Part shown: positions 1-64,000 of the stretch, piece by piece | Layout: each line of letters opens with the position of its first letter | Numbering within the stretch: the first letter of the stretch is position 1 | Assembly (NCBI GenBank): GCA_030446485.1 | Contig: JAUJNF010000001.1 | Location: 194,018-258,017, forward strand | Reading direction: 5' to 3' | Source of the DNA: Thermoleophilaceae bacterium | GTDB taxonomy: Bacteria > Actinomycetota > Thermoleophilia > Solirubrobacterales > Thermoleophilaceae | DNA length: 64,000 bases | The notes under the pieces: model-generated | Seen by the model: only the letters and a program-made list of their open reading frames with translations | Databases searched by the model: none | What the model was told of the DNA's origin: nothing | Translations under genes and position numbers: made by a program

Positions 1-245
1 AACGCCTCTACGGCCCGCGCGGCCAACGCCTCGACCTCCGACCAGTCAGCGACATCGGTCGGAACCGGTAGGGTCCGTCCGCCCGCAGCTTCCACGTCGG
101 CTGCCGCCCGCTCGAGGGCTAGGGCGCCGCGGGCGGCGAGCACGACGCTCGCGCCTCGCCGCCCGAGCTCCCTGGCCGTTACGAGCCCGATTCCCGACGA
201 CCCGCCGGTAATGACGACGACTTGGTCTGCCAGGGGTCTCCGCAT
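1..245 (-). CDS. short-chain dehydrogenase/reductase (SDR), N-terminal part only; the rest lies beyond the left edge
   Basis: Reverse translation from ATG at 245-243 gives MRRPLADQVVVITGGSSGIGLVTARELGRRGASVVLAARG..., which contains the TGxxxGIG Rossmann motif. It is truncated by the window edge and so is absent from the ORF track. Confidence 0.75.
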   Translation of the reverse strand, partial: MRRPLADQVVVITGGSSGIGLVTARELGRRGASVVLAARGALALERAAADVEAAGGRTLPVPTDVADWSEVEALAARAVEA

Positions 246-256
246 CTCTGGCCCCG

Positions 257-748
257 CTAGAAGGCCAGGTTGGAGCCGCCCAGCGAATGCAGGAGGCCGT
301 AGAGGATGCCGGTCGAGAGCCCGAACATCATGTGACCCACGAACGACGTGGCCACATCGAGCGCCCCGTAGTTCCGGTACGCGAACCCCTGCGCGCCGAC
401 CGCGCCGGTTGCGGGATCAAGCGACGGGATCATCGCGACCACCGGTCCGGCGATCGTGTAGTGGATCAGGCCGCCGATCAGCCCCCACAGCCACAGGTTG
501 TTGTCTGCTCCGACGAGGGCGAAGAACAGTGCGTACAGCACCGCCGCGAGCACCGCGATCCCCTGATGGAACATCATTCCCGCGACATATCCCGCACCGC
601 CCTTCACGCGGAGGAGGTTCTGCCCCCACGTGCGAAAGATGTTCTGCTTGAGCGGCAACCCCATCGCCTTCTGCATGTAGACGGGGCCCTCCATGATCAG
701 GCCGGCTATGAAGCCCGCGAGCACAGCGGGTCCGAGTTCGAAGTCCAT
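257..748 (-). CDS. small integral membrane protein, function unknown
   Basis: Inner ATG of track ORF 257..922 (MDFELGPAVLAGFIAGLIMEG...) preceded by GAAAGGA. The product is strongly hydrophobic. The gene lies directly after the upstream hydrolase stop. Confidence 0.6.
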   Translation of the reverse strand: MDFELGPAVLAGFIAGLIMEGPVYMQKAMGLPLKQNIFRTWGQNLLRVKGGAGYVAGMMFHQGIAVLAAVLYALFFALVGADNNLWLWGLIGGLIHYTIAGPVVAMIPSLDPATGAVGAQGFAYRNYGALDVATSFVGHMMFGLSTGILYGLLHSLGGSNLAF

Positions 749-749
749 C

Positions 750-1661
750 TCACATCCTTTCTTCGGTTGAGGCCGCGGTAGCGGCCGGAGCTTCGTCGCG
801 GTGTGCCGCGAGGAAGGGGAGAAGCGCACCAAGGAACTCGTCCGGGCGTTCGACCTGCGCCATGTGTCCGCAGTCGGGGATAACGGCGAGCTCGGCGTTG
901 GGCAGCTCGCGTACGGCGGCATGGGCGTGCGCGACCGGGAGCACGAGGTCGTTCGCGCCCCACACGACGAGGACCGGCATCGTCAGGCGGTGCAGCTGGT
1001 CGAGCAGCACCTCGAGCTGGCCCCAGGGACCTACCACGGTGCGCTTGGCGGCGATCGCCGCGTCGAGGAACCCGGGCACCTTCGCGAGCCGCGCCTGCTC
1101 AGCCAGCCAGCTCGCCGGAGCGTGGTCCTTGCGCCAGAACAGTTCCGAGACCCGCGACACCTGGCGCAGGACGCCGCCGAACGGCGCCTGCGAGAACGCC
1201 TTTGCGAGCTCGCCCAGTAGGGGGATCGTCTCGATCGCGAGGCTGGGGTTCACCGCCCAGCCCAGACCCGAGCTATCCAGTAGCACGAGCCCGCGAAAGC
1301 GCTCGGGCTCGGCGAGGGCAAGATGGATCGCCACCTGTCCGCCGATCGAGTTGCCGATGAACACGCAGCGGTCAATCTCCAGCGCGTCGAGGACTTCGCT
1401 GATGAACCGCCTCATGTACTCGCGGGTGTAGTCGGCCCGCGGCTTGTCGGTGTCGGAGTGGCCCGGAAGGCTCAGCGCGAAGACACGGTGGTCGCGGGCC
1501 AGCGCTGGGATGACCCGCTGCCAGACGGCCGCGCTGTCGCCGTCGCCGTGCAGCAGCACGACCGGCGGCCCCTCGCCGGCGGTCAGGACCTGCGAGATCA
1601 CGCCGTCGACGGCGACCTTCCGCTCCTCGATGACGTCAGAGAACTGCTCCTCGATGATCAT
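750..1661 (-). CDS. alpha/beta-fold hydrolase
   Basis: Inner ATG (MIIEEQFSDVIEERKVAVDG...) of track ORF 750..1865 with GGAG 7 nt upstream. It has the HGDGDS oxyanion region and a GNSIGG nucleophile elbow. Confidence 0.8.
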   Translation of the reverse strand: MIIEEQFSDVIEERKVAVDGVISQVLTAGEGPPVVLLHGDGDSAAVWQRVIPALARDHRVFALSLPGHSDTDKPRADYTREYMRRFISEVLDALEIDRCVFIGNSIGGQVAIHLALAEPERFRGLVLLDSSGLGWAVNPSLAIETIPLLGELAKAFSQAPFGGVLRQVSRVSELFWRKDHAPASWLAEQARLAKVPGFLDAAIAAKRTVVGPWGQLEVLLDQLHRLTMPVLVVWGANDLVLPVAHAHAAVRELPNAELAVIPDCGHMAQVERPDEFLGALLPFLAAHRDEAPAATAASTEERM

Positions 1662-1662
1662 G

Positions 1663-2490
1663 CTACATCTCCATTCCGCCGTTGATCGCCCACACCTGGC
1701 CGGTGACGTAGGCCGAGGCGTCCTCGCAGAGGAAGGCGACGACGCGCGCCACCTCCTCCGGCTGGCCGAGCCGCCTGAGCGGGATCTGCTGCTTGACCCG
1801 GTCGAGCACCCGCTCCGGGACGTCCGCGACCATCTCGGTGTCGATGAAACCGGGGGCGATCGCATTCACGGTGAGGCCGGGGCCCCGGTCGTCGAGCTTG
1901 CCGGCCTTGCCCAGCGCGTGCGCGGCCTCACGCGCCATTGTCATCGTCAATCCGAACAGCCCCGACTTGGCGGCGGCGTAGTTCGCCTGCCCGACGTTGC
2001 CGATCTGCCCGATGATCGAGGAGATGTTCAAGATCCGGCCGCTGCCGCGGTCGACCATGTGCTCGAGAGCCGGCTTGGACAGGTAGAACGCCCCGGAGAG
2101 GTTGACGCTCACTACCTCGTTCCAGTCCTGGGGGCTCATCTTCAGAACCGGTTTGTCCACGGTGATGCCGGCGTTGTTGACGAGGATGTCGAGCCGGCCG
2201 TGCTGATCGAGAACCTCCCCAACCACCCGCTCGCAGTCGTACGCCGACCCCACGTGGCCCTGGTGGACAGTGCACACTCCACCGTTCGACTCGACCTCGC
2301 CCGCGAGCGCCAGCGCCCCGTCGCGGCCCCGCCGATAGCCCGCGGCGATGGCCGCTCCTTGGCCGGCCAGCTGCCGGCTGATGGCCGCGCCGATGCCGCG
2401 CGCCCCGCCGGTGACGAGCGCCACCCTCCCGGCCAGCGGGCTGCCCCGCTCGCCCGTTCGCGGGTCTTGTCGCACAGCAGATACCGTCAT
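1663..2490 (-). CDS. phaB: acetoacetyl-CoA reductase / 3-oxoacyl reductase (FabG-PhaB type SDR)
   Basis: VALVTGGARGIGAAI, NNAGIT and SSIIGQIGNVGQANYAAAKSG motifs. It lies immediately downstream of the PHA synthase gene. The start is taken at the inner ATG MTVSAV. Confidence 0.7.
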   Translation of the reverse strand: MTVSAVRQDPRTGERGSPLAGRVALVTGGARGIGAAISRQLAGQGAAIAAGYRRGRDGALALAGEVESNGGVCTVHQGHVGSAYDCERVVGEVLDQHGRLDILVNNAGITVDKPVLKMSPQDWNEVVSVNLSGAFYLSKPALEHMVDRGSGRILNISSIIGQIGNVGQANYAAAKSGLFGLTMTMAREAAHALGKAGKLDDRGPGLTVNAIAPGFIDTEMVADVPERVLDRVKQQIPLRRLGQPEEVARVVAFLCEDASAYVTGQVWAINGGMEM

Positions 2491-3533
2491 ACGTCCTCCT
2501 TCGCGTAGGACCGCTTCTTCAGCCAATCGCCCACCTGCGGCCAAATCTCGGCGCGTGCCTTCGACCCCGCCATGAGGCCGATGTGCCCGCCCGGCCGGTC
2601 GACATGGGTAATGTCGCGGGAGGACACGAGCTCGAGCAGCGGCACGGTCCCCGCGCGGGGCGCTATGTGATCGGCGCCGGCGGTCACGACCAGGAGGCTG
2701 TGATCGATGCGGCCGAGGTCAACGCGCCGGTCGCGCAGCCGGATTCGCCCGGCGACGAGGTCGTTTCGCTTGTACATCCAGGTCATCCACTCGCGGAACG
2801 CCCGCGCGGGAAACGGGGGATTGTCGGCCACCCACTTCGCCATCGACTGGTAGGCGACGCGCCGCGGCTTGCCCGCCACCACGTCGTCCCACAGCTTCCG
2901 GTAGGTCGTCCAGAAGTTGGTTACGGGCTTCATCATCTTGTTGGCCCAATCGATGCCGGCGCCGGGGATCACGGGCAGCGCCTCGGTCAGGGCGTCGACG
3001 TCGAACGACTGGCGCCGCACCCAATGCGCGTACAGCGACCCGTCGGTGTCGATCGGTGTGGTTAGAAGCACGAGGTTGCGCACATGCCGTGCTCGCTCGA
3101 GTGTCGCGTGCATCGCGCAGAGCACACCTCCGATGCACCATCCGGTGAGGGTGAGCTCCTGCTGGCCCGCGGCCCGCAGCGTTTCGCGGATCGCCCACGG
3201 CAGCCAGTCGCAGACGTAATCGTCGAGCCCGACGTCGGCGTCCTCGTCGCCCGGACGCCCCCAGTCGAGCAGGAAGACGTCGAAGCCCTGCTCGAGCAGG
3301 AACTCGACGAACGAGCTACCGGGGCGGAGGTCGAAGATCTCGGGCCGGTTGATCAGCGCGAACACGAGCAGCACGGGCACCGGGTACTGGCGCCGCTCAC
3401 TGCGGTAGCGGTACAGCGTCGTCGACCGGTGTGTCCACACGATGTCCTTGGGCGTAGCTCCGATCTCCGCCTCGTCCTGGGTCAGCAGGATGTGTCCGAA
3501 CTCGACCGCTGCGGTGGCCTCAGCGGGCCGCAT
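2487..3533 (-). CDS. phaC: class III poly(3-hydroxyalkanoate) synthase PhaC
   Basis: Start MRPAEATAAVEFGHILL. About 348 aa, the class III size. Lipase box GWCIGG and PVLLVFALINRPEIFDL are present. The longer track ORF 2487..4055 is an implausible Arg/Gly-rich 5' extension. Confidence 0.85.
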   Translation of the reverse strand: MRPAEATAAVEFGHILLTQDEAEIGATPKDIVWTHRSTTLYRYRSERRQYPVPVLLVFALINRPEIFDLRPGSSFVEFLLEQGFDVFLLDWGRPGDEDADVGLDDYVCDWLPWAIRETLRAAGQQELTLTGWCIGGVLCAMHATLERARHVRNLVLLTTPIDTDGSLYAHWVRRQSFDVDALTEALPVIPGAGIDWANKMMKPVTNFWTTYRKLWDDVVAGKPRRVAYQSMAKWVADNPPFPARAFREWMTWMYKRNDLVAGRIRLRDRRVDLGRIDHSLLVVTAGADHIAPRAGTVPLLELVSSRDITHVDRPGGHIGLMAGSKARAEIWPQVGDWLKKRSYAKEDV

Positions 3534-4045
3534 CACCTCGGCCCGCCCTTGGAGCGCCCTGCCACCCAGAGCGTTGCCCAGGCGGTCGTCACGACCAGGG
3601 CGAGCACGCCGACCGCGAGGGCAACGACCTCCCCGCCGCCGGAGAGCGAGGGGGGATGCAGGACGAGGAGCACGGTGGCCACGACCAGCGCCGTGACGGC
3701 CGAGCCCCCCACCGCCGCTTGCCGGTTCGACCGTCCGGCCGGGCCGGTGGCTTCCGCCGGCGGGCGCTCCTGCAGCGTCTCGACCTCCTGGAGCACCCGC
3801 TCGAGCTTGTCCTCGGCGCGGCCGATCTGGCGGCCGAGCCTCGTCACGTCCTGTCGCCCGGCGAGCCGGAGATGGCGGATCACAAGATCGAGCGCCGTCG
3901 ACGTGACGCGGTACAGCGCAACGAGGTTCGCCACGACGCGGGCCAGAAGCTCGGCGAACCCTTCGCTCGCCACCAGGCGCTCCGTCGCGCGCGCCACGTC
4001 CGCCTCTGCCTCTTCGAGCAAGCGACGCGCGCCTGCGTCCGTCAC
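3533..4045 (-). CDS. coiled-coil protein with hydrophobic C-terminal tail, translationally coupled to phaC (possible PhaE-like partner or granule protein)
   Basis: 170-aa ORF with a GTG start. Its TGA overlaps the phaC ATG (TGATG). It has heptad-like helices followed by a hydrophobic tail. The functional call rests on context only. Confidence 0.5.
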   Translation of the reverse strand: MTDAGARRLLEEAEADVARATERLVASEGFAELLARVVANLVALYRVTSTALDLVIRHLRLAGRQDVTRLGRQIGRAEDKLERVLQEVETLQERPPAEATGPAGRSNRQAAVGGSAVTALVVATVLLVLHPPSLSGGGEVVALAVGVLALVVTTAWATLWVAGRSKGGPR

Positions 4046-4075
4046 GATCAGCCATCCCGACGCGATCGTCGCTGA

Positions 4076-4351
4076 CTACTTGAGGAGCTCACGCGCCGCT
4101 GAGGTGTAGGTCTCGGTCATCTCGCGGGTGAAGTTCGCCTGGGCTGCGGCGATCGCCGAGAACCACTGCACCTGGCTCGCCTTGCCCACCGCCTGCTGCA
4201 TGTCCGCGATGCTCTTCAGCGTCTTCTCGTAGAGATCGAGCGAGGTGAGCCCCGCCTTCTGACTCTTCTCGATGATGCGCTCGTTGAGCTCACGGATGCG
4301 CTCCGCGGAAGCGTCCCCGTCGGCGTTCTTGGACTTCAAAGGGTTTTCCAT
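4076..4351 (-). CDS. small helical protein, phasin-like by context
   Basis: 91-aa ORF with a strong GAGGGAGGA Shine-Dalgarno sequence. Amphipathic helical composition. It heads the PHA gene string. Confidence 0.6.
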   Translation of the reverse strand: MENPLKSKNADGDASAERIRELNERIIEKSQKAGLTSLDLYEKTLKSIADMQQAVGKASQVQWFSAIAAAQANFTREMTETYTSAARELLK

Positions 4352-4569
4352 GGGTCCTCCCTCGTCGAGTTGTCGGGTGTTGCTTACTTCCAGCCGAGGA
4401 AGAAGCCGAGGGACACCTACCCCGCGCGGGTCGAAAGAAAGCGTTACGTTTACTCGCCGGTACCGTAAGTACAGCTAGTGGCTTAGGTGGTCGCCGGTGC
4501 GCCGGCGTGTTGCTTGCCCGCGCGACCTGGAGTCTCCGCCCTCGGAGAGCAATCAGCGAGCCGCCACGG

Positions 4570-5076
4570 CTAACCCATGGTGGTTTCGCGCAGCGAGAGC
4601 TCCACGAAGTGGTCCCACATAGACGCAATCTTCTCCGCGGTGGCCCGCTCGTTCTGACATATGCGCCGCGCGACGTCCGACGTCCCCTCGTCGCCCGCGC
4701 GTAGCGCAAGCCGCTCGAGCATCTCGTAGAACGCGATCTCGAGGTGCTCGGCGATGTAGGCATCGCGCGCGTTCTTGCCCTCGCTGTCCGGGCGCATGCT
4801 GGCCGTGGCCGCACTCATCGCCGCCATGAGCTTGTTCTGGGCGTCTTTCACGGAAGAGGTTCCTTCGCCAAGCTCCGCGAGCCGACCCTCCAGCAACTGA
4901 AGGTGCTCGCGAGTCTCGTTCGCATGGAGCGCGAGAGCGTGCTCGAACTGCTCGTCTTCAGTCAGCTTCGCGAGGCTTTCGAGCGAGTCGAGCGACTGCT
5001 GCTCCATGGCATGCGCGCTCTGCAGATACCGCACGACCTTCTCCCTAGCCATCTCCTGATCGACCTGAATCGCCAT
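4570..5076 (-). CDS. ferritin-like DUF892 (YciE/YciF-type) stress protein
   Basis: REKVVRYLQSAHAMEQQSL...HANETREH...AEHLEIAFYEML pattern typical of DUF892. ATG at 5076 with GGAAAGGA upstream; the track start at 5079 is a TTG one codon earlier. Confidence 0.85.
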   Translation of the reverse strand: MAIQVDQEMAREKVVRYLQSAHAMEQQSLDSLESLAKLTEDEQFEHALALHANETREHLQLLEGRLAELGEGTSSVKDAQNKLMAAMSAATASMRPDSEGKNARDAYIAEHLEIAFYEMLERLALRAGDEGTSDVARRICQNERATAEKIASMWDHFVELSLRETTMG

Positions 5077-5204
5077 CAACGGTCCTTTCCAAGTGTCTAT
5101 AGCGGGAGTGGGTATACACCGCTTCGCAGGCCGGCACCGTGTTAGTAGTTCTAAGGCTCATCGTTACTGCCGACGAATGCGGAGGCTTGGCTACCCTGGC
5201 GCGC

Positions 5205-7688
5205 ATGGGAGGAAAGGCCGGGCGCCTGACGCTGTTCGCGCTCGCCCTCGCCATCGCCGCGCCGGTGGGTGCGCAGGCGGCGGAAACCGTGGCCTCGTCG
5301 GGCCCGCTGACGGCCCGGGTGGACGCCGACCCGTGGCACCTCGACTTCGCGGGGCCGGGCGGCGAGCTCGTGCTCGGTGAGGCCGCCGGCACGGGCCCCA
5401 GCCCGACGGGCACGCTCGGCTTCCGTACGAACGCCGGCACCTGGTTTCACGCCACGAGGGTGATTGTGAGCGGGCGTGACGGCCCCGCGTACACCGCCAC
5501 GCTCGCCACCACCGATCCCCTCGGCCGCACGCTGGCGGTGCGGATCGAGCCCGACGCCGAGGGCGTGATCCGCCTCGAGTCGCGCGTCGAGGGTCTGCTC
5601 CTCGGCGAGGTGAACGGCTCCGGTATCGCCTTCGGCGCCGCGCCCGGCGAGCGCTACCTCGGCTTCGGCGAGCGCTCGAACGCCGTCGACCAGCGCGGCA
5701 ACACCGTCGAGCACTACGTGGCCGAGGGCCCCTACCAGCGCGAGGAGCGTCCGGTGATCGCCGCCTTCGTTCCCCCGCCCGGCTTCCGTCCGCGCGACGA
5801 CGCCACCTACTTCCCCATCCCCTGGCTTCTCTCCACCCGGGGCTACGGCGTGCTGGTGGACAACGACGAGGAGAGCCGCCACCGCCTCGGCAGCGACGAT
5901 CCGGGCGCCTGGAGCGTGGAGGTCGATGCCCCCACCCTCCGCATGCGGATCTTCGCGGGTCCCAAGCCCGCCGACGCCGTCCGCCGCTTCAGCGCGAGCG
6001 TCGGGCGCCAGCCGCCGGCGGCCGCGTCCTTCTACTTCGGCCCGTGGTACCAGCCGCGCAGGGGCGTCGACCCGTTCGTGGAGCTCAAGCAGCTGAAGGA
6101 CGCCGACACGCCCCTGTCGCTCGCGCAGACCTACACCCACTACCTCCCCTGCGCCGACCAGAGGGGACGGGAGGAGGCCGAGCGCGAGCGCGTGCGCCGC
6201 TTCCACGAGGCCGGCCTGGCGATCACCACCTACTTCAACCCGATGATCTGCACGAGCTACCAGCCGGTGTACGACGAGGCGAAGGCCCGCGGCGCGCTCA
6301 CGAAGGACCGCCAGGGCAACGCCTACGAGTACCGCTACACCGGCAGCGAGCCGTTCTTCGTCGGCCAGTTCGACTTCACGACGGACGCGGGGATGAACAT
6401 CATGGGCCGCCTGCTCGGCGAGGCGATCGCCGACGGCCACGACGGCTGGATGGAGGACTTCGGCGAGTACACGCCCCTGGACTCGGTCAACTCGAAGGGC
6501 GAGACCGGCACCGCCGCCCACAACGACTACGTCGAGGACTACCACTGCGGCTTCTACGACCTCACCCGCAACCGCGGCAAGCCGTTCGCGCGCTTCAACC
6601 GCTCGGGCTGGACGGGCTCGGCGCGCTGCTCGCAGATCGTGTGGAACGGCGACCCGACGGTCAGCTTCGGCTTCGACGGCCTCGAGTCCGCGGTGAAGAA
6701 CGGACTGACCATGGGCCTGTCGGGCGTGAGCACCTGGGGCTCCGACATCGGCGGCTTCTTCGCGCTCGGCAACAACCCCGGGCTCTCCCCCGAGCTGCTG
6801 ATCCGCTGGCTCGAGTTCGGCGCGGTGTCCGGCGTGATGCGCACCCAGGCCAACGGCTTCCACATCCCGGCGTCACCGCGCGCGCAGATCTCCGATCCCG
6901 CCGTGCTGCGTCACTGGCGCCGCTACGCCAAGCTGCGCACCCAGCTCTACCCCTACATCGCGGCCGCCGAGGGCGAGTACCAGCGCAACGGCCTGCCGAT
7001 CATGCGGCACCTCTCACTGGCCTATCCGGACGACGAGCGCGCGGTGGCGAGCGAGGGCGAGTTCATGTTCGGCCCCGACCTGCTGGCGGCGCCGGTGGTG
7101 GCGGACGGCCAGCGGTCGCGGCAGCTGTATCTCCCGGAGGGCAAGTGGGTCAGCTTCTGGGGCGGCGTGAGCTTCCAGCCCAAGGAGGGTGGGTTCGCCG
7201 TACGCAGCACGCGGGTGCGGGACGGAGGCGGCGACGTGACCCTGCGTGCCTCGCTCGGCGAGCTGCCGATGCTCGTGCGTGCCGGAGCGGTGCTGCCGAT
7301 GCTGCCGGCCGACGTGGACACGCTTGCCGACTACGGGGCGGGCGCTCCGGGCAACGTGCGCCTCGCCGACCGGCGCAACCAGCTGCGGCTGCTGGCCTTC
7401 CCGCGCGGGCAGTCGTCCACGCCGCTCGCCGACGGTGGGCAGCTCGAGTCGACCGAAGGGCGCGATCGCTGGACCCTGAGCGTGAACGGCAAGCGGCGGA
7501 CCGCCTACTCGCTCGAGGCCTCGATGTCCACGCTCGAGCGCCGTCTGCGTCCCTGTCGGGTGCTGCTGAACGGGCGTCCGCTCAAGCGGACGGCGTGGCG
7601 CTACGACAAGCGCCGGCGGGCGCTCAGCGTGCGGTTCAAGCTGCGCTCGGGGCGGGTCACGGCGCTCGGCAGCTGCGGTAGGAGGTAG
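5205..7688 (+). CDS. secreted glycoside hydrolase family 31 (alpha-glucosidase/xylosidase-like)
   Basis: Inner ATG gives the signal peptide MGGKAGRLTLFALALAIAAPVGAQAAE. A DGWMEDFGEYTP catalytic region and RTQANG motif are present. Confidence 0.85.
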   Translation: MGGKAGRLTLFALALAIAAPVGAQAAETVASSGPLTARVDADPWHLDFAGPGGELVLGEAAGTGPSPTGTLGFRTNAGTWFHATRVIVSGRDGPAYTATLATTDPLGRTLAVRIEPDAEGVIRLESRVEGLLLGEVNGSGIAFGAAPGERYLGFGERSNAVDQRGNTVEHYVAEGPYQREERPVIAAFVPPPGFRPRDDATYFPIPWLLSTRGYGVLVDNDEESRHRLGSDDPGAWSVEVDAPTLRMRIFAGPKPADAVRRFSASVGRQPPAAASFYFGPWYQPRRGVDPFVELKQLKDADTPLSLAQTYTHYLPCADQRGREEAERERVRRFHEAGLAITTYFNPMICTSYQPVYDEAKARGALTKDRQGNAYEYRYTGSEPFFVGQFDFTTDAGMNIMGRLLGEAIADGHDGWMEDFGEYTPLDSVNSKGETGTAAHNDYVEDYHCGFYDLTRNRGKPFARFNRSGWTGSARCSQIVWNGDPTVSFGFDGLESAVKNGLTMGLSGVSTWGSDIGGFFALGNNPGLSPELLIRWLEFGAVSGVMRTQANGFHIPASPRAQISDPAVLRHWRRYAKLRTQLYPYIAAAEGEYQRNGLPIMRHLSLAYPDDERAVASEGEFMFGPDLLAAPVVADGQRSRQLYLPEGKWVSFWGGVSFQPKEGGFAVRSTRVRDGGGDVTLRASLGELPMLVRAGAVLPMLPADVDTLADYGAGAPGNVRLADRRNQLRLLAFPRGQSSTPLADGGQLESTEGRDRWTLSVNGKRRTAYSLEASMSTLERRLRPCRVLLNGRPLKRTAWRYDKRRRALSVRFKLRSGRVTALGSCGRR

Positions 7689-7702
7689 CCGCGGGCAAGC
7701 CG

Positions 7703-8377
7703 ATGGCGTGGCCCAACCTCGCCATCGGTCAGGATGGGGGTATGTCAACCACACCGCCCCCACGCAGCGTCAAGATCGACCGGGACGAGCGGGGCGGGTG
7801 GTCCTCCGATCGTCCCCGCCGCGACGGCGCCCCTCCGCGCCCGGCCGACGTCTCGGTACGCGGCCGCCTGCTCAAGCCCACCGACAGCCTGCGCTACTCG
7901 CCCGCAAGCCTGCTGATCGTCGTGTCCTCCTCGCCCAGCGAGCGCGACGCCTTCACCGAGCGGCTGATCGACAACAAGGGCTCGGTCCTCTCGCTCGACA
8001 AGGTCCGCGGCCTGCTCCGCGGCCGGGTGGCCGACGAGGAGCTCGAGGGTCGCGCTGGCGAGGTGCTGAACGCCGCTGTGCTGAAGCGCCTCGAGGCCGG
8101 CGACACGGTGGTGGTGGCCGCCGAGGGCCTCGAGCCCGAGGAGCGCGAGCGCTACGTGCGGATGGCGCACCGCTTCCGCCGCCCGCGCCACGTGATCCTG
8201 CTCGAGACCCCGCGCGACCAGGTGGACGAGGAGGACCGCCCCGCGCTGAACGACCTCCGGCGCCGCCTGGGCGCGGGCGAGATGGGCGCCGAGGGCTTCG
8301 ACACCTCCCTGCGGCTGAGCGGCAACTCGATCAGCGAGGTCAAGCGGATCGCGTTCGAGCGGGCGCCGCGGGACTGA
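7703..8377 (+). CDS. AAA_33/polynucleotide-kinase-like protein with degenerate Walker A
   Basis: Overall pattern LLIVVSS...VLSLDKVR...AGDTVVVAAEGLEPEERERYVRMAHRFRRPRHVILLETP resembles P-loop kinases. SSSPSERD replaces GxxGxGKS. The start is uncertain (7703 or ATG at 7742). Confidence 0.5.
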   Translation: MAWPNLAIGQDGGMSTTPPPRSVKIDRDERGGWSSDRPRRDGAPPRPADVSVRGRLLKPTDSLRYSPASLLIVVSSSPSERDAFTERLIDNKGSVLSLDKVRGLLRGRVADEELEGRAGEVLNAAVLKRLEAGDTVVVAAEGLEPEERERYVRMAHRFRRPRHVILLETPRDQVDEEDRPALNDLRRRLGAGEMGAEGFDTSLRLSGNSISEVKRIAFERAPRD

Positions 8378-8411
8378 GCCGCGCGGGGGCCTCCGCGCCC
8401 CGAGGGTGGCG

Positions 8412-8434
8412 CTGCGCCGCGCTCAGGGGCGCAG
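8412..8434. terminator. GC-rich hairpin between convergent genes
   Basis: CTGCGCC-gcgctcagg-GGCGCAG, a 7-bp stem between the 7703..8377 (+) and 8472..9203 (-) gene ends. No U-tract. Confidence 0.3.
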
Positions 8435-8471
8435 GCTCAAGCGCTGGGACGCGACGCGCGCGTCGAGGCGG

Positions 8472-9203
8472 TCAGGACCGCAGCCGCCGGTGCCACGGCC
8501 GCGCCTCCGGCCGCAGGCGCGCCGCCACGTATCCGCTGCCGGCGCTCACCAGCGCCACGCCGGCGGCGGCGACGCCCACGCCGGCGACAATCCGCAGCCG
8601 GCGCCCGAGCTTGTCGAAGCGCATGACCTGCCAGTGCTCCTCGCGGGCGATCGCGAGCAGCTCCTTGTCCGGATTCACCGCCACCGGGTGGCCCACCGCC
8701 CGCAGCATCGGCAGGTCCGACACCGAGTCGGAGTACGCGTACGAGGCCGCCAGGTCGATCCCCTCGTCGGCGGCCATCCGCCGCATGGCCACCGCCTTGC
8801 CCTCGCCGTAGTTCATCGGGCCCATGAGGCGGCCCGTGTACACGCCGTCCTCGACCTCGTAGTGGGTACCGATCCCCCCGTCGAGCACGAGCACGTGGGC
8901 GGTGAGCTCGGCCACGTTGTGCGAAGCCGCCGTGACGATGTAGGCGCGCCGGCCGGCGTCCTGGTGGGCAAAGGCCGTCTGCAGCATCTCTGGGTACACC
9001 CGCGGGAGCAGCCCGGCCACCACCTCGGGCCGCAGGCGCGTGAGCTGCAGCGCAGGCAGACCGACAAGCGCCTCCTGGATCCGGGCGATCAGCTCCTCGG
9101 TGCCCTGGTCGCTCGACCCCTCGAGGCGAAAGCGCAGGTTGGCCCACGCGCCCTCCACGAGCTGGCGCCGCGTGATGATGCCGGCCCGGTAGGCGGCGCG
9201 CAC
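8472..9203 (-). CDS. HAD-IB (SerB-like) family hydrolase with C-terminal membrane anchor; homology continues upstream to 9290
   Basis: Track ORF starts at GTG 9203. The same frame is open to 9290 and encodes AAFFDLDRTLIEGSS (HAD motif I) with no ATG/GTG/TTG. Confidence 0.75.
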   Translation of the reverse strand: MRAAYRAGIITRRQLVEGAWANLRFRLEGSSDQGTEELIARIQEALVGLPALQLTRLRPEVVAGLLPRVYPEMLQTAFAHQDAGRRAYIVTAASHNVAELTAHVLVLDGGIGTHYEVEDGVYTGRLMGPMNYGEGKAVAMRRMAADEGIDLAASYAYSDSVSDLPMLRAVGHPVAVNPDKELLAIAREEHWQVMRFDKLGRRLRIVAGVGVAAAGVALVSAGSGYVAARLRPEARPWHRRLRS

Positions 9204-9279
9204 GAACGGCAGGGCACTGGAGCCCTCTATCAGCGTCCGGTCGAGATCGAAGAAGGCGGCGCCGGGCGCGCCTCCGTCC

Positions 9280-10464
9280 TCAGCCGCCGTTCACCTCGAG
9301 GATCACGGCGTCACCCTGACCGCCGCCGGAGCAGATGGCCGCCACGCCGAGGCCCCCGCCGCGCCGGCGCAGCTCGTAGGCGAGCGTCGTGAGCACACGG
9401 GCGCCGCTTGCGCCGATCGGGTGACCGAGAGCGATGGCGCCGCCCTTCACGTTCACCTTCGACTCGTCGATGCCAAGCATGCGCATCGAGTTGATGGCCA
9501 CCGAGGCGAAGGCCTCGTTGATCTCGAACAGGTCGATGTCGTCGACGGTCAGGCCGGCCTTCTCGAGCGCCGCCTTGGTGGCGTTGGCGGGCGTGCGGGC
9601 CAGGTAGGCGAAGTCGTCGGCCACTGCGGCCTGCGCCACGATCTTGGCCAGCACCTCCTTGCCGTTCTTCTTCGCCCACTCCTCGGAGGCCAGCACCACG
9701 GCGCCGGCGCCGTCGTTCACGCCCGGCGCGTTGCCGGCGGTGTGGGTGCCGTCCTCGACGAAGATCGGCTTGAGCTTGGAGAGCGACTCGAGCGAGGTCT
9801 CGCGGCGCGGCGCCTCGTCCACCTCGACGACCGTTTGGCCCTTCTTCGCCTTGACCGTGATGGGCACGATCTCCTCGGGCAGCCGCCCGTCGTCGGTGGC
9901 CTCGACGGCGCGCTGGTGGCTCAGCAGCGAGAACTGGTCCATGTCGGCGCGCGTCATCTCGAGCTCGGCCGCCACCTCGGTGGCCTCCTGGGCCATGTGC
10001 TTGCCGGTGAAGGCGTTGACCAGGCCGTCGTTCAGCATCGCGTCGAGAGCCTTGCCGTCCCCCATGCGGAAGCCGAAGCGCGCGTTCTTGAGCAGATAGG
10101 GCGCGTTCGACATCGACTCCATGCCGCCCGCCACCGCCACGTCGAGGTCACCCGCGCGTATCGACTGGTCGATCATCCCCGCCGAGCGCATGCCCGAGGC
10201 GCAGACCTTGTTCACCGTCTCGGAGGACACGGCCTTGGGGATCCCGGCCTTGATCTGGGCCTGACGCGAGGGGATCTGCCCCTGGCCTGCCTGGAGCACC
10301 TGGCCCATCACCACATGCTGGACCTCCTCGGCGCCGACGTCGGCGCGCTCGAGCGCGGCCGCGATGGCCCGGCCGCCGAGCTCGGTGGCGTCGAGGGACG
10401 AGAGGCCGCCGCCGAGCTTGCCGAAGGGGGTGCGGGCGGCGCCGAGAATCACGGTCTGGGGCAT
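9280..10464 (-). CDS. acetyl-CoA C-acetyltransferase (thiolase II)
   Basis: MPQTVILGAARTPFGKLGG, VNKVCASGMRS, NEAFA and GGAIALGHPIGASG motifs. Confidence 0.95.
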   Translation of the reverse strand: MPQTVILGAARTPFGKLGGGLSSLDATELGGRAIAAALERADVGAEEVQHVVMGQVLQAGQGQIPSRQAQIKAGIPKAVSSETVNKVCASGMRSAGMIDQSIRAGDLDVAVAGGMESMSNAPYLLKNARFGFRMGDGKALDAMLNDGLVNAFTGKHMAQEATEVAAELEMTRADMDQFSLLSHQRAVEATDDGRLPEEIVPITVKAKKGQTVVEVDEAPRRETSLESLSKLKPIFVEDGTHTAGNAPGVNDGAGAVVLASEEWAKKNGKEVLAKIVAQAAVADDFAYLARTPANATKAALEKAGLTVDDIDLFEINEAFASVAINSMRMLGIDESKVNVKGGAIALGHPIGASGARVLTTLAYELRRRGGGLGVAAICSGGGQGDAVILEVNGG

Positions 10465-10522
10465 GGGGAAGGTCTGGGCTCCTCAGGTCGCGGAAGGGGC
10501 GCGAACGATAGCGGTGGGCCCT

Positions 10523-11482
10523 TTAGGCAGGCCTGAGGGGCGCGGCTGCGAGGGCCTGGGCGAGCCGCCCGACGAGGGCCATCGGCTCATCGACGATCTG
10601 GCGCCACGTGACGCGCATCACGCGCAGGCCGGCGGCCTGGAGCTCGGCGTCGCGGAGGCGGTCACGTTCGAATGAGGTCCGGCTCGAGTGGAACGCGTAC
10701 CCGTCGACCTCGACCGCCAGCCGGGCCGAGCGCCAGAGCACGTCGACCTCATGCCGGCCGACGCGCGCGTTGGCCTCCGCCGGCGGCAGTGCCGCGGCGC
10801 GCACCAGCGCAAGGAGGCGCTCCTCGGCGTCGGACCGAGTAAGAGCAGGCTCTATCTCGGCAGCGAGCAGGCTCCGCAGCGGACGCGTACCCGGGCGGCC
10901 GGGACACCGCGCCAGGACGTCCGTGAGCTGGCGGCGGCGGACCAGCCGCTGTGCCAGAACCTCCGCGACGGCGCGCTCGAGCGTGCGCATCGGGCTCACC
11001 GCCGCCAGTTCGAGGACGGTGAGCGCGGGTGCGGTCAGGGGCAGTCCATGGCGGCGCGTCACGTCGGGTGCCGCAAGCGGCGGGCGACGATGCGCCCGTA
11101 TACCCGGGCGGCGGCCGGAGCGGCCGAGGGTGACCGTGACGTCGATGTCGTCGTCCGCGGCGGGGAGGATCTTCAGCACCCGGGCAGCCGTGAAGTGGCT
11201 CAGCACCGAACCGGTGCCGCACGCGAGGAGGGCGGCGGTCTCGAGCGCGAGGGGGCCGGGCGCGGGATGGCCGACCAGGTAGATCCCCCGCTGCACCGGA
11301 TGGAGGCGGCCCGCCGCAATCCGGTGCGTGATCGCGCCGCGGCCGAGTCCCACGTGCTCGAGCTGCGTCCGGGAGATCACGCCATGCTGGGAAGCGGCGA
11401 TCCGAGCGATGGCAGCGTCCCATCGGACCGGGACTGGGTGCATAACTCGTCGCGCGGGGTCTCGCGGAGACTGGTTGACCAT
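10523..11482 (-). CDS. DUF559 (Vsr-like endonuclease fold) protein with AbiEi-like N-terminal domain
   Basis: C-terminal part of track ORF 10523..12421: IAASQHGVISRTQL...VDVLWRSARLAVEVDGYAFHSSRTSFERDRLRDAELQAAGLRVMRVTW. The upstream 300 aa of the track ORF overlap pepA antisense and are rejected. The start is ATG 11482 or 11443. Confidence 0.7.
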   Translation of the reverse strand: MVNQSPRDPARRVMHPVPVRWDAAIARIAASQHGVISRTQLEHVGLGRGAITHRIAAGRLHPVQRGIYLVGHPAPGPLALETAALLACGTGSVLSHFTAARVLKILPAADDDIDVTVTLGRSGRRPGIRAHRRPPLAAPDVTRRHGLPLTAPALTVLELAAVSPMRTLERAVAEVLAQRLVRRRQLTDVLARCPGRPGTRPLRSLLAAEIEPALTRSDAEERLLALVRAAALPPAEANARVGRHEVDVLWRSARLAVEVDGYAFHSSRTSFERDRLRDAELQAAGLRVMRVTWRQIVDEPMALVGRLAQALAAAPLRPA

Positions 11483-11774
11483 TTGTGCATCGTCTGGATG
11501 GACAAGGCGTCTGGCCTCTTCCCCGGGAACCCGGGATTGCGTTTGTGCACGCTCGCGAGGCTCCATGAAGGGCCGAGGATGGCCGCTCGAGCCGAGGCCC
11601 GGGCGATAACGGTGCGTGACTGTCACGAACCGGCGAGAGATGATGCGCCCGAACACCGATTTGTCACACACCGCGGCCACCCGTGCGGAACCGCCACGAC
11701 CGGCCTGCGGGCTCTCCGGCCGCGGTTGCACTCGTAGCGCCGCTCCGCCGGTCGAGGAATAGACTGCCGCGGCC

Positions 11775-13229
11775 GTGCCGCCGATCGACGTGAGCGCCCG
11801 CCGCGGCGCCCCCGAGGACACCGACGCCGACACGCGCGTGGTCGGGCTCTTCGAGGGCGAGGCGTTGAGCGACCAGCTGCTCCAGATGCTGGTCGGCGCG
11901 GGCGAGGCCAAGGGCGCGCTGCGCAAGGTGGCGGTCGCCCACGAGGAGGCCGCCGGCGGCGAGAGCTGGCGCCGCGTGATCATCGCCGGCCTCGGCAAGC
12001 GGGACGAGTTCGACCCCGAGCGCGCCCGCGTGGCCGCCGCGGCGGCCGCCACCCGGGCGAAGGAGATCGGTTCGACGTGGCTGTCCTGGGCGGTCCCGGC
12101 CGAGGAGGAGGGCGCCGCCACCGGGCTCGTGGAGGGCACGCTGCTCGCCCTGTACCGCTTCGACCGCTTCAAGACGGCGCCGGATGAGGAAGGCCGCGTG
12201 AGCTCCCTCGAGCTCGTGTCCTCAGACGCCGACCTGGCCGGCGAGGTCGAGCGCGCCCGCGCGGTGGCCGAGGCCCAGAACGCGGCTCGCGACCTGCAGA
12301 ACCTGCCGGCCAACGTGGCCACCCCGTCGTTCCTCACCGACCGCGCCCGCGAGCTGGCGAACACGCACGACACCCTGACCGTCGAGGCGTTCGGCCGCGA
12401 CGAGATCACCGCGATGGGCATGGGCGCGCTCGGCGCGGTGGCCCAGGGGACCTATGCCGAGCCGCAGCTCATCGTGCTGCGCTACGCAGCCCCGAACGCG
12501 AGCGGGCCGCACCTCGGCTTCGTGGGCAAGGCCGTGACCTTCGACACCGGCGGGATCTCCATCAAGCCCAGCGCCAAGATGCAGGAAATGAAGTTCGACA
12601 TGTCGGGCGGGGCCGCCGTGATCGAGTCGATGGGCGCCATCGCCGCGCTCGGGCTGCCGGCGACGATCACCGCGATCGTGCCCTCCACCGAGAACATGCC
12701 GAGCGGCCGCTCGATGCGGCCCGGCGACATCGTCACCGCCATGAACGGCAAGACGATCGAGGTGAACAACACCGACGCCGAGGGCCGACTGATCCTCGCC
12801 GACGCCCTCTGCTACGCCGTGGAGCAGGGCTGCGAGCGGATCATCGACCTGGCCACGCTCACGGGGGCGATCATCGTCGCGCTCGGCTCGACCCACGCCG
12901 GCCTCTTCTCCAACGACGACGACTGGTGCGCGTCCGTCGAGGCCGCGTGCACTGCCACCGGCGAGCTGGGCTGGCGCCTGCCGTTCCACCCGGAGTACTT
13001 CGAGCTCACGCGCGGCCAGTACGCGGACCTCACGAACGCGTCCGAGCAGCGCAAGGCGAGCTCGATCTACGCCGCCGAGTTCCTGCGGCAGTTCGTGAGC
13101 GACCGGCCGTGGGTGCACGTGGACATCGCCGGCACGGCATGGGGACTCGGGCGCACGTACGTGGGCAATGGGGCCAGCGGGTACGGGGTGCGCACGCTCG
13201 TGGAGCTGGCGCGCCGCGCCGGCGAGTAG
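11775..13229 (+). CDS. pepA: leucyl aminopeptidase (M17)
   Basis: VGKAVTFDTGGISIKP and NNTDAEGRLILADAL signatures. GTG start. Confidence 0.9.
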   Translation: MPPIDVSARRGAPEDTDADTRVVGLFEGEALSDQLLQMLVGAGEAKGALRKVAVAHEEAAGGESWRRVIIAGLGKRDEFDPERARVAAAAAATRAKEIGSTWLSWAVPAEEEGAATGLVEGTLLALYRFDRFKTAPDEEGRVSSLELVSSDADLAGEVERARAVAEAQNAARDLQNLPANVATPSFLTDRARELANTHDTLTVEAFGRDEITAMGMGALGAVAQGTYAEPQLIVLRYAAPNASGPHLGFVGKAVTFDTGGISIKPSAKMQEMKFDMSGGAAVIESMGAIAALGLPATITAIVPSTENMPSGRSMRPGDIVTAMNGKTIEVNNTDAEGRLILADALCYAVEQGCERIIDLATLTGAIIVALGSTHAGLFSNDDDWCASVEAACTATGELGWRLPFHPEYFELTRGQYADLTNASEQRKASSIYAAEFLRQFVSDRPWVHVDIAGTAWGLGRTYVGNGASGYGVRTLVELARRAGE

Positions 13230-13238
13230 GGAGCCTTC

Positions 13239-13574
13239 CTACCCCCGCGAGTGCCGCGCCCGGCGGCGAATCCGCACGTCGCCGATGAACGAGCCGGGCG
13301 GCCCGAGCGTGACCACCACGAGCGCCGGGAACCACCAGCCCCAGAGGCGCAGGAGCGCGCCCCGAGCCGTGAGCGCCGCGAGGATGAGGAAGCCGACTCC
13401 GTGGAGGGGACCGAGCACGTCCACCGCGCCCTCGGCGTCGGTGAGCGCCGCGTACACGAGCGGCACGAGCAGCAGCGCGTCCAGCACGGCCACGACGCGC
13501 ACGGTGTTCAGCTGCCGCAGCGTGCGCTCTCGGGTGGGTCGGCGGCTCTGGAGCCTCTCTAGTGGCGATTGCAT
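13239..13574 (-). CDS. DUF3817 membrane protein
   Basis: LRQLNTVRVVAVLDALLLVPLVYA...GPLHGVGFLILAALT pattern. Confidence 0.7.
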   Translation of the reverse strand: MQSPLERLQSRRPTRERTLRQLNTVRVVAVLDALLLVPLVYAALTDAEGAVDVLGPLHGVGFLILAALTARGALLRLWGWWFPALVVVTLGPPGSFIGDVRIRRRARHSRG

Positions 13575-13604
13575 GGGTTGAGGAGAGTACGAGTGGCGCA
13601 GCGC

Positions 13605-14702
13605 CTACGACTGCTCCTCCACCACCAGCCGGCCCTTCGGACCGACCCGCAGGGACCGTCGCCCCGACAGCAGCTCGAGCACCTCCTCGCCCACCAGCTC
13701 CCGCCGCCAGCCTTCGAGCATCCGCAGCCGCGGCTCGGGCGCGCCCCGCCGCACGGTGGCCACGAGCGCCGTCATGTCCGCGCGCGTGACCACCAGCTCG
13801 TAGGCGAGCTGCGCCTCCATCACGCGCGCGCGGATGAAGGCCTCGGCCAGCGAGACGACGGGCTGGTCGTCAGGGGTGGTCTTCAGGGGCTCGCGCTCCT
13901 CGGCCGGGGGCGGCTCCGCCTGGGCGCCGCGCACGACCGCATCGAGGAGCTCCCGGCCGCGGCGCCGGCTGATGCCGGCGTGCACCCCGCGAATCTGCTC
14001 GAGCGCGCTGATGTCCGCCGGCTGCCGCTTGGCGATCTCCACGAGCGGCGCATCCTGCACGATCGAGCCGACCGGCTTGTTCTCGGCCTTGGCCGTCCGC
14101 TCGCGCCAGGCGGCGAGCTCGCGCGCCACCGCGCGGGCACGCGGCCGTAGCTGGTTCACGCGGCCGAGCCGCTCGTAGGCGGTGTCGGGGTCGCGCTCGT
14201 CGGTCGCGCCCTCGAGCCGCCGGCACTCCTCCCGTGCCCACTCGAGCCGCCCGCTGTCCACGAGGCGGTTCTGCAGCTCGGTGCTGAGCTGCAGGATGTG
14301 CTCCACGTCCTCGCGCGCGTAGCTCACCTGCTCGCGCGACAGAGGTCGAACGTCCCAGCGCGTGAAGCTCGCCGACTTGTCGAGCTGCACGCCCAGGATC
14401 ACGGACAGGAGCTGTCCGTAGCCCGGCTGGGCGCCGGCGCCGACGAAGCCGGCGGCCACCTGGGTGTCGAACACGGTGTGGATCTCGGTGCGCCAGACGC
14501 GCCTCAAGATCGCGACGTCCTGGCGCCCGGCATGCATCACGATCTCGATCTCCGAATCGGCGAGCAGCTCGGCCACCGGGCTCGGGTCGATCTCGGTGTT
14601 GAGAGGATCCAGCACCTCGATGCGAGTGCCATCAGCGGCCTCCGGATCGTCGACCGCCAGCTGAACGAGGCAGAGGTCCGCGTAGTAGCGCGACTCCGAC
14701 AT
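13605..14702 (-). CDS. rnd: ribonuclease D (DEDD 3'-5' exonuclease + HRDC); homology continues upstream of the track start
   Basis: YADLCLVQLA, HAGRQD, YAREDVEHI and an HRDC region are present. The codons just upstream read LGIDTEF (exo motif I) with no canonical start. Confidence 0.85.
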   Translation of the reverse strand: MSESRYYADLCLVQLAVDDPEAADGTRIEVLDPLNTEIDPSPVAELLADSEIEIVMHAGRQDVAILRRVWRTEIHTVFDTQVAAGFVGAGAQPGYGQLLSVILGVQLDKSASFTRWDVRPLSREQVSYAREDVEHILQLSTELQNRLVDSGRLEWAREECRRLEGATDERDPDTAYERLGRVNQLRPRARAVARELAAWRERTAKAENKPVGSIVQDAPLVEIAKRQPADISALEQIRGVHAGISRRRGRELLDAVVRGAQAEPPPAEEREPLKTTPDDQPVVSLAEAFIRARVMEAQLAYELVVTRADMTALVATVRRGAPEPRLRMLEGWRRELVGEEVLELLSGRRSLRVGPKGRLVVEEQS

Positions 14703-14832
14703 GAACTCGGTGTCGATGCCGAGCCGCCCGCCCGTGCGGGCGAGGGCGCTCAGCTCATGGAGGTCGGGGGCCGGCTCGACGTCGGTGCCGGCGCTGGGCG
14801 CAGCGGCGGTGCCGCCGCCCCGGGCCCCGTGG

Positions 14833-15123
14833 CTACGAGCGATCGGTCGCCCCGGCGCCGGCCGTCGCGGCCTGGGCGTCGTGCTGGTAGCGGGCCTTCC
14901 ACTCCTCGTACGGCATGCCGTACACGAGCTCGCGGGCGCCGTCCTTCGTCACCTCGATGCCGCGCTCGGCGGCGGCCTCCGCGTACCACTTCGAGAGGCA
15001 GTTGCGGCAGAAGCCGGCGGTGTTCATCAGATCGAGGTTCTGCACGTCGGTGCGCTCGCGCAGATGCTCGACCAGCCGGCGGTAGGCGGAGGCCTCGAGC
15101 TCGGTGCGGGTGCGGTCGTCCAT
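14833..15123 (-). CDS. DUF1244 protein
   Basis: Inner ATG MDDRTRTELEASAYRRLVEHLRERTDVQNLDLMNTAGFCRNCLSKWY...GMPYEEWKARYQ, the characteristic DUF1244 sequence. Confidence 0.8.
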   Translation of the reverse strand: MDDRTRTELEASAYRRLVEHLRERTDVQNLDLMNTAGFCRNCLSKWYAEAAAERGIEVTKDGARELVYGMPYEEWKARYQHDAQAATAGAGATDRS

Positions 15124-15201
15124 GACGGGTCGCAGACGATAGCCAGGCGCCCCGGCGACTCGCACGCCGGGGTCTGGCCTTTCGTCGGGTGGCGGGGGCG
15201 C

Positions 15202-15414
15202 CTAGCCCTGAAGCCGCGAACCGAGCAACTGCTTGGCCTGGTCGGCGCCCTTCCTGCTGTCGGTCTGGGCCTTGCGGAAGAACTCGGCGAGGTCGTTGTC
15301 GCCATCGCCTTCGGCGTCCGAGGCCCACTCCTCGAGCTGGTAGACGTTGCTGAGCGCCTGGGACAGGAAGGCGATGAGGTTGTACGTCGGGTCCTTCACG
15401 GGACTGTCGGGCAT
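15202..15414 (-). CDS. small acidic hypothetical protein
   Basis: Inner ATG MPDSPVKDPTYNLIAFLSQALS with AAGGAGG 4 nt upstream. Confidence 0.55.
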   Translation of the reverse strand: MPDSPVKDPTYNLIAFLSQALSNVYQLEEWASDAEGDGDNDLAEFFRKAQTDSRKGADQAKQLLGSRLQG

Positions 15415-15626
15415 GGGGCCTCCTTGGGTGTCGCTTGCTGGCACGCAGGCACGTACCCGGACCGGCTGGCCGTCGAACCCTCCCGATCGGGCGGCCACGC
15501 TAAAGGCCCGCGCCGGCCTGCCGATACTGGGAGGGCAGACCGCCCACTCGACGCAAGCGTCGGGAATGTGAAGCCGCCGGGCTTACCGACCCGGGACTCA
15601 AACAACTACAGCGCGATCTAGCCAGG

Positions 15627-15648
15627 AGAGCCGGCATGTGCCGGCTCT
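15627..15648. terminator. perfect 9-bp palindromic hairpin
   Basis: AGAGCCGGC-atgt-GCCGGCTCT, followed on + by tctgctttcc. It lies between two minus-strand transcription units. Confidence 0.35.
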
Positions 15649-15682
15649 TCTGCTTTCCCGGGGGTGTGCGGCCCTGCTCGGC

Positions 15683-15802
15683 TCAGTGGAAGAGCCCGCC
15701 GGCGGCGAAGAACACGAACACCGCGAGGCACGCGAGGAAGAACGCCAGGGCGAAGAGAAAGCGCCGGCGCTCCCGGCGGCGCTGTTCTTCGTGCACGGTC
15801 AC
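15683..15802 (-). CDS. possible 39-aa single-pass membrane peptide
   Basis: GTG overlaps the upstream TGA (GTGA). Product VTVHEEQRRRERRRFLFALAFFLACLAVFVFFAAGGLFH. Too short for the track. Confidence 0.3.
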   Translation of the reverse strand: MTVHEEQRRRERRRFLFALAFFLACLAVFVFFAAGGLFH

Positions 15803-16410
15803 TGCACCGCCACCTCCCCCGCCAGCGCGAAGGGCGGCACGAGCTCGACGCGGTCGCCGCTCCAGAAGCGCCCCGGGTCGTACCAGCTCGCCGGTCGGCG
15901 CCTGGGGAGCAGGCCCATGTGCTGGAAGGTGGTGGCCACGAGCTCGGCGCAGTAGACCGTCTCGAGCGATGACTCGCGCCGGCGGTAGCGTCCGGTGAGC
16001 CACTGCCGGGCGAGCCCCGGCGTGGTGGGGAACGGGCGCCCGTCGAAGCGGTCGATCACCTCCATCAGGCGATCCTCGTGATGGCGCTCGATCGCCCCCT
16101 CGAGCTGGCGCACCCAGGCCCGCTGCCCGTAGCGCTCGTTCCAGGTGGTAACGGCCTCGCCGAGCATGTGCAGCTGCACTCCGCGCTGGCGCGCGCCGGT
16201 CCACACGTCGGGCAGGGAGCGACCGAGCTCGGCGTGCCAGAGGAGCGGAGGCAGGTCGTCCAGGGCGACGACCATGCCCACGTGGTTCACGGGGCTGTTG
16301 GTGACCGCGCGGATGGCGCGATCGGGCAGCGACCGCCCACGGAAGAGCCATAGGTCGCCGGTCGACGCCGCGGCCACGGCGTCCTCGAGCGAGAGAGCCG
16401 TGGCGTTCAC
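15799..16410 (-). CDS. YiiX/YaeF-like permuted papain-fold (C92) enzyme
   Basis: GTG start VNATALSLED. TGDLWLFRGRSLPDRAIRAVTNSPVNHVGMVVA and YCAELV motifs are present. The upstream part of track ORF 15799..16716 is Arg/Pro-rich and rejected. Confidence 0.65.
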   Translation of the reverse strand: MNATALSLEDAVAAASTGDLWLFRGRSLPDRAIRAVTNSPVNHVGMVVALDDLPPLLWHAELGRSLPDVWTGARQRGVQLHMLGEAVTTWNERYGQRAWVRQLEGAIERHHEDRLMEVIDRFDGRPFPTTPGLARQWLTGRYRRRESSLETVYCAELVATTFQHMGLLPRRRPASWYDPGRFWSGDRVELVPPFALAGEVAVQ

Positions 16411-16430
16411 CGGCCGTAACCTACGAGACG

Positions 16431-16637
16431 ATGCCCGTGCCCTGGAAGTACCTCGGACTCGCCGGCCTCGCGGGCGTGGCGGCCACGGGCGTGGTGGTGG
16501 CGCGCAGGCGGCGCGCGCAGCGGGACTACGACCCGGATGAGCTGCGCGAGCGGCTGCATCGGCGGCTGGCGGAGGCCGAGGGTGAGAAGGGCGAGGCGAC
16601 GGAGTCCCTGGGCGAGCCGGGCGGCGCGCGCGCCTGA
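16431..16637 (+). CDS. small membrane-anchored protein
   Basis: 68-aa ORF with one N-terminal TM segment (YLGLAGLAGVAATGVVVA) followed by a charged tail. Confidence 0.35.
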   Translation: MPVPWKYLGLAGLAGVAATGVVVARRRRAQRDYDPDELRERLHRRLAEAEGEKGEATESLGEPGGARA

Positions 16638-16735
16638 GCTCCAGCGACGAACGAAGCTCTGTCCTGAGGCTTCGAAACAGCGCGTCGTGGAGATGAGGCA
16701 GGCTCACGGCTGCCAACCCCGACGCAGGAGGTGCG

Positions 16736-17587
16736 ATGGACTTCAGGCCCTCACCCGAGCTGTACCCGTTCGAGTCGCGCTGGCTCGACAGTTCCGCGGG
16801 CCGCGTGCACTACGTGGACGAGGGCGAGGGCCGGCCGATCCTGATGTGCCACGGCAACCCGACCTGGAGCTTCCTCTACCGCAATGTGATCCGCTCGCTG
16901 CGCGATCGCTTCCGCTGCATTGCGGTCGACTACCCGGGCTTCGGCCTCTCGGACCGGCCGGCCGGGTACGGGTACACCCCGGCCGAGCACGCCACGGTGG
17001 TCGGCGAGCTGGTTCGCCGGCTCGATCTCTCCGATCTGATCGTCATGGGCCACGACTGGGGCGGCCCGATCGGCACGTCGGTGGCCTGCGCCGATCCCTC
17101 CCGGGTGTCGGGCCTCGTGCTCGGGAACACCTGGTTCTGGCCGTCGGAGCGACGCGCGCGCGTGTTCGGAAGGATCATGTCGAGCAGGCCGCTGCGGTCG
17201 GCGATCCTGAAGCGGAACTTCTTCGTGGAGCGGCTGATGCCGAACGCGACCGACCGCAAGCTGTCTCCGGAGGAGATGGAGCACTATCGGCGCGTACAGC
17301 CGACGGCCGCGGCGCGCATCGGCGTCGCGGAGCTGCCGCGACAGCTCAACGCCGCGGCGCCCTGGCTCGCCGAGCTGGCGGAGGCCGTGCCGCGTGAGCT
17401 CGGGGCAAAGCGAGTGCTCGTCACCTTTCCGATGCGCGACATCGCGTTTCCGGCACGCGAGATCCTGCCGCGCATGCGCGCTGCCTTCACCGACCTCGAG
17501 ATCGTGGAGCTGCCGCGCGCCAAGCACTACTTCGTCGAGGACGCGCCCGGTGAGGTGGCCGCGGCGGTGGCGGCACGCTTCGGCTAG
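16736..17587 (+). CDS. haloalkane dehalogenase-family alpha/beta hydrolase
   Basis: HGNPTWSFLYRNVI and GHDWGGPIG (Asp nucleophile) motifs. Confidence 0.85.
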   Translation: MDFRPSPELYPFESRWLDSSAGRVHYVDEGEGRPILMCHGNPTWSFLYRNVIRSLRDRFRCIAVDYPGFGLSDRPAGYGYTPAEHATVVGELVRRLDLSDLIVMGHDWGGPIGTSVACADPSRVSGLVLGNTWFWPSERRARVFGRIMSSRPLRSAILKRNFFVERLMPNATDRKLSPEEMEHYRRVQPTAAARIGVAELPRQLNAAAPWLAELAEAVPRELGAKRVLVTFPMRDIAFPAREILPRMRAAFTDLEIVELPRAKHYFVEDAPGEVAAAVAARFG

Positions 17588-17628
17588 CGACTGTCACTGG
17601 CGGCGGTCGAGCGGTTAGGCTGGCTGGC

Positions 17629-17904
17629 ATGTGCCGGAACATCCGCCAGCTCCATAACTTCGAGCCGCCCGCCACCGAGGACGAGGTGCGAGCGGCCGCC
17701 CTGCAGTACGTCCGCAAGATCAGCGGCTCCACCAAGCCGTCGCAGGCCAACGCCGAGGCGTTCGAGCGCGCGGTGGACGCCGTGGCCGAGGTCTCCGCTC
17801 AGCTGCTCAGCGAGCTCGTGACCGCGGCCCCGCCCAAGGACCGCGAGGTCGAGGCGGCGAAGGCGAAGGCGAAGGCTCGCGCGGCGGAGCGGTACGCGGC
17901 CTAG
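17629..17904 (+). CDS. DUF2277 protein
   Basis: MCRNIRQLHNFEPPATEDEVRAAALQYVRKISG, the hallmark N-terminus. Confidence 0.8.
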   Translation: MCRNIRQLHNFEPPATEDEVRAAALQYVRKISGSTKPSQANAEAFERAVDAVAEVSAQLLSELVTAAPPKDREVEAAKAKAKARAAERYAA

Positions 17905-17934
17905 CTCGCACTCCCTCCGGCAGCGCCGAGGCGG

Positions 17935-18201
17935 CTAAGCGGCAGTTCTCCGGATCGAACCAGTCACCCAGCCGTGAAGCGTCTCGGGCGCCATGTCCGC
18001 GCCGTTCGGCCAGACGATGGTGCCAAGCTCCTCGTCCAGGTGGACCTGATCGAAGAACGCGGGGTCAGAAAGCGGCTCGAACACCCCTCGCCAGGTTCGC
18101 CGCGAGAAATCAAGCTCGCCTTCGGCGCCGTCCTGAAATCGAAGCCGGAGTCGGTGATTGCCGAGCGTCTCGACATCGGTTACATGAACGAGCTCAGGCA
18201 A
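17935..18201 (-). CDS. DUF2442 protein
   Basis: VTDVETLGNHRLRLRFQDGAEGELDFS...PAFFDQVHLDEELGTIVWPNGADMAPETL. TTG at 18201 is the likely start; the track ORF extends to 18252. Confidence 0.7.
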   Translation of the reverse strand: MPELVHVTDVETLGNHRLRLRFQDGAEGELDFSRRTWRGVFEPLSDPAFFDQVHLDEELGTIVWPNGADMAPETLHGWVTGSIRRTAA

Positions 18202-18250
18202 GGAGCTTGAGGGTACGCGGCGCCGCCGCGCCGCTCCATACCGTGGCGCC

Positions 18251-18514
18251 ATCGCCGAGCGCCGCGCCTTCGTCTATCTCCTTCGCTGCCGCGACGACAG
18301 CCTGTACTGCGGATGGACGCTCGACCTCGACCGGCGGCTGACCGCGCACCGCGCTGGTCGCGGCGGCCACTACACGCGCAGCCGACTGCCCGTGGAGCTC
18401 GCGATGTCGTTCGAGTTCCCCGACGCCGCGAGCGCGCGCCGTGAGGAGGCGCGCATCAAGGGCCTCTCGCGCGTAGAGAAGCTGGCTCTGCTGGCCGCAG
18501 GGCCCGTCTCGTGA
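18251..18514 (+). CDS. GIY-YIG nuclease-family protein (start codon unresolved)
   Basis: Own translation: IAERRAFVYLLRCRDDSLYCGWTLDLDRRLTAHRAGRGGHYTRSRLPVELAMSFEFPDASSARREEARIKGLSRVEKL...*. Absent from the ORF track because no ATG/GTG/TTG precedes the motif in frame. Confidence 0.7.
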   Translation: MAERRAFVYLLRCRDDSLYCGWTLDLDRRLTAHRAGRGGHYTRSRLPVELAMSFEFPDAASARREEARIKGLSRVEKLALLAAGPVS

Positions 18515-18538
18515 CCGCTCCTTCCTAGCCTTCGCAGA

Positions 18539-18886
18539 GTGTTCCGGCCCGTCCGCACGGTCACCATCTTCGGGACGCTCCTGGTGGGATCCGTGGGTCT
18601 CCTCACCCAGGGCGACATCGAGGGCGGCGGCGTCGGGCTCCTGCTGGCCACGATGCTCGGAATGGTCCTGGTCGGCCCGTTTCGATCGTTGCCGCATGCC
18701 CGGCGCATCCGTTACCGGCTGGGGGCCACGGCGGCCGTCCTCGCCGCCTGGTTCATAGGCGGTCTGGTCCGCTGGGACTGGGACACGACCGGCTACGTCG
18801 TGGCGGGGGCGGTCGCCGTCTACGCGCTGTTCCGGGCCGCCACTCCCAAGCGCGCTCCAATCCCCGAGGCCGAGCCGGCGTCGTAG
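18539..18886 (+). CDS. integral membrane protein
   Basis: 115-aa ORF with four hydrophobic segments. GTG start. Confidence 0.5.
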   Translation: MFRPVRTVTIFGTLLVGSVGLLTQGDIEGGGVGLLLATMLGMVLVGPFRSLPHARRIRYRLGATAAVLAAWFIGGLVRWDWDTTGYVVAGAVAVYALFRAATPKRAPIPEAEPAS

Positions 18887-18894
18887 GTACCAGG

Positions 18895-19263
18895 ATGCGC
18901 TGGCTGATCGACGGGATGAACGTGATCGGTACCCGACCCGACGGCTGGTGGAAGGACCGCCACGGAGCAATGGTCCGGCTCGTGAATCTGCTCGAGCGCT
19001 GGGCGTCGGGCGAGTCGGACGACGTGACGGTGGTGTTCGAGAAGCCGCCGTCGCCTCCGATCAGGTCCTCGGTGATCGAGGTGGGCTTCGCCCGACGCGC
19101 GCGCGCCAATTCCGCGGATGACGAGATCGTGCGGCGGGTGGTGGCGGATCCTCAGCCGCGCGAGGTGCGCGTTGTGACGTCGGATCACTGGCTGGCGGAC
19201 CGGGTGCGGGCCGAGGGCGCGACGGTTGAGGGGGCGGAGTCGTTTCGGAGCCGGATCGATTGA
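18895..19263 (+). CDS. NYN/YacP-like (PIN-related) predicted RNA-binding protein
   Basis: MRWLIDGMNVIGTRPDGWW...VTVVFE...ADDEIVRRV...VVTSDHWLADRVRAEGA. Confidence 0.75.
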   Translation: MRWLIDGMNVIGTRPDGWWKDRHGAMVRLVNLLERWASGESDDVTVVFEKPPSPPIRSSVIEVGFARRARANSADDEIVRRVVADPQPREVRVVTSDHWLADRVRAEGATVEGAESFRSRID

Positions 19264-20049
19264 AGCGTTACGGTCGCGGGCGGCTGGGTGAGAGACTCAC
19301 GCGAATGTCGACGGTCCAGTCGCTCCCCTTCTCGAGCTGTTAGGCGAATCGGGTGTCGAGCGCCGTACCCCGGCGTCGAACTGCTGACGAAGTTCGTCCC
19401 GCTCGAGGAGGAGCACTTCGGGCGATTGCCGACGGCCTGCCCTCCGCCCTGCTCGCCCGCGTGACCGAGCACCTCGCCGAGGCGGCGTTCTGCCGAGCGG
19501 TCGTTGAGGGCGACCTCCCCGGATACCTCCAATGACCGTACCGAGCGAACGGACTTCGATGTCGCTGTCTGCTTCCTGCGCCTCGCGATCGCCGCGATAG
19601 GTGCGGCCGCCAGGGTGCATCCGCACGTGCCCGATCCGCTTCCCCACTCCGAGGCCCTCCTATTCGAGCACCTCGACGCCCAATCAGCGGACTGGATTGA
19701 CGCGCGCGAGGACTAGGACGACCTCGGTGGGCCTCAGCTTCGGCGAGTCGCTGTTTCAGTCGACCACGAACGTGGCTGGCGAGGGCCCGGTGGTTCGAGG
19801 AGCGCGACGGGCACGAGGAGTAGCCGAGCGCCGCGGGCGAGACCCGCAGTCCCCGCGTGGCCCAATGCACCGCGCACGCTGATACGACGCGGACGTCAAG
19901 AGCCAGGCTGAGCGCAAGGCCGCAGCAGGCGGCGGCGACCGCTTGGTACCCGAACGCAGTTCTGAAGGCGTGAGGGACGAGGCTGCCGGGGTCACCAAAC
20001 GGCGGCGCGAGGCGCGTCTCGCCAATCAGGCTTGTAGGCTCACGCGCGG

Positions 20050-20358
20050 ATGGGAAGTTGCTTTGACCTCGACGACGTGTTCCCAATCATCGCGCGGCTG
20101 ATCGGGGAAACCGAGGTTGAGCCGGGCGCCTACGTGGAGCACGACGACCTTCTTCGGGCATTGCTCGGAGATACAGAAGCAGTGGCAGTGATCGAGGACG
20201 CCCACAGCCGCTGCCCTCAGCGAAGTCTGGAGGATCTGACGTCGAACATGATTGCTTGGTTTAGCCAGAAGATCACCGTCGGCGACTCACCGTGGAAGGA
20301 CGACTTCGAGCGGGCAAAAGTGCGTCGGAAGTGGGCGTACCGGCCCGCACAGCTCTAG
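20050..20358 (+). CDS. hypothetical protein
   Basis: 102-aa ORF with balanced composition in the low-GC block. No family recognised. Confidence 0.5.
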   Translation: MGSCFDLDDVFPIIARLIGETEVEPGAYVEHDDLLRALLGDTEAVAVIEDAHSRCPQRSLEDLTSNMIAWFSQKITVGDSPWKDDFERAKVRRKWAYRPAQL

Positions 20359-20598
20359 CCGGGTCGGCGAGTGGCGTCGTCACGCGCCGTTCCTCCGGCG
20401 GCGACCCCACAAGGTGACCACGGACGCGTGTCGCCCGTAACACGCGCGAAGGGTTCGAGAGGATCCTCCCGCGAACGCACGCCCGCTGCGTCGATACCGA
20501 CCGCGTCTCGGACCCGCTCGCGACAGCCTCGTGCCTCAGGTCTGTCGTCGTAGAATCGTTTCGCCTCGGCAGCGCATACGATCGAGACGTGCCCGCTT

Positions 20599-20781
20599 AT
20601 GGCTGACTACGTGTGCCCACGATGCGACCGGCTCTACAAGGTCAAGGGGCTTGATGCGAAAGAGCGCTGCCTTGGCTGCCATACGCTCCTGACCCCCGCC
20701 AAGCAGGCGCCGCCTCGCAAGCCCTGGGAGCGCGAGCGGTCAGCGGGCGCTCCTGGGCTCGGAAGACGCGGAAGACGGTAG
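20599..20781 (+). CDS. possible zinc-ribbon peptide
   Basis: MADYVCPRCDRLYKVKGLDAKERCLGCHTLL contains two CxxC pairs. The tail is low-complexity and overlaps an antisense ORF. Confidence 0.3.
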   Translation: MADYVCPRCDRLYKVKGLDAKERCLGCHTLLTPAKQAPPRKPWERERSAGAPGLGRRGRR

Positions 20782-20933
20782 ATCAGGTCAGAGCGGCGCT
20801 GATGTCCGACAACACGCGCGCGGCTAGGCCCCGCGACCGGACACGCCAAACAGACCTTGCTCGACTTGCCTGACGCCACTTCCCGGAGCGGTCGCGTCAC
20901 GTGGCAGGCACGATCCAGCCCTCTCGATCCCGG

Positions 20934-21224
20934 GAGGTTGTCGGCGAGCGGCTTCTCGAGCTTTGCGAGCGTCATGAACGCTCTGAAGGTCTCTGCATTG
21001 GCGAGTGCGCCCGCGCGAAGGAGGGCGACAGGGTCAATCTCCGTGTCGTCCGTTCCTGCCGCAAGTTCCAGATGACGTGCGCTGTAGAGCTGAGCGACGT
21101 TGCCGAAGCGCACCTTGTACCGCGGTTCGGCCGCGGAGAGGAGCACGTCGGTGATGACGCCGACGCCTACGTCGGAGCGCGCGCTCAGTACGACCTCGTC
21201 GCCCTTGACGAAGGGAAACGTCAC
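20934..21224 (-). pseudogene. N-terminal remnant of a RapA/SNF2-like helicase (tentative)
   Basis: MTFPFVKGDEVVLSARSDVGVGVITDVLLSAAEPRYKVRFGNVAQLYSARHLE...DPVALLRAGALANAETFRAFMTLAKLEKPLADN resembles the SH3/Tudor-like N-terminus and linker of SNF2 defence helicases. After that the frame degenerates and no helicase motifs follow. Confidence 0.4.
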
Positions 21225-21403
21225 GTCTTGGGGGTCACGATCACGCAGAGGTTCTTTTGCACGGGAAAGGCGCCCGTCGTGATCCTGTGCGAACTCGAGG
21301 ACATGCGCGGAACGCCGGTCGTGAGCCAGGTCATCTTGCGGCGGTTGCGGTGCAGAGGTGTGTTCGGCAAGTAGTGATCGTCGCTCTCAATGCGCCCCTA
21401 AGT

Positions 21404-21667
21404 TCAGCGTGTGTCGGGCTTGTGCGGGTAGACGACCAGGTCAGCCGGTTGGATCCGGTACGCAAAAGTAAGCACCGTTCCGGCGATGTTCGGAATGGCT
21501 CCCGGCTTGGCGCCGAGGTGAGCAGCCGCGACCTGCGCTTCATGGCCTCTTCGTCGTTGCCGATGACCGAGAGGTCGCCCATCTCCGCCCAGCCGATGGA
21601 GATTGAAGCCGTTGTCGACCAGGTGGAGCTGCGGCTGATCGTTGTGCACGCCCCACATTGTCGGCAT
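21404..21667 (-). pseudogene. remnant of a restriction-endonuclease-associated N-terminal domain, two frameshifts and truncated
   Basis: MWGVHNDQPQLHLVDNGF / ISIGWAEMGDLSVIGNDEEAMKR / VAAAHLGAKPGAIPNIAGTVLTFAYRIQPADLVVYPHKPD reads across two frames and stops after about 87 codons. Confidence 0.5.
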
Positions 21668-21770
21668 ACGCGGGAAGCTAGCTTCCCGCGGTCGTGATCG
21701 TCCTTCACGCCGGTTCAGGTTGCGGCAGGCGCCGCGCTGCTAGCTAGCGCTGGAGTCGCTCGTGCCCGCT

Positions 21771-22075
21771 CTAACCGCCGTGCCGACGACGGAACTCGGC
21801 CCCCATCGCTTCCTGGACGGCGACCCGGAACTGTTTATCGGCGAAGAATCGCTCGAACAGCTTGCGGCTCGTAGTGTGCATCCTCAACAATTCGTCTTTA
21901 AGCGCGTTCTCCAACGCGACCGGAAAGGTGCCGCTACTCCCAGATTTGGCCGCCTGGACGACCGTGTCATCCTTGAGCATCACGCCGACGAGTCGTTCCA
22001 CGATCGCAAGATCGCCAACGTCAAGCTTGCCGTCGAAACGGTTGGTGAGGTCCTCGGGTCGCATTGAGGGATGGT
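21771..22075 (-). pseudogene. C-terminal remnant of a second type I restriction R subunit
   Basis: PEDLTNRFDGKLDVGDLAIVERLVGVMLKDDTVVQAAK...SRKLFERFFADKQFRVAVQEAMGAEFRRRHGG aligns by eye with the intact HsdR tail ADLNTRFGAELGSGDRIILEQVLGEMAEDPELVQEAK...NKAFFERFFSDETFRADLIAGVGEEFHRRSGG. Confidence 0.7.
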
Positions 22076-22244
22076 TCGTGATCGTCTCCGGCTCGCCCGG
22101 TGTCCAGGGAGATTCTTGAGCGATCAGAACTCGCCCCCCGATCGACGCGTCTACTCCGCAGCAATTCCGCGCCGGTGCCACTCGTCGACGCACGACCATC
22201 CCTGATATTCGTCCTGCGCGGGGGCGAAGCATTGGAACCCGACC

Positions 22245-25200
22245 TCAGGCAGCGAGCTCGTCGCCGCCGCTGCGACGGTGGAACTCCTCGCCGACGCCGG
22301 CGATGAGGTCGGCGCGGAAGGTTTCGTCGGAGAAAAACCGCTCGAAGAACGCCTTGTTCGTGTTATCGGTCTTGAGCATCTCCTCCTCGAACGCGCCGCC
22401 GAAGACGAGGAGGAAGTTGTCCTTCGAGTTCACCTTCGCCTCCTGGACCAGCTCCGGGTCTTCGGCCATCTCGCCGAGCACCTGTTCGAGGATGATGCGG
22501 TCGCCGCTGCCGAGTTCCGCGCCGAAGCGCGTGTTGAGGTCGGCGATGATGACCGCGAGCCGGTCCTTGGTCGGCTCGACCGGCGGCAGGACCTCGCCGC
22601 TCTCGGGGTCAGAGACAGTGCCGCCCTGGCCTGGAGAGACGTCCTGCTCAGCTAGGGCCTCGATGCGCAGGTGCGTGAGCACGATGTCGCCGCCGAGGTC
22701 GAGCGAGCCGCCCTCCTGGGTGGGCAGCGCGTTCTGCAAGTGCCGCCCGTAGAGGAATGTCGCTTCGAGCTTCGGGTCGTTGAACGCGACCGCCTGTGCA
22801 AGGAAGCCGTAGATGTCGAGGAACTTCGAGAGGGCAGCGCGGAAGCCCTTGCGCTCATCGTCGTCGGGAAGCTGGGCGAAGCGCTCGACCGCGCCTTGCA
22901 GGTGCCCGATCAGCTGCGCGTGCGCGGTGGGCTCCAAAGGGTCTGAGCCGAGGAACACGCCCGCGAACGCCTGCTCGTCGGCAACGTCAATCACCGGATA
23001 GGCCGTCAGCGCGCCGTGCGCGACGTACATCTCCGCCGGCGACGTCGCGGACGTCATCGTCGCCTCGTAAAAGTCCTCGAACGCGTCGCGGATGTCGGCC
23101 CCGGCGTTCACGAAGTCCAGGACGAATGTGTCGTCCTTCTCCGGGTGGATGCGATTCAGCCGCGAGAGCGTCTGCACTGCGCGGATGCCGCGGAGCTTCT
23201 TGTCCACGTACATCGTGTGCAGCAGCGGCTGGTCGAAGCCGGTCTGGTACTTCTCGGCGACGACGAGCAGGCGATGCAGCTCGTGGCCGGCGTCCTTCTC
23301 GGGGTCGCCGGTCGGCACCCACGCGAACTTGCCCGGCAGCTCCGCTTCCCCGAACCCGTTGAGCTCGGCCTCCGTGTAGGAGGTGCCGGAGACCGAGACG
23401 GCGTCGGAGAATGCGACCAGCGGCTTGAAGCTCTCGTGGCCTTGGGCCTTCGCCGCCTTCGTGAGCGCGAAGTAGGTCAGGACTGCCAGCTCGCGAGAGG
23501 CGCAGGCCACCATCGCCTTGGCGTGGCCGCCGACCTTTGGCGCGACCGCGTGGTGGAAGTGCTCGACAATGACCCGCGCCTTCTCATCCAGCGTCTCGGG
23601 ATGGCGGCTGACGCACTTGACGATGGCCTGCGTCGCCTTGCTATTCTCGACCTCTTGGTCGCCCCCGCTCTCCGAGGCGACCTGCCAAAGGACGCTGTAG
23701 GGCGTGTAGCGCCGGAGCACGTCGAGGATGAAGCCCTCCTCGATGGCCTGGCGCATCGAGTACAGGTGAAACGGCGCGCGCTGGTCACCGCCGACGGCGG
23801 AGCCGAACAGCTCCAGCGTCCGCCGCGTCGGCGTTGCCGTGAACGCGAAGTAGGAGAGGTTCGGCTGCTTGCCCCGGGCTTTCACCGAAGCGGCGATGAG
23901 GTCTTGGACCTCGGCTTCGGACGGCTCGTCTTCGTCCTCGCTCTTGTCCTCCTCGTCCACGGCCGCAGCGGCGCCGGCACCGAGGGCGGTCCGCAGCGCC
24001 TTCGCCGCCTCGCCGCCCTGTGACGAGTGCGCCTCGTCAATGATGATCGCGTAGTTGCGGTCAGGCAGCTCGCCGAGCTTCTCGATTACGAAGGGGAACT
24101 TCTGGAGCGTCGAGATGATGATGCGGCTGGTCGCTGAGGAGAGCGCCGCCGCCAGCTCCGAGCTGCCGCCCTTGGTCTTCTGCACGAGGCCCGTCTTGTG
24201 CTCGAACTGGTACACGGTGTCGCCGAGCTGCTGGTCGAGCACGAGCCGGTCGGTGACGATGATGACCTTGTCGAAGACCGGCTCGTCGTCGGCGTGCAAG
24301 ACAGCCAGACGATGCGCGAGCCAGGCGATGGTGTTGCTCTTGCCGGAGCCGGCGGAGTGCTCAATGAGGTAGTTGTGCCCGGCGCCGTTGGTGCGAGCGT
24401 GCGCGAGCAGTCGGAGGACGGCGTCCCACTGGTGGAAGCGCGGGAAGATGACCGAGCGTTCGCCGTCGTCGTTCTTGGAGACGTGAACGAAGCGGCGCAG
24501 GATGTCTAGCCAGTTGTCGCGCTGCCAGACCTCCTCCCAGAGGTACGAGGTCGCGTACTTGCCGCCGGTGCCCGGCGGGTTGCCTTTGCCGTTGTTGTGG
24601 CCACGGTTGAACGGCAGGAAGACGGTGTCCTGGCTGGCGAGCTTGGTCGCCAGATAAACCTCGTCGGTGTCCACCGCGAAGTGCGCGATGGCGCGGCGGG
24701 CGAAGATGGGTTCCGACGCCTCGCGGTCGGAGCGGTACTGCTTCATAGCGTGCTTGACCGTCTGTTTGGTCAGCTTGTTCTTCAGCTCAGCGGTCGCTAC
24801 CGGAAGACCGTTCACGAACAGCACTAGGTCGAGCTCGTTCGTGTTCTTCGTGGAGTAGATGAGCTGTCGTACGACCGTGACCCTGTTCGCCGCGTAGAGC
24901 TCGGTCAGCTCCTTGGTCAGCCCGTGCTCGGGACGGAAGTATGCGAGCTCGAAGTCCACGCCCATGACCGAGACGCCGACGCGCAGACAGCGCAAGACGC
25001 CCTGGCTGTCGAGCATCTTTGCGACCGTCTGGTGGAAGGTGGCACGCGCCTTGCCCTCGTCGCCGCCGAAGCGCGTGGTCACGAGCGTCTGCCACTGCTT
25101 GGCCTGAGTCGCGGCGATGAACGCGTCCAGCTTGACGGGATCGAGCGCGAGCTTGGCGTCGTAGTTTGCCGGGTGGCCAGAGAGCCAGCGGGCCTGGCCG

Positions 25201-25268
25201 CGAGCGGGGTCGGTCAGATACGCCTCGATGGCGCGCTCGAAGTCCCCCTCCTTGTACGGGCCCGTCAT
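22245..25268 (-). CDS. hsdR: type I restriction endonuclease subunit R
   Basis: 1007 aa. N-terminal nuclease region, helicase motifs HSAGSGKSNT and IIIDEAHSSQ, and the characteristic C-terminal domain. Its ATG overlaps the hsdS stop by 4 nt. Confidence 0.95.
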   Translation of the reverse strand: MTGPYKEGDFERAIEAYLTDPARGQARWLSGHPANYDAKLALDPVKLDAFIAATQAKQWQTLVTTRFGGDEGKARATFHQTVAKMLDSQGVLRCLRVGVSVMGVDFELAYFRPEHGLTKELTELYAANRVTVVRQLIYSTKNTNELDLVLFVNGLPVATAELKNKLTKQTVKHAMKQYRSDREASEPIFARRAIAHFAVDTDEVYLATKLASQDTVFLPFNRGHNNGKGNPPGTGGKYATSYLWEEVWQRDNWLDILRRFVHVSKNDDGERSVIFPRFHQWDAVLRLLAHARTNGAGHNYLIEHSAGSGKSNTIAWLAHRLAVLHADDEPVFDKVIIVTDRLVLDQQLGDTVYQFEHKTGLVQKTKGGSSELAAALSSATSRIIISTLQKFPFVIEKLGELPDRNYAIIIDEAHSSQGGEAAKALRTALGAGAAAAVDEEDKSEDEDEPSEAEVQDLIAASVKARGKQPNLSYFAFTATPTRRTLELFGSAVGGDQRAPFHLYSMRQAIEEGFILDVLRRYTPYSVLWQVASESGGDQEVENSKATQAIVKCVSRHPETLDEKARVIVEHFHHAVAPKVGGHAKAMVACASRELAVLTYFALTKAAKAQGHESFKPLVAFSDAVSVSGTSYTEAELNGFGEAELPGKFAWVPTGDPEKDAGHELHRLLVVAEKYQTGFDQPLLHTMYVDKKLRGIRAVQTLSRLNRIHPEKDDTFVLDFVNAGADIRDAFEDFYEATMTSATSPAEMYVAHGALTAYPVIDVADEQAFAGVFLGSDPLEPTAHAQLIGHLQGAVERFAQLPDDDERKGFRAALSKFLDIYGFLAQAVAFNDPKLEATFLYGRHLQNALPTQEGGSLDLGGDIVLTHLRIEALAEQDVSPGQGGTVSDPESGEVLPPVEPTKDRLAVIIADLNTRFGAELGSGDRIILEQVLGEMAEDPELVQEAKVNSKDNFLLVFGGAFEEEMLKTDNTNKAFFERFFSDETFRADLIAGVGEEFHRRSGGDELAA

Positions 25269-26494
25269 GCGGCAGACCTCTGCGCGACGTGCTTCGCACC
25301 GAGGACCGTTTGGTCAAGGACAAGGCGTCGGCGACGTTCGTGTAGGGACCGGAGCTGATGGTCGAGTTGAGTGGTCAGCGTGCGGGTCGTATCGAGTGCG
25401 TCGTCCAACCGCCGAGCGAGGTCGTCCTGCGCGTCGCCGACCGGGACAGGAACTTGTACGCGCTTCAGGTTGCGAATGTTGATGCCGCGAACGGCGCTTC
25501 CCATCGCGCCCTCGTTCAGCTGCGTGAACACGAACTGCGAACGCAACGCGTGGTAAAGCCATCGTGTGCTGACTCCGGTAGCCGGCGCGATGCGGGCAAC
25601 ATCACGAGACACGTTGGCCCCGGCCAGTGACGGCGGCACCTCGGCCACCGCGCCGAAGCTTCCTCGAATGGACATCACCAGGTCCGCTGCTTCCAGCCGT
25701 GCGCGCGCGTAGGGCTGCTCAACCTCAGGCGTCGTACGTCGAAGGTTGTCGGGGTGAAGGCGCTCTGCTTCGACGTCCCCGGCATCAATGACGGAGATGC
25801 CTTCTGAGACGGACGGCCCGGGCATAAGAATGCCGTACATCGGCGGACGAGCCGGGTCCACGAGGTACATGAGGGGCGTGCGCCGCCCCGTGTCCTCCGC
25901 CCCTACGATGAGCGCGTTGGTCAGCGCCTGGTGCCGCTCAGCGACGAGTTGGCGCTGTCGGCCTTTCAGCTCCGAGAGTGCGTCGAGATGCCGCGTCTCG
26001 ACGTCCAGCACCTTTGCGATGGCCCGCTGCGCCGCCGTCGGTGGAACCTCGACCCACGTCGCCAGAAACCGACGAAGGTCGAGGTTCGCCAGCGTCGTTT
26101 CGTTCGCGAACCGTCTGCCGTCACCTCGCGCCCAGAGCGCTTGAAGCAGGTACCAGGCAAAGCGTGAGTCCACGCCCTCACGCGAACGTAGCCGAACCAA
26201 GAAGTTTGAACTGATGGCGCGGGTTGCTCCCTCAAACAGTGCTGGGAATCCGACGTTGCCTGACTTTTCGAGCAAGATATCTCCACGTTCGAGTAGCCGC
26301 CCCCGCTGGGCCGAGGCGGGCACGGCACGCGTCGTGTCGAGGTCTTCGCGCACCATGAACTTCGCTCGGTCGAAGTCGGCTACTCGCGCGCACGCGACGT
26401 CATCGTCTCCGCCAGTCGGGTCCTCTCCCCAGAGGCCAGCGACCGGTGGTTCGAACAGGTACTTCAGGCGAACGCGGCGAGTCTGGGTGGTCAC
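25265..26494 (-). CDS. hsdS: type I restriction-modification specificity subunit
   Basis: 409 aa with two variable target-recognition regions separated by conserved helical spacers. It sits between hsdM and hsdR with 4-nt overlaps on both sides. Confidence 0.9.
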   Translation of the reverse strand: MTTQTRRVRLKYLFEPPVAGLWGEDPTGGDDDVACARVADFDRAKFMVREDLDTTRAVPASAQRGRLLERGDILLEKSGNVGFPALFEGATRAISSNFLVRLRSREGVDSRFAWYLLQALWARGDGRRFANETTLANLDLRRFLATWVEVPPTAAQRAIAKVLDVETRHLDALSELKGRQRQLVAERHQALTNALIVGAEDTGRRTPLMYLVDPARPPMYGILMPGPSVSEGISVIDAGDVEAERLHPDNLRRTTPEVEQPYARARLEAADLVMSIRGSFGAVAEVPPSLAGANVSRDVARIAPATGVSTRWLYHALRSQFVFTQLNEGAMGSAVRGINIRNLKRVQVPVPVGDAQDDLARRLDDALDTTRTLTTQLDHQLRSLHERRRRLVLDQTVLGAKHVAQRSAA

Positions 26495-28458
26495 GAGCTC
26501 TCGGCCACCCGTTCCAGGAGCCGCTGCACCTCGTGTTCGGTTTGCCGAAGGTCTTCGTCAATCTCGTCCAAAGGACGTAGGACCTCATCGCGATGAAACA
26601 CTCGCGTGAACGGAAGCTCGCATCCCTCGCGTCCTTGTGGCTCCGAGACCCACGCGTCGGGGGCGAACTGCAGAACTTCGCGTTCCATGTACTCCTCGAC
26701 GCTTTCACCGAGCGGGACTAGCTCGTACTCACGGAGGTCTGGGTCCGGTTCTATGTCGCCCTTCTTGTTGCGAACCTCCGGCGCAGCGGCATCGCGGGTA
26801 CTGAGCGCTGCCCACAACGCCTTCTTTGCGGGCGCGGCAAGCTTGCTCGGGATGACTTGCGCAAGCTTCTGTCCGGCCTCGACACGGGCTGTCGTGTTGA
26901 GACCATTCAATGCTCTCAGCCCTGCGGCGAGCTGGTCCTGGAGCTCCATGCCGAACTTCTGGAAGGCGGCAAGTGCTTGCAGCCGCTCGACGGCCTCCTC
27001 GCCAGCGCGGTAGCGCAATCGCAGGGGGCGCTCGACCGCGACCCGGCGGTAACCGAACTCGTGGTTCTCGAACACCTTGGAGCGCTCGTCCTCCGCGTCG
27101 AACCCTCGCCAGAGGCCGAGCACCTGCTCGATGTGGTCGAGCGAGAGACGGCGGCGCTTGTTGCCGAGGCTCTTGGGCATCTGCTCCCACAGCTCCCGTG
27201 CGTCAATCAGCTGAACCTTGCCCTTGCGGCGCGTCTCCTTGCGGTCGGTCAACACCCAGAGGTAGGTCGAGATGCCGGTGTTGTAGAAGAGCTGCTCAGG
27301 CAGCGCGACGATGGCCTCAAGCCAGTCGTTCTCCAATTGCAACAGCCAGCGCCGGATTTCGCTTTCTCCCGAGCCGGCATCACCCGAGAAGAGAGGTGAC
27401 GCGTTGAAGATGATGGCGATGCGGCTGCCGGCGTCCTGCTCCGGCGGCTTCATCTTCGCGAGCATGTTCTGAAGGAAGAGCAAAGCGCCGTCGCTTTTTC
27501 GCGGGGTCCCGGCACCGAACCGGCCGTCGTAGCCCTTCTGTTCGTGTTCGGCGATGACCGCATCGTGGTCGGCTGCCCAGTCCACGCCGAACGGCGGATT
27601 GGCGAGCATGAAGTCGAAGCGCTGGCCCTCAGCACCGTCCGCCGACAGCGTGCTGCCAGGAGCGATGCGACCGGGGTCCTGCCCCTTGACGAGCAGCTCG
27701 GCGCGGCAGATGGCCCAAGACTCCGGGTTGAGCTCCTGACCGAAAGAAACCAGTCGGGCCTTCGGGTTGCGGTCGCGGACCAACTCCTCGACTACAGAGA
27801 GCATCCCGCCGGTGCCGCATGCCGGGTCGTACACGGTGCGGACGATGCCCGGCGTCGTAAGCAGCTCCTCGTCACCGGCGAGGACCAGTTCGGCGCAGAG
27901 CCGGACGACCTCACGCGGCGTGAAGTGCTCGCCGGCCGTCTCATTCGAGACCTCCGAGAAGCGCCGAATCAGCTCCTCGAAGATATCGCCCATGACCTCG
28001 TTCGGGACGGTGTCCGGGTGGAGGTCGAGGTCGGGGTCGAGGAACTTGCCGAGCACCGAGTAGAGCCGGTCGGCCTTCTCCAAGCGCGTGATGGTCGCGT
28101 CGAACTCGAACGCCTCGAAGATTTCGCGCACGACTGGGTCGAAGCCGGCGAGGTACTCGCGCAGGTGCGTCGCCGCGTGGTCGGGGTCGGCCATGACCTT
28201 TGCGAGCGACAGCTTCGACGCGTTGTAGAAGCGCTGGTCCGCCGCGCGCTTGAGGATGGGGTCGAGGTTCAGCCCACGGCCCTCGTACTTCGCCGCCTCA
28301 GCGAGCACGTGCTCCTTGGTCGGCTCCAGCACCTGGTCGAGGCGACGCAGCAGCGTCAGCGGCAGGATGATGCTGCCGTATTCGTGCTGCTTGAATGCGC
28401 CGCGCAGTCGCTCGGCGATTGACCAAATGAAGTTGACGTGGCCGTTGGTGGAAGGCAT
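26491..28458 (-). CDS. hsdM: type I restriction-modification N6-adenine DNA methyltransferase subunit
   Basis: Inner ATG MPSTNGHVNFIWSIAERLRG (HsdM N-domain). DPACGTGGML (AdoMet site) and MLANPPFG (NPPF catalytic motif) are present. Confidence 0.95.
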   Translation of the reverse strand: MPSTNGHVNFIWSIAERLRGAFKQHEYGSIILPLTLLRRLDQVLEPTKEHVLAEAAKYEGRGLNLDPILKRAADQRFYNASKLSLAKVMADPDHAATHLREYLAGFDPVVREIFEAFEFDATITRLEKADRLYSVLGKFLDPDLDLHPDTVPNEVMGDIFEELIRRFSEVSNETAGEHFTPREVVRLCAELVLAGDEELLTTPGIVRTVYDPACGTGGMLSVVEELVRDRNPKARLVSFGQELNPESWAICRAELLVKGQDPGRIAPGSTLSADGAEGQRFDFMLANPPFGVDWAADHDAVIAEHEQKGYDGRFGAGTPRKSDGALLFLQNMLAKMKPPEQDAGSRIAIIFNASPLFSGDAGSGESEIRRWLLQLENDWLEAIVALPEQLFYNTGISTYLWVLTDRKETRRKGKVQLIDARELWEQMPKSLGNKRRRLSLDHIEQVLGLWRGFDAEDERSKVFENHEFGYRRVAVERPLRLRYRAGEEAVERLQALAAFQKFGMELQDQLAAGLRALNGLNTTARVEAGQKLAQVIPSKLAAPAKKALWAALSTRDAAAPEVRNKKGDIEPDPDLREYELVPLGESVEEYMEREVLQFAPDAWVSEPQGREGCELPFTRVFHRDEVLRPLDEIDEDLRQTEHEVQRLLERVAESS

Positions 28459-28952
28459 AGGACGGGCGGCATGGCCGCGACCTTGTACGCGGGTACGCGC
28501 CAGCACTCGTATTTCTAGCCGCTCGCAGCTAGTCGCGCGAGCCACTCGCTACAGGCCAGGGTCGTCTATCCGCTTCGCTCGCCGCTTGCGCTAGCGCGAC
28601 ACCGCATCCTGAGCGCCTGGCAGGCTGAGAACGCGCGTGACGAAGGCGCGCGCCTGCTCCGTCCAGCCCGGCGACTCGCGCCCGGCGCTCAACCGCAGGT
28701 TCAAGCGCCGGCCGCCTCTTCCTACGAGAGACTCACCGCTGCGTCCACGAAGTGGCCCTGGTTGCGCAGCTGGTCTTCGAGGCCCTCCATCGCTACGGGC
28801 TGCGGACTAGTTCTAGCCGCCCAACTCCGGCGCTGGCGGTCCCCGCAGACCAGCCCTTCCCGCGCCTCTATCCCGCGACCGGGGTGTCGCGGGGCGTCAA
28901 GACCGCCCTTCGTGATTCTCCCGAGGCGACGACCGACCCCCTCCGCAGTCGG

Positions 28953-31385
28953 CTATTGCTCGATTAGGGCTTGAAGATCGTCGCTGCTCAGTTCGCGAGC
29001 CGGGTTGACCTGGCCGTTCACGACCGCGCCCTCGGCTTGCAGCATCTCCACCGGATCACGCGTGTCTTCGGGATCGGTCCACCTGAAGTTCGGGGCGACG
29101 GTCCCGTTGCTCTTGAGGAGGCGGTGAGCGTTCGTGCACTGCCGGCAGGTGGTCACGTGCGCGCCGAGCGGCTGAGCGGCCGTCCCCACCGCGTCCGCCA
29201 GACTGCCATAGGTGGTCCAATGACCCACAGGCAAGGCCGCAAGGATTGTGTGGAGGGCTGACCAATCGAAGCTTGGCGCCATTTTCGCAGGGTCCTCGCC
29301 GGTGTATATGGCTCGGACGTCGAGAAGCCTGCGGCCATCAGGCAGGCTCCAGAACCGCCAGCCGTTGGTGACCGAACCCCCCTTGACGTATCGGCCGGCG
29401 CCCGACGGCGAATCGAAGGTCTTCCCGTCGATGTCAAGGAGCCCGTCAGACCGCACGAGCGCGCTACGAGTCTCCCACGCGCCGGCGCGAGGGGTCAACA
29501 CCGTCCCGGGGGGAAGAAGCCTCGCATCGACGAGGTGTTTGACCTGGATCCAACCCGCTGACTTCTCGTGCGGGTCGACGACGATGCCTTCGTGGCCATT
29601 CGGTACCGGCCACTTCTCCAGGAGCACGTCAATCAGGGCTTCGGTCCGCGCGTCGATACCGGCCTCATCCCAGGTCCCGTCGAGCGTCGACAGAAGTCGG
29701 CTGTTGAGAAGCAGCGTGTCGTGAGCTTGCAGTGCCGTGCGCTTCGATTCCCACGGACCGTTAGAGACCTTGGAGTTCAGCGATGCGGTGAGCAGGGTCA
29801 GGTTTCCAAACCTATGGACGTGCTCGGCTCGGAGCTCCTCGGCGACTGGGTCGCTGACGGGCCAATGATCCGGCCATTTCTGGGGAAGAATGTGCTCGAT
29901 CGGGTATCCACGACGTGGAACCTGCGGCTGATTCGTCGAACGTCGATATTCGTCCTCGATTGCCTCGAAGAGCATCCGTAGACGAGACTTTTTGAAACGG
30001 CGGAAGACCTGCTCAGTGCGAAGCGCTCCCCGAATCTCATCGTCCCCAGGCCAGTACGTACTGGTCACGTTGAGCCGTGACAGGTATCCCTCGATACTCT
30101 CAGCCAGGCCAGCCGGCGGGGTGGGTTCATGCGCGCGGATGATGTCCGCGACGATGCGTCCCATGTCCGCGACAGCCAGGCGCAGGATCTGTCGTCGGAC
30201 CAGCCAGCTCTCGACTGCGGACGTGACGCGGTCGATTACGTCGGCCGGCACGTCGCGGCCGGGCTCGTGCAACCAGATCAGCAACGGCTTCAGCAGCTCG
30301 GTGCCCGACGCCTTCATCCGGTAGACGGCAAGCTCAACCCGGGTGAGCTGTCGGTCGCCCTCGTCCGCCACCGTCGTCCAACGCTCGTATGTCTCCGCCT
30401 GCTTCCGAATCACCGAAAGCAGATCCGCGACCTTCGTTCCTGTCTCGAGCTCGATCTGTTCGACGTACTGCTTGAAGCGCGTGAACGTGGCGCGGAGGCT
30501 GACTTCCTCGCCAAGACGCGTCATCAACCATTGGTTGAAAAAGAGCGAGCTTCGCGGCATGGCGTAGCGACCGACGCTGACCTCCTTCTCCCAGAACTCG
30601 GTCTCAAAGGGCCAATCGTCGAGATGGGCACGCGTGTCCGCCCCCTCGGCGGCCAAGCGCTGGAAAACGAAGTTCCTGATGAGGTCCGCCGCGGTGAGAG
30701 GTGTCCCTCTCGCGTTCAGCGTCTCGAAGATCTCCTGCGAGTTCTCGTTGATCGTTAGGTTGATGGCGACCAGCTGCAATCCGCGGGTCAGTACCCCCGT
30801 AAGCGCCTGCGCACGCTCCGCGACTCCGTCGGCCGCCGGATCCAACCACTCCGTTACGACTTCGGTGAAGTACTCGTGCGCGCGAACCACTCGACCTCCC
30901 GAGTGAAGGAGGGTCTCATGGGCGATGGGAGCCTCGGCGTCCATCACCTCGTCAAAGGCGTGCCGGTCCCGATTGCTATGGCGGAGCTTGAGTCGTGTCT
31001 CAGCGCCCGGGACGTAGATGTTCTCGTTGTGGGTGAGGCGATCGAGTTGTCCCGCAAGTGCGTCTTGACTGATCGTCTCAAGTGCCGCAGCAGCTGCATC
31101 CATGAGCAGCTGAAGTGTGGTCAGCCGCTGCTGCCCGTCGATGATGCTGCTCGCTTGGAGGCCGCCGAGTATCGGCTCCTGCGCTTGTACGACGATCGCG
31201 CCGAGGAAGTGCTTGGCTTCGGCAGCCGGTTGCGCGATCCGGATAGCCGCCAGGCGTCGGACGTCCTGCCAGAGCGGCGCCCACTGTTCCTCCTTTTCCC
31301 AAACATACGGGCGCTGGAACGGGGGCACCACGAGGTGCTGCGGCTGCATGAAGACGTCCTGCGGAGTCCGGACGTGCGTTTCCAT
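28953..31385 (-). CDS. GmrSD-family (DUF262 + DUF1524) type IV restriction-like enzyme with C-terminal RAMA and alkyltransferase-like (MGMT DNA-binding) domains
   Basis: VVPPFQRPYVWEKEEQW and IIDGQQRLTT (DUF262). YPIEHILPQKW...HRFGNLTLLTASLNSKVSN (DUF1524 His-Me finger). LLPPGTVL...DGKTFDSPSGAGRYVKGGSVTNGWRFW (RAMA-like, about 29304-29549). GHWTTYGSLADAVGTAAQPLGAHV...NAHRLL (ATL-like without Cys, about 29061-29273). Confidence 0.85.
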   Translation of the reverse strand: METHVRTPQDVFMQPQHLVVPPFQRPYVWEKEEQWAPLWQDVRRLAAIRIAQPAAEAKHFLGAIVVQAQEPILGGLQASSIIDGQQRLTTLQLLMDAAAAALETISQDALAGQLDRLTHNENIYVPGAETRLKLRHSNRDRHAFDEVMDAEAPIAHETLLHSGGRVVRAHEYFTEVVTEWLDPAADGVAERAQALTGVLTRGLQLVAINLTINENSQEIFETLNARGTPLTAADLIRNFVFQRLAAEGADTRAHLDDWPFETEFWEKEVSVGRYAMPRSSLFFNQWLMTRLGEEVSLRATFTRFKQYVEQIELETGTKVADLLSVIRKQAETYERWTTVADEGDRQLTRVELAVYRMKASGTELLKPLLIWLHEPGRDVPADVIDRVTSAVESWLVRRQILRLAVADMGRIVADIIRAHEPTPPAGLAESIEGYLSRLNVTSTYWPGDDEIRGALRTEQVFRRFKKSRLRMLFEAIEDEYRRSTNQPQVPRRGYPIEHILPQKWPDHWPVSDPVAEELRAEHVHRFGNLTLLTASLNSKVSNGPWESKRTALQAHDTLLLNSRLLSTLDGTWDEAGIDARTEALIDVLLEKWPVPNGHEGIVVDPHEKSAGWIQVKHLVDARLLPPGTVLTPRAGAWETRSALVRSDGLLDIDGKTFDSPSGAGRYVKGGSVTNGWRFWSLPDGRRLLDVRAIYTGEDPAKMAPSFDWSALHTILAALPVGHWTTYGSLADAVGTAAQPLGAHVTTCRQCTNAHRLLKSNGTVAPNFRWTDPEDTRDPVEMLQAEGAVVNGQVNPARELSSDDLQALIEQ

Positions 31386-31790
31386 CAGGCGGTCCTCTGT
31401 GTCGTGATTCTCACACTCGGCTGGGCAGTTAGGCCAAGCACGTCCGCGAGCCTAGATCACGGCCGGGAGACGACGTTCCGACCCCTTCATTCCGTCTACC
31501 TCGGTCCAGACTGAGGGCTATTCCTCCGTGTTCGGCGAGTCCCAAGGGACGAATGTGCTGCCTCATGACGACGGCGGGCACAGGTCTTGCGACCCCCGCA
31601 TTCAACCGCTCGGCCGCCCGTCCGGGCTTTTGCCAGAGGGCAGTCCGGACAGCAGCGGTACCCCGACTAGCGTCTATTCGGGGTCGTTCCGCGTCGGCCA
31701 GGGAGGTCCTGAGCTGTACGAGGCAGGCTGGGATAATCCGGGCCCTGCCGGAGGTGACATGCTCCACTCGATGGGGAGAAAGGACGGACG

Positions 31791-33431
31791 GTGACGCCGA
31801 CTGAGCTAGCGCGAATCCATGCTGAGTTGGAAGGAATAGGGCATGTCCTGCGGGACCGGCGGCTCGCGGTCCCTTCGTATCAGCGCGCCTACTCCTGGCG
31901 GGAACCGCAGGTCGCTGACTTCTGGTGGGACCTACGCGCGGCGTTTGGATCTAAAGCGTCGCAGTACTTCCTTGGATCGATCGTCATCACTGAGGACACG
32001 GAGAGTGGCGGCAGCACCGTCATCGACGGCCAGCAGCGCCTCGCAACCACGGTGATGCTGCTCGCGGCATTCCGCAATCAGTTCGTGACGCGCGGAGATT
32101 CCGACAGGGCCCAGGTGCTCGAGCGCGACTACATCGCGTCAAGGACCTTAAGGACAACGGATCTCGAACCGCGCCTTACGCTGAACGTCACAGATCGAAC
32201 ACAGTTTCGAGAGCTCGTGATCGCACCGCCCGACGCTACTTCGAGCGGTCAAGACGGCGAGCGGAACGCTCTAATGGATCAGGCGTTTGGCTTCCTCGCT
32301 GCGCGTGTCGATGAGGAAGCCCACGCCGCCGGGCGACATTGGGCCGAGCGGCTCGTCGAGTGGGTCGACTTCCTCGAAGAGCGCGCCAGGGTGATCACGG
32401 TAGATGTGTCGTCGGAAGCGGACGCATTCCTCATTTTCGAGACTCTCAACGCTCGGGGCCGAGAGCTTACGGTCGCCGATGTGCTTAAGAACTACCTGTT
32501 CGGACTCGCGCGGGACGAGCTTGAGGCGGTACAGGAGCACTGGCTGTCGGCAATCAGGGCCCTGGAAACCACGGCCGACGAGGAAATTTTCACCACATTC
32601 GTTCGGCACCATTGGAGCTCCTCCAGGGGCGCGACTCGCGAGCGAGAGCTCTATGCGCGCATGAAGTCTGGCCTGACGACTTCTTCCGCTGCCTTGACGT
32701 TCGCCGACGACCTAGACGCTGCCGCCCCTTCCTATGCGGCGTTGCTTAGCTCGGATCACGAGCATTGGACGGCTTCTCCGGAATTGCAGCCGGCCGCGCA
32801 GACACTTCTGCGCTTCGGCCTTGAGCAGAACCGACCGTTGCTCCTCGCGGCAATGCGGCGGTTCGAGTCAGCCGAATTCGCGCAGCTCCTGCGTGCCGTC
32901 ATCTCGTGGTCGGTACGGGGCCTCATCGTGGGCGGTATCGGTGGAGGCAGTACGGAGCGTGCCTATGCCGACGCGGCGGTCCTTGTTAGCGAGCGGACGA
33001 TCTCCACGACGAAAGATGTCTTCGTCGAGCTCGCGTCAGTTATCCCCACAGACGAGTCGTTCATACAGGCGTTCGCACAGCGGCGCGTCAACCGGACCAG
33101 GCTGGCCAAGTACTACCTCATCGCTCTAGCGCAATCCGAGGATGGAAATGCGAGCCCTCTCTTTGTGTCGGACGAGATCGATCAGGACTATCGGCTTGAA
33201 GCGGTGATCCCCCGCAATCCGAACCCTGAGGAGTGGCAAGGATTTCCTGCCGATGAGCTGCGCCAATGGGCTCTGCGCCTCGGGAACCAGTACGTGAGCG
33301 ATTCGCAGGGAGCACGCGCGCCCGTCGGCGATGACCTCGCCTCTCCGGACGTATTCGGACCGGACGACATCGTAGATCGTCAGCGACGCATGGCCGAGCA
33401 AGCGGTGGCGATATGGCCACGACCCTTCTGA
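31791..33431 (+). CDS. DUF262 protein with degenerate DUF1524-like C-terminus
   Basis: GTG start with AAGGA 6 nt upstream. VPSYQRAYSW and IDGQQRLATT are present. The C-terminal YRLEAVIPRNP...LRLGNQYVSDSQ occupies the place of IEHILPQ...GNLTLL...N. Confidence 0.8.
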   Translation: MTPTELARIHAELEGIGHVLRDRRLAVPSYQRAYSWREPQVADFWWDLRAAFGSKASQYFLGSIVITEDTESGGSTVIDGQQRLATTVMLLAAFRNQFVTRGDSDRAQVLERDYIASRTLRTTDLEPRLTLNVTDRTQFRELVIAPPDATSSGQDGERNALMDQAFGFLAARVDEEAHAAGRHWAERLVEWVDFLEERARVITVDVSSEADAFLIFETLNARGRELTVADVLKNYLFGLARDELEAVQEHWLSAIRALETTADEEIFTTFVRHHWSSSRGATRERELYARMKSGLTTSSAALTFADDLDAAAPSYAALLSSDHEHWTASPELQPAAQTLLRFGLEQNRPLLLAAMRRFESAEFAQLLRAVISWSVRGLIVGGIGGGSTERAYADAAVLVSERTISTTKDVFVELASVIPTDESFIQAFAQRRVNRTRLAKYYLIALAQSEDGNASPLFVSDEIDQDYRLEAVIPRNPNPEEWQGFPADELRQWALRLGNQYVSDSQGARAPVGDDLASPDVFGPDDIVDRQRRMAEQAVAIWPRPF

Positions 33432-33454
33432 GCGCCTGGGTCTGAGGTTGCCCG

Positions 33455-34264
33455 ATGCCGGGGCTTCTGACTGCCGAACCCCTTGAGCGTGTGTACTTGG
33501 CTTGGCGCAGGACGGTGCTCACTGACCCAGAAATGCGAGCGATCGACCAGGCGAGCATGCGACAGCTCGCAAACGCCCTCAATGAAGCGCTGACGGGCGA
33601 CGCGCAGGAGGCGCTCGAAGAAGCGTGCGAGCTCCTAGCCGCCCAAGAGCTCAATCCAACGACCTCAATACGAGTAGTCACGACGCTGGTCGAGACGTTT
33701 GTCGATGAGATCGGGGCCCGATCGGGAGCGGAGATCCGAAGCCTCGTCGCGACGCTGGGCCAGGCCTGCGCATCGCTCTCGACCGGCTTGGTTACCCGCG
33801 CCGGAGCTGGCGCTAAGCGCGATCACATGACCGCGCTCCCTAACCGTCAGGCCTTTGACGAGGCCCTTGCGGCAGGCACTCGAGCCGCGCTCGACCAAGA
33901 GAACTCGCTCGTTCTGGCTCATTTCGACCTCGACAACTTCAAGCAGATCAACGACACGGAGGGGCATCCGGCAGGGGACGACATCCTCCGCGGGTTCGCG
34001 GCCGCCCTGAGGGACGAGTTGCCGGAGGACGCGACTGCATACCGGACGGGGGGCGACGAGTTTTGCGCTCTGTTTCCGGACAACGTGAGCGGCTCCGCAC
34101 AAGAGCTTGTCGGCGCGCTGCGGGATCGCGGCGTGGCCGAATTCAGCTGCGGGATCGCCCGAATCTCGCCAGATGTCGCTACACCGGAAGAGCTGTATCA
34201 AGCCGCCGACCAAGAGCTCTACCGGAACAAGGAAGCGCGAAAGTCGCAGCCGGACGCCTCGTAG
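33455..34264 (+). CDS. GGDEF-domain diguanylate cyclase-like protein with unassigned ~110-aa N-terminal domain
   Basis: TALPNRQAF, FDLDNFKQINDTEGHPAGD and YRTGGDEFCALF motifs. It starts 24 bp after the DUF262 gene and has its own GAGG. Confidence 0.85.
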   Translation: MPGLLTAEPLERVYLAWRRTVLTDPEMRAIDQASMRQLANALNEALTGDAQEALEEACELLAAQELNPTTSIRVVTTLVETFVDEIGARSGAEIRSLVATLGQACASLSTGLVTRAGAGAKRDHMTALPNRQAFDEALAAGTRAALDQENSLVLAHFDLDNFKQINDTEGHPAGDDILRGFAAALRDELPEDATAYRTGGDEFCALFPDNVSGSAQELVGALRDRGVAEFSCGIARISPDVATPEELYQAADQELYRNKEARKSQPDAS

Positions 34265-34490
34265 TACGCGGCTCGGTGAGCGGCCAGGCTTCAGCCCGTT
34301 CATATCGAGGCGGATGGCATTGTCTGCGCCGCCTGCGCTCGCCGGGGTCACACGTGCGGGCGCTCCCCGCCGCGCATGGCGAGACGCCCGCCAGGGAGCA
34401 ATCTTCAACGGCTAGCCAACCCGTCAGTCTGTCTTCGCGCGTCGCGCCTGGGGTGCTCGGGCGGCTCCCGGCCCGGACTACGTCTGCGCG

Positions 34491-34820
34491 TCAGCGCGGG
34501 ACGACAACAACCGTCCCCGCGTAGTGCTCACCCGTGGGGGGTTCGAAGACCGCGCGCTTTGCCCGGTTCCCAAGCGTGCGATCACCCACGACAGCATCAT
34601 GGAGCCTCGTGATGTCGGCTAAGCGTGGCGCGCTTTGAGGTTTGACGACGATCGAAACTGCCCCGGCCTTGTAATCGTCGCCTTCTTTGGTCTGCGCATC
34701 AACAAGGAACGCGGGGTGGGCGGTCAGGTCAGCGTCCCCTAACCAAGCGAATTCGGGCTCAGCCGCCACCTTGGTTTCGAACCACGCTCTGACGATCGAC
34801 TCGATGGCTTCTCGATCCAT
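34491..34820 (-). CDS. hypothetical protein
   Basis: Inner ATG MDREAIESIVRAWFETKV with GGGGAGGGG upstream. 109 aa. No family recognised. Confidence 0.5.
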   Translation of the reverse strand: MDREAIESIVRAWFETKVAAEPEFAWLGDADLTAHPAFLVDAQTKEGDDYKAGAVSIVVKPQSAPRLADITRLHDAVVGDRTLGNRAKRAVFEPPTGEHYAGTVVVVPR

Positions 34821-35002
34821 CGGTGGGACGTTACCCCTCCCCGGAGGCGTCTGCCAACTCGGTTGGGAGCGTCTCGTCGTGGTACAGGTGCCGCGCGAGC
34901 CCGAGGAGCTGCTTGGGGGACGAATCCTCTCCGAAGAGCACTGGCGCGACCGCGACGGACCCGAGCCGACCCGCGGCGACGTCAGGCTCGCCACTGGCTC
35001 GC

Positions 35003-36409
35003 CTACCCCCCCGCCGGCATCTCCACCCGCACCCCATCGCTCGCCTGCTCAGGCCCCGAGCCATTCGGCCCCGTCGGCCCCCTCCGCGACCCGTTCCCAT
35101 TGACCGAAGCCGGCGCCGTATCCCCACCCCGATAGGGTCCGGGCTTCGGTCGCGGCTCCCCGCCCGGGAACGCCAGCCGCAGGATCGTCCGTTGCACCGT
35201 GGCCAGCTGCTTCAGGAACGGGCCGGTGTTGTAGGGCAGGTCGTAGCGCTCGCACAGCTCCTTCACGCGAGGGGCTATCTCCGCGTAGCGCGTGCTCGGC
35301 ATGTCGGGGTAGAGGTGGTGCTCCACCTGGTAGCCGAGGTTGCCGCTGACCACGTGGAACGTCGGGCCGCCCTCGATGTTGGCCGCGCCCAGTAGCTGGC
35401 GCACGTAGTAGCCGCCGCGCGTCTCGTCGACGGTCTCCTTCTGGCTGAACGTGTAGGTCTGGTCCGGGAAGTGGCCGCAGAAGATGATCGCGTAGGCCCA
35501 CACGTTGCGCACGATGTTCGCGGTGAAGTCCGCGGTCACCGTGGTGCGGAACGGGCGGCGAAACGACTTGCGCTCCACGAGCTCGCCCACGATCGCCCTG
35601 GCCCGCTGCGAGGACGAAGAGCGCCCCGGCCGCGCCGCGCGCGCCAACCCGTCGACCACCCGCCGCGAGCGCGACCTGCGCTGCTGCCCGACAGTCGCCG
35701 CGTACGCCGCCTCCATCCCGAGCGCCACCAGCCCGCTCAGCACCGGGAACGCGACGTAGTCCTTCACGATCTGGCCTCGCGCCTTCCCTGCCATCCCCTT
35801 CAGCTCGCGCGTGAGCTGCGCCTTGGACTTGTCGCCGGCCTTGATGGCGTCGAAGTCGAGGTCGTGCGCGGCCACGCCCCATTCGAAGAACGCCGCCAGC
35901 ACCAGGTTGTAGAACGGCTGCGCCAGGTACACGGGGTTCCACCTCTGGTGCGGGTCGATCCGCATGATCTCGTAGCCGAGGTCGCGGTCCTTGCCGCGGA
36001 TGTTCGTGTAGGTGTGGTGCACGTAGTTGTGCGAGTGCTTCCACGCCTCGGCGGTCGACGCGGAGTCCCAGTCCCAGGCGGAGGAGTTGATGACCGGGTC
36101 GTTCATCCAGTCCCACTGGCCGTGCATCACGTTGTGGCCGATCTCCATGTTCTCGAGGATCTTGGCCAGCGAGAGCATCGACGTGCCGGCGATCCAGGCC
36201 GGCTTGTAGCGCGAGCCCAGCAGGATCACCCGCGAGAGCACGAGCAGCCGGCGGTGCATCGAGATCATGCTCGTGATGTAGCGGCGGTCGCGGTCCCCGA
36301 GGTCGTCGAACACCTCGTCGTGGATCGCGTCGAACTCCTTGCCGAGCTCCTCGATCTGCTCGTCGGTCAGTCGAGCCAGGGGGCTCTCGATCTCGGTCAT
36401 GGTCGCCAT
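35003..36409 (-). CDS. membrane fatty acyl desaturase (DesA3-like)
   Basis: His boxes HNVMHGQWD, HSHNYVHHTYTN and QVEHHLYPDMP. ATG at 36409 with GAGAGGA upstream. Confidence 0.9.
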   Translation of the reverse strand: MATMTEIESPLARLTDEQIEELGKEFDAIHDEVFDDLGDRDRRYITSMISMHRRLLVLSRVILLGSRYKPAWIAGTSMLSLAKILENMEIGHNVMHGQWDWMNDPVINSSAWDWDSASTAEAWKHSHNYVHHTYTNIRGKDRDLGYEIMRIDPHQRWNPVYLAQPFYNLVLAAFFEWGVAAHDLDFDAIKAGDKSKAQLTRELKGMAGKARGQIVKDYVAFPVLSGLVALGMEAAYAATVGQQRRSRSRRVVDGLARAARPGRSSSSQRARAIVGELVERKSFRRPFRTTVTADFTANIVRNVWAYAIIFCGHFPDQTYTFSQKETVDETRGGYYVRQLLGAANIEGGPTFHVVSGNLGYQVEHHLYPDMPSTRYAEIAPRVKELCERYDLPYNTGPFLKQLATVQRTILRLAFPGGEPRPKPGPYRGGDTAPASVNGNGSRRGPTGPNGSGPEQASDGVRVEMPAGG

Positions 36410-36434
36410 GCGGTCCTCTCGGATGGGGTCAAGG

Positions 36435-37538
36435 TCATAGGGCAATCTCCACGGGTCCCTCGGGCGCGTTCACGCACGTGCGCACCACCTCGCCGTTCTG
36501 GCCGGACACCTTGCCGGTGCGCAGGTCCCGCACCTTGCCGGAGCAGAGCTCGCCCACGCACGTGTGGCAGATGCCCATGCGGCATCCGTAGGGAAGAGCG
36601 GCGCCCGCGTCCTCGCCGGCCACGAGGATCGGCTTGGACCCGTCGCTCGTGGCCTCGAGCTCGCTCTTGATGAAGCGAATCGTGCCGCCCTCGCCCTGCT
36701 CGGCGTCGCCCTCTCCGACGATCGGCTGAAAGCGCTCCATGTGCAGGCGCTCGGAGTCGACGCCCTCGCGCTCCCAGTGCTCGATCAGCCCGTCGAGCAG
36801 GTCGGCGGGGCCGCTTGCGAACGTCTCGCGCTCGCGCCAGTCGGGGCAGAGCGTGTCGAGGTCGGCAGGGCCCATGCGACCCATCTCGCCGGTGAGCTGC
36901 TCGTGCAGGCGAAAGCCCGGGTGACGACGGTCCATCTCGCGCAGGCGGTCGCCGAAGATCACGTCGTCGCGGTCGCGCGCGGAGTGCAGGATCACCACGT
37001 CCTCGAGGGCCTCGCGGCGCTCGAGGTCGCGCAGCATGCTCATGATCGGCGTGACCCCGCTGCCGGCGCTCAGGAACAGGAACTTGCCGGGCAGCGGGTC
37101 GGGGAGCACGAAGGTGCCCTCCACGCCGCCGAGCCGCACGATGGCGCCGGGCTTCACCTCGCGCACCAGGTGCGGCGACACCTTGCCGGAGTCGACGAGC
37201 TTCGGGGTGATCGTGATGCAGCCGTCGGGGCGGCCGGGATCGGAGGTGAGCGAGTACGCGCGCCAGTGGTGGATGCCGTCGACCGCCAGGCCGATCCGCA
37301 GGTACTGCCCGGGCTCGTGGCCGGGCCACTCCCAGCCCGGCTTGATGACCACGGTGGCGGCATCCTCGGTCTCCCGCTCGACGCGCTCGACGCGGCCGCG
37401 CAGCTCCTGGGTGGACCAGAGCGGGTTGATCAGCTCCAGGTAGTCGTCGGGCATGAGCGGTGTGAAGAACGCGCGCATGCCGCGCAGCAGCTTCTGCTGC
37501 AGGACGGGGACCTGGGGGCGGGCGCCGCGCTCAGCCAT
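36435..37538 (-). CDS. ferredoxin-NAD(P) reductase-type oxidoreductase with C-terminal 2Fe-2S domain (desaturase electron donor)
   Basis: RAYSLTS (FAD), LSAGSGVTPIMS (NAD) and CRMGICHTCVGEL (2Fe-2S Cys cluster). Adjacent to the desaturase, as in mycobacterial DesA3/Rv3230c. Confidence 0.9.
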   Translation of the reverse strand: MAERGARPQVPVLQQKLLRGMRAFFTPLMPDDYLELINPLWSTQELRGRVERVERETEDAATVVIKPGWEWPGHEPGQYLRIGLAVDGIHHWRAYSLTSDPGRPDGCITITPKLVDSGKVSPHLVREVKPGAIVRLGGVEGTFVLPDPLPGKFLFLSAGSGVTPIMSMLRDLERREALEDVVILHSARDRDDVIFGDRLREMDRRHPGFRLHEQLTGEMGRMGPADLDTLCPDWRERETFASGPADLLDGLIEHWEREGVDSERLHMERFQPIVGEGDAEQGEGGTIRFIKSELEATSDGSKPILVAGEDAGAALPYGCRMGICHTCVGELCSGKVRDLRTGKVSGQNGEVVRTCVNAPEGPVEIAL

Positions 37539-37580
37539 ACGTGTGCCTCGGGCCGCGCAAGGCGAGCACTGTAGCGAGGG

Positions 37581-37611
37581 ATGAGAACGACTGTCAACTC
37601 CGTGTTCTCAT
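37581..37611. promoter_or_regulatory. candidate TetR operator
   Basis: ATGAGAAC-N15-GTTCTCAT, a perfect 8-bp inverted repeat in the AT-richer divergent promoter region between the reductase and the TetR gene. Confidence 0.35.
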
Positions 37612-37640
37612 ACGCCCGGGAACCGCTTAGGATGTGGTTC

Positions 37641-38300
37641 ATGGCCGCGACGCAGCCCACTCCCCTGCGCCGGGTGCGCGAGCGGGAGCTGGTGCGGGCC
37701 ACGCGCGCGCTCTTCGACGAACGCGGCCTGCAGGACGCGCCGATCGAGGAGATCGCCAAGAACGTGGGGATCGCCCGCGGGCTCATCTACCGGCATTTCT
37801 CCTCCAAGGAGGAGCTCTACGTGCTCACGGTCACCGACTACCTGGCCGAGCTCGACGGCGTGCTGCGGGCGGCGACCTCCTCCCAGGACACCCCCGTGGC
37901 GCAGCTCGAGCGCCTGGCCGAGGCCTACGCGCGCTTCTGCCTTCGCTATCCCGCCTTCCTCGACTGCGCGCTCTCGCTGATGAGGCGTCCCGCGCGCGAG
38001 CTCCAGGACGTGGTGTCGGGATCGGTGTGGCTGCGACTGGGCCAGGGCATGGCCAACTGCGTCGACCAGCTCGCGCAGCTCCTGCGCGCGGGCAACGAGG
38101 CGGGCGTGTTCGGGGTCGAGGATCCCGACTTCATGGCCAGCGCACTGTGGACCCAGATCCTGGGCATGACGCACCTGGGCCGCATCGGCGCCGGCGTGCG
38201 GCAGCGCACGCCGGGGGTACCCGAGCTATTCGAGGTCGAGCCGGAGCAGATCGTGCGCACGGCCGTGAGCAGCGCGATGGCGACGGTGGGCGTGCGATAA
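37641..38300 (+). CDS. TetR/AcrR family transcriptional regulator
   Basis: ELVRATRALFDERGLQDAPIEEIAKNVGIARGLIYRHFSSKEELY helix-turn-helix. ATG at 37641 with AGGA upstream. Confidence 0.85.
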   Translation: MAATQPTPLRRVRERELVRATRALFDERGLQDAPIEEIAKNVGIARGLIYRHFSSKEELYVLTVTDYLAELDGVLRAATSSQDTPVAQLERLAEAYARFCLRYPAFLDCALSLMRRPARELQDVVSGSVWLRLGQGMANCVDQLAQLLRAGNEAGVFGVEDPDFMASALWTQILGMTHLGRIGAGVRQRTPGVPELFEVEPEQIVRTAVSSAMATVGVR

Positions 38301-38320
38301 GCCGCCGTAGGCGCTCGTCG

Positions 38321-38704
38321 TCAGACGGCCACCATCGGCACCGCCGCACCCGCCCCGCGAGCCAGGCGCAGGTCGGCGGTGACGAGAGGACACGCCAGCT
38401 GCTGGGCCAGCGCGAGGTAGCACGCGTCGTAGCTCGACACGGTGGTCCGCAGCGCCCAGGCGGGCCGGAGCAACGGCGCCGTTGGCACCCTTCGTAGCGG
38501 TGCCCGCTCCAGGTCTGCAACCGCCTGGGCGGCGCGACCAGGCGTGAGCAGCCCGCCTGCTTCGAGCCGTCTGAGCACGGACATCGTCTCCGCGTTCACG
38601 AGGTCCGGGCTCACCATCGCCGACTGGCCCACCGCCTGCCTCACCGCGCCTGCACGCGTGCTGTTCAGGAGCAGTTCGACGAGGGCGGACGCGTCAACGA
38701 CTAT
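38321..38704 (-). CDS. vapC: PIN-domain toxin (VapC-like); start unresolved
   Basis: Track ORF starts at GTG 38644. The same frame upstream reads IVVDASALVELLLNSTRAGA, the canonical PIN N-terminus, beginning at an ATA codon at 38704. Confidence 0.7.
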   Translation of the reverse strand: MVVDASALVELLLNSTRAGAVRQAVGQSAMVSPDLVNAETMSVLRRLEAGGLLTPGRAAQAVADLERAPLRRVPTAPLLRPAWALRTTVSSYDACYLALAQQLACPLVTADLRLARGAGAAVPMVAV

Positions 38705-38948
38705 CGGCTGAGGCGAGGCTCTCCTCCCGCTCGGCGCGTGACTCGCTCAGCGCACGGGCCGCGTCGATTCCCTCCGCTGCGTCGCGCGACGCCAGATCTG
38801 CAAACCACGCGCGCTGTGTGGGAAGCGCGAGATCCCGTCGAACCACTCCCAGCACGTATTCGCCCACGCTCATGCCCTCGTCGGCGGCGCGGTCTCGTAT
38901 CGCGGCGTGCACGTCTTCCGGGACGTTCTTGACCTGTATGGCGCCCAT
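38694..38948 (-). CDS. ribbon-helix-helix antitoxin (VapB/FitA-like)
   Basis: Inner ATG MGAIQVKNVPEDVHAAIRDRAADEGMSVGEYVL. Directly upstream of the PIN gene. Confidence 0.75.
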   Translation of the reverse strand: MGAIQVKNVPEDVHAAIRDRAADEGMSVGEYVLGVVRRDLALPTQRAWFADLASRDAAEGIDAARALSESRAEREESLASADSR

Positions 38949-39074
38949 GCGGTGGCACGGTAGCATGCTGATCGCATGCATTCTGCATGCCAGCTTCTCC
39001 GGGCGGCCGGTCGCGCCGTGTTCGATCCCCACAAGGGTTGAGCCGCCGCGGCCGGCGCGGCCGCGGCGGCTACC

Positions 39075-39476
39075 TCAGGCCCGCTCGAGCACCACCACCG
39101 GGATCTCGCGCTCGGTCTTCTTCTGGTACTCGTCGTAGTCGGGCCACACGCCGGTCATCTTGCGCCACATCTCGGGCTTCTCCTCGGGCGTCGCGGTGCG
39201 GGCGCGGACGCGGAAGCGGTCGGCGCGCACCTGCACCTCAACGTTCGGCTCGGCCTCGAGGTTGAGGTACCAGGCGGGCGGCTCGTCGGCGCCGGCCTTG
39301 GAGGCCACCACGAGGTAGCTGCCGTCGTGCTCCTGGTAGATCAGCGGCGCCTGGCGCGTCTGGCCGGACTTCCGGCCCTTGGTGGTGAGGATGAGGGCCG
39401 TGGTGCCGTTCCAGTCGTGCCCGTCCTCCCCGTTGGTCTCCTCGTAGCGCTGCACGTGCTCCTGGCCAAACAGCAT
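39075..39476 (-). CDS. deazaflavin (F420)-dependent nitroreductase-family protein
   Basis: TTKGRKSGQTRQAPLIYQEHDGSYLVVASKAGADEPPAWYLNL is typical of the Ddn/PF04075 family. Confidence 0.85.
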   Translation of the reverse strand: MLFGQEHVQRYEETNGEDGHDWNGTTALILTTKGRKSGQTRQAPLIYQEHDGSYLVVASKAGADEPPAWYLNLEAEPNVEVQVRADRFRVRARTATPEEKPEMWRKMTGVWPDYDEYQKKTEREIPVVVLERA

Positions 39477-39568
39477 CTGCCGCTCCTCTCGGTCGCGTCG
39501 GTTCCCGCCGATTGTGACTCACGAGCGCCCCGGCACGCGTGCCCGGCGGGCGTTACGCTGGCGCCGCC

Positions 39569-40075
39569 ATGGCAACTCACATCCTCGGTCCGCAGGACGG
39601 CCGTACGGTCGACCTCGCCGGCGTGGGCGTTCGCTTCATGCTCGACGCCGCACGCACCGGCGGAGGCTTCTCCCTCGTCGAGCATCCGATCGCACCGCGC
39701 ACGCTCGGCTCGCCGATCCACACCCACTCGCGCGAGGACGAGTACTCCGTCATGCTCGAGGGGCGGGTCGGCTTCATGCTCGGCGGTGACGTGATCGAGG
39801 CCTCGCCTGGTGACCTGGTGTACAAGCCGCGCGGCGAGCGGCACGCGTTCTGGAACGCAACCGACGAGCCGGCCCGCTTCCTCGAGATCATCTCGCCGGC
39901 GGGGTTCGAGCAGTACTTCGCCGAGGCCGAGCCCCTGTTCGCCGGCGCGCCGGACATGGACGCGTTTGCGGCACTGTCCGAGCGCTACGGACTCGTGATG
40001 GAGTTCGACTCGGTGCCGCGCCTGGCCGCCGAGCACGGCCTGGAGATGCCGCCCGAGTCCGAGCTGGCGGGCTGA
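39569..40075 (+). CDS. cupin-domain protein
   Basis: Inner ATG MATHILGP. HTHSREDEYSVMLEG...GERHAFWN cupin motifs. Confidence 0.8.
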   Translation: MATHILGPQDGRTVDLAGVGVRFMLDAARTGGGFSLVEHPIAPRTLGSPIHTHSREDEYSVMLEGRVGFMLGGDVIEASPGDLVYKPRGERHAFWNATDEPARFLEIISPAGFEQYFAEAEPLFAGAPDMDAFAALSERYGLVMEFDSVPRLAAEHGLEMPPESELAG

Positions 40076-40091
40076 TCGAGACCCATCGGAG

Positions 40092-40502
40092 CTACCCCTG
40101 CCGGTTCGGCCCCGCGCGCTCCAGCTCGATGCGCACCAGCACGCGCCACTCGCGCTCCATCCGCTGGCGATAGTCGTCCCAGTCCGGGTTCTCGCCCGGG
40201 AAGCGCTTGTAGTAGTCGATGAGCAGCTCCATGGCCTCGGGCAGCGAGACCACCTCGGCCTTTCCCTCGGCGAACACCCACGGGCCGAAGAAGCGGTCGG
40301 GGAACATGCACACCTGCGCCCACGGGTCGCGCCGGAGGTTGCGCGTCTTGTAGGCGGTCTCGCGGGTGCTGATGACCACCCGGCCGGCGTCGTCCACCGT
40401 GGCGATGATCGGGCTCTGCTGGATGCCGCCGTCCGAGCGGCGCGTGGCCAGCACCCCGCGACGGTTCTCACGGATGAAGTCGCGGGCGCCGTCGAGATCC
40501 AT
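40092..40502 (-). CDS. PPOX-class F420-dependent oxidoreductase
   Basis: FIRENRRGVLATRRSDGGIQQSPI...YKTRNLRRDPWAQVCMF. Confidence 0.85.
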   Translation of the reverse strand: MDLDGARDFIRENRRGVLATRRSDGGIQQSPIIATVDDAGRVVISTRETAYKTRNLRRDPWAQVCMFPDRFFGPWVFAEGKAEVVSLPEAMELLIDYYKRFPGENPDWDDYRQRMEREWRVLVRIELERAGPNRQG

Positions 40503-41583
40503 CTACGAGCCTCCCGGCACGGCCTCGGCGAGCGCGGGCGCCGCCGTGACCGACGGCGCCAGGCCGAACGCCTCGGCGATCAACTCGTACGAGCGCCGCC
40601 GCGTCTCGTGCTCGAAGGTGATCGTGACCACCATCACCTCGTCGGCGCCGTAGTCACGCGCAACCTGCTCCAGGCCGGCGCGCACGGTGTCGGGGGAGCC
40701 GATCACCGCGCGGCGCCCGCTCGGAGCGGCCGAGGGCCCTTCGCCTCGAAGTAGCGCCGCGCCGTGTCGACCGGCGGGACGGGGATCAGCCGGCCGCGGT
40801 TCATCATCGACCTGCTCATCCGTCCGCTAAGGGCGAGCTCCTCCGCCTCCTCGTCGGTGTCGGCGCAGATGGCCGCCACGCACACGGCCACACGCGGGGC
40901 GGCCAGGCGGTGCCCGTGCTCGAAGGACTCGCGGTAGAAGTGGGCGATCTCCGGGTGTCCGGGGTTGATGAAGTCGGCGAACGCGTAGGGAAGGCCGAGC
41001 TGGCCCGCCCAGATCGCGCTCTGCAGTGAGGAGCCGAGGAGCCACGGCTCGGGCGCAGCCGGTGCGGCGGGCAGCGGCGCGAGCCCGGCGAAGCGCCGGT
41101 CCGGCGGCGGGCGGTTCTCGAGGTAGGCGAGCAGCTCGGCGAGCTGCTCGGGGAAGTCGTCGGCTCCGGGCACGCGCCGCTCGCGCTGCAGGGCGTGGGT
41201 GGTCATCGGGTCGGTGCCGGCGGCGCGGCCGAGGCCGAGGTCGATCCGCTCGCCGTAGAGCCCGCTCAGCATGCTGAAGCTCTCGGCCACCTTGCGCGGG
41301 CTGTAGTGAGGAGCATCACGCCGCCGCTGCCGACGCGGATGCGCTCGGTGGCCGAGGCGATCGGCCCGATCAGCACCTCCGGGCTCGCGCTCGCCAGCAT
41401 CGGCGTGCCGTGGTGCTCGGCGACCCAGTAGCGGTGGAAGCCGAGCGCGTCGGCCAGGCGCGCGAGGTCGAGCGTGTTGTGGAGGGCCTGTGCGCCGGTC
41501 GAGCCCTCGGAGACGGGCGACTGGTCGAGCACGCTGAGCTGAAGTGGCGGCCGCCCGGGCGCGTTCTCGTCGGGCGCCGGCAT
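40503..41583 (-). pseudogene. luciferase-like (LLM class) flavin monooxygenase split over three frames
   Basis: LSVLDQSPV...YWVAEHHGTPMLASASPEVLIGPIAS...GSGGVML | PHYSPRKVAESFSMLSGLYGERIDLGLGRA... | VIGSPDTVRAGLEQVARDYGADEVMVVT. Frame changes occur near 41305-41315 and 40706-40745. Confidence 0.75.
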
Positions 41584-41612
41584 CACCGCGCGTGAGGGTA
41601 GACGGCGGTCGC

Positions 41613-41981
41613 TCAGGCCCGAACGGCCGTGAAGCTCAGCACCGAAGCGAGCACGTCGAAATGTCGGTCGACGTGGACCACATCGGCTCCGTGCTGCTGT
41701 GCGCATGCCGCAATGAGGAGATCCGGGACGGGCACGCGGTGTCGACCGGTCCCGCCGAGCTCTCTCTGGACGCCGGCGGCCGTAGCGAACGTCTCGGCAT
41801 CCATCCGGAGGTCGCGGAACAGCGCGAGATCGGCGTCGAGCGTCGCGTAGTGGGACCCAGACCCGGCGCTGTACAGGAGCTCCATCCTCGTGACCGCGCA
41901 CAGGCACAGCTCACCCTTCACGTCCGCTGCATCGGCTCCGCGCACGTACGCGGACTTGTCGAGCAGCAGCAGCCTGCTCAC
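41613..41981 (-). CDS. vapC: PIN-domain toxin (VapC-like)
   Basis: MSRLLLLDKSAYVR...MELLYSA...VPDLLIAACAQQHGADVVHVDRHF. Confidence 0.8.
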   Translation of the reverse strand: MSRLLLLDKSAYVRGADAADVKGELCLCAVTRMELLYSAGSGSHYATLDADLALFRDLRMDAETFATAAGVQRELGGTGRHRVPVPDLLIAACAQQHGADVVHVDRHFDVLASVLSFTAVRA

Positions 41982-42240
41982 TGCCAGGCAACGTCTGCGA
42001 GCAGCGCATCGGTGTCGAGCAGCGTTCCTGCCCGCTTCAGCGCATCCCGTTGGGCTGCTCGGCGAACCGCACCGTCGGCTTCGTCGAGCCGCCGCTTCAC
42101 GGCGTCCCGGCCCTCCCCACGAGCAACAAGAGGAGCTCCTTGCGCTCGCTGACGTCGGGCCACGCCCGTCGCGCGAGGTCGAGCATCTCGCTCACCTCCC
42201 CGGTGTCGGTGACCGTGTAGCGGGGACGCGTGGTGGGCAC
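41978..42240 (-). CDS. cognate antitoxin, apparent 1-nt frameshift
   Basis: GTG 42240 gives MPTTRPRYTVTDTGEVSEMLDLARRAWPDVSERKELLLLLV. The next frame gives EGRDAVKRRLDEADGAVRRAAQRDALKRAGTLLDTDALLADVAWQ, whose TGA overlaps the toxin ATG. The junction is a G4 run at 42115-42118. Confidence 0.5.
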
Positions 42241-42337
42241 GGGGGGGCGAGTGTAGCACCGGTCCACACGGGTGCGACACCTGCACGCGGCGGGCGTAAG
42301 GGTTCGTTCACCCGCGAGTGTGAGACTCGGTGAAGTG

Positions 42338-43297
42338 ATGCAGCGATCCAACCTCCTCCCGGGCAACCCCCGGTCGACCGGCGGAATCCTGATGCGCGTA
42401 GCGGCGGTCGTGGCCATGGCCGCCCTGCTCGTCGGCGGCTTCGTCCTGATATCCCGCAACGTGAACACCGGCGGCCTCGTGGCCATCGGCGCCGGGCTGC
42501 TGTGGTTCGCCGTGGCCGGCGCCGGGTTCCTCTTCCTCGCCCGCGGCCGGCGGACCGAGCAGAGGGGCGTCCTCGCCACCGTCACGGTCACCGGCCTCGC
42601 CCTGGGTGCGGTGCTGTTCGCCACCTCCCGCGGGAACGAGGTGGACGAGAAGATCGTGACCGGGGCGCCGGTCGCAGCGCCCGCGTCCTCGGAGGGGGGT
42701 GCCGAGGCGGATGGCGGTTCCACGGCGGCGGGCGGCGATGCTCGCGCCGGCGGCCGGAGGGCGAGCGCGGGAGGGAAGCGCTCAGCGGCGGGGCGCGGCC
42801 GGAACGACCGGCACCGGAAGGGCGGCTCCCCCGGAAATGGCGGCGCCGGTGAGGTCGCCGCCGCTCCGGACGGCCAGGCCGCGGCGGCCGGCGGCAATCG
42901 CGGCACCGGAGGCGGCGCGCCGAGCCCGGCCGACGACCGCCCACCGGCCAGGCCCACCGGCAACGTGCAGACCCTCAGCGGGAGCTTCACCGGCGAGAGC
43001 AACCACCGCGGCAAGGGCAGGGCGGCCGTGGTGGAGCTGCCCTCCGGTGCGCGCAAGCTCACCTTCAGCGAGTTCGATGTCGACCCCGGAGCGGGCGGGC
43101 TGCGCGTGTACCTCACGGCCGGCAACCCGGGCAGCGACGCCGACGTGCGCGACTTCAAGGACATCGGCGGCCTGAAGGGCACGAAGGGCGACCAGCAGTA
43201 CGACATCCCGCGCGACATCGACCTGAAGAAGTACGGCACGGTGGTGATCTGGTGCGTGCCGTTCACGACCCGAATCGCCCAGGCCGGTCTCCGGTAG
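42338..43297 (+). CDS. membrane-anchored DM13-domain protein
   Basis: N-terminal TM helices, a Gly/Ala/Arg-rich linker, and a C-terminal GSFTGESNHRGKGRAAVVELPSGARKLTFSEFDVDPGAGGLRVYL... region (DM13-like). Confidence 0.7.
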   Translation: MQRSNLLPGNPRSTGGILMRVAAVVAMAALLVGGFVLISRNVNTGGLVAIGAGLLWFAVAGAGFLFLARGRRTEQRGVLATVTVTGLALGAVLFATSRGNEVDEKIVTGAPVAAPASSEGGAEADGGSTAAGGDARAGGRRASAGGKRSAAGRGRNDRHRKGGSPGNGGAGEVAAAPDGQAAAAGGNRGTGGGAPSPADDRPPARPTGNVQTLSGSFTGESNHRGKGRAAVVELPSGARKLTFSEFDVDPGAGGLRVYLTAGNPGSDADVRDFKDIGGLKGTKGDQQYDIPRDIDLKKYGTVVIWCVPFTTRIAQAGLR

Positions 43298-43360
43298 GAC
43301 GCCCGCCCTGCCGGCGGCGGGGTGGAGGTCGGCCAGCGGCGGGGTTAGACTCGCGCGGCC

Positions 43361-44560
43361 ATGCACAGGCGCCTCTTCTCGCTCGCCGCGGCGGCCACGG
43401 CGCTGCTCGCGGCTCCCGGCGCGGCGGCGGCCGCTGAGGGCGACTGCACGCCCTGGACGATGCGCACCGTGGCCTCCGGGCTCGGCAGCCTCGAGAACTT
43501 GGAGCCGGACGGGCGCGGCGGAATGCTCATCTCCGCCTCGTCGAGGAGGGCGGTCGAGCGGCTCACGCCCGACGGGAAGACGAGCGGGGTGGTGTCCGAC
43601 GTCGAGGCCCCGGGGGGCCTGCGCGTGCGGGGAGCCACGCTCTTCTTCAACACCGGTGACTCGTCGCAGTCCGGGGCACTAGGCCGAAACGACGGGACGC
43701 TCGACACGGTGAACCTCGATACCGGCGTGCGCAGCACCTACGCCCGTGGGCTCACGATGCCCAACGGGCTCGTGTTCCTGCCGAACGGCGACGCCGTGGT
43801 GAGCCGCTCGGTCGGGACCGGCACGGGGCTGACCCGCGTGCCCGTCGCCGATCCGTCGCAGCCGCAGTTCCGCTGGGCCGACCTCGACGACACCAACGGC
43901 CTGGCCGTGGATCCCACCGGCACGTGGCTGTACGTGGACGAGACGTTCACGCTCGAGTCGACGGTGCGCCGGATCCGCATCGCCGACCCGCGGACGATCG
44001 AGGTGGTGGCCCGGCTGGGTGGGGGCGGCGTCCCGAAGGGCCTCGACGACCTCACGATCGACGCCGCCGGCATCCTCTACATCACGGCCAACGGAGCCGG
44101 CGAGGTGATCCGGCTCGACCCGGCGACGGGCGCCTCCTGCGTTATCGCCGCGGGACTGCGGAACCCGTCGGCGGTCAAGTTCGGCCGCGGGCCAGGGTGG
44201 CCGGAGGCGAACCTGTACGTGAGCGGCTTCGACGGCGCGGTTCGTGAGCTCACGCCGCCGGCCGGCTCGGCGCCACCGCCCGGCCCGTCGCCCCCGCCCG
44301 CCAGGGCACGCCGGATCCGCCTCTCTGCCTCGCCCCGCCGGGTGCGGACCGGGCGCAGGACGTGCGTGCGGTTCCATGCGAGGGTCGGCCGCCGGCCGCT
44401 CGAGGGTGCCACCGTCAGCTTCAGGCAGCGCACCGCCGCCAGCGACGCCCGTGGCCGCGCCAGGATCTGTGCGCGCTTCCCGCGGCCCGATCGCTACGGG
44501 GCCGTGGCCCGCAAGGCGGGACTGCACCGGGACAAGACGATCGTGCGCGCCGTCCGCTAG
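43361..44560 (+). CDS. secreted SMP-30/gluconolactonase/strictosidine-synthase-like beta-propeller protein
   Basis: Signal peptide MHRRLFSLAAAATALLAAPGAAAAAEG. Repeated PNGL/TNGLAVD blades. Confidence 0.7.
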   Translation: MHRRLFSLAAAATALLAAPGAAAAAEGDCTPWTMRTVASGLGSLENLEPDGRGGMLISASSRRAVERLTPDGKTSGVVSDVEAPGGLRVRGATLFFNTGDSSQSGALGRNDGTLDTVNLDTGVRSTYARGLTMPNGLVFLPNGDAVVSRSVGTGTGLTRVPVADPSQPQFRWADLDDTNGLAVDPTGTWLYVDETFTLESTVRRIRIADPRTIEVVARLGGGGVPKGLDDLTIDAAGILYITANGAGEVIRLDPATGASCVIAAGLRNPSAVKFGRGPGWPEANLYVSGFDGAVRELTPPAGSAPPPGPSPPPARARRIRLSASPRRVRTGRRTCVRFHARVGRRPLEGATVSFRQRTAASDARGRARICARFPRPDRYGAVARKAGLHRDKTIVRAVR

Positions 44561-44566
44561 CTGCCG

Positions 44567-44986
44567 GTGGACGACGCCGACTCCCACAGCGTGCGGGAGA
44601 TCCTCGGCCTTCACGCCTTCGCGGTGGTTGGCTGCTCGCCGGACCCGTCGCGCGACAGCCACCGCGTGTCGCGCTTTCTCCAGTCGAAGGGCTACCGCGT
44701 GGTGCCGGTGAACCCGGCGGTCGACGGCGAGCTGCTCGGCGAGCGCTGCTACCCGAGATTGGCCGACGTCCCCGAGCCCGTGGAGGTGGTGGACATCTTC
44801 CGCCGCGCCGACCAGGCCGGGCAGCACGTGGACGAGGCGATCGCCATCGGTGCCAAGGCGGTGTGGATGCAGCTCGGGGTGATCGACGAGGCCGCGGCCG
44901 AGCGGGCGCGCGCCGCCGGCCTGAAGGTGGTGATGGACCGCTGCCCGGCGATCGAGCATCCGCGCCTCTTCGGTCGGCGCGGCTAG
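44567..44986 (+). CDS. CoA-binding domain protein
   Basis: FAVVGCSPDPSRDSHRVSRFLQSKGYRVVPVNP...CYPRLADVPEPVEVVDIFR. Confidence 0.85.
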   Translation: MDDADSHSVREILGLHAFAVVGCSPDPSRDSHRVSRFLQSKGYRVVPVNPAVDGELLGERCYPRLADVPEPVEVVDIFRRADQAGQHVDEAIAIGAKAVWMQLGVIDEAAAERARAAGLKVVMDRCPAIEHPRLFGRRG

Positions 44987-46098
44987 GCGAACACCTTCTC
45001 CGACGCCTCGGCCTTCTCCGGCAGCGCCTGCTCCGAGAAGGCGGGATCGTTCTCGTGGCGGCGGAAGAAGTCGACGATCGGCTTGACGTACTCGCCGAAC
45101 TTCGGGCACCGCAGCCCCTGGCGCTCGAGCATGTCGCCCGTGCGGCGGGTGTCGAACCGCACCTCGTGATTGAGGTAGCGGATCGACTCACGCGGGGTGC
45201 CCCCCAGGAACCGCTGCAGCGGCTTTATCCGCAGCGACTCCGCGACCACCGGGCCGGGCACGCGGTAATCGGGACCCTTGCCAAGGTACTCGTGGCTCAG
45301 CATGCCGAGCAGCTCGGACGCCCGCAGGGGCTCGGGGTCGACGAGGTGGAAGGTCTCCCCCATCGACTGCGGGTCGCGGGCGGCGGCCACCATCGCGTCC
45401 ACCACGAAGTCCACGGGCACCACGTTGAAAGGCGCCTCTGAGCGGCCGACCTGCGGCACGGGCATGTTGTGCTCGCGCAGCTTCTGCAGCATGCGCAGCA
45501 GGTAGTAGGGCCCGTCGAACTTCTGCGTCTCGCCGGTGCGCGAGTCACCCACCACGATCGCCGGCCGGTAGATCGTCGTCGGCACGCTGCCCATCGCGTC
45601 GCGAACCCAGACCTCGGCCTGGAACTTGGTCGACTCGTAGTGGTTCTTGAAGCGCTGCCCCATCAGCAGCTCGTGCTCGTACACGACGCCCTTGCGAAGG
45701 CCCGCCACGTAGGCCGTGCTCACGTAGTTGAAGCGCTCGAGCCCCTCCGCCCGCGCGCACAGCTCGATCACGTTGCCGGTGCCCTCCACGTTCACCCGCT
45801 GCGCGATCTCGAGCGGCACCGCGAGGTTGTAGATCGCCGCGAGGTGGTAGACGGTCGTGACCTCTCCCACAAGTCGTTCGTAGGCGGTGGCGTCGAGGCC
45901 GAGGTGCCGGTCGGCGATGTCGCCGGGGAGCACCTCCACGCGCTGGTCGATCACGGCGGCGGCGGCCGTGGCCTGGTCGAGCATCCGCGGCTCGACCAGG
46001 CAGGTCACGCGCGCGTCCGGATCGCCCGCGACCAGCGAGGCCACGAGGCGGGTGCCGAGGAAGCCCGGGAAGCCGGTGACGAAGGTCGCGCCGGCCAT
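44983..46098 (-). CDS. SDR-family NAD-binding reductase (fatty acyl-CoA/thioester reductase-like)
   Basis: FVTGFPGFLGTRL, YESTKFQAE (YxxxK). Confidence 0.8.
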   Translation of the reverse strand: MAGATFVTGFPGFLGTRLVASLVAGDPDARVTCLVEPRMLDQATAAAAVIDQRVEVLPGDIADRHLGLDATAYERLVGEVTTVYHLAAIYNLAVPLEIAQRVNVEGTGNVIELCARAEGLERFNYVSTAYVAGLRKGVVYEHELLMGQRFKNHYESTKFQAEVWVRDAMGSVPTTIYRPAIVVGDSRTGETQKFDGPYYLLRMLQKLREHNMPVPQVGRSEAPFNVVPVDFVVDAMVAAARDPQSMGETFHLVDPEPLRASELLGMLSHEYLGKGPDYRVPGPVVAESLRIKPLQRFLGGTPRESIRYLNHEVRFDTRRTGDMLERQGLRCPKFGEYVKPIVDFFRRHENDPAFSEQALPEKAEASEKVFA

Positions 46099-46409
46099 CA
46101 GCCTGCGAGCCCCTTGCCGCCGACGGGGATCAGCTCGATCGGCTCGGCGAAGTCCTCGATGACCTCCAGCGCCTCCTCGATCGCCCCGCGCTTGCGTGCG
46201 TCCGCCAGGGCGGCGTCCATGTCCTCCTGGCTACTCCACACCTCCGTGACCCAGACCGTGTCCGGTTCGCCGGCGACGCGGTTGATCACGTACAGCTCGC
46301 AGCCCGGCTGGCCCTCCGCCGCGCGCGCCTCGCCCAGCAGGATCTCGGCCAGGCGGTCACCCTGTCCGGGCTCGGCGACGGCCCGGGCGTAGCGGCCGAT
46401 GCGGGGCAT
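46098..46409 (-). CDS. antibiotic-biosynthesis-monooxygenase (ABM) fold protein
   Basis: 103 aa. GCELYVINRVAGEPDTVWVTEVWSSQEDMDA pattern. Its stop overlaps the downstream ATG. Confidence 0.7.
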   Translation of the reverse strand: MPRIGRYARAVAEPGQGDRLAEILLGEARAAEGQPGCELYVINRVAGEPDTVWVTEVWSSQEDMDAALADARKRGAIEEALEVIEDFAEPIELIPVGGKGLAG

Positions 46410-46462
46410 GACGCGATTATGCCGCCTGACGGTTGACTCGGAGGGCTCGCGCGCGGCTCGGG

Positions 46463-47026
46463 TCAGGCCGGCGCCCCGGCCCCCTTCCGCACCGCGTCCA
46501 TCACCTCGTCCATCGGCGCGTTGTCGGCCGAGTCCCCGTTGTAGTGGGCGAGCAGGACGCGGCCGTCGCTGCCGATCACGAAGGTGCCGGGCGACTGCTT
46601 CACGTCGCCGCCCTTCGGGAGCCCCACGAAGTGGCCCTTCGTGGCGGCCTTCAGGGTGGTCAGCGCCTGCTTCGGCCCGATGAAGTCCATGGCCGAGTAC
46701 TCGGCCAGCGCCAACTCGCGGTAGGCCTCGCGGTCGGGATCGCCGTAGCAGTCGACGGTAGCCCCACGCTGGCGGCAGAAGTTGCGCACCGGCTGGGCGC
46801 GGTACTGGAAGACGGCGATCACGTCGCCGCCCGCGGACCGGATCTCCTCGTGGGCCTCACTCAACTGAGCGAGGTGCGCGCGGCAGTGCGGTCAGCCGAA
46901 GTGGCGCTCGAACGCCAGGATGAGCGGGCCGTCCCGCCACCGGTCGCTCACGTCCACCGGACCGTCGACCGACTGGAGGGTGATCTTCGGGAAGGCGTCG
47001 CCGGCCTTCAACCGCTCGGCGGCCAT
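46463..47026 (-). CDS. peroxiredoxin-like (AhpC/TSA, PRX_like2-type) redoxin with in-frame UGA in a UxxC motif; candidate selenoprotein
   Basis: Own translation from ATG 47026: MAAERLKAGDAFPKITLQSVDGPVDVSDRWRDGPLILAFERHFG[TGA 46894-46892]PHCRAHLAQLSEAHEEIRSAGGDVIAVF... The track shows only the part after TTG 46864. Confidence 0.7.
46855..46874 (-). other. SECIS-like hairpin within the redoxin mRNA
   Basis: mRNA CCUCGCUC-AGUU-GAGUGAGG, 8 bp including one G.U. It starts 17 nt after the UGA, with GU in the apical loop. Confidence 0.5.
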
Positions 47027-47469
47027 CAGGCGGTCGCCCCGGCGGCCTGGCCCACCTCGACGCTCAGCTCCACCGGGATGTTGCCGCGGGTGGCGTTCGA
47101 GTAGGGGCAGACCTCGTGCGCGCGCTCCACGAGCGCCCGGGCCTCGCTCTCGTCCATGCCGGGAATGGCCACTTGCAGCTCGACCTCGAGTCCGAAGGCG
47201 CCCTTGCCGATCATCCCGATGCCCACGCGCGCGGTCACGCTCGACTGGCTCACGTCCTTGTCCTGCTTGCCGGCCACCACCTGCAGGGCGCTGCCGAAGC
47301 AGGCGGCGTAGCCTGCCGCGAAGAGCTGCTCCGGGTTCGTGGCGTCGCTATCGGAGCCGCCCATCTCCGGTGGCACGGCGATGTCCACGTCGAGGTGGCC
47401 GTCCGAGGTGCGTGCGTGGCCCTGGCGGCCGCCGGTGGCGGTGGCCTCGGCGGTGTAGAGCGTCTTCAT
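47026..47469 (-). CDS. ohr: organic hydroperoxide resistance protein (OsmC/Ohr family)
   Basis: NPEQLFAAGYAACFGSAL and AHEVCPYSNATRGNI, the two conserved Cys motifs. Confidence 0.9.
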   Translation of the reverse strand: MKTLYTAEATATGGRQGHARTSDGHLDVDIAVPPEMGGSDSDATNPEQLFAAGYAACFGSALQVVAGKQDKDVSQSSVTARVGIGMIGKGAFGLEVELQVAIPGMDESEARALVERAHEVCPYSNATRGNIPVELSVEVGQAAGATA

Positions 47470-47493
47470 GTCGTGCGGGTCCCCTTTCTGGGG

Positions 47494-49461
47494 TCAGTCG
47501 GAGGAGGCGACGATCGCCTCTGAGGTCCGGTGGGCCATGGCCATCGTCGTGACCATCGGGTTGGTGCCGGTGGCGGTGGGGAAGCACGAGGCGTCCCCGA
47601 TCCACACGCCCTTGGTGTCGTGGAGCTGGCCCCACGGATCGGCCACGCTCGTGGACGGGTCCTTGCCCATCCGGCACGAGCCCATCTGGTGGAGGGCGAA
47701 GATCGCGGAATCGTAGGGGGTGACCGGGGCGTCGTGCACGCGTTGGCGATAGGCGTCCACATCCTCGCCGCGCTTCCAGTGCAGGAGCTTGCGGTGGAAG
47801 GTCAGGATCTCCCGCGCACCCGCGGCGTCGTGCAGCTTCACCATCTCCTCCATGCCGCGACGGAAGATGCGCTCGTCGAGCTCGTCGGTTATGTCGTAGT
47901 GGTGGACAGCGTTGCCGCGCTGGTCGATCGTTACCCGGCCGTGCCCGCGGTCGCGGATGAGGAAGACGAACGACGCCTGCTCCGCGCCGGTGGACATGAA
48001 ATCCTTGTGCTGGCGTCCGCTCTCCCACGGCACGGCCGAGCCGAACAGGCCCGGGCTCGTGTGCGCTCCCTCGATGAGGAAGCCGTGCCCGTCCTCGAGG
48101 TTCGAGTAGACGTCGGTGAGCCCGCTCTGCGGCGGCCCCCACCAGGACTTCTGCGGCTCGGCGTATACGCCGAGCACGGCGGTGGCCGGGTGCAGGCGGA
48201 GGTAGTCGCCCACCGCCGGCCCGCCGATCCCGGAGCGCAGCAGCAGCGCCGGCGAGTCGAGCGCGCTGGCCGCCACCACCACCTGCGGGGCCTTCACGGT
48301 CACGCGCGTCTGGTCGCCCTCCGGGCCGGTGTAGGTGGCCTCGACGCCCGTGGCGCGGCCGTTCTCGGCCAGGATGCGGTCCGCGCGGCAGCGCACCACG
48401 AACCGCGCGCCGTGCTCGTGGGCGTCCATCAGGAACGTCTTGAGGGTGCCCTGCTTGGAGCCCGACTGGTCGCCGTAGCCGAGGAAGCCGGCGGTGTCGG
48501 GCGAGTAGGTGGACGGGTCGGTGTTGCGAGTGATCCTGCGGAAGGGGTAGCCGAGCTTCTTGCAGCCCTCCTCCAGGCGCTGGTGGGGGCCGTTGTACTC
48601 GCTGCACGCGTCGGTTACGCCGATGCGGCCGAAGACCGTGTCGAGGTGGCGGTCGTAGTCCGGGCCGTCGAGGCCCTCGAGCCCGTGCTGATTGGCCCAC
48701 TCGTCCCGCACCCAGCCGTTCGTGCGGATGCAGTTGGTCCAGTTGACGGTGGTGCCGCCGCCGAGGTTGGAGCCGGCCTGGATGGTGATCGAGCCGTTGG
48801 CGGTCTGGGTGACCCCGCCCTCGCGGTAGATGTTCTCGTAGGCCCACAGCTCGAGCTGGTTGAAGTCGGACTCGTTGTAGTAGCCGCCCGCCTCGAGCAC
48901 GATCACGTCCTTGCCCGCGGCCGCCAGACTTGCGGCGGCGACGCCACCGCCCGCCCCGGACCCGATCACGCACACGTCGGCGGTGAGGGTCATCTCCTCG
49001 CCGCTCGGCACGATCGGCTGGATCGGCTTGGGCACGTCGGGCGGGGCCGACACCGGACCCGGGTAGCCGATCGCCGGCCAGTTGGGGTTGCGGCCCGTCT
49101 CGGGGTCGGGCAGCGCGTAGAAGAGCATGAGCGCGAGCCCCTTCAGCGCGGAGATGCCGGCAAGGCCGTCCGGGCCGGACTCGGCCACCCCGTGCACGAT
49201 CTGCTCGCGGAGCTCCTGCGGCGCCTCGGGCGTGAGGCCCTGTGCCGCCAGGCCGTCGAGGAGCTGGCGCATGCCCTCGAGCTCCTCCTCCTGAAGGGTG
49301 GCGAGCTTCTGCTCCATGGCGTCGGGCACGCCGATGTCGGAGCCGGCGCGCGCGAACAGCCCGTGGGGGTCGTCGGGCACATCGAGCGAGGGGGCGAACG
49401 TGTCGCAGGCGGCGGTCAGAGCGGCGCGCTGGACCTCGGACAGGGTGACGCTTACGGCCAT
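47494..49461 (-). CDS. GMC-family FAD oxidoreductase (long-chain alcohol oxidase-like N-extension)
   Basis: VCVIGSGAGGGVAAASLAAAGKDVIVLEAG and a C-terminal HQMGSCRMG motif. Confidence 0.9.
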   Translation of the reverse strand: MAVSVTLSEVQRAALTAACDTFAPSLDVPDDPHGLFARAGSDIGVPDAMEQKLATLQEEELEGMRQLLDGLAAQGLTPEAPQELREQIVHGVAESGPDGLAGISALKGLALMLFYALPDPETGRNPNWPAIGYPGPVSAPPDVPKPIQPIVPSGEEMTLTADVCVIGSGAGGGVAAASLAAAGKDVIVLEAGGYYNESDFNQLELWAYENIYREGGVTQTANGSITIQAGSNLGGGTTVNWTNCIRTNGWVRDEWANQHGLEGLDGPDYDRHLDTVFGRIGVTDACSEYNGPHQRLEEGCKKLGYPFRRITRNTDPSTYSPDTAGFLGYGDQSGSKQGTLKTFLMDAHEHGARFVVRCRADRILAENGRATGVEATYTGPEGDQTRVTVKAPQVVVAASALDSPALLLRSGIGGPAVGDYLRLHPATAVLGVYAEPQKSWWGPPQSGLTDVYSNLEDGHGFLIEGAHTSPGLFGSAVPWESGRQHKDFMSTGAEQASFVFLIRDRGHGRVTIDQRGNAVHHYDITDELDERIFRRGMEEMVKLHDAAGAREILTFHRKLLHWKRGEDVDAYRQRVHDAPVTPYDSAIFALHQMGSCRMGKDPSTSVADPWGQLHDTKGVWIGDASCFPTATGTNPMVTTMAMAHRTSEAIVASSD

Positions 49462-49521
49462 GACGAACCTCTCTCTTCCCTCGGGTGCTCCTGTGCGCCG
49501 GAGACTACCGAGGCGCCGGGC

Positions 49522-50409
49522 TCAGCCCGCCAGCCAATCGCGCACGATCGCGCCGATCTGCTCGCCCTTGTCCTCCTGGAGGAAGTGGCCGGCGTCCTCG
49601 ATCACGGTGAGCTCGTCGGCGGTCGGGAACAGCATCTGCACCTGGCGCCCCACCGGCTCGAGCGGCAGGGCGGGGTCGGAGTCCGCCCACAGGAGCAGCG
49701 ACGGCCGGGGGTTCTCCACCAGCGCCCTGGCCGCCGTCTGGCCCGCGGCGGCGCCGGGCGCGTCGGGGGTGAGGGGGATCATCGGCGGGAAGGTACGCGG
49801 GCCGGCCTTCGACTCCTGGCTCGGGAAGGGAGCGGCGTACGCCGCCACCACCTCGGGTGGCGGCTCCGTCTTGCAGCCGCGCGCCACCAGCATTTCCACC
49901 GGTAGGTCGGGCGTGCGGACGACGAAGTCGCGAAAGGCCTTCCAGCCGTCGCTCATCTCCTGGTGGCCCGTGAAGAGGCCGGTGTCCATCGCGACGATGC
50001 GCGACACGCGGTCGGGCAGCTCGGTGGCGGCGATGCGCAGGCCGATCGGGCCGCCCCAGTCCTGGACGACGATCGTCACGTCGCTGAGGTCGAGCTCCTC
50101 GAAGAGGGCGACGAGCGCGGCGGTGTGGTTGTCGTACGAGTACCAGCCGTCGTCGATGGGCTTGTCGGAGCGGCCGAAGCCGGGCAGGTCGGGCGCGATG
50201 CAGCGGTGGCCCGCCGCCAACAGCGGATCCATCACCTTGCGGTAGAGGAACGACCACGTCGGCTCGCCGTGGAACATCACGACCGGCGATCCCTCCCCCT
50301 CGTCGACGTGGGCGAGCCGCAGGCCCTGCCAGTCGCGGTACTTCGGCTACGGGAAGCCGGGGAGGCTCTCGAAGCGCTCGTCAGGGGTGCGGTAGAAGTC
50401 GATGGGCAT
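49522..50409 (-). pseudogene. haloalkane dehalogenase paralogue interrupted by an in-frame TAG
   Basis: MPIDFYRTPDERFESLPGFP[TAG 50349-50347]PKYRDWQGLRLAHVDEGEGSPVVMFHGEPTWSFLYRK...VVQDWGGPIG. The track splits it into 50347..50565 and 49522..50280. Confidence 0.75.
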
Positions 50410-50473
50410 CGGCGGCCGCGAGACTATCCACCGCCGGCCAGTTTGGAGCCCGGCGGGCCGGGAGATCCACTCG

Positions 50474-51427
50474 TCACCCCGTCGAGTGGCTGCGCGGGTT
50501 GTCGTACACCTCCTTCTCCCACGGCGGGCTGACGCCGCTGCCCGGCAGCGGGCGGTAGGCGCCACGGTCCACGGACTCGAGCGGCACCAGGCGCAGGCCC
50601 GGCCCGGTGCTCGTGCGCTCGCGCAGGTCGCGGCCCGGGTACTGCGGCTCGTAGCGGTAGTCGCCGTGCACGAAGGGCGGCCGCCGGTCGAGCCGGGTGT
50701 CGGTCCGCTGCGACCGCAGGGGGATGTGGCCCGCGTGGCTGCCCCACGAGACGCGTGTCCAACCGGTCCACGGCGTCCAGCGGTCGCGGCAGCGGCGCTG
50801 CTTGCAGCCCTGGTAGCCGTCGTGGGACGAGGCGCGCACCGTCGCCCGGCCGTCGGCGCCGAGCCGCACCTGGTAGCTCTCCCAGTCGTCGGGGTGGTAG
50901 CCAGGCGGCCGGGGCGGCTCGATCCCCACCAGGCCCAGCGGACTCACGGCCGTCTCGAACGCGCCCGAGAGGTTGGCCACCGAGGTGCGCGACTGCGGGT
51001 AGTAGAGCCAGTACTGGATGAAGGTCTCGCCGCCCTCGCGCACCACGCGGGTGAAGGCCGTGGCGCGGTGGCCACCGCGCGCCGAGCGGTGCGCGTCGAG
51101 GTCGGGATCGTCGGGCGCGTCCGAACAGCGGCGCGAACGGCACTCGCGCCAGTCCACGGGCAGGCTGAACGTTCCGGGCTCGTAGACGAGGTTGGGCGCG
51201 TGGCGGCGGACCAGCGCGGCGTTGCCGGGCCCATAGGCCGCCGCCAGGTCGTCGTCGCCCTCGTCGCAGCCGCCGCGCGCCGCGCAGAGGACCGAGTGGG
51301 CGAGGAAGCCCCCGAAGGCCCGCCCGTCGACCCGCGGGCCGACCGTGAGCAGTGCCCCGAGCGCGAGCGTGACCACGAGCATCAAGGCCGTCCATTCGAC
51401 GGTGGCCACGCCGCGTTCGCATCTCAT
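50474..51427 (-). CDS. membrane-anchored hypothetical protein with TadE-like N-terminus
   Basis: MRCERGVATVEWTALMLVVTLALGALL followed by a Cys/Trp-rich soluble domain. Confidence 0.6.
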   Translation of the reverse strand: MRCERGVATVEWTALMLVVTLALGALLTVGPRVDGRAFGGFLAHSVLCAARGGCDEGDDDLAAAYGPGNAALVRRHAPNLVYEPGTFSLPVDWRECRSRRCSDAPDDPDLDAHRSARGGHRATAFTRVVREGGETFIQYWLYYPQSRTSVANLSGAFETAVSPLGLVGIEPPRPPGYHPDDWESYQVRLGADGRATVRASSHDGYQGCKQRRCRDRWTPWTGWTRVSWGSHAGHIPLRSQRTDTRLDRRPPFVHGDYRYEPQYPGRDLRERTSTGPGLRLVPLESVDRGAYRPLPGSGVSPPWEKEVYDNPRSHSTG

Positions 51428-51511
51428 GCCGCCCGACGCTAGGCACGCGCGAGCGACAGTGCACGACGCGAGTGTGCCGCCCGCGCGCCTACTGCGTGAC
51501 GAAGGTGGCGC

Positions 51512-52144
51512 TCAGCCGCAGCTCGGCCAGGGCGCCGTACCGCGCTGACGGTACAGCGCGAGCGCCCGCCGGTCCTGCTCGGCCTCGGAGGCCTTCGCGG
51601 GATCGCCCCTGCCGCCCATGGCGCGCCAGGTGGCCCGGTCGAACTGGTACTTGCCGCGGTACTGGCCGCTCGGCGACACCGCGCGGGGGTTGCCGCCCGA
51701 CTCGCACTGCGCGATCTTCTCGAGCACGGCGGGAAGACGACCCTGCCGGGATCCCCCCACCCGCCTGGGCCGTGGCAGCGTCAGGCCGAGCGCGCGCGCC
51801 GTCAGGGGCCCGACCACGCCGTCGACCGCGAGCCCACGGCGCCGCTGGAAGGCCTTGACGGCCCGCTCGGTCTGCGGGCCGAACTGGCCGTCGGCGGTGA
51901 TCCCCAGGCGCCGCTGCAGGCGCACCACGTAGCCACCACGCGACCCGATGCGCAGCGCGCTGGCGGCGAACGCCTGGGCGCCGCCGCGGGCGGCGTTGGG
52001 GTCCGACTGCTTCGAGGCAGCCGCGGCGCCGGCGCGGTCGGGCGCCGGAGGAAGCACGATCGGGTGGTTCGCCTGAGCGACGCTCGGAGCCAGCGCGCCG
52101 ATGGACAGCGCGAGGATGGGCACGGCTAGGGCACGGCGGGACAA
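51512..52144 (-). CDS. secreted Rpf-like transglycosylase with peptidoglycan-binding domain
   Basis: TTG start 6 nt after AAGGAGA. Signal peptide SRRALAVPILALSIGALAPSVAQA. LQRRLGITADGQFGPQTERAVKAFQ (PG_binding_1) and IAQCESGGNPRAVSPSGQYRGKYQFDRATW (transglycosylase-like). Confidence 0.8.
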   Translation of the reverse strand: MSRRALAVPILALSIGALAPSVAQANHPIVLPPAPDRAGAAAASKQSDPNAARGGAQAFAASALRIGSRGGYVVRLQRRLGITADGQFGPQTERAVKAFQRRRGLAVDGVVGPLTARALGLTLPRPRRVGGSRQGRLPAVLEKIAQCESGGNPRAVSPSGQYRGKYQFDRATWRAMGGRGDPAKASEAEQDRRALALYRQRGTAPWPSCG

Positions 52145-52149
52145 CGCAA

Positions 52150-52345
52150 GTCTCCTTCGGTAGGCGCCTACGGGGTTAGCTGTCGGGCTCGCGCAGAAGG
52201 ACTGCGCTACGCCGCATGTGCGGCGACTCGCCCCGGGGCCGGCCAACAGCCGACCCAAGCGGGTCCCCCGATCCCCGCCGCCTGGGCGGTGAGGACTCGG
52301 CTGACATATGTCGAAGGGCGGCATGGTAGCGATTTCGCCCCCCCA
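52150..52345 (-). promoter_or_regulatory. ydaO/yuaA-type (cyclic-di-AMP) riboswitch in the 5' leader of the Rpf-like gene
   Basis: Minus-strand leader contains AAAUCGCU, GGGGGACCC, GGGGCGAGUC and CCCGACAGCUAACCCCGUAGGCG, and ends in CCGAAGGAGA (SD). These match the conserved blocks of the ydaO motif as I recall them. Confidence 0.75.
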
Positions 52346-52398
52346 AGCCGCAGAATCGACTTCTGGGACGGATCCGCCGGTACGATCGGCCGCCGCCG

Positions 52399-53532
52399 AT
52401 GGACCTCGAACTGACCGACGAGCAGCGGGCGATCCAGCGCCTGGCACGGGACTTCGCCGAGGGCGAGGTGATGCCGGTGGCCGAGGAGCTCGACCGCGAG
52501 AAGCGCTTCCCCTACGACCTGATCGCGCAGATGGGGAAGCTGGGGCTGATGGGCATCCCCTACGACGAGCGCTGGGGCGGCGGTGGAGCCGACACGCTGT
52601 CCTACGCCCTCGCCATCGAGGAGCTGGGCCGAGCAGACCAGTCGGTGGGGATCACGGTGGCGTCGCACACCTCGCTCGGCACCTATCCGATTTACGCCTT
52701 CGGCAGCGACGCCCAGAAGGAGAGGTGGCTGCCCGACATGTGCGCCGGTCGCCGCCTCGGCGCCTTCGGCCTGACCGAGCCGGAGGCGGGATCGGACGCC
52801 GGCAACGCACGCACCACCGCCAAGCGCGATAACGGCCACTGGACGATCGACGGGGCCAAGCAGTTCATCACCAACGCCGGCACCGACATCTCCGGTTCGG
52901 TGACGATCACCGCGCGCACGGGCGACGACGAGGTGTCGAACCTGATCGTCCCCAAGGGCACCGACGGCTACTCGGTCGGCGAGCCGTACCGCAAGATGGG
53001 CTGGCACGCCTCCGACACCCGCCCACTGAGCTTCGACGGTTGTCAGGTGCCGGAGGAGAACCTGCTCGGCCCGCGCGGCGAGGGCTTCAGGCAGTTCCTG
53101 GCGACGCTCGACGGCGGCCGGATCAGCGTGTCGGCCCTGTCGATCGGCTGCGCGCAGCGGGCGCTCGACGAGGCGCTCTCCTACGCGCGCGAGCGACGCG
53201 CCTTCGGCAGGCCCATCTCCAAGTTCCAGGCCATCCAGATCAAGCTCGCCGACCTGTCGGCCGAGATTGAGGCCGCGCGCCTTCTCACGTACAAGGCGGC
53301 GGTGCTGAAGGACGCCGGAAAGCCGTTCACCCTGGCCGCGGCGCAGGCCAAGCTGAAGACCGGCCGCCTGGCCGTGAAGGCCTGCGACGAGTCCGTGCAG
53401 ATCCATGGCGGCTACGGCTACATCGAGGAGTACCCGATCTGCCGCTTCTACCGGGACGCCAAGATCCTCACCATCGGCGAGGGCACCGACGAGGTGCAGC
53501 AGATGATCATCGCCCGGGCGCTCGGGGCCTGA
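52399..53532 (+). CDS. acyl-CoA dehydrogenase
   Basis: Full-length ACAD pattern: GLTEPEAGSDAG, FITNAG, QIHGGYGYIEEYPICRFYRDAKILTIGEGT. Confidence 0.95.
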   Translation: MDLELTDEQRAIQRLARDFAEGEVMPVAEELDREKRFPYDLIAQMGKLGLMGIPYDERWGGGGADTLSYALAIEELGRADQSVGITVASHTSLGTYPIYAFGSDAQKERWLPDMCAGRRLGAFGLTEPEAGSDAGNARTTAKRDNGHWTIDGAKQFITNAGTDISGSVTITARTGDDEVSNLIVPKGTDGYSVGEPYRKMGWHASDTRPLSFDGCQVPEENLLGPRGEGFRQFLATLDGGRISVSALSIGCAQRALDEALSYARERRAFGRPISKFQAIQIKLADLSAEIEAARLLTYKAAVLKDAGKPFTLAAAQAKLKTGRLAVKACDESVQIHGGYGYIEEYPICRFYRDAKILTIGEGTDEVQQMIIARALGA

Positions 53533-54920
53533 AGGTCCGCGCCGCCCTCCTCGGGCTCCTGCTGTTCGCGGTGTACGCCGCGACGCTCGGCCTGGACGCC
53601 TTCGCCACCTCCGACTACGGCGGCGACGAGCCGCACTACCTGCTGGCCGCGAAGTCGCTGGTGAAGGACGGCAACCTCGACCTGACCGGCCAGTACGCCG
53701 CGCGCGAGTACGCCGGCTTCTACCCACTCGAGCTCGAGCCTCAGGGCGTCGAGACGATGGGGCGCCTGCATGAGCCCCTTGGCGCCGGCTTCCCCGTGCT
53801 GATCGCGCCGGCCTATGCGCTGGCCGGCGCGACCGGGGTGGAGCTGTTCCTGGCCGCCGTCGCCGCGCTCGCCGGGGTTCTGGCCTACGTGCTCGCACGG
53901 CGAGTCACCCCCGACCCCTGGGCGCTCGGGGCGGCGCTCGCCGCCGGGCTGTCCCCGCCGCTCGTGGCCTACGGCAGCGCCGTCTACCCCGAGCTCGCGG
54001 CGGCTGCCGTGCTCGCCGCAGCGGCGCTGCTCGCGCTGCGCCTGGAGGAGCGGACCTCTCACCGGGCGGCCATCGGCTGCTTCGCGCTGCTGGCGCTGGT
54101 GCCGTGGCTCGGAGTGAAGTTCGTGCCGGCGGCGGCGGTGATCGGCGTGGCGGCGGCGCGCTGGCTGCTGCGCCGAAACCGCCGGCTGCTGGCGCTCGGC
54201 GGCGCGGAGATCCTGGGGGTGAGCGCCGTGCTCTGGGTGTCGGTGAACCAGCGGCTCTACGGCGGGGCGACGCCGTACGCCGCCGAGGCCGGCGGCCCGA
54301 CCGCCACCGGCTCGATCAGCGCCGGCGACGTCGCGGACCGCGCCTACCGCCTCGTGGCCCTCGCCATCGACCGCGACTACGGGCTGCTGCGCTGGGCGCC
54401 GGTGTTCGCGCTCACCGCCGCCGTGGGGGCATGGCTGCTCCTGCGAGCTCGCCGTGAGCGGCTCGAGGCTGCCCTTCCGGGGCACCACGCCGCCCAGCTC
54501 GCCGCGGCCCTGTGCCTGTCCGTCCTCGCGGCTCACTACCTGGTCGCGGTCTTCGCAGCGCCGACCCTGTCCGGCTTCTGGTTTCCGACCCGGCACCTGG
54601 TGGCGGCGCTGCCGTTCGCGGTGCCGCTGATGGCCTGGGCTCTTCGGCGCGTGCCGCGAGCGGGCCTGGCGCTCGCCCTGGTCGGACTCGTGGCCTCGGT
54701 TTGGCTCTACGTGGACGTGCGGCTCGGCGACGGCGGGCTCGCCGCCGGGAGGCCGCGGGCCCCCTGGGGGCCGGTCGAGGCCGTGTTCCCGCGCTTCGCG
54801 CCCGATGCGGTGCTCCCCTTCGTGCTCGCGGCCGGTCTCGCCGTGGCGGCGGGAGTCTTCGCCCTGCTCGAGTGGCGGCGGTGGCGGCGAGCCGCCCTGG
54901 GGCCACGCACCGGCGCCTGA
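53529..54920 (+). CDS. polytopic membrane protein, ArnT/PMT (GT39)-like (tentative); start unresolved
   Basis: Track ORF starts at GTG 53571. The frame is open upstream and encodes KVRAALLGLLLFAV (first TM) from a CTG that overlaps the ACAD stop (CTGA). A DYGGDEPHYLL loop motif follows. Confidence 0.55.
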   Translation: MKVRAALLGLLLFAVYAATLGLDAFATSDYGGDEPHYLLAAKSLVKDGNLDLTGQYAAREYAGFYPLELEPQGVETMGRLHEPLGAGFPVLIAPAYALAGATGVELFLAAVAALAGVLAYVLARRVTPDPWALGAALAAGLSPPLVAYGSAVYPELAAAAVLAAAALLALRLEERTSHRAAIGCFALLALVPWLGVKFVPAAAVIGVAAARWLLRRNRRLLALGGAEILGVSAVLWVSVNQRLYGGATPYAAEAGGPTATGSISAGDVADRAYRLVALAIDRDYGLLRWAPVFALTAAVGAWLLLRARRERLEAALPGHHAAQLAAALCLSVLAAHYLVAVFAAPTLSGFWFPTRHLVAALPFAVPLMAWALRRVPRAGLALALVGLVASVWLYVDVRLGDGGLAAGRPRAPWGPVEAVFPRFAPDAVLPFVLAAGLAVAAGVFALLEWRRWRRAALGPRTGA

Positions 54921-54976
54921 GCCCATCGCGACCCGGCCGACCTGGCCCGGACGTGGTCCAGCGCTACGGTCAGGGC

Positions 54977-56245
54977 GTGGGATCTGTTCAGAGCGTCGAG
55001 ACGGACGCCTTGCCTCCCACGCGGGATGCGGACTCGTCCGCCGAGCCGTCCGGCCTTGCCCGGGTGGCGACGGTGTCGTTCCTGGCCGCCCGCGCCGCGC
55101 CGTCGGGCGGCTTCTGGATATCGCTGGCCGGAGGCGTGGCGCTCGCGCGTGGCGCCCAGCGAAACGGCGCCCGGCGCGGGTTCGGAGCGAGCCTCGCCGC
55201 GATGCTGGAGACGGTGGCGATCATGGGCCCGGCGCGGTTCGGCGTCCCGCTCACCCAGGCCATGAGCGCCCCGTGGATAGGACGGCTCGAGGCCCGCGGT
55301 GCGTCAGCGGGCACCGAGGTCGTGGCCTGCGCGCTCGTGCGGATCATCCACAACCTCGCCACCACCGCCTTCTTCATCTGGGTGATCCTCGGAGGCCTCG
55401 ACGCCTACGCCGGAACCTACGACGCGCTTCCCTTCTTCCCCGGTGGGGTGACGGCCGCCCTGGTGCTCACCGGCGTGACGCTGCTCGCGTGGACCGTGTT
55501 TGCGAGCATCGTCCAGGTGCTGGTGTACCGGCGCGGCCTGCGCACCTGGCCCGAGGGGAGCGGCCAGGCGGCGGAGGGCGTGGAACGGCGCGACCCGAGC
55601 CCGGAGCCGGGTCGCTTCGACCCACGCCTCGTGTCGCTCGTGGCGCTCGTCGGCTTCGTGGTCCTGCTGTCGAGCACCGCGTGGGCCGTGCTGGCCGCGG
55701 TGGCCGGTCTGCTGCTCGTGGGCTGGTTCGCCGCCCGCTCCGACCCCGAGGTGCTGCCCACCGGCGCCGTGCTGGCCGCCGCGCTGGCGCTCAGCGCGTT
55801 CAGCTTCAGCATGTTCGGCGGCCTCGGGCTCGACGAGGCGCTGCGGCGCGCCACCCGCGCGGCGCTGCTGGTGATGGTGGCCACCTGGCTGAGGGCGGCG
55901 GCCGGCTCTCCCGGCCTGCGCGACGTGTCGCGGCGGGTGCTGCACCGCCTGCGACGAGTGCCGTCGGTGCCCGAGGCGGCGTCCGCCCTCGACGACCTGG
56001 GCGCCGGACCGTCCCTGCTGCCCGCCGGGCGCTCCCTGGTCGACGCCCTCGGCGGGGTGCCCAAGCGACCGTTGCCGTTCGTGGACGCGGTGCTCGGCTG
56101 GGTGGCCGCCGAGGCCGGCCGGGAGCAGCGGGCGCACGGGGAACAGAGGACGGTGGACGGGGACCAGAGGACGGTGGACGGGAATGAACCCTCGACCCTG
56201 TCCGCGGTCCACCGGCCACCGTCCACCGCCGCGCGGCGTACCTAG
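54977..56245 (+). CDS. polytopic membrane protein, function unknown
   Basis: Frame of track ORF 54512..56245 from about 54977 shows multiple TM segments. The upstream part and the competing frame 54805..56187 are Arg/Pro/Gly-rich and rejected. The start is uncertain. Confidence 0.5.
   Translation: MGSVQSVETDALPPTRDADSSAEPSGLARVATVSFLAARAAPSGGFWISLAGGVALARGAQRNGARRGFGASLAAMLETVAIMGPARFGVPLTQAMSAPWIGRLEARGASAGTEVVACALVRIIHNLATTAFFIWVILGGLDAYAGTYDALPFFPGGVTAALVLTGVTLLAWTVFASIVQVLVYRRGLRTWPEGSGQAAEGVERRDPSPEPGRFDPRLVSLVALVGFVVLLSSTAWAVLAAVAGLLLVGWFAARSDPEVLPTGAVLAAALALSAFSFSMFGGLGLDEALRRATRAALLVMVATWLRAAAGSPGLRDVSRRVLHRLRRVPSVPEAASALDDLGAGPSLLPAGRSLVDALGGVPKRPLPFVDAVLGWVAAEAGREQRAHGEQRTVDGDQRTVDGNEPSTLSAVHRPPSTAARRT
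56144..56228. repeat. compound palindromic repeat, GGTGGACGG family, copy A
   Basis: CAGAGGACGGTGGACGGG occurs at 56144-56161 and again at 56165-56182. Inverted copies are CGGTCCACCG at 56206-56215 and CCGTCCACCG at 56219-56228. Confidence 0.55.
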
Positions 56246-56262
56246 CCCGCGACCGGAGCGGC

Positions 56263-57222
56263 TCAGCCGCTGTTGCGCTCGAGGAGCTGCGCGGCCGCGC
56301 TCGCCGGGTCGAGCCGCCGCCCGACCACCTCGTCGAGGAGCGCCTGAACGTCGGGATCGCGCCCGACCGATTCCTCCAGCCGCCGGCGCAGCCGCAGCGC
56401 CGCCAGCGCCATCACCTCGTTCATCAGGTTGCGGCGTCGCCGCTCCTCGAGCGTGCCCTCGGCCTCGATGTGCGCGCGGTGGTCGTGCAGCCTCTGGACC
56501 ACCTCCTCCACGCCCGCGCCCTTCGACGCCTCGGTGCGCACGATCGGGACGCGCCATCCCTCCTGGGGGCCGAGCGACAGCACGCCGCGGATCTCGCGCA
56601 CCATCGTGTCGGTGAGCGGGTGGTCGGCCTTGTTCACGACGATCACGTCGGGGATCTCCATCACGCCGGCCTTCAACGCCTGGATCGAGTCGCCGGAACC
56701 CGGCATGAGCACGAGCACCACCGTGTCGGCGTGATCGATGATGTCCACCTCGGCCTGGCCGACCCCGACGGTCTCGAGGAACACGTCGTCCTTCCCGGCG
56801 GCGTCCATCAGCAGGGCGGCCTGGAGCGTGGCCTCTGACAGCCCGCCGAGCGAGCCGCGGCTGGCCATCGAGCGGATGAACACGCCGGGGTCGAGGAAGT
56901 GATCGGTGAGCCGGATGCGGTCCCCGAGCAGGGCCCCGTGGGTGAAGGGCGACGAAGGATCGATCGACAGCACCGCGACCTCGCGGTCGCGTCCACGCGC
57001 GTTCTTGACCAGGGCGCCGATGAGCGTCGACTTCCCCACGCCCGGCGGCCCCGTGAAGCCGACCATCGCGGCGCGGCCCGTGTGCGGGTAGACCTCGCGC
57101 ACGAGCGCCCAGCCCTCGGGGTCGTCGTTCTCCACCAGCGAGATCGCGCGGGCGAGCGCGCGGCGGTCCCCGCCGAGGAGGCGTTCGGCAAGCTCGGCGG
57201 CGGTGCGTCCGGGGGCGGCCAC
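56263..57222 (-). CDS. meaB: methylmalonyl-CoA mutase-associated GTPase MeaB/ArgK
   Basis: GTG start MAAPGRTAAELAERLLGGDRRALARAISLVEN. GPPGVGKST P-loop and VVNKAD motif. The longer track ORF 56263..57795 is rejected upstream of 57222. Confidence 0.9.
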   Translation of the reverse strand: MAAPGRTAAELAERLLGGDRRALARAISLVENDDPEGWALVREVYPHTGRAAMVGFTGPPGVGKSTLIGALVKNARGRDREVAVLSIDPSSPFTHGALLGDRIRLTDHFLDPGVFIRSMASRGSLGGLSEATLQAALLMDAAGKDDVFLETVGVGQAEVDIIDHADTVVLVLMPGSGDSIQALKAGVMEIPDVIVVNKADHPLTDTMVREIRGVLSLGPQEGWRVPIVRTEASKGAGVEEVVQRLHDHRAHIEAEGTLEERRRRNLMNEVMALAALRLRRRLEESVGRDPDVQALLDEVVGRRLDPASAAAQLLERNSG

Positions 57223-57273
57223 GGGCGCAGGATGGTACGGGGAGCGCGGGCGAGCGCCGGTACCGTTGAGTCC

Positions 57274-57618
57274 ATGCCGGCCCTGGCCGAGACCACGCTC
57301 AGCGAAGTCGCGCGGCGCGTGCTCGACCTCCTCGTGCGGCGCCTCGAGGAGACCGTGGCGCCGCGCTCGGTGTGGCTCTTCGGCTCGCGCGCCCGCGGCG
57401 AGGAGGCCAGGGACGCGGACTCGGACGTGGACCTGCTCGTGGTGACGGCCGGCGGACGAGCCGATGCCGAACGGGTGAACCAGCTGGTGCACGAGGTGGC
57501 GGAGGCCGAGGACGCGAACCCCTGGAGGTTCAGCCGAGCGCTTCGTGGCCGCGGTCGAGCGCATGCTCGGCGTGTAGGGCGAGCGCCCCGGGGGAAATCG
57601 GCCGGCGACGAGCAATAA
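57274..57618 (+). CDS. nucleotidyltransferase-domain (MNT-like) protein
   Basis: Inner ATG MPALAETTLSEVARRVL. WLFGSRARGEEARDADSDVDLLVV (GS...DxD motif). Confidence 0.65.
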   Translation: MPALAETTLSEVARRVLDLLVRRLEETVAPRSVWLFGSRARGEEARDADSDVDLLVVTAGGRADAERVNQLVHEVAEAEDANPWRFSRALRGRGRAHARRVGRAPRGKSAGDEQ

Positions 57619-57631
57619 CATCTCGCGGCCC

Positions 57632-58339
57632 GTGGAGGCCGCGTCCGCCAACGACACACCCGCGGTGGCCGGCCCGCCTCCCACCGACGCCCCACCCGAG
57701 CTCCGCACCGCGCCACCGCCGCGCCATGGTGGCCCGCTGACGCTGCTGCGCTTCATGCGGCGCAACGGCATGCTGAACGCCCGGTACGCGCGCATGCTCG
57801 TGACGCTCGCCCGGCGGCGCTACCTCACGAGCTACGGCTCGCGTCTGCGGCTCGACGGCCTGGCCTTCCTGGCGCCCGACGTGGTGCTCCAGATCGGCCG
57901 CAAGGGCGAGCTGTCGCTCGGGCGCTGGTCGTGGCTCGGGCACGGCACCAAGATCCGCTGCCACGAGGGGCGCGTCTCGGTCGGGGCGAAGACCGTGATC
58001 GGCCAGGAGTGCACCGTGTCGGCCTTCCAGCACGTGTCGATCGGGCGCGAGTGCGTGATCGCCGACCGGGTGATGCTGATCGACTTCGACCACGGCGCCG
58101 CGGAGGTCGACCGCCCGGTGCGCCTGCAGGGGATCTACAAGCGCGACGTGCGGATCGGCCACAACGTGTGGATCGGCTACGGGGCCTGCATCCTGCGCGG
58201 GGTCACGGTCGGCGACAACGCGATCATCGGCACGGGAGCCGTGGTCACGAGGGACGTCCCGGCCAACGCGGTGGTGGGCGGCGTGCCGGCGCGGGTGATA
58301 CGGATGCGTGAGGAGCCGACGCGTTTACGGTGGGGGTAG
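57632..58339 (+). CDS. left-handed beta-helix (hexapeptide) acyltransferase
   Basis: Repeated [LIV]G hexapeptides: VRIGHNVWIGYGACILRGVTVGDNAIIGTGAVVTRDVPANAVVGGVPARVI. The start is uncertain. Confidence 0.8.
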   Translation: MEAASANDTPAVAGPPPTDAPPELRTAPPPRHGGPLTLLRFMRRNGMLNARYARMLVTLARRRYLTSYGSRLRLDGLAFLAPDVVLQIGRKGELSLGRWSWLGHGTKIRCHEGRVSVGAKTVIGQECTVSAFQHVSIGRECVIADRVMLIDFDHGAAEVDRPVRLQGIYKRDVRIGHNVWIGYGACILRGVTVGDNAIIGTGAVVTRDVPANAVVGGVPARVIRMREEPTRLRWG

Positions 58340-58345
58340 AGAAAA

Positions 58346-58415
58346 GACGGTGGACTGTGGACAGTGGACGGGCAAGGCCACCACCCCGTCCACCGTGCAC
58401 TGTGCACCGTCCACC
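58346..58415. repeat. compound palindromic repeat, GGTGGACGG family, copy B
   Basis: GACGGTGGAC-TGTGGAC-AGTGGACGGG ... CCCGTCCACCG ... CCGTCCACC in the 94-bp spacer between the acyltransferase and the aldo/keto reductase genes. Confidence 0.55.
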
Positions 58416-58433
58416 AAGTGAAGGGACGTACCG

Positions 58434-59400
<967 letters not shown>

Positions 59401-59411
<11 letters not shown>

Positions 59412-61785
59412 GACCGGGGCCGCCCCGGCCGGCCCCCACCCCGTGAAGCGGGGCAGCACCGGCGCGCAGCGCCGCGGAAAACGAGGCCGCCGTCTCCGGC
59501 TGTCCGAAGTAGAAGCCCTGGGCGAGGTCGCACTTGAGGTTGCGGATCTCGGTGAACTGCGCGGCGGTCTCGACCCCCTCGGCAATCACCTCGAGGCCCA
59601 GGGCCTGGCCCATCCGAACGATCGCTGCCACCAGAGCGGAGTCGTCGGCGCGCCGCCCGAGGCCCTCGATGAAGGACGCATCGATCTTGAGGACGTTCAC
59701 CGGGAAGCGCTTCAGGTAGCCGAGCGACGAGTAGCCGGTCCCGAAGTCGTCGATCGCCAACCGGATACCGAGGCCCTTGAGCCCCATCAGGGTGGTGATC
59801 GTCGAGCGCGCGTCGCTCATGAGCGCCCCCTCGGTCATCTCGAGGCAGAGCCGGGTGGGGTCGATCCCGGTCTCGTCGATCGCCCCGTGAACCAGGTTCA
59901 CGAGCTCGGGCTCGGCGAACTGGGACGCCGACAGGTTCACGGCCACCACCGGCGGCGGTCGATCCGGGCGCTCGGCTGCCCACTCGGCGAGCCGGCAGCA
60001 CGCATGGTCGATCACGAACGCGCCGATGCGGCGGATCAGGCCCGTTTCCTCGGCCACCGGCATGAAGTCCGCGGGGGCCAGCAGGCCGCGCGTCGGATGG
60101 TTCCAGCGCACCAGCGCCTCCGCGCCGACGATCGCCTCGGTACGCACGTCCACCTGCCGCTGATACTCCACCACGAAGCCATCGTTCTCGATCGCCTTGC
60201 GTAGGCCACCCTCGACGCTGAGCTGCTCGGAGGCCCGGTGGCGCATGCGCTCGTGGAAGAGCGCGTAGCGGCTGCGGCCACCCGCCTTGGCCTCGTACAT
60301 GGCGGCGTCGGCGTCACGGAGCAGCTCCTCGGCCGACTCACCGAGATCGTGGGCCTGCGCGATGCCGATGCTCACGCCCACGAAGAGGTCCCTGTCGGCA
60401 ACGTGGAACGGAGTCTCGAAGAGGGCCTCGACGCGCTCGGCCACGATCACGGCTCCGTGGGCGTCGTCGAGATCCTCGCAGAGGATCGCAAACTCGTCGC
60501 CACCGAAGCGCGCCACGGTATCGCCCCCCCGCATGGCGTCGTTCAGTCGCGCCGCCACGGCGCACAGCAACTCGTCGCCGACGGCGTGACCGAGGCTGTC
60601 GTTGACCACCTTGAAGCGGTCGAGGTCGAGGAACAGCAGCGCCACGGTCGAGTCCTTCCTGCCGGTCTTCGCCAGCGCGAGTGCCACCCGGTCCAGGAAC
60701 AGGCCGCGGTTGGGCAGCCGGGTGAGCTGGTCGTGCATGGCCTGGTGGGCCAGCTGCTGCTCCAACTGCCTGCGCTCCGTGATGTCGCGCGTGACCTTGG
60801 CGAAGCCGTACGGCTGGCCGGCATCGTCCTTCAGGGCAGTGACCACCACGTGGGCGAAGAAGCGCTCGCCGTCCCGCTTCACGCGCCAGCCCTCCTCCTC
60901 GTAGCGGCCGGCCGACATCGCGATCCTCAGTGCCCGCTCAGGCTTGCCGGTTGCGACGTCCTCCGCCGGATAGAAGGCCGAGAAGTGCCGTCCGATGATC
61001 TCGTCGGCCGTGTAGCGCTTGATGCGCTCGGCCCCGGCGTTCCAGCTCACGACCCGGCCCTGGAGGTCCAGGACGAAGAGGGCGTAGTCACGCACGCCGT
61101 CCACGAGGAGCCGGAATCGCTCCTCGGTCGTTCGCAGGCGCTCGAATGACTCCTGTGCCCGCTGCTCCGCCGCACGGGCATCCCGATACAACCGCGCGCT
61201 GTCCACGGCGAGCGCGCAGCGCCGCGCCAGATCCTCCGCGAAGGCCAGATCCCCCTCGCCGTAGCGCCGGCCCGATTCCGCGCTGACGAAGGTCAGGGCG
61301 CCCAGCGTCTGCTCCCGGCCGCGCAGCGGGACGACCATCGCCGACGTCATGCCCAGATTGCGCAGCAGGCGCAGGTGCTCGGCGTCCCTGGCGGCGCCCT
61401 GGAGCATGTCGTCCGGGATCTCGGGCACGAGCTGGGACTGCGAGTCGCGTATTGCCTGCGCGGGCCCGGTGGGGTCGTCCGCCTTGATCGGCGCCCGCCG
61501 CTCGAGCGCCCAGACGAACTCCTCCTTCTCGGGGTCCACATGAGCCACCGCCAGCCGCTTGATGCTGCCATCCGGCTCGAGCATGTCGACCACGCACCAG
61601 TCGGCGAGGGCGGGCACCGCGATGCGAGCGACGGTGGCGAGCCTCTCCTCGTAATCGAACGACGCCTCCAGCAGCTCGCCGGCGCGCAGCAGGAAGGCGG
61701 TCCGGCTGCCGACTGGCAGGCCGGGAGGGAAGGCGTTCAGGGACTCGTGCTCAGGAACTGGCCGGTCGGGCGCTGTCCTCGCCAT
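59401..61785 (-). CDS. GAF-PAS-GGDEF-EAL signalling protein
   Basis: GAF region, PAS ([21 protein letters not shown]), [11 protein letters not shown], and EAL domain ([16 protein letters not shown]). Confidence 0.9.
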
Positions 61786-61845
61786 GTATCAGCATCGACG
61801 TGGAGTGCGCGGCGCTTTAGCCCTGCACCCGTCGCGGTCGGCTGA

Positions 61846-63045
61846 TCAGTCCGTTCGCACCACCCGCGCGTCGACCCGGGCAAGCTCGCGGTAGGCGCCC
61901 GCCACCTGCCGGGCCACGTCGGCCCAGTCGAAGGTGAGCACGTGCTCGGAGGCCTCGGCCACCATCCGGTCGCGCAGCTCGGCATCGGTGAGCAGCCGCT
62001 CCGCCATCGCGCCGAGCGAGCGCGGGTCACGCGAGCGGAAGCGCAGGCCGACAGACTCGTTCGGCACCACCTCCCGCAGGCCACCGGTGTCGGCGACGAG
62101 GCACGGGCAGCCGGAGGCCATGGCCTCGAGGGCCACCAGGCCGAAGGGCTCGTAGATCGACGGGACCACCGTCAGGTCCGCGATGCGGTAGAGCGAATGC
62201 AGCACGTCGTCGCCGATCCAGCCGAGGAACGTGCCGTGCTCGTCGAGGCCGAGCTGGGTGGCCTGCCCGCGCAGCTCCCGCTCGTGGGTGCCCGAGCCGG
62301 CGACGATGAAGCGCACGTTGCCGACTCGCTCGATCAGGCCGGGGAGGGCCTCGAGTGCCAGCTGGAAGCCCTTCTCGTACACCAGTCGGCCCACGAGCAG
62401 CACCAGGCGTTCGTCGGGCGCGGCGTACCGTGCCCGGAGCTCGTCGAGACGGGCCACGGGCACGAGCTCGGACGGGTCGATCCCGTTGCGGATCACCGTG
62501 ATGCGGCTCTCCTCGAGCCCGTAGACGTCGGCCACGTGGTCGCGCATATAGGCGGAGCAGGTGATCAGCCGGTCGGCGCGGTTGGCCATCCACCGCTCGA
62601 CACCGTGGATGTGAGACTGAGGATGCTTGTCCACCCATCCCTGATGCCGCCCGTACTCGGTGGCGTGGATGGTTACCGCCAGAGGGCAGCGGAAGCGCTT
62701 GGCGAGGTGGTCACCGGCCACGGCCACGAGCCAGTCGTGCCCGTGCACGACGTCGAACGAGTACTGGTCCCCGAGCTCGACGCCCGCGGCCAGCATGTCG
62801 GCGTTCATGTGCTCGACCCAGGTCACGAACTCGCCGAGCTCCCGCGGGCGCTTGGGCTCCCGAACGCGGTGCACCAGCACGCCGCCGCACTCCTCCTCCT
62901 CGGGCGACTCCTCCATCCCCCGCGTGAGCACGTGTACCTCCACATCGCGCCGGACCAGGTTCTCGGCCAGCTTGCGGACGTGACGCGCCAGGCCGCCCTC
63001 GATGAGGGGCGGGTACTCCCAGGAGAGGATGAGGACGCGGGTCAA
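61846..63045 (-). CDS. GT4 alpha-1,4-glucosyltransferase (glycogen synthase/Rv3032-like)
   Basis: MTRVLILSWEYPPLIEGGLARHV, and the EX7E region PSIYEPFGLVALEAMASG. Confidence 0.9.
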   Translation of the reverse strand: MTRVLILSWEYPPLIEGGLARHVRKLAENLVRRDVEVHVLTRGMEESPEEEECGGVLVHRVREPKRPRELGEFVTWVEHMNADMLAAGVELGDQYSFDVVHGHDWLVAVAGDHLAKRFRCPLAVTIHATEYGRHQGWVDKHPQSHIHGVERWMANRADRLITCSAYMRDHVADVYGLEESRITVIRNGIDPSELVPVARLDELRARYAAPDERLVLLVGRLVYEKGFQLALEALPGLIERVGNVRFIVAGSGTHERELRGQATQLGLDEHGTFLGWIGDDVLHSLYRIADLTVVPSIYEPFGLVALEAMASGCPCLVADTGGLREVVPNESVGLRFRSRDPRSLGAMAERLLTDAELRDRMVAEASEHVLTFDWADVARQVAGAYRELARVDARVVRTD

Positions 63046-63246
63046 GGCGCGGGCATCATGTCACGGTGGCCCGCGGGCGCCGGATCGCTCGCCGACCCGG
63101 CACACTGCCGGCGCGCCGGGTCACGCCGGCGCAGCGAGCGGCGCAGTGTCGAGGTCGGGTGCGAGCCCGCGGAGCCCCGGGGCGGCGGCGGGGCCGGCCA
63201 GCGCGGCGGCGTGGGCCGCCGCGTGGGCGGCCCCGCGGCGCTGCGG

Positions 63247-64000
63247 CTAGTCGTGGGCCAGCCGCGCCGACGTCAGGAACGCCCAGTCGCGTGCCTGGGT
63301 GCTCCGGCGCGCGCGGGCCGCGGCGGGCACCCCCCGCCGACCGCTCGTGGCCGCCGCCACGGTGGCAAGCTCTGCCCGGCGCGCCGTCCACGCTAGCTCG
63401 GCGACCGCCGGTGAGTCCCACGTGCTGAGGTCCTTGGGGATGCCCCAGCTGGACGCCGCGAGCGGGCGCTCGACCGCCTCGAAGCCCCGTGCGCCCTGCG
63501 GCAGCGTGGCCATCGGGAGGCCGCACGTCCGAGCCTCCTCGATCACCGCCTGAAGCCAGACCGGGCCCTCGTACCACCAGTGCCCGAGCAGCTCGGTGTC
63601 GAGCGCGCACGTGAGCAGGCCCGGACGGCCACGCTCTGCGCGGTAGGCGTCCAGCCGCCCGGCGACGTGGCGCACGAAGTCGCGCGCGTGCTCGCGCGCC
63701 AGCGCGACGGCGGCCTCGCGCCGGTACGGCTCCCCCTCGTTCGACCACGGCTTCAGGTCGTGCACCGTGCGTCCGTGGTAGTTGCGATAGGTCGGGTGGG
63801 AGGGGTAGCCCGCCGGGTCCCAGACGAGCCGGATCGTCTCCCAGTCGATCGGAAGCGCCAGCGGGCCGGCGGGCGTGGCCACGGGCTCGAGCTGCTCGGC
63901 CGACCCGAGGCCGAGCGCATCGGTCTGGTCGACGCAGAAGGCGCTGGTGCCGACCTCGGCCAGCAGGTACTCGAGGCCCGGCTCGTAGGCGCACTCCGGC
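63247..64000 (-). CDS. GH57-family 1,4-alpha-glucan branching-type enzyme (DUF1957 C-domain), 5' end beyond the right edge
   Basis: CALDTELLGHWWYEGPVWL. The frame stays open upstream of the track GTG to the window end (..PECAYEPGLEYLLAEVGTSAFCVDQTD..). Confidence 0.85.
   Translation of the reverse strand, partial: PECAYEPGLEYLLAEVGTSAFCVDQTDALGLGSAEQLEPVATPAGPLALPIDWETIRLVWDPAGYPSHPTYRNYHGRTVHDLKPWSNEGEPYRREAAVALAREHARDFVRHVAGRLDAYRAERGRPGLLTCALDTELLGHWWYEGPVWLQAVIEEARTCGLPMATLPQGARGFEAVERPLAASSWGIPKDLSTWDSPAVAELAWTARRAELATVAAATSGRRGVPAAARARRSTQARDWAFLTSARLAHD

What the first reader, a model, noticed from the sequence alone, without database searches (positions are those of the whole stretch)
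28953..31385. GmrSD-type enzyme fused to RAMA and a Cys-less alkyltransferase-like domain
Seen: an 810-aa protein with a DUF262 N-domain, an intact DUF1524 His-Me finger and a 210-aa C-terminal extension. The first part of the extension (about 29304-29549) reads LLPPGTVLTPRAGAWETRSALVRSDGLLDIDGKTFDSPSGAGRYVKGGSVTNGWRFWSLPDGRRLLDVRAIY. That matches the RAMA (restriction-enzyme/adenine-methylase-associated) pattern ending in NGW.FW. The second part (about 29061-29273), GHWTTYGSLADAVGTAAQPLGAHV...NAHRLLKSNG, looks like the MGMT/ATL DNA-binding domain with the PCHR Cys replaced (NAHR). Established: GmrSD enzymes cut modified DNA. RAMA has been proposed as a modified-base sensor. ATL proteins bind and flip alkylated guanines without repairing them. 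Inference: two additional modified-base readers fused to a type IV nuclease suggest an unusual or broadened target specificity.
Basis: partly seen in the sequence, partly recalled or inferred. Interest (0 to 1): 0.6.

Follow-up and report, generated by a model that had tools for sequence, protein, structure and literature searches.

The report
GmrSD restriction nuclease with RAMA–ATL tail
This gene encodes a phage-defence nuclease of the known GmrSD family that carries two extra DNA-binding domains, one of them a dead copy of a DNA-repair domain; the domain combination is real and conserved, was already listed in a 2015 survey, and has never been tested at the bench.

Summary
Window 28953-31385 (minus strand) is an intact 810-aa ORF.

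- **Domains:** Pfam finds GmrSD_N (DUF262), GmrSD_C (DUF1524) and RAMA, all above the curated cut-offs.
- **Last domain:** it scores just under the PF01035 (MGMT DNA-binding) cut-off on this sequence. Homology is nonetheless secure. All 36 relatives tested hit PF01035. A tail profile finds only MGMT/OGT/Atl1 chains in the PDB. An AlphaFold model (pLDDT 92) matches only those folds.
- **Not unusual:** more than 100 90%-identity clusters share the ~809-aa layout. Machnicka et al. 2015 listed DUF4357 (overlaps RAMA) and PF01035 as extra GmrSD domains. Iyer et al. 2016 listed RAMA-nuclease fusions. This scan also noted a GmrSD-ATL fusion on another genome (e1-2487620).
- **What I add:** the ATL-like domain keeps the flipping tyrosine and the HR of PCHR. 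It never has the acceptor Cys. It has Gln in place of the arginine finger, Cys in place of the Asn hinge, and an invariant His-His-Cys-Cys signature. The same RAMA+ATL tandem is fused to a NucS-like nuclease family. That is the usual pattern of a sensor module.

Verdict: a new member of a known but biochemically untested kind. That the tail reads modified bases is plausible but unproven.

The parts
28953..31385 (-). Whole gene: 810-aa GmrSD-RAMA-ATL-like protein (P0001), stop codon included
   Evidence: ORF list and translation. Homologues of ~809 aa share the full length.
30663..31343 (-). DUF262 / GmrSD_N ParB-like NTPase domain (residues 15-241), with DGQQR at 83-87 (31125-31139)
   Evidence: PF03235, 116 bits. 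DGQQR located. The equivalent Q/R residues are needed for defence in HEC-06 (bioRxiv 10.1101/2024.01.29.577857).
29628..30053 (-). DUF1524 / GmrSD_C His-Me-finger nuclease domain (residues 445-586), with IEHILPQ at 496-502 (29880-29900)
   Evidence: PF07510, 90 bits, 1-137 of 138 positions. H498 and Q502 are invariant in 97 relatives. E/H mutants abolish HEC-06 defence.
29304..29561 (-). RAMA domain (residues 609-694) ending in TNGWRFW
   Evidence: PF18755, 51.5-54.3 bits against a cut-off of 35.2. Weak matches to the CcrM C-terminal region. Conserved PSGA...NGW.FW.
28956..29267 (-). Cys-less MGMT-C / alkyltransferase-like winged-helix domain plus terminal helix (residues 707-810)
   Evidence: PF01035 at 21-26 bits on this sequence, and 36 of 36 relatives hit it. 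Profile against PDB. AF2 pLDDT 91.9. Foldseek top 41 hits are all MGMT/OGT/ATL.
29121..29252 (-). Signature stretch, residues 712-755: H712, Y726, Q738 (arginine-finger position), H743, C747 (Asn-hinge position), C750, N752-A753-H754-R755 (PCHR position)
   Evidence: Column counts over 97 relatives: H712, H743, C747, C750 and R755 are 97/97, Y726 is 93/97, and Q738 is 88/97. A753 is Ala 80, Pro 9, Thr 4 of 97; the printed tally covers 96 of 97 and none is Cys. Correspondence with SsOGT and Atl1 residues comes from the HMM alignments.
22245..28545 (-). Context, not part of the protein: type I R-M hsdM (26491-28545), hsdS (25265-26494), hsdR (22245-25268), same strand, immediately downstream
   Evidence: PADLOC MTase_I 837 bits, Specificity_I and REase_I. 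ORFs.

Best explanation
P0001 is a single-polypeptide GmrSD-family defence nuclease, that is, a type IV, modification-dependent restriction enzyme. The N-terminal DUF262 ParB-like NTPase (DGQQR) and the DUF1524 His-Me-finger nuclease (EH...N) form the NTP-controlled cutting engine, as in Eco94GmrSD, BrxU, SspE and HEC-06. The C-terminal 215 residues are a two-domain DNA-targeting module made of a RAMA domain and a catalytically dead MGMT-C/alkyltransferase-like winged helix. I infer that this module docks the enzyme on foreign DNA and most likely contributes to recognising a non-canonical base. On this reading the ATL-like domain probes bases from the minor groove using the retained tyrosine and a remodelled pocket that has no acceptor Cys, Gln instead of the Arg finger, and a probable structural metal site (His-His-Cys-Cys). 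Shown here: the domain identities, intact catalytic motifs, conservation of the tail at the same level as the core, single-gene status, frequent defence or R-M neighbourhood, and reuse of the same tandem on another nuclease. Inferred: modification dependence, which base is read, base flipping and metal binding.
For: The domains are above Pfam cut-offs for the core and RAMA. PADLOC matches GmrSD-like defence models (Orf5 2.5e-77, HEC-06 1e-54, mREase_IV 7e-50). ATL-like homology holds at family level and at fold level. The tail is conserved as strongly as the catalytic core, with mean pairwise identity 0.64-0.66 against 0.64-0.72 in 94 relatives, so it is under selection. There is no conserved partner gene in 8 contexts. 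Four lie beside adenine-methylase R-M systems, two beside Abi_alpha/TraG or HepT-MNT, and two among housekeeping genes. This fits the report that GmrSD-like genes often sit in or next to type I R-M. The tail is modular. The same ATL-like clade follows GmrSD without RAMA (L006, L008, L010, L012). A sister clade has an ArsR/MarR-like winged helix in its place. A ~450-aa family joins a NucS-like PD-(D/E)xK nuclease to a RAMA-like domain and the same ATL-like domain. Sensor domains of type IV enzymes show this pattern of reuse on different nucleases (PMC12191111). END nucleases set a precedent for an inactivated repair domain (EndoIII) serving as the hypermodified-base sensor of a defence nuclease.
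Against: There is no biochemical datum for any member of this family. The role of RAMA as a 6mA reader is unconfirmed, and in CcrM the homologous domain is described as non-specific. The ATL-like domain lacks the Arg finger and the Asn hinge, so base flipping may be lost. An adenine-methylating type I system sits next door, so generic m6A cannot be the target without self-restriction. BrxU shows broad substrate range without any extra reader domain, so GmrSD cores may not need one.
Confidence: 0.7

Rival explanations
1. The RAMA and ATL-like domains are plain, modification-blind DNA-binding anchors. They raise DNA affinity or help dimer or cluster formation on DNA, and any modification sensing resides in the GmrSD core.
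For: The CcrM C-terminal (RAMA-type) domain is described as a non-specific DNA-binding domain (PMC6787082). The AGT HTH binds the minor groove without sequence specificity, and AGT/ATL form cooperative clusters on DNA (PMC10779285). The Arg finger is absent. The sister clade has a generic ArsR/MarR-like winged helix at the same position. BrxU is promiscuous without reader domains.
Against: The retained Tyr, His-Arg and Glu of the MGMT pocket and the invariant HHCC signature point to a specific, constrained site rather than a generic binder. The tandem recurs on unrelated nucleases, as known sensor modules do.
Confidence: 0.25
2. The protein is a DNA-repair enzyme. The ATL-like domain finds alkylated guanine and the fused nuclease nicks next to it, as in the known AGT-endonuclease V fusions.
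For: ATLs bind O6-alkylguanine and hand it to repair, and fusions of the AGT C-domain to an endonuclease exist (PMC10779285).
Against: The gene sits in a low-GC defence island beside type I R-M. Its distribution is patchy: this ATL-like clade is fused to GmrSD in 5 of 401 sampled genomes. It matches PADLOC defence models. The Arg finger used for lesion flipping is lost. GmrSD relatives are defence nucleases.
Confidence: 0.04
3. The ATL-like resemblance is a chance sub-threshold hit and the last 100 residues are an unrelated helical tail.
For: This sequence scores 21-26 bits against the PF01035 cut-off of 27. Single-sequence phmmer against the PDB found nothing. Foldseek E-values are only about 5e-3 and TM-scores 0.5-0.6.
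Against: All 36 relatives hit PF01035, best E 9e-10. The profile's top 11 PDB hits and the Foldseek top 41 hits are exclusively MGMT/OGT/ATL. The Y, HR and EG motifs align in register.
Confidence: 0.01

Closest known systems
GmrSD-family type IV restriction enzymes (Eco94GmrSD, BrxU, SspE, HEC-06)
   Same: DUF262 with DGQQR, a helical linker and the DUF1524 His-Me finger in one chain. It is a single-gene system, often next to R-M or BREX. It matches the PADLOC models Orf5, HEC-06 and mREase_IV.
   Different: It carries a 215-residue RAMA + ATL-like tail that the characterised members lack. Sequence similarity to solved members is low (best PDB E 4.5e-8, local only). The substrate is unknown.
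GmrSD homologues with DUF4357 and DNA_binding_1 domains (Machnicka et al. 2015, PMC4619093)
   Same: The same extra domains are named as additions to GmrSD, mainly in Streptomyces. DUF4357 overlaps the RAMA hit here.
   Different: That survey only lists the domains. It does not analyse the ATL-like residues, the NucS-type relatives or the function.
Alkyltransferase-like proteins (S. pombe Atl1, E. coli eATL/YbaZ, Vibrio vpAtl)
   Same: MGMT C-domain fold without the N-domain. No acceptor cysteine. The flipping tyrosine, the HR of PCHR and the Glu of ..EG are retained.
   Different: It is a fused domain, not a stand-alone ~110-aa protein. The Arg finger is Gln, the Asn hinge is Cys, and the Cys position is Ala rather than Trp. 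It has an extra invariant His-His-Cys-Cys signature. The context is defence, not repair.
END nucleases (inactivated EndoIII domain fused to a PLD nuclease; PMC12191111)
   Same: The same logic applies: a catalytically dead DNA-repair domain is fused to a defence nuclease, and there it is shown to set which hypermodified phages are hit.
   Different: The repair fold (HhH glycosylase) and the nuclease are different. END is experimentally characterised and this family is not.
RAMA-nuclease fusions (Iyer, Zhang & Aravind 2016, PMC4738411)
   Same: RAMA was defined by its fusion to REase, HNH, URI and ParB-type nucleases and to N6A methylases of R-M systems. Here it follows a ParB-like/HNH GmrSD core beside a type I R-M.
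   Different: The ATL-like partner domain is not mentioned in the passages I read.

Membership tests
GmrSD (type IV restriction, DUF262+DUF1524) | N-terminal DUF262/ParB-like domain with the DGQQR NTP-binding motif | tested here: met
   PF03235, 116 bits. DGQQR at 83-87.
GmrSD (type IV restriction, DUF262+DUF1524) | C-terminal DUF1524 His-Me/HNH nuclease with the EH motif and downstream Asn residues | tested here: met
   PF07510, 90 bits over 1-137 of 138 positions. IEHILPQ...GNLTLL...LNSKVSN is present, and H498 is invariant in 97 relatives.
GmrSD (type IV restriction, DUF262+DUF1524) | NTP-stimulated cleavage of modified but not unmodified DNA | not testable with these tools
   Needs enzyme assays. 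No family member has been characterised (literature searches).
RAMA domain (PF18755) | Profile match above the curated threshold, with the C-terminal NGW.FW motif | tested here: met
   51.5-54.3 bits against 35.2. NGW.FW is conserved in the family.
RAMA domain (PF18755) | Association with adenine-methylase R-M systems | tested here: met
   Four of 8 contexts lie beside type I or type III-like N6A-MTase systems. The association is not obligatory.
Alkyltransferase-like (ATL) proteins | MGMT C-terminal domain fold (HTH, wing, active-site loop) without the AGT N-domain | tested here: met
   AF2 pLDDT 91.9. Foldseek top 41 hits are all MGMT/OGT/ATL, with Atl1 3gva at TM 0.59/0.60. Profile against PDB.
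Alkyltransferase-like (ATL) proteins | Acceptor cysteine of PCHR replaced | tested here: met
   NAHR in this protein. The printed tally covers 96 of 97 close relatives and 146 of 150 wider representatives, and none is Cys. It is Ala here, whereas most ATLs have Trp.
Alkyltransferase-like (ATL) proteins | Arginine finger (hAGT R128 / Atl1 R39) in the recognition helix | tested here: not met
   The aligned position is Gln738. It is Gln in 88 of 97 relatives and Arg in none of the 96 tallied. Only 18 of 150 wider representatives have Arg.
Alkyltransferase-like (ATL) proteins | Flipping tyrosine (hAGT Y114) | tested here: met
   Y726. Tyr in 93 of 97 and in 141 of 150.
Alkyltransferase-like (ATL) proteins | Asparagine hinge (hAGT N137) | tested here: not met
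   The aligned position is Cys747, invariant in 97 of 97. The feature is listed as conserved in PMC10779285.
Alkyltransferase-like (ATL) proteins | Pfam PF01035 gathering threshold | tested here: inconclusive
   This sequence scores 21.2-25.9 bits against 27. Some relatives pass, for example at 30-41 bits.
Alkyltransferase-like (ATL) proteins | Binds O6-alkylguanine and channels it to excision repair | not testable with these tools
   Needs binding assays. The defence context argues against a repair role.
Active O6-alkylguanine-DNA alkyltransferase (MGMT/Ogt/Ada) | Nucleophilic Cys in (I/V)PCHR(V/I) | tested here: not met
   The motif is TNAHRLL.

The most novel reading that the evidence does not exclude
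The Arg-finger-less, His-His-Cys-Cys-bearing ATL-like clade is a dedicated reader of modified purines, for example 7-deazaguanine derivatives or other guanine adducts in actinophage DNA. It has been recruited, usually together with RAMA, by at least two nuclease families: GmrSD and NucS-like PD-(D/E)xK. These would then be the first GmrSD-type restriction enzymes whose specificity is set by a dead alkyltransferase domain and directed at purine rather than cytosine modifications.
Probability: 0.15. Interest if true: 0.7.

Novelty: new member of a known kind. Interest (0 to 1): 0.35.

Why it matters
How GmrSD enzymes choose their substrates is still poorly understood. This family offers separable candidate sensor domains that could be deleted, swapped or mutated. 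If the dead alkyltransferase domain sets specificity, it would be a second case, after the END nucleases, of defence systems reusing an inactivated DNA-repair domain to detect phage DNA modifications. It could also provide a binding reagent for modified purines. If the tail is only a DNA anchor, the gene is an ordinary GmrSD variant.

Tried and rejected
- Single-sequence phmmer of the tail against the PDB gave only noise (utrophin, head-closure protein; CcrM at E 0.39). A family profile was needed.
- NCBIfam gave only weak CcrM (19 bits) and ogt (14 bits) hits.
- The promoter and terminator scan of 28300-31900 found nothing above shuffled expectation. Co-transcription with hsdM therefore stays open.
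- Pfam did not identify the ~170-aa domain that follows the ATL-like domain in L008, L010, P0201 and P0220. At E <= 0.01 it is not DUF4268.
- A literature search for ATL/MGMT domains in phage-defence nucleases returned nothing relevant. PMC12704722 on ParB-fold fusions does not mention GmrSD, RAMA or MGMT.
- I could not test whether H712, H743, C747 and C750 cluster in space, because the structure tool returns no coordinates. The metal site rests on co-conservation only.
- A fixed partner gene was considered and rejected. The 8 contexts share no conserved neighbour.
- My first ORF picker chose wrong-strand frames at several high-GC loci. I redid this with HMMs on six-frame segments.
Full report
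**Observation.** The window carries an uninterrupted 810-codon ORF on the minus strand at 28953-31385. Pfam assigns four domains:

| Domain | Residues | Score (bits) | Cut-off (bits) |
|---|---|---|---|
| GmrSD_N / DUF262 | 15-241 | 116 | 33 |
| GmrSD_C / DUF1524 | 445-586 | 90 | 23 |
| RAMA | 609-694 | 51.5 | 35.2 |
| DNA_binding_1 (PF01035, MGMT C-domain) | 713-786 | 21-26 | 27 |

The PF01035 match is just below its cut-off but spans positions 8-80 of the 81-position profile. The DUF4357 model overlaps the RAMA hit. The catalytic signatures are intact. DGQQR lies at 83-87. IEHILPQ...GNLTLL...LNSKVSN lies at 496-543, with H498 invariant in 97 relatives. PADLOC places the protein among GmrSD-like defence models: Orf5 at 2.5e-77, HEC-06 at 1e-54 and mREase_IV at 7e-50.

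**Is the last domain really MGMT/ATL-like?**
- On its own the sequence is sub-threshold, and single-sequence phmmer against the PDB finds nothing.
- I collected relatives and built a tail-only alignment, A1, of 36 sequences covering residues 700-810.
- All 36 tails hit PF01035, best E 9e-10, and nothing else recurs.
- The A1 profile searched against all PDB sequences returns MGMT/OGT/Ada/Atl1 chains as its top 11 hits, at E 0.005-0.12.
- An AlphaFold2 model of the domain is confident, with mean pLDDT 91.9 and pTM 0.83.
- The Foldseek top 41 PDB matches are all alkyltransferases or ATLs, at probability 0.8-1.0 and TM about 0.5-0.6. The best mutual TM, 0.59/0.60, is to S. pombe Atl1 (3gva). Unrelated winged helices follow only at E above 2.
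- JGI's pipeline already names many relatives 'alkylated DNA nucleotide flippase Atl1'.

I treat homology to the MGMT-C/ATL superfamily as established.

**How the domain differs from canonical ATLs.** The review PMC10779285 lists the conserved elements as the HTH, the arginine finger (R128), the tyrosine (Y114), the asparagine hinge and PCHR. It states that ATLs keep the arginine finger and the tyrosine. Correspondences below come from the HMM alignments to SsOGT and Atl1. Counts come from column tallies over 97 close relatives, which printed the six commonest residues per position.

| Canonical feature | Here | Count in 97 relatives |
|---|---|---|
| Flipping tyrosine (Y114) | Y726, kept | 93/97 |
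| His-Arg of PCHR | H754 and R755, kept | 90/97 and 97/97 |
| Glu of the EG motif | E785, kept | 94/97 |
| Acceptor Cys of PCHR | A753 | Ala 80, Pro 9, Thr 4; no Cys among the 96 tallied |
| Arginine finger (R128) | Q738 | Gln 88/97; no Arg among the 96 tallied |
| Asn hinge (N137) | C747 | 97/97 |

Four residues, H712, H743, C747 and C750, are invariant. In the 150 best 50%-identity representatives of this domain, His-His-Cys-Cys occurs in 84, plus 6 that are N-terminally truncated. The two cysteines are present or absent together, with CC in 91 and only 3 with a single Cys. In the divergent GmrSD-ATL proteins L010 and L012 all four residues are replaced. This co-conservation suggests a structural metal site. 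I could not measure distances in the model, so that is an inference. The domain is therefore 'ATL-like', meaning Cys-less and lacking the N-domain, but it fails two defining ATL features.

**How common is the architecture?**
- The word-indexed search with the tail returned 135 proteins. More than 100 90%-identity clusters have the same ~809-aa four-domain layout.
- They come from soil metagenomes and from named Actinomycetota (Leifsonia, Aeromicrobium, Actinopolymorpha, Solirubrobacter).
- The tail is as conserved as the catalytic core. Mean pairwise identity is 0.66 for RAMA and 0.64 for ATL, against 0.64-0.72 for the core regions, in 94 full-length relatives.
- In an even sample of 401 genomes of the phylum, 35 had a match to the tail profile at E <= 1e-5. 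Most of these are weak hits in short ORFs and are probably ordinary Ogt/ATL genes.
- GmrSD carrying this ATL-like domain was seen in G000 and in four other genomes (L006, L008, L010, L012). All four lack RAMA, and two carry a further unassigned C-terminal domain.
- The exhaustive profile search of 1.84 billion representatives found 751 hits at E <= 1e-3, 346 at E <= 1e-10 and 42 at E <= 1e-30.

**Modularity.** I classified the 150 best representatives with HMMs built from my own alignments. The results were:
- GmrSD+RAMA+ATL: 4.
- GmrSD+ATL: 14 complete, plus 13 with DUF1524+ATL only (lengths 198-481 aa; probably fragments).
- NucS-like+RAMA+ATL: 25, plus 5 without a detected RAMA.
- RAMA+ATL only: 26.
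- ATL only: 60, many of them short.

The ~450-aa family has an N-terminal PD-(D/E)xK domain whose best PDB hits are NucS (2vld, E 1.4e-3) and EndoMS (5gke, E 3.2e-3). Ten of 18 members hit PF01939 NucS_C, best E 4e-5. Its middle region aligns to the GmrSD-family RAMA region at hhalign probability 92% and E 6.5e-7. Its C-terminus is the same HHCC ATL-like domain.

One representative, P0195, combines the ATL-like domain with a weak HNH_2 match of 16 bits against a cut-off of 21. This is suggestive only. A sister clade of GmrSD-RAMA proteins (P0109-P0120; Citricoccus, Nocardioides) has a different C-terminal domain instead of ATL. Its model, at pLDDT 83, matches ArsR/MarR-type winged helices. So RAMA+ATL behaves as a portable unit that different nucleases have acquired, and the last position can be filled by another winged helix.

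**Genomic context.**
- In the window the gene lies in a lower-GC stretch, about 0.63-0.66 against about 0.70-0.74 in the flanks.
- It is upstream of, and co-oriented with, a complete type I R-M: hsdM 26491-28545, hsdS 25265-26494 and hsdR 22245-25268.
- It is divergent from a DUF262-only protein plus a GGDEF gene, which earlier findings of this scan have treated.
- No promoter-like or terminator-like signal stands out.
- Seven relatives were inspected. Two lie beside type I R-M. One lies beside an SNF2/DUF4391/N6_N4_Mtase/ResIII-RE_endonuc cluster. One lies beside Abi_alpha and a TraG-like gene. One lies near a HepT-MNT pair. Two lie among housekeeping genes.
- No neighbour is conserved, so this is a single-gene system.
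- This matches Payne et al., who report that GmrSD-like genes are often embedded in Hma and type I R-M loci. They also show that HEC-06 defence needs the DUF262 Q/R and the DUF1524 E/H residues.

**Mechanism.**
- *Established for relatives:* the DUF262 NTPase and the DUF1524 nuclease act together as a modification-dependent endonuclease (PMC4437046 abstract; BrxU; HEC-06).
- *Shown here:* both motifs are intact, and the tail is a selected, portable pair of nucleic-acid-binding domains.
- *Inferred:* the tail targets the nuclease to foreign DNA and probably contributes base discrimination.

In favour of discrimination:
- Type IV enzymes are typically a sensor plus a nuclease, and sensors are shared among nuclease folds (PMC12191111).
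- END nucleases show that a dead repair domain (EndoIII) can set the modified-phage spectrum.
- RAMA was defined by exactly such fusions (PMC4738411).

Against discrimination:
- The 6mA preference of RAMA was not confirmed experimentally (PMC11037411).
- The RAMA-type domain of CcrM is called non-specific (PMC6787082).
- The ATL-like domain has lost the arginine finger.
- An adjacent m6A-writing type I system argues that generic m6A is not the target.
- From my own knowledge rather than a tool result, M.HhaI uses a glutamine to fill the gap left by a flipped base. A Gln at the finger position therefore does not by itself exclude flipping.

**Comparison with what is known, and novelty.** Machnicka et al. 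2015 already reported DUF4357 and DNA_binding_1 (PF01035) as additional domains of GmrSD homologues, 'mainly from various Streptomyces species'. Iyer et al. 2016 listed RAMA fusions to ParB, HNH and REase nucleases. Another window of this scan produced the same kind of finding, e1-2487620, a GmrSD plus Cys-free ATL. The gene is thus a new member of a computationally known but experimentally untested family.

Three points appear to be additional. The first is the residue-level divergence from ATLs: no Arg finger, no Asn hinge and an HHCC signature. The second is the NucS-type family sharing the RAMA-ATL tandem. The third is the winged-helix replacement in the sister clade. I found no paper describing these, but the searchable library is incomplete.

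**Verdict.** Interest is moderate at 0.35. The gene is a good experimental handle on GmrSD targeting and on the reuse of dead repair domains in defence. Neither the architecture nor the idea is new.

Noticed in passing
Proteins P0127, P0139, P0144, P0153 and others (alignment A3), from the representative library, not the window: A ~450-aa family joins a NucS/EndoMS-like PD-(D/E)xK nuclease domain, a RAMA-like middle domain and the same HHCC ATL-like C-terminal domain. It is probably a second type of defence nuclease using the same tail.
   Followed up: partly
Window 29121-29252 (residues 712-755): H712, H743, C747 and C750 are invariant in 97 relatives and are kept or lost together across 150 wider representatives. 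This suggests a structural metal site that canonical MGMT C-domains and ATLs do not have.
   Followed up: partly
Proteins P0109-P0120 (Citricoccus, Nocardioides and metagenomes): A sister clade of GmrSD-RAMA proteins (~820 aa) has an ArsR/MarR-like winged-helix domain in place of the ATL-like domain.
   Followed up: yes
L008 (G024), L010 (G350), P0201, P0220: These GmrSD + ATL-like proteins lack RAMA and carry a further ~170-aa C-terminal domain that Pfam does not recognise at E <= 0.01.
   Followed up: partly
P0195 (477 aa, representative library): An ATL-like domain at residues 130-235 is followed by a C-terminal region with a weak HNH_2 match (16 bits, cut-off 21). This may be a third nuclease partner.
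   Followed up: no
L004 6855-7883 and L018 7296-7958: An EcsC-family gene (PF12787) lies between a type I R-M and the GmrSD-RAMA-ATL gene in two relatives (Aeromicrobium sp. Leaf245 and a metagenome contig), on the opposite strand to the GmrSD gene in L004 and on the same strand in L018. No EcsC gene was seen at that position in the window.
   Followed up: no
Window 31791-33431 (+) and 33455-34264 (+): The divergent neighbour is a DUF262 protein with no GmrSD_C Pfam hit. It matches PADLOC HEC-06/Orf5 over about 500 residues and is followed by a GGDEF gene. Finding e1-3864785 already covers it.
   Followed up: no
Window 28546-28952: A 407-bp gap separates the GmrSD stop from the hsdM start on the same strand, with no terminator-like site on the minus strand. 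Co-transcription with the type I R-M is possible but untested.
   Followed up: partly

Follow-up and report, generated by a model that had tools for sequence, protein, structure and literature searches.

GmrSD-like proteins are regarded as self-contained enzymes that combine a sensor and a nuclease. One of them, HEC-06, is a single-protein GmrSD-like anti-phage system in which the Q and R of the DGQQR motif are essential and in which the mutations Q79A/R80A and E471A/H472A abolish defence (Payne et al., bioRxiv 10.1101/2024.01.29.577857). DndI is the phosphorothioate-sensing DUF262-HNH nickase of the system IscS-DndBCDE-DndI. The residue R87 of this enzyme is essential, and ATP hydrolysis couples the sensing of DNA to a conformational change (PMC11662687). 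GmrSD, BrxU and SspE, which are type IV restriction or defence nucleases, share with the protein described here the DUF262 and DUF1524-derived architecture and the defence-island context, but they are active nucleases without a cyclase partner and display only 12-17% identity with it.

This protein is encoded in a stretch of 64,000 nucleotides from a Thermoleophilaceae bacterium (hereafter the window), where its gene is directly followed by the gene of a GGDEF protein. The features of this pair and of its neighbours are listed in Table 1. The coordinates and motifs of both proteins, including the GAGG motif, were re-read in the sequence and are those of the initial annotation. The same is true of the context, where the divergent GmrSD neighbour has an intact nuclease motif and is followed by the type I R-M operon.

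Table 1. Features of the DUF262-GGDEF pair and of the adjacent genes, in positions of the window.
Feature	Position	Strand	Description
Type I R-M operon	22245-28545	-	HsdR 22245-25268, HsdS 25265-26494, HsdM 26491-28545; context only
GmrSD gene	28953-31385	-	810 aa, intact nuclease motif, fused to RAMA and MGMT-like DNA-binding domain; context only
DUF262 protein gene (GmrSD/HEC-06/DndI-like)	31791-33431	+	546 aa; NTPase, helical middle and predicted dead DUF1524-derived C-terminal domain
DUF262 (ParB/Srx-like) NTPase domain, residues 19-237	31845-32501	+	Pfam GmrSD_N, 2.6e-31
D79-G-Q-Q-R83 motif	32025-32039	+	P-x-Y30-Q-R motif in the same domain
Degenerate His-Me finger	33189-33308	+	Y-R-L-E-A-V-I-P-R ... 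L-R-L-G-N-Q-Y-V-S-D-S-Q; from alignment with relatives
GAGG ribosome-binding site of the GGDEF gene	33445-33448	+	within the 23-nt intergenic gap; operon-like coupling
GGDEF protein gene	33455-34264	+	269 aa; start 23 nt past the DUF262 stop codon
N-terminal domain of the GGDEF partner, residues 1-119	33455-33811	+	five-helix bundle, last helix continuing into the GGDEF domain
GGDEF domain, residues 120-264	33812-34246	+	PF00990, 5.7e-31
YRTGGDEF signature, residues 196-203	34040-34063	+	read in the GGDEF partner sequence

The best family match of the 546-aa protein is the PADLOC profile HEC-06 (4.5e-148). The match covers the positions 4-497 of 558, so that the C-terminal part of the profile is left unmatched. 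The 546-aa protein shares with HEC-06 a DUF262 domain with the DGQQR motif, a helical middle domain and the overall length. The motifs VPSYQRAYSW and IDGQQRLATT correspond to the residues 27-36 and 78-87, respectively. The alignment of 116 relatives reveals that D79, G80 and R83 are invariant in this domain and that Q81, Q82 and Y30 are conserved in at least 90% of sequences. The AF2 model (mean pLDDT of 91.9) predicts a three-part fold, composed of the DUF262 domain, a helical linker and a C-terminal domain, that resembles the solved GmrSD-like members. Foldseek matched the model with DndI (9JFL; 8e-16), SspE (8e-14) and BrxU (1e-5), and the DUF262 family profile matches DndI over the full length (8e-40). 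DndI is the closest solved structure by both profile and fold. The DGQQR motif is common to both proteins, the phosphorothioate-sensing residue Y25 of DndI aligns with Y30, and DndI can serve as a mechanistic model, with NTP hydrolysis as the link between DNA sensing in the N-domain and the action of the C-domain. However, DndI keeps an active HNH motif (N541 is essential) and works with the dnd modification genes, whereas the pair has a GGDEF partner and no active nuclease. No dnd or ssp genes were found near the pair.

The loss of the nuclease motif, proposed from the window alone, is borne out by the comparison with relatives. No GmrSD_C domain was detected by Pfam in the 546-aa protein, even with an E-value limit of 1. 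The degenerate finger consists, on one hand, of the sequence YRLEAVIPRNP (33189-33221) and, on the other hand, of the sequence LRLGNQYVSDSQ (33273-33308). Its Ala is exactly aligned with the catalytic His of N-L-E-H-V-L-P-K, and about 20 residues (LL.KGPNGRIGNKP in the intact relatives) are deleted, so that the second Asn/metal half of the finger is gone. The sequence [DE]-H-[IV]-x-P, followed by G-N and a distal Asn, which characterises catalytic His-Me fingers, does not occur in the 546-aa protein. HEC-06, in contrast, is a single gene that needs E471 and H472. As far as its sequence can tell, the C-terminal His-Me finger of the 546-aa protein is catalytically dead. The intact-nuclease relatives (43-46% identity) have the motif E-H-[IV]-x-P on which HEC-06 depends. 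Dead-motif members represent 68 of the 116 aligned relatives and are all full-length (524-601 aa). Two members of the dead clade, P0007 and P0010, keep the E-H pair and are without the second half of the finger. Two close relatives give dN/dS values of 0.067 for the DUF262 gene, 0.069 for the dead C-domain and 0.089 for the GGDEF gene. Both genes of the pair are under strong purifying selection (dN/dS of 0.07-0.09) and are taken to be functional, and the value of the dead C-domain indicates that this domain is kept under constraint.

The GmrSD-like/HEC-06 nucleases work as single genes, whereas the dead branch has a GGDEF partner that the intact relatives do not have. This partner gene was present, on the same strand and immediately downstream, in each lineage of the dead branch whose downstream DNA could be read. 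Among the non-redundant relatives with enough downstream DNA, a GGDEF gene of the same strand is found directly downstream in 11 of the 12 loci without the E-H pair and in none of the 12 loci with an intact nuclease motif (Fisher p = 1e-5); according to the NJ tree, the pairing may go back to a single ancestral event, and the 11-versus-0 observations are thus not independent. With three shorter contigs and the window, the paired loci of this count represent about 14 lineages, and the loci with a GGDEF gene downstream are the window, L081, L082/83, L084/85/93, L086, L094, L087, L096, L091, L090, L104, L125, L132, L133 and L134. The exception is L120, where a PIN-like nuclease gene (PIN_8) is located downstream in place of the GGDEF gene. 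In this locus, the related DUF262 variant has neither the E-H Glu nor the second finger half, and its stop codon overlaps with the start codon of the PIN_8 gene. This partner supports the idea that the downstream proteins are exchangeable outputs. In the relatives, the downstream frame starts 4-43 nt past the DUF262 stop codon or overlaps it. The gap between called genes is comprised between 4 and 511 nt and is widest in L090, where gene calling gave only a fragment of 118 aa.

Relatives with as little as about 45% identity still have the pairing, and their flanks are unrelated. It was also recovered in the reciprocal direction, since the partner homologue P0359 adjoins a dead DUF262 C-terminus. 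In an all-against-all comparison of 14 loci, DUF262 and GGDEF were the sole families in common, and no conserved third gene, dedicated effector or receptor was detected across them. A chance adjacency of the two genes is ruled out by a pairing kept in about 14 lineages. The initial annotation had suggested that a nuclease-dead DUF262 NTPase is coupled to a cyclase and had called for an inspection of other genomes. The pairing does recur outside this genome, amid varying mobile-element and defence-island flanks, in divergent lineages and in the nuclease-dead branch only. These comparisons strongly support a functional coupling between the GGDEF cyclase and a DUF262 NTPase predicted to be nuclease-dead. 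No paper describing a DUF262-GGDEF pairing was found by literature search and no PADLOC model matches the GGDEF partner, in agreement with the earlier statement that such a pairing is undescribed.

The 269-aa protein obtains 107.9 bits with PF00990 (gathering cut-off of 23.8) and 96.5 bits with NCBIfam TIGR00254 (cut-off of 37.4), and Foldseek matches its GGDEF domain with diguanylate cyclases. The alignment with WspR and TpbB places the key residues at D158, D160, K163, N166, D175, R197 and G199-G-D-E-F203. The protein of the window thus has the active-site signature and the nucleotide-binding residues of GGDEF diguanylate cyclases. Over the whole partner family, no variation is seen at D158, D160, K163, N166 and G200-D-E, and hardly any at D175 and R197. 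As initially noted, the intact YRTGGDEF signature is not accompanied by an RxxD I-site, the expected position of which is occupied by PEDA in the 269-aa protein. The RxxD motif occurs in 156 of 227 generic GGDEF proteins (69%) but in none of the partners (about 20). About a third of the partners have A, M or H in place of the first Gly of the GGDEF motif, and about half of them end the motif with Tyr rather than Phe, a replacement seen in none of the 227 generic proteins. The signatures thus drift to GGDEY, AGDEY, MGDEY or HGDEF, and the activity or product of the partners may differ from those of a standard diguanylate cyclase.

The helical N-domain that had been noticed in the partner is modelled by AF2 as a bundle of five helices (residues 7-23, 32-45, 51-62, 68-89 and 94-119; mean pLDDT of 87). 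A search with this domain among 1.84 billion representative proteins recovered 11 matches, which are the query, one saposin false positive and nine relatives. Six of these nine relatives have a GGDEF domain and the three others are products of 113-151 aa without Pfam match. No fusion of this N-domain to any other domain was detected among the proteins searched, and the five-helix domain is, on this evidence, specific to the GGDEF partner family. The GGDEF domain superposes on those of SiaD-SiaC (7E6G), WspR and DgcB, diguanylate cyclases that depend on an activator protein or a helical stalk, and a long helix leads into it, as in stalk-mediated dimers. The activation of such enzymes by a separate stalk-binding protein is a precedent for a control of the GGDEF partner by the DUF262 protein. 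The partner differs from SiaD, WspR and DgcB by its private five-helix N-domain, the absence of an I-site and the drifting signature. Its gene is linked to a derivative of a defence nuclease and not to a signalling cascade.

The nuclease-dead DUF262 family is rare. In the genome collection, a scan based on the full-length alignment was overwhelmed by patterns common to DUF262 proteins (FLIFETLN, IDGQQR) and detected no member of the nuclease-dead branch; it recovered mostly distant relatives, of which the closest (L001 and L002) display 38-40% identity. A metagenome scan with the 546-aa protein alone gave no matches, and a second one, built on the aligned C-termini of the dead clade, produced 40 loci that could be used. 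No relatives of the DUF262 family were found among viral contigs, and the plasmid collection contained only distant ones (at most 34% identical). Word-indexed searches for the partner, with a single sequence or a profile, were dominated by generic GGDEF proteins; besides the query, P0122 and P0241 were the sole members of the family that they found. The partner family was recovered by the exhaustive search with the N-domain alone.

The GC3 of the pair (0.72-0.74) is lower than that of the flanking core genes (0.90-0.97), which indicates that the pair is included in horizontally acquired DNA. The named relatives are actinobacterial, and the DNA of the window has a high GC content. The flanks of the other loci contain Shedu SduA_C and Mrr, a SacI-type enzyme with Dcm and Vsr, or Dcm with Z1, and also PIN toxins, toxin-antitoxin genes, integrases and a relaxase; in L090, the pair is surrounded by housekeeping genes. 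In the window, the 810-aa GmrSD protein has intact GmrSD_N and GmrSD_C domains, with the sequences YPIEHILPQKW and FGNLTLLTASLNSK. Neither Rfam nor a search for promoters and terminators gave anything informative near the pair, and the same holds for a search for repeats in the 405-nt intergenic region between the divergent genes.

The ancestral architecture is composed of a DUF262 NTPase, a helical linker and a nuclease of the DUF1524 His-Me type. One branch has lost the catalytic His together with the second finger half, whereas strong purifying selection has maintained its NTPase motif and its overall fold. It is precisely this branch that is consistently followed by a small GGDEF protein with its own helical N-domain, all the catalytic residues and no site for inhibition by the product. 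We consider, at slightly better than even odds (about 0.55), that the pair is a self-contained and horizontally mobile conflict module, probably anti-phage or anti-plasmid, that derives from a single-protein GmrSD-like nuclease of the HEC-06/DndI branch. Its role in defence signalling is one that we infer from the comparative data. The DUF262 protein would still sense DNA, and possibly its modification state, by means of the P-x-Y-Q-R pocket and NTP hydrolysis, like DndI, SspE and BrxU. Instead of cutting, it would relay a conformational change to the GGDEF partner, in the simplest case by joining two partner molecules through their N-terminal helices. The partner would then make a guanine-containing cyclic dinucleotide, most likely c-di-GMP, without a feedback brake. 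As the pair is not accompanied by an effector gene, its output would pass through the c-di-GMP receptors of the host, through a drain on GTP, or back onto the DUF262 protein. A more specific version is advanced only tentatively: a DNA sensor of the type IV restriction kind would have been rewired from the cutting of DNA to the making of a second messenger. On foreign or modified DNA, the nuclease-dead NTPase would turn on the feedback-free GGDEF enzyme, of which the c-di-GMP, or a new product of the GGDEY-type enzyme, would serve as an immune alarm spread by the general c-di-GMP network of the host without any dedicated effector. Several observations count against a defence module. To our knowledge, the established nucleotide-signalling defence systems all have a dedicated effector, and c-di-GMP, as a housekeeping messenger, would be a noisy immune signal. 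The drift of the partner signature, the housekeeping surroundings of L090 and the rarity of the family also weigh against it.

The conjugative elements of the SXT/R391 type encode diguanylate cyclases (DgcK and DgcL) that manipulate the host. The pair could likewise be the cargo of a mobile element that raises the c-di-GMP of the host on a DNA or NTP cue and so alters biofilm, development or transfer of the element. This is unlikely in our view, even though the pair has no linked effector gene, integrases or a relaxase adjoin it at several loci, the retained guanine-recognising Asn and Asp suggest ordinary c-di-GMP, and one locus (L090) is located among housekeeping genes. The sensor descends from a family of defence nucleases, many flanks are composed of defence genes (R-M, Shedu, Mrr, toxin-antitoxin pairs, Z1), and the sister variant has an effector-type partner, the PIN nuclease. 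The family-wide lack of an I-site, moreover, suits an all-or-none output better than a tuned signal. This same lack would permit an unrestrained turnover and, with the varying first Gly, the frequent Tyr and the absence of a linked receptor or effector gene, it could mean that the GGDEF protein generates no signal at all and is a GTP-draining effector, a GTP-binding subunit of the DUF262 NTPase or the maker of a non-canonical product. The DUF262 relatives are indeed NTPases: DndI hydrolyses mainly ATP (PMC11662687), and the title of PMC13251355 calls SspE a GTPase. We nevertheless judge such a function quite unlikely, because the metal-binding Asp/Glu, the Lys, the Asn/Asp pair of base recognition and the Arg are kept as in working cyclases. 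Diguanylate cyclases are generally slow enzymes, and a depletion of GTP is not their obvious outcome.

A regulation of the divergent GmrSD enzyme (28953-31385) by the pair, which the initial annotation had envisaged, did not survive the comparison of loci and is highly improbable. The only argument for it is the divergent arrangement in the window, across a shared intergenic region of 405 nt. A GmrSD-type neighbour is found in none of the 13 other loci, no third family is conserved, and the similarity of the two DUF262 proteins, which are distant paralogues, is confined to the N-domain (30% identity). The last reading, a decaying remnant of a defence gene located by chance beside an ordinary GGDEF signalling gene, would explain a nuclease motif that is lost and partly deleted. 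It is refuted by the selection and synteny data and retains practically no credit: the dN/dS is of 0.07, dead domain included, the 68 dead-motif members have all kept their length (524-601 aa), the AF2 model is confident and the pairing persists at about 45% identity amid unrelated flanks. Membership of a CBASS-like signalling system was rejected because a linked effector is absent.

A whole GmrSD-like branch has dropped the nuclease chemistry and kept the sensor, and it always occurs with a separate output protein, which is usually a GGDEF cyclase and once a PIN nuclease. The DUF262-linker scaffold may then be a portable DNA or NTP sensor that can drive exchangeable effectors. Canonical GGDEF enzymes are the hallmark of lifestyle signalling, and one of them may here have been drawn into genetic conflict. 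Should the alarm version hold, anti-phage immunity would for the first time be seen to use a canonical GGDEF enzyme, and innate immunity would be directly tied to lifestyle signalling. If confirmed, the pair would also provide a simple two-gene system to understand how the sensing of DNA by a ParB/Srx-type NTPase becomes an output.

The proposed logic, a sensor and a nucleotide synthase in a mobile defence locus, is that of CBASS, the Cas10 palm of type III CRISPR, Pycsar, Thoeris and the mCpol of Panoptes, and the pair likewise places a predicted nucleotide-synthesising enzyme in a defence or mobile locus. The GGDEF-type fold also occurs in the Cas10 palm and in mCpol (bioRxiv 10.64898/2026.08.10.743927). 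CBASS, Pycsar, Thoeris, type III CRISPR and Panoptes carry a linked effector activated by the signal, whereas none is conserved in the 14 loci of the pair. The immune nucleotide-synthase families would, if the defence role holds, gain their last major member in its canonical form. Unlike the enzymes of these systems, that of the pair has a canonical PF00990 GGDEF domain with guanine-specifying residues.

The DUF262 gene and the GGDEF gene that follows it lie in an island of reduced GC (63-65%, around 20-35 kb) within a window whose G+C content is about 72%. Because the GC3 of this pair (0.72-0.74) is below that of the core genes outside the island (0.90-0.97), the pair is placed in horizontally acquired DNA. 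The factual statements of the initial annotation on both genes and their surroundings were all upheld, including the nearby type I R-M operon and the DUF1524 finger of the GmrSD neighbour, which reads YPIEHILPQKW and FGNLTLLTASLNSK. At its C-terminus this neighbour also carries a fused RAMA domain (PF18755, residues 609-694, 1e-13) and, at residues 713-786, a weak match to the MGMT-type DNA_binding_1 domain, an extended layout that is unusual among type IV enzymes. Small Pfam-less ORFs (19300-22240 and 34491-34994 regions) flank the R-M, GmrSD and GGDEF genes; they may be further island cargo, or spurious. The sole Rfam match over the window, a riboswitch, is unrelated to the pair.

Coordinates of the features in the window and, where a contig or locus is named, elsewhere
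Feature	Position	Strand	Remark
Type I R-M operon	22245-28545	-	confirmed
GmrSD neighbour, 810 aa	28953-31385	-	divergent from the pair; Pfam DUF262 and DUF1524 domains, both intact
DUF262 protein, 546 aa	31791-33431	+	Pfam GmrSD_N, 2.6e-31
GGDEF protein, 269 aa	33455-34264	+	PF00990, 5.7e-31, residues 120-264
Island ORF	20050-20358	+	no Pfam match
Island ORF	20634-21224	-	no Pfam match
Island ORF	21771-22232	-	no Pfam match
Island ORF	34491-34994	-	no Pfam match
c-di-AMP (ydaO-type) riboswitch	52150-52312	-	RF00379, 64.6 bits (gathering score 38)
DUF262 and PIN_8 genes	2335-5360		L120, metagenome contig Ga0299914_10015209
Pribosyltran / ThiF / unknown / Y4jH-like / YukD-like cluster	10724-14281	opposite to pair	L086, JGI Ga0604947_0000031
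P0359 gene	365-1660		L132

The DUF262 protein displays the expected hallmarks VPSYQRAYSW (residues 27-36) and IDGQQRLATT (residues 78-87). The reported loss of its nuclease motif stands, since Pfam GmrSD_C gives no match even at E <= 1 and Ala470 occupies the column of the catalytic His in the alignment. PADLOC assigns the protein to HEC-06 (4.5e-148), with a match that ends at position 497 of the 558-position profile. Among 5.8 billion proteins searched, 1150 relatives have E-values of 1e-10 or better, and the best 116 were included in the motif alignment. Among these, 44 proteins (~560 aa, 43-46% identity to the query) are intact, with the sequence [VL]-N-L-E-H-[IV]-L-P-[KR] ... R-[LI]-G-N-x-x-L-L-x-K-G-P-N-G-R-I-G-N-K-P, which is a canonical DUF1524 His-Me finger. 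The catalytic E-H pair is absent from 68 others (the dead forms), including all the closest relatives, and most of them also lack a stretch of ~20 residues within which the Asn-rich second half of the finger lies. The other four of the 116 have the E-H pair without the second-half pattern used for scoring. In the neighbour-joining tree, the intact proteins form one clade and the dead proteins a crown clade plus a grade beside it. P0094 and P0114, within the intact clade, have the E-H pair and miss the second-half pattern; P0007 and P0010 are nested in the dead clade, yet keep N-L-E-H-V-L-P-R with the second half absent, and may be intermediates or reversions. In HEC-06, defence is abolished by E471A/H472A, as by mutation of the Q and R of DGQQR (bioRxiv 10.1101/2024.01.29.577857); the motif absent from the query is therefore one that matters.

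The AF2 model of the query (mean pLDDT 91.9; ~95 across most of the C-terminal domain) matches DndI (9JFL, 8e-16), SspE and BrxU. The family profile aligns with DndI along the entire length (8e-40), and Y30 of the P-x-Y-Q-R motif is aligned with DndI Tyr25, the phosphorothioate-sensing residue (PMC11662687). The NTPase motif, the model and the DndI alignment thus indicate that the sensor/NTPase half is intact, and that the nuclease half retains its fold but is chemically dead. Selection was estimated on the single close pair of loci L086 and L094 (dS ~0.9-1.0), giving a dN/dS of 0.067 for the DUF262 gene (N-domain 0.043, middle 0.085, dead C-domain 0.069) and 0.089 for its GGDEF partner. Both genes appear functional. 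The value for the dead C-domain implies that it is still needed, perhaps for example for DNA binding or partner docking.

The gene-neighbourhood analysis proposed in the initial annotation reveals that the pairing recurs in other genomes. A GGDEF gene is found directly downstream on the same strand for the window protein, P0012, P0006, P0023 and P0031, for the more distant dead forms P0053 and P0057, and for the grade members P0066 and P0113, where GmrSD_C still scores and the His is absent. P0091 and P0110, which are intact relatives, lack a GGDEF gene. Surveying every retrieved locus by script added pairs on the metagenome contigs L094, L096, L104 and L125. For a count, subfamily loci were made non-redundant and had to include the whole C-terminus and 700 nt or more of sequence downstream. 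Of those lacking the E-H pair, 11 of 12 have the partner; of those that keep it, 0 of 12 do (Fisher p = 1e-5, a guide only, as the loci are not phylogenetically independent). Reciprocally, the gene of the partner homologue P0359, a protein with the family N-domain and then two GGDEF domains in tandem (signatures GGDEF and AGDEF), directly follows a dead DUF262 C-terminus. It is itself closely followed by a C5 DNA methylase gene, and loci L084 and L133 likewise have C5 methylases near the pair. The one locus of the 12 that lacks the GGDEF partner, L120, belongs to the same subfamily and has a degenerate finger (S-H-V-L-P ... R-I-G-N-L-C-L-R-Q). Its DUF262 gene overlaps, by stop and start codons, that of a 355-aa PIN_8 nuclease (PF18476, 3e-48), which resembles another kind of in-trans partner. 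This variant supports the view of the partner as an output module.

The GGDEF gene starts 23 nt past the DUF262 stop codon behind its own GAGG, and its product has an intact YRTGGDEF signature with PEDA in place of the RxxD I-site. Residues 1-119 have no Pfam assignment. When 1.84 billion representative proteins were searched exhaustively with this N-domain, 11 matched: the query itself, one saposin false positive and nine relatives, six with a GGDEF domain and three being 113-151-aa products without Pfam match. None of the nine has any other fused domain, and the N-domain is private to the partner family. The AF2 model (mean pLDDT 87) is a five-helix bundle whose last helix (94-119) enters the GGDEF domain, similar to the stalk helices by which WspR, DgcB and SiaD dimerise; the SiaD stalk is bound by a separate activator protein, SiaC. 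Residues D158, D160, K163, N166 and G200-D-E are invariant across partners, and D175 and R197 nearly so. The alignment to WspR and TpbB, together with background on PleD, equates them with the residues that contact metal, phosphate and guanine in working diguanylate cyclases. Comparison of about 20 partners with 227 generic GGDEF proteins showed the RxxD I-site in 0 and 69%, respectively, and a Tyr as last signature residue in about half of the partners and 0/227 generic proteins. In roughly one third of partners, A, M or H replaces the first signature Gly, which also sets the family apart. The partner belongs to PF00990 proper, within an unusual subfamily.

In an all-against-all comparison of 14 loci, only DUF262 and GGDEF are common; C5 methylases and integrases occur at three loci each. 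The flanks are type I R-M and GmrSD in the window and, at single other loci, PIN toxins; RadC, a TIR-TPR protein, a relaxase and Dcm with HATPase and Z1; an integrase and a ThiF/PRTase/YukD cluster (L086); an integrase, HicB and transposases; Prim-Pol and D5; a SacI-type enzyme, Dcm and Vsr; or Shedu SduA_C, Mrr and AAA_16. The L086 cluster resembles ubiquitin-like conjugation conflict systems. With its flanks changing around two shared families, the pair behaves as a mobile module of two genes that is complete in itself.

The ancestor of this module was a defence protein with both sensor and nuclease, whose nuclease chemistry was lost and whose NTPase and fold were kept. The DUF262 gene is obligately linked to a catalytically complete, feedback-free GGDEF gene in mobile and defence contexts, with no linked effector. 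We consider the pair to be a conflict module, with a probability of roughly 0.55. That it is cargo with which a mobile element manipulates its host is a reading that we hold to be possible and clearly less probable. A non-signalling role of the GGDEF protein, to be set against its conserved catalytic contacts, is a little more doubtful still. Regulation of the neighbouring GmrSD enzyme is very improbable, as the flanks vary by locus. Decay of the DUF262 gene beside a GGDEF gene met by chance would account for the dead finger; given the recurrence of the pairing and the dN/dS of both genes, it is the least credible.

As a conflict module, the DUF262 protein would sense DNA, perhaps its modification state, and hydrolyse NTP, as DndI, SspE and BrxU do, and its conformational change would be passed on to the partner. 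The simplest route would be to bring two partner molecules into alignment, since cyclic dinucleotide synthesis requires a GGDEF dimer; the product here would most likely be c-di-GMP. Downstream, the product could act on host c-di-GMP receptors or feed back on the DUF262 protein, or its synthesis could drain GTP.

No DUF262/GmrSD pairing with a GGDEF protein or diguanylate cyclase was found in literature text searches, and no PADLOC model matches the partner. The family is rare, and its defence role is putative. HEC-06 and DndI are related to the query; since it fails the defining catalytic feature and the single-gene autonomy of their family, it is not filed as a GmrSD-type nuclease. The linked effector of the nucleotide-signalling defence systems is absent from the pair, whose logic is otherwise like theirs.

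Follow-up and report, generated by a model that had tools for sequence, protein, structure and literature searches.

An in-frame TGA interrupts a redoxin gene on the minus strand of the 64-kb stretch of DNA analysed here (the window), in the place of the first Cys of a CxxC redox motif. The locus raises the question of whether this codon is read as selenocysteine (Sec) or is a nonsense mutation. We consider it very probable that positions 46463..47026 form a functional Sec-decoding gene for a 187-aa selenoprotein. The ATG start codon (47024..47026) has one base in common with the stop codon of the preceding ohr gene (TGATG; cctgATGg in the sequence): the ohr stop TGA occupies 47028-47026, and the redoxin ATG shares its A. 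By protein alignment, this ATG is equivalent to the start residue of full-length homologues. Forty-four sense codons ending ...GPLILAFERHFG precede the TGA at 46892..46894, which would encode U45. After it the frame resumes with PHCRAHLAQLSEAHEE..., includes the TGC codon of Cys48 (46883..46885), the UxxC partner of U45, and runs through 142 further sense codons to the true stop, a TGA at 46463..46465; all these features lie on the minus strand. The complete frame comprises 188 codons with the stop and gives the 187-aa product, and the ORF list splits it into a 44-aa ORF (46892-47026) and a 133-aa ORF that begins at an internal TTG (46463-46864). The first-pass annotation had already described the start codon at 47026 overlapping the ohr stop by one base, the 44 sense codons, the TGA, the stop at 46463 and the 133-codon piece of the ORF track, all of which the sequence bears out. 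As the redoxin gene's own terminator is also TGA, UGA is an ordinary stop in the source genome. It normally terminates both ohr and the redoxin gene itself, so that read-through of UGA45 must be signalled locally.

Profile and structure comparisons assign the predicted product, 187 aa long, to the AhpC-TSA_2 / PRXL2 / 'SelL-related' family; it is a UxxC redoxin of the thioredoxin fold, and its translation reads U45-P-H-C48 at the motif. Family profile scores were computed with U replaced by C. The window protein scored 53.3 bits against Pfam AhpC-TSA_2 (PF13911, gathering threshold 27), 49.1 bits against AhpC-TSA (PF00578, gathering threshold 26) and 42.1 bits against Redoxin. Its best NCBIfam match is NF040769, "SelL-related redox protein", at 119.1 bits versus a cutoff of 120, with an alignment spanning profile positions 4-172 of 173 (169/173); six Sec-form and three Cys-form relatives score 121.7-174 bits against this profile, above 120. 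The window motif FERHFGUPHCRAH departs from the family norm FMRHFGUPFCREH, since the window protein has E40, H47 and A50 where the NF040769 family has M, F/S and E. The position of Cys48 is an invariant Cys in a 56-sequence alignment, and full-length Cys homologues align end to end with the 187-aa product. In these alignments the in-frame UGA falls on the conserved catalytic Cys of the homologues. The TGA had initially been placed at the first Cys of a redoxin motif worded as F-x-R-G-x-x-C-P-x-C-R; the placement stands, but the wording does not, the family motif being F-[ML]-R-H-F-G-[CU]-x-[FS]-C-R.

Among solved structures, the nearest in sequence is that of human PRXL2B, a prostamide/prostaglandin F synthase (PDB 9us9; E = 6.4e-8, residues 23-178 aligned), and U45 aligns on the first Cys of its RRFGCVVCR segment (versus RHFG[U]PHCR). 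PRXL2B (9us9/9usa) differs in being a eukaryotic Cys enzyme with only ~22% identity to the window protein, and it lacks both C84 and C93, two further Cys that are invariant in the bacterial family. A Cys homologue with 56% identity was modelled with AF2 (pLDDT 91); Foldseek matches of the model comprise peroxiredoxins, PGFS and ResA-type thiol-disulfide oxidoreductases, with PRXL2B among them at TM 0.69-0.78. In this model the motif Cys, the equivalent of U45, immediately precedes the first long helix (46-57), which is where a thioredoxin fold usually has its CxxC active site. The active site of a typical peroxiredoxin (Prx) is a PxxxT/SxxC peroxidatic motif. We did not find this motif in the window protein, where R41-H-F-G-U45-P-H-C48 has Sec for Thr/Ser and Arg for Pro, and the best NCBIfam thiol peroxidase match reached only 16.2 bits versus a cutoff of 140. 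The identity of a typical peroxiredoxin is ruled out by the missing motif and by this low profile score, and because PxxxTxxC is missing we regard the product as a thioredoxin-fold UxxC redoxin. SelL proper, a UxxU protein that forms a diselenide, is ruled out as well, the second position being TGC (Cys48) both here and in 43/43 Sec forms.

A scan of GTDB species representatives gave 51 homologous loci, and the addition of close relatives brought the set to 61 homologous genes. The identical codon is TGA in 43 of the 61 (window included) and TGC or TGT in the other 18. The first-pass annotation had proposed asking whether orthologues carry Cys or Sec at this position, and the counts speak strongly for Sec. 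The TGA of the Sec forms is flanked by conserved RHFG-U-PxCR. TGA forms occur in MAGs of Solirubrobacterales and Thermoleophilaceae (50-63% identity to the query), in other Actinomycetota and in Chloroflexota, and also in a delta-proteobacterial MAG and others (31-37% identity). OY970293.1, a complete chromosome from Solirubrobacterales, has the TGA form as well. Twenty-four Thermoleophilia-type loci have the Sec form, 22 of them GTDB species representatives. In all 24, the 36-codon stretch preceding the TGA aligns without gaps and is conserved; its median pairwise dN/dS is 0.30, compared with 0.41 for the 100 codons that follow the TGA. Given these two ratios, the gene is under purifying selection as a protein on both sides of the TGA. 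At the homologous loci the 44-aa and 133-aa pieces are always adjacent and in frame, with exactly one TGA between them. A search of a 5.8-billion-protein collection returned full-length homologues of ~180-188 aa that carry FMRHFGCxFCREHL, together with ~40 database clusters of 128-137 aa, all of which begin at the residue matching the window's internal TTG. This shared first residue is the expected signature of gene callers halted by a conserved TGA.

If UGA45 is decoded as Sec, a local RNA signal is expected, and a candidate lies immediately downstream. RNAfold predicts the hairpin CCUCGCUC-AGUU-GAGUGAGG (46855..46874, minus strand) in both the MFE and centroid structures, with the 5' arm at 46874-46867, the AGUU loop at 46866-46863 and the 3' arm at 46862-46855. 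It begins 17 nt after the UGA and has one G.U pair in its stem, as had been read from the letters at the outset and as folding confirmed. The surrounding 71-nt region folds only marginally better than shuffles (z = -1.35 for the single sequence, not significant), and the case for the hairpin accordingly rests on comparison across genomes. When 32 Sec forms are aligned without gaps, the eight stem pairs show standard pairing in 98% of cells, and six of the eight have changes on both sides (e.g. CCUCGCUC/GAGUGAGG, CCUGGUCC/GGACCGGG, CGUCGCGC/GCGCGACG). None of 500 column shuffles of this alignment reached the observed pairing or covariation, and sliding the 3' arm by 1-3 columns lowers pairing to 29-47% (maximum 46.5%). 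RNAalifold independently recovers the same helix.

The hairpin is also tied to the TGA codon. Seven or eight of the eight pairs are present in 42/43 TGA forms, and GUU is found in the loop of 43/43; the 18 Cys forms typically have 3-5 of the eight pairs, and none has GTT at the loop site. The expectation that the hairpin should be conserved in UGA-containing orthologues only is thus confirmed, the paired stem being present in TGA forms and missing from Cys forms. The loop makes Gln-Leu read CAG-UUG, and UUG accounts for just 2 of 197 Leu codons in five neighbouring genes. Its fixation in spite of this rarity indicates that constraint at the RNA level outweighs codon preference at the loop Leu. 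We then define a composite signature with two parts: a TGA flanked in frame by 30 or more open codons both before and after it, and, 18-39 nt downstream, a hairpin whose stem has 7 bp or more and whose loop is AGTT. Both strands of ~947 kb (window plus related loci) contain it 32 times in the redoxin family and once elsewhere, and this single outside match lies in a frame of non-coding composition. A comparison with Rfam gave no match to the hairpin, even at E <= 10. To our knowledge Rfam holds no general bacterial SECIS model, and we therefore give this negative little weight. Overall, the comparative data identify the hairpin as a selected RNA element tied to the TGA and as a putative bacterial SECIS.

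The close relatives of the window lineage show how stable this arrangement is. Versions of the 133-aa fragment with at least 90% identity occur on contigs from three further samples, and all of these contigs share the order hydrolase, GMC oxidoreductase, ohr, 44-aa ORF, 133-aa ORF. The one-base overlap with ohr is found in these relatives too (L052-L057; ohr end 9839 = 44-aa ORF start 9839). Pairwise comparison of the redoxin genes in the window, L052 and L055 gives 51-60 differences in 564 nt (~10% divergence); the TGA, hairpin, frame and ohr overlap are kept in all three, and there are no indels or extra stops. Codons 47-62, the SECIS stretch, have zero substitutions among these three, and 24 of the 45 codons that differ between the window and L052 are synonymous. 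As three lineages this divergent keep the TGA, the hairpin and an intact frame, a private nonsense mutation is excluded.

We also searched for the Sec machinery and for comparable elements elsewhere in the window. ARAGORN found no tRNA genes of any kind in the 64-kb window and no tRNA-Sec in 54 related loci. SelA, SelB and SelD were not detected in the window or in the fetched related loci, whether motifs were scanned or the E. coli K-12 proteins used as tblastn queries, and Pfam revealed no selenium-metabolism genes among the ~45 window genes. In all, no sel genes were found in the window or in 57 related loci, a result that is uninformative given that 64 kb is a small part of a multi-megabase genome. 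The window contains 16 candidates for TGA read-through, of which the redoxin gene alone has a hairpin with a GUU-containing loop; two of the other 15 have hairpins with other loops, and the rest have no hairpin. The read-through candidates examined lie in antisense frames of real genes. The window also holds a broken luciferase-like monooxygenase gene with two frameshifts, and hence gene decay or assembly error does occur in it.

Could the redoxin gene be such a casualty, a pseudogene in which a recent TGC-to-TGA mutation, or loss of the Sec machinery from the lineage, inactivated the redoxin and left the remnants that we see? The presence of the broken luciferase-like gene in the same window and the failure to find Sec machinery within the 64 kb would fit this explanation. 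It is contradicted by the age of the codon, since 43 genes carry TGA, which makes it ancestral in the clade and no private mutation, and by the maintenance of TGA, hairpin and frame in three ~10% divergent lineages that have no indels and in which 24 of 45 differing codons are synonymous. The dN/dS of 0.30 upstream of the TGA also argues against a pseudogene, and we judge this reading very unlikely. If Sec decoding had been lost, decay could only have begun very recently, and a variant in which the source strain alone has very recently lost its Sec machinery is conceivable. The first-pass annotation had favoured Sec over a nonsense mutation, and that choice is supported by the 43/61 TGA genes, by the covarying hairpin limited to TGA forms and by selection on the upstream codons.

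Two further explanations accept the TGA as old. The codon might be read through without selenium, either by a near-cognate tRNA (Cys or Trp) or through a generic effect of the hairpin, to give a CxxC or WxxC protein. We find this extremely unlikely, considering that the UGA sits at the catalytic Cys/Sec site, that the hairpin's spacing and small G-containing loop are those of a bacterial SECIS (PMC1088965), and that a Sec/Cys dichotomy with the hairpin in TGA forms only is the classic selenoprotein pattern; moreover, neighbouring genes end at UGA. Alternatively, the locus could make two products as annotated, namely a peptide of 44 aa terminated by the UGA and a 133-aa protein initiated at the TTG (46864), which is what gene callers report here and in ~40 related clusters. 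On this reading the 133-aa protein would be missing three strands of the thioredoxin fold (the two at the N terminus and the third) together with the entire redox motif. The supposed TTG start falls inside the SECIS loop, where it is conserved for RNA reasons, and the two pieces are always adjacent and in frame with a single TGA between them. We give the two-product reading hardly any credence and return to the 187-aa selenoprotein.

Established knowledge of bacterial Sec decoding suggests how UGA45 would be read in a SelB-dependent manner. The hairpin 17 nt downstream, with its 8-bp stem and AGUU loop, would act as a bacterial SECIS, and its apical part would bind the SelB-GTP-Sec-tRNA(Sec) complex as the ribosome approaches. 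This complex would then deliver Sec at UGA45 in place of termination. In the finished protein, U45 and Cys48 would cycle between the selenol/thiol and selenenylsulfide states. We infer that SelB and tRNA(Sec) are encoded in the source genome and that selenium is incorporated into the product.

The gene surroundings suggest a context for such redox chemistry. The redoxin gene belongs to a string of closely spaced minus-strand genes (44983..50280, Pfam annotation) that contains, in order of transcription, an alpha/beta hydrolase (49522-50280), a GMC flavin oxidoreductase (47494-49461), ohr (47026..47469), the redoxin gene, an ABM monooxygenase-like gene (46098-46409) and a NAD_binding_4 reductase (44983-46098). 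From their spacing and common strand, these genes may form an operon; a promoter and terminator scan of the region gave nothing above chance. The ohr gene encodes a Cys-based organic hydroperoxide reductase, a standard two-Cys Ohr that matches Pfam OsmC and scores 184.9 bits against TIGR03561 (cutoff 88.85). Because the redoxin start codon overlaps the ohr stop, the redoxin is probably co-translated with Ohr, and the one-base overlap suggests translational coupling. The order hydrolase-GMC-ohr-redoxin is kept in close relatives. Beyond these, ohr was not found next to the redoxin gene at the homologous loci compared, whose neighbours are unrelated (an RPE65-type oxygenase with an SDR, GGDEF-EAL, MFS, dUTPase). 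The link between the redoxin and ohr is thus specific to this lineage. Within it, ohr is likely a functional partner or a co-expressed gene of the redoxin, which would take part, alongside Ohr in peroxide defence, in the redox chemistry of peroxides or disulfides; such a functional link is what the gene layout points to. Lipoylated proteins and Trx/TrxR are the reductants reported so far for actinobacterial Ohr (PMC4486171), and for this reason a role of the redoxin as an Ohr reductant is a hypothesis and not a finding.

Public databases list the redoxin gene and ~40 related clusters as ~130-aa fragments that lack the active site, while the correct product here is a 187-aa UxxC protein. The gene implies that an actinobacterium with 70% G+C decodes UGA as Sec and hence needs selenium, and the MAG relatives among Solirubrobacterales and Thermoleophilaceae have the TGA form too. 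Thermoleophilia are a group largely known from soil. A broader proposal, which we regard as doubtful, is that the Sec redoxin is widespread and systematically mis-annotated in Thermoleophilia and related soil Actinomycetota, and that in the present lineage, where it is coupled to ohr, it could serve as a selenium-dependent Ohr reductant or in a second peroxide step. The overlap with ohr provides a testable functional hypothesis for an uncharacterised family. In addition, a model to search these lineages for more selenoprotein genes could be built on the covariation-backed SECIS variant, with its 8-bp stem, AGUU loop and fixed spacer of 17 nt. Nothing in this gene alters how bacterial Sec decoding is generally understood, and a specialist would not be surprised by it. 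What is modestly new is the abundance of Sec forms in Solirubrobacterales/Thermoleophilaceae, the defined AGUU SECIS variant and the ohr overlap; in the searchable literature we found nothing that links Thermoleophilia to selenoproteins.

A known bacterial counterpart of the hairpin is the SECIS of E. coli fdhF, a stem-loop that has a bulged U and is bound by SelB. Like the fdhF element, the redoxin hairpin lies within the coding sequence, a few to tens of nt 3' of the UGA, and has a small apical loop with a G followed by a U. It differs in having a 4-nt AGUU loop (a 3-nt GUU loop in Chloroflexota forms) on a perfect 8-bp stem with no bulged U. Published descriptions define the bacterial SECIS as a stem-loop directly 3' of the UGA with a small G-containing apical loop, and the redoxin hairpin agrees with them in both spacing and loop (PMC1088965, PMC9312934).

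Prx-like thiol:disulfide oxidoreductase selenoproteins (UxxC/UxxU; pfam00578 AhpC-TSA) appear in surveys and reviews (PMC1794560, PMC2398784, PMC9312934, PMC13188914), with bacterial members predicted from the first prokaryotic selenoproteome surveys onwards. Since UxxC Prx-like selenoproteins are published and the NF040769 match lies just under its cutoff, the redoxin gene adds to a known selenoprotein class a new member that is truncated in databases. It shares with these proteins the AhpC/TSA-type fold, Sec at the first position of CxxC and a SECIS directly 3' of the UGA. The likeness to the published class, exemplified by WP_010940744.1, is one of description and does not imply the same subfamily. 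The published proteins come mostly from anaerobic Deltaproteobacteria or marine metagenomes, whereas the window belongs to a 70% G+C actinobacterial genome and its redoxin has its nearest relatives in Solirubrobacterales and Thermoleophilaceae. SelL (SELENOL), known from fish, invertebrates and marine bacteria (PMC2397514, PMC2398784), has in common with the window protein a Prx-like thioredoxin fold and Sec in the redox motif. However, SelL has a UxxU motif (PMC2397514) and forms a diselenide, whereas the UxxC motif of the window protein would form a selenenylsulfide.

The gene for the UxxC redoxin (window 46463-47026, minus strand) contains an invariant stretch that is longer than the 20-nt SECIS hairpin. 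Over 33 consecutive codons (47-79; window 46709-46885) there is not a single nucleotide difference between the window and its close relative L052, in a gene that overall differs by 9% between the two. Codons 47-62 (window 46838-46885) are identical in all three lineages compared, i.e. the window, L052 and a second close relative, L055. The extension past the hairpin could reflect a longer RNA element, or it could be simply the product of protein and RNA constraint combined.

Among the related loci from other genomes, the hairpin occurs in a second version, displaced by one nucleotide, in eight LASLAK-type forms (L036-L040, L042, L044 and L049). Here it lies about 20-38 nt past the TGA and has a 7-bp stem (UUGGCUA/UAGCCAA or CUGGCUA/UAGCCAG) closed by a 3-nt GUU loop; the peptide encoded at this place is L-A-S-L-A, versus A-Q-L elsewhere. 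The database labels of the eight are mostly Chloroflexota or Roseiflexaceae. Two are labelled 'uncultured Klebsiella sp.' (L044 and L049) and one 'Singulisphaera' (L038), and these three labels look like MAG mislabels.

In several Thermoleophilia genomes, the Sec-form gene is preceded, at a distance of 0.7-3 kb, by one or two matches to the Cys form of the motif, with TGC or TGT at the selenocysteine codon (in locus coordinates, L006 9387; L009 4773; L010 7462 and 8007; L013 1778; L014 7240). Therefore, both versions coexist within one genome. L010 carries two Cys copies in tandem, in ORFs 7336-7887 and 7884-8438. The L006 match is divergent in sequence beyond the motif and may not be a paralogue.

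We also compared the region downstream of the redoxin gene. In the close relatives, a ChaB-family gene of 128 aa follows directly on the opposite strand (L052 10440-10826; L055 10439-10825), and the equivalent place in the window is occupied by a spacer of just 53 nt (46409-46463). The monooxygenase-like ABM gene (window 46098-46409, minus strand) comes next in the window and in L052; it is not called at the equivalent place in L055. In L052, the redoxin operon is followed, a few kb downstream (13875-17933), by genes for the RNA ligase RtcB and for a Ro60/TROVE-vWA protein, together with five clustered tRNA genes (Arg, Tyr, Asp, Met and Phe). Neither RtcB nor Ro60 has a tblastn match in the window, and no tRNA genes were found there.

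The first-pass annotation had stated that the window carries other ORF lesions, and a luciferase-like monooxygenase gene (40512-41538, minus strand) is a case of this kind. It is split over three frames, which separately match residues 17-92, 93-285 and 280-359 of the intact 359-aa orthologue in L052, and its Pfam match covers profile positions 85-242 only. The broken gene is either a real pseudogene or the result of two assembly indel errors.

Between about 19000 and 34300, third-position G+C in the window is 0.65-0.82, versus about 0.95 elsewhere. This region encodes type I restriction HsdR (22245-25268, minus strand) and HsdM (26491-28545, minus strand), two GmrSD-type endonucleases (28953-31385, minus strand, and 31791-33431, plus strand) and a GGDEF protein. 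The whole stretch probably represents a defence island gained by horizontal transfer. A c-di-AMP riboswitch (52150-52312, minus strand; Rfam RF00379, 64.6 bits versus a gathering score of 38) is located upstream of a 317-aa ORF (50474-51427, minus strand) with no match in Pfam. In relatives, a PG_binding/transglycosylase gene sits between the riboswitch region and the orthologue of this ORF.

The redoxin itself has two extra cysteines, C84 and C93, whose codons lie in the region 46640-46669 of the window (minus strand; NFCRQRGATVDCYGDP). Both are invariant in the two alignments of the family (25/25 and 56/56 members). They could pair in a second disulfide, or serve as a resolving site or as a metal site. 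The pair distinguishes the bacterial redoxin family from PRXL2B (PDB 9us9), its closest solved relative, which has neither cysteine.
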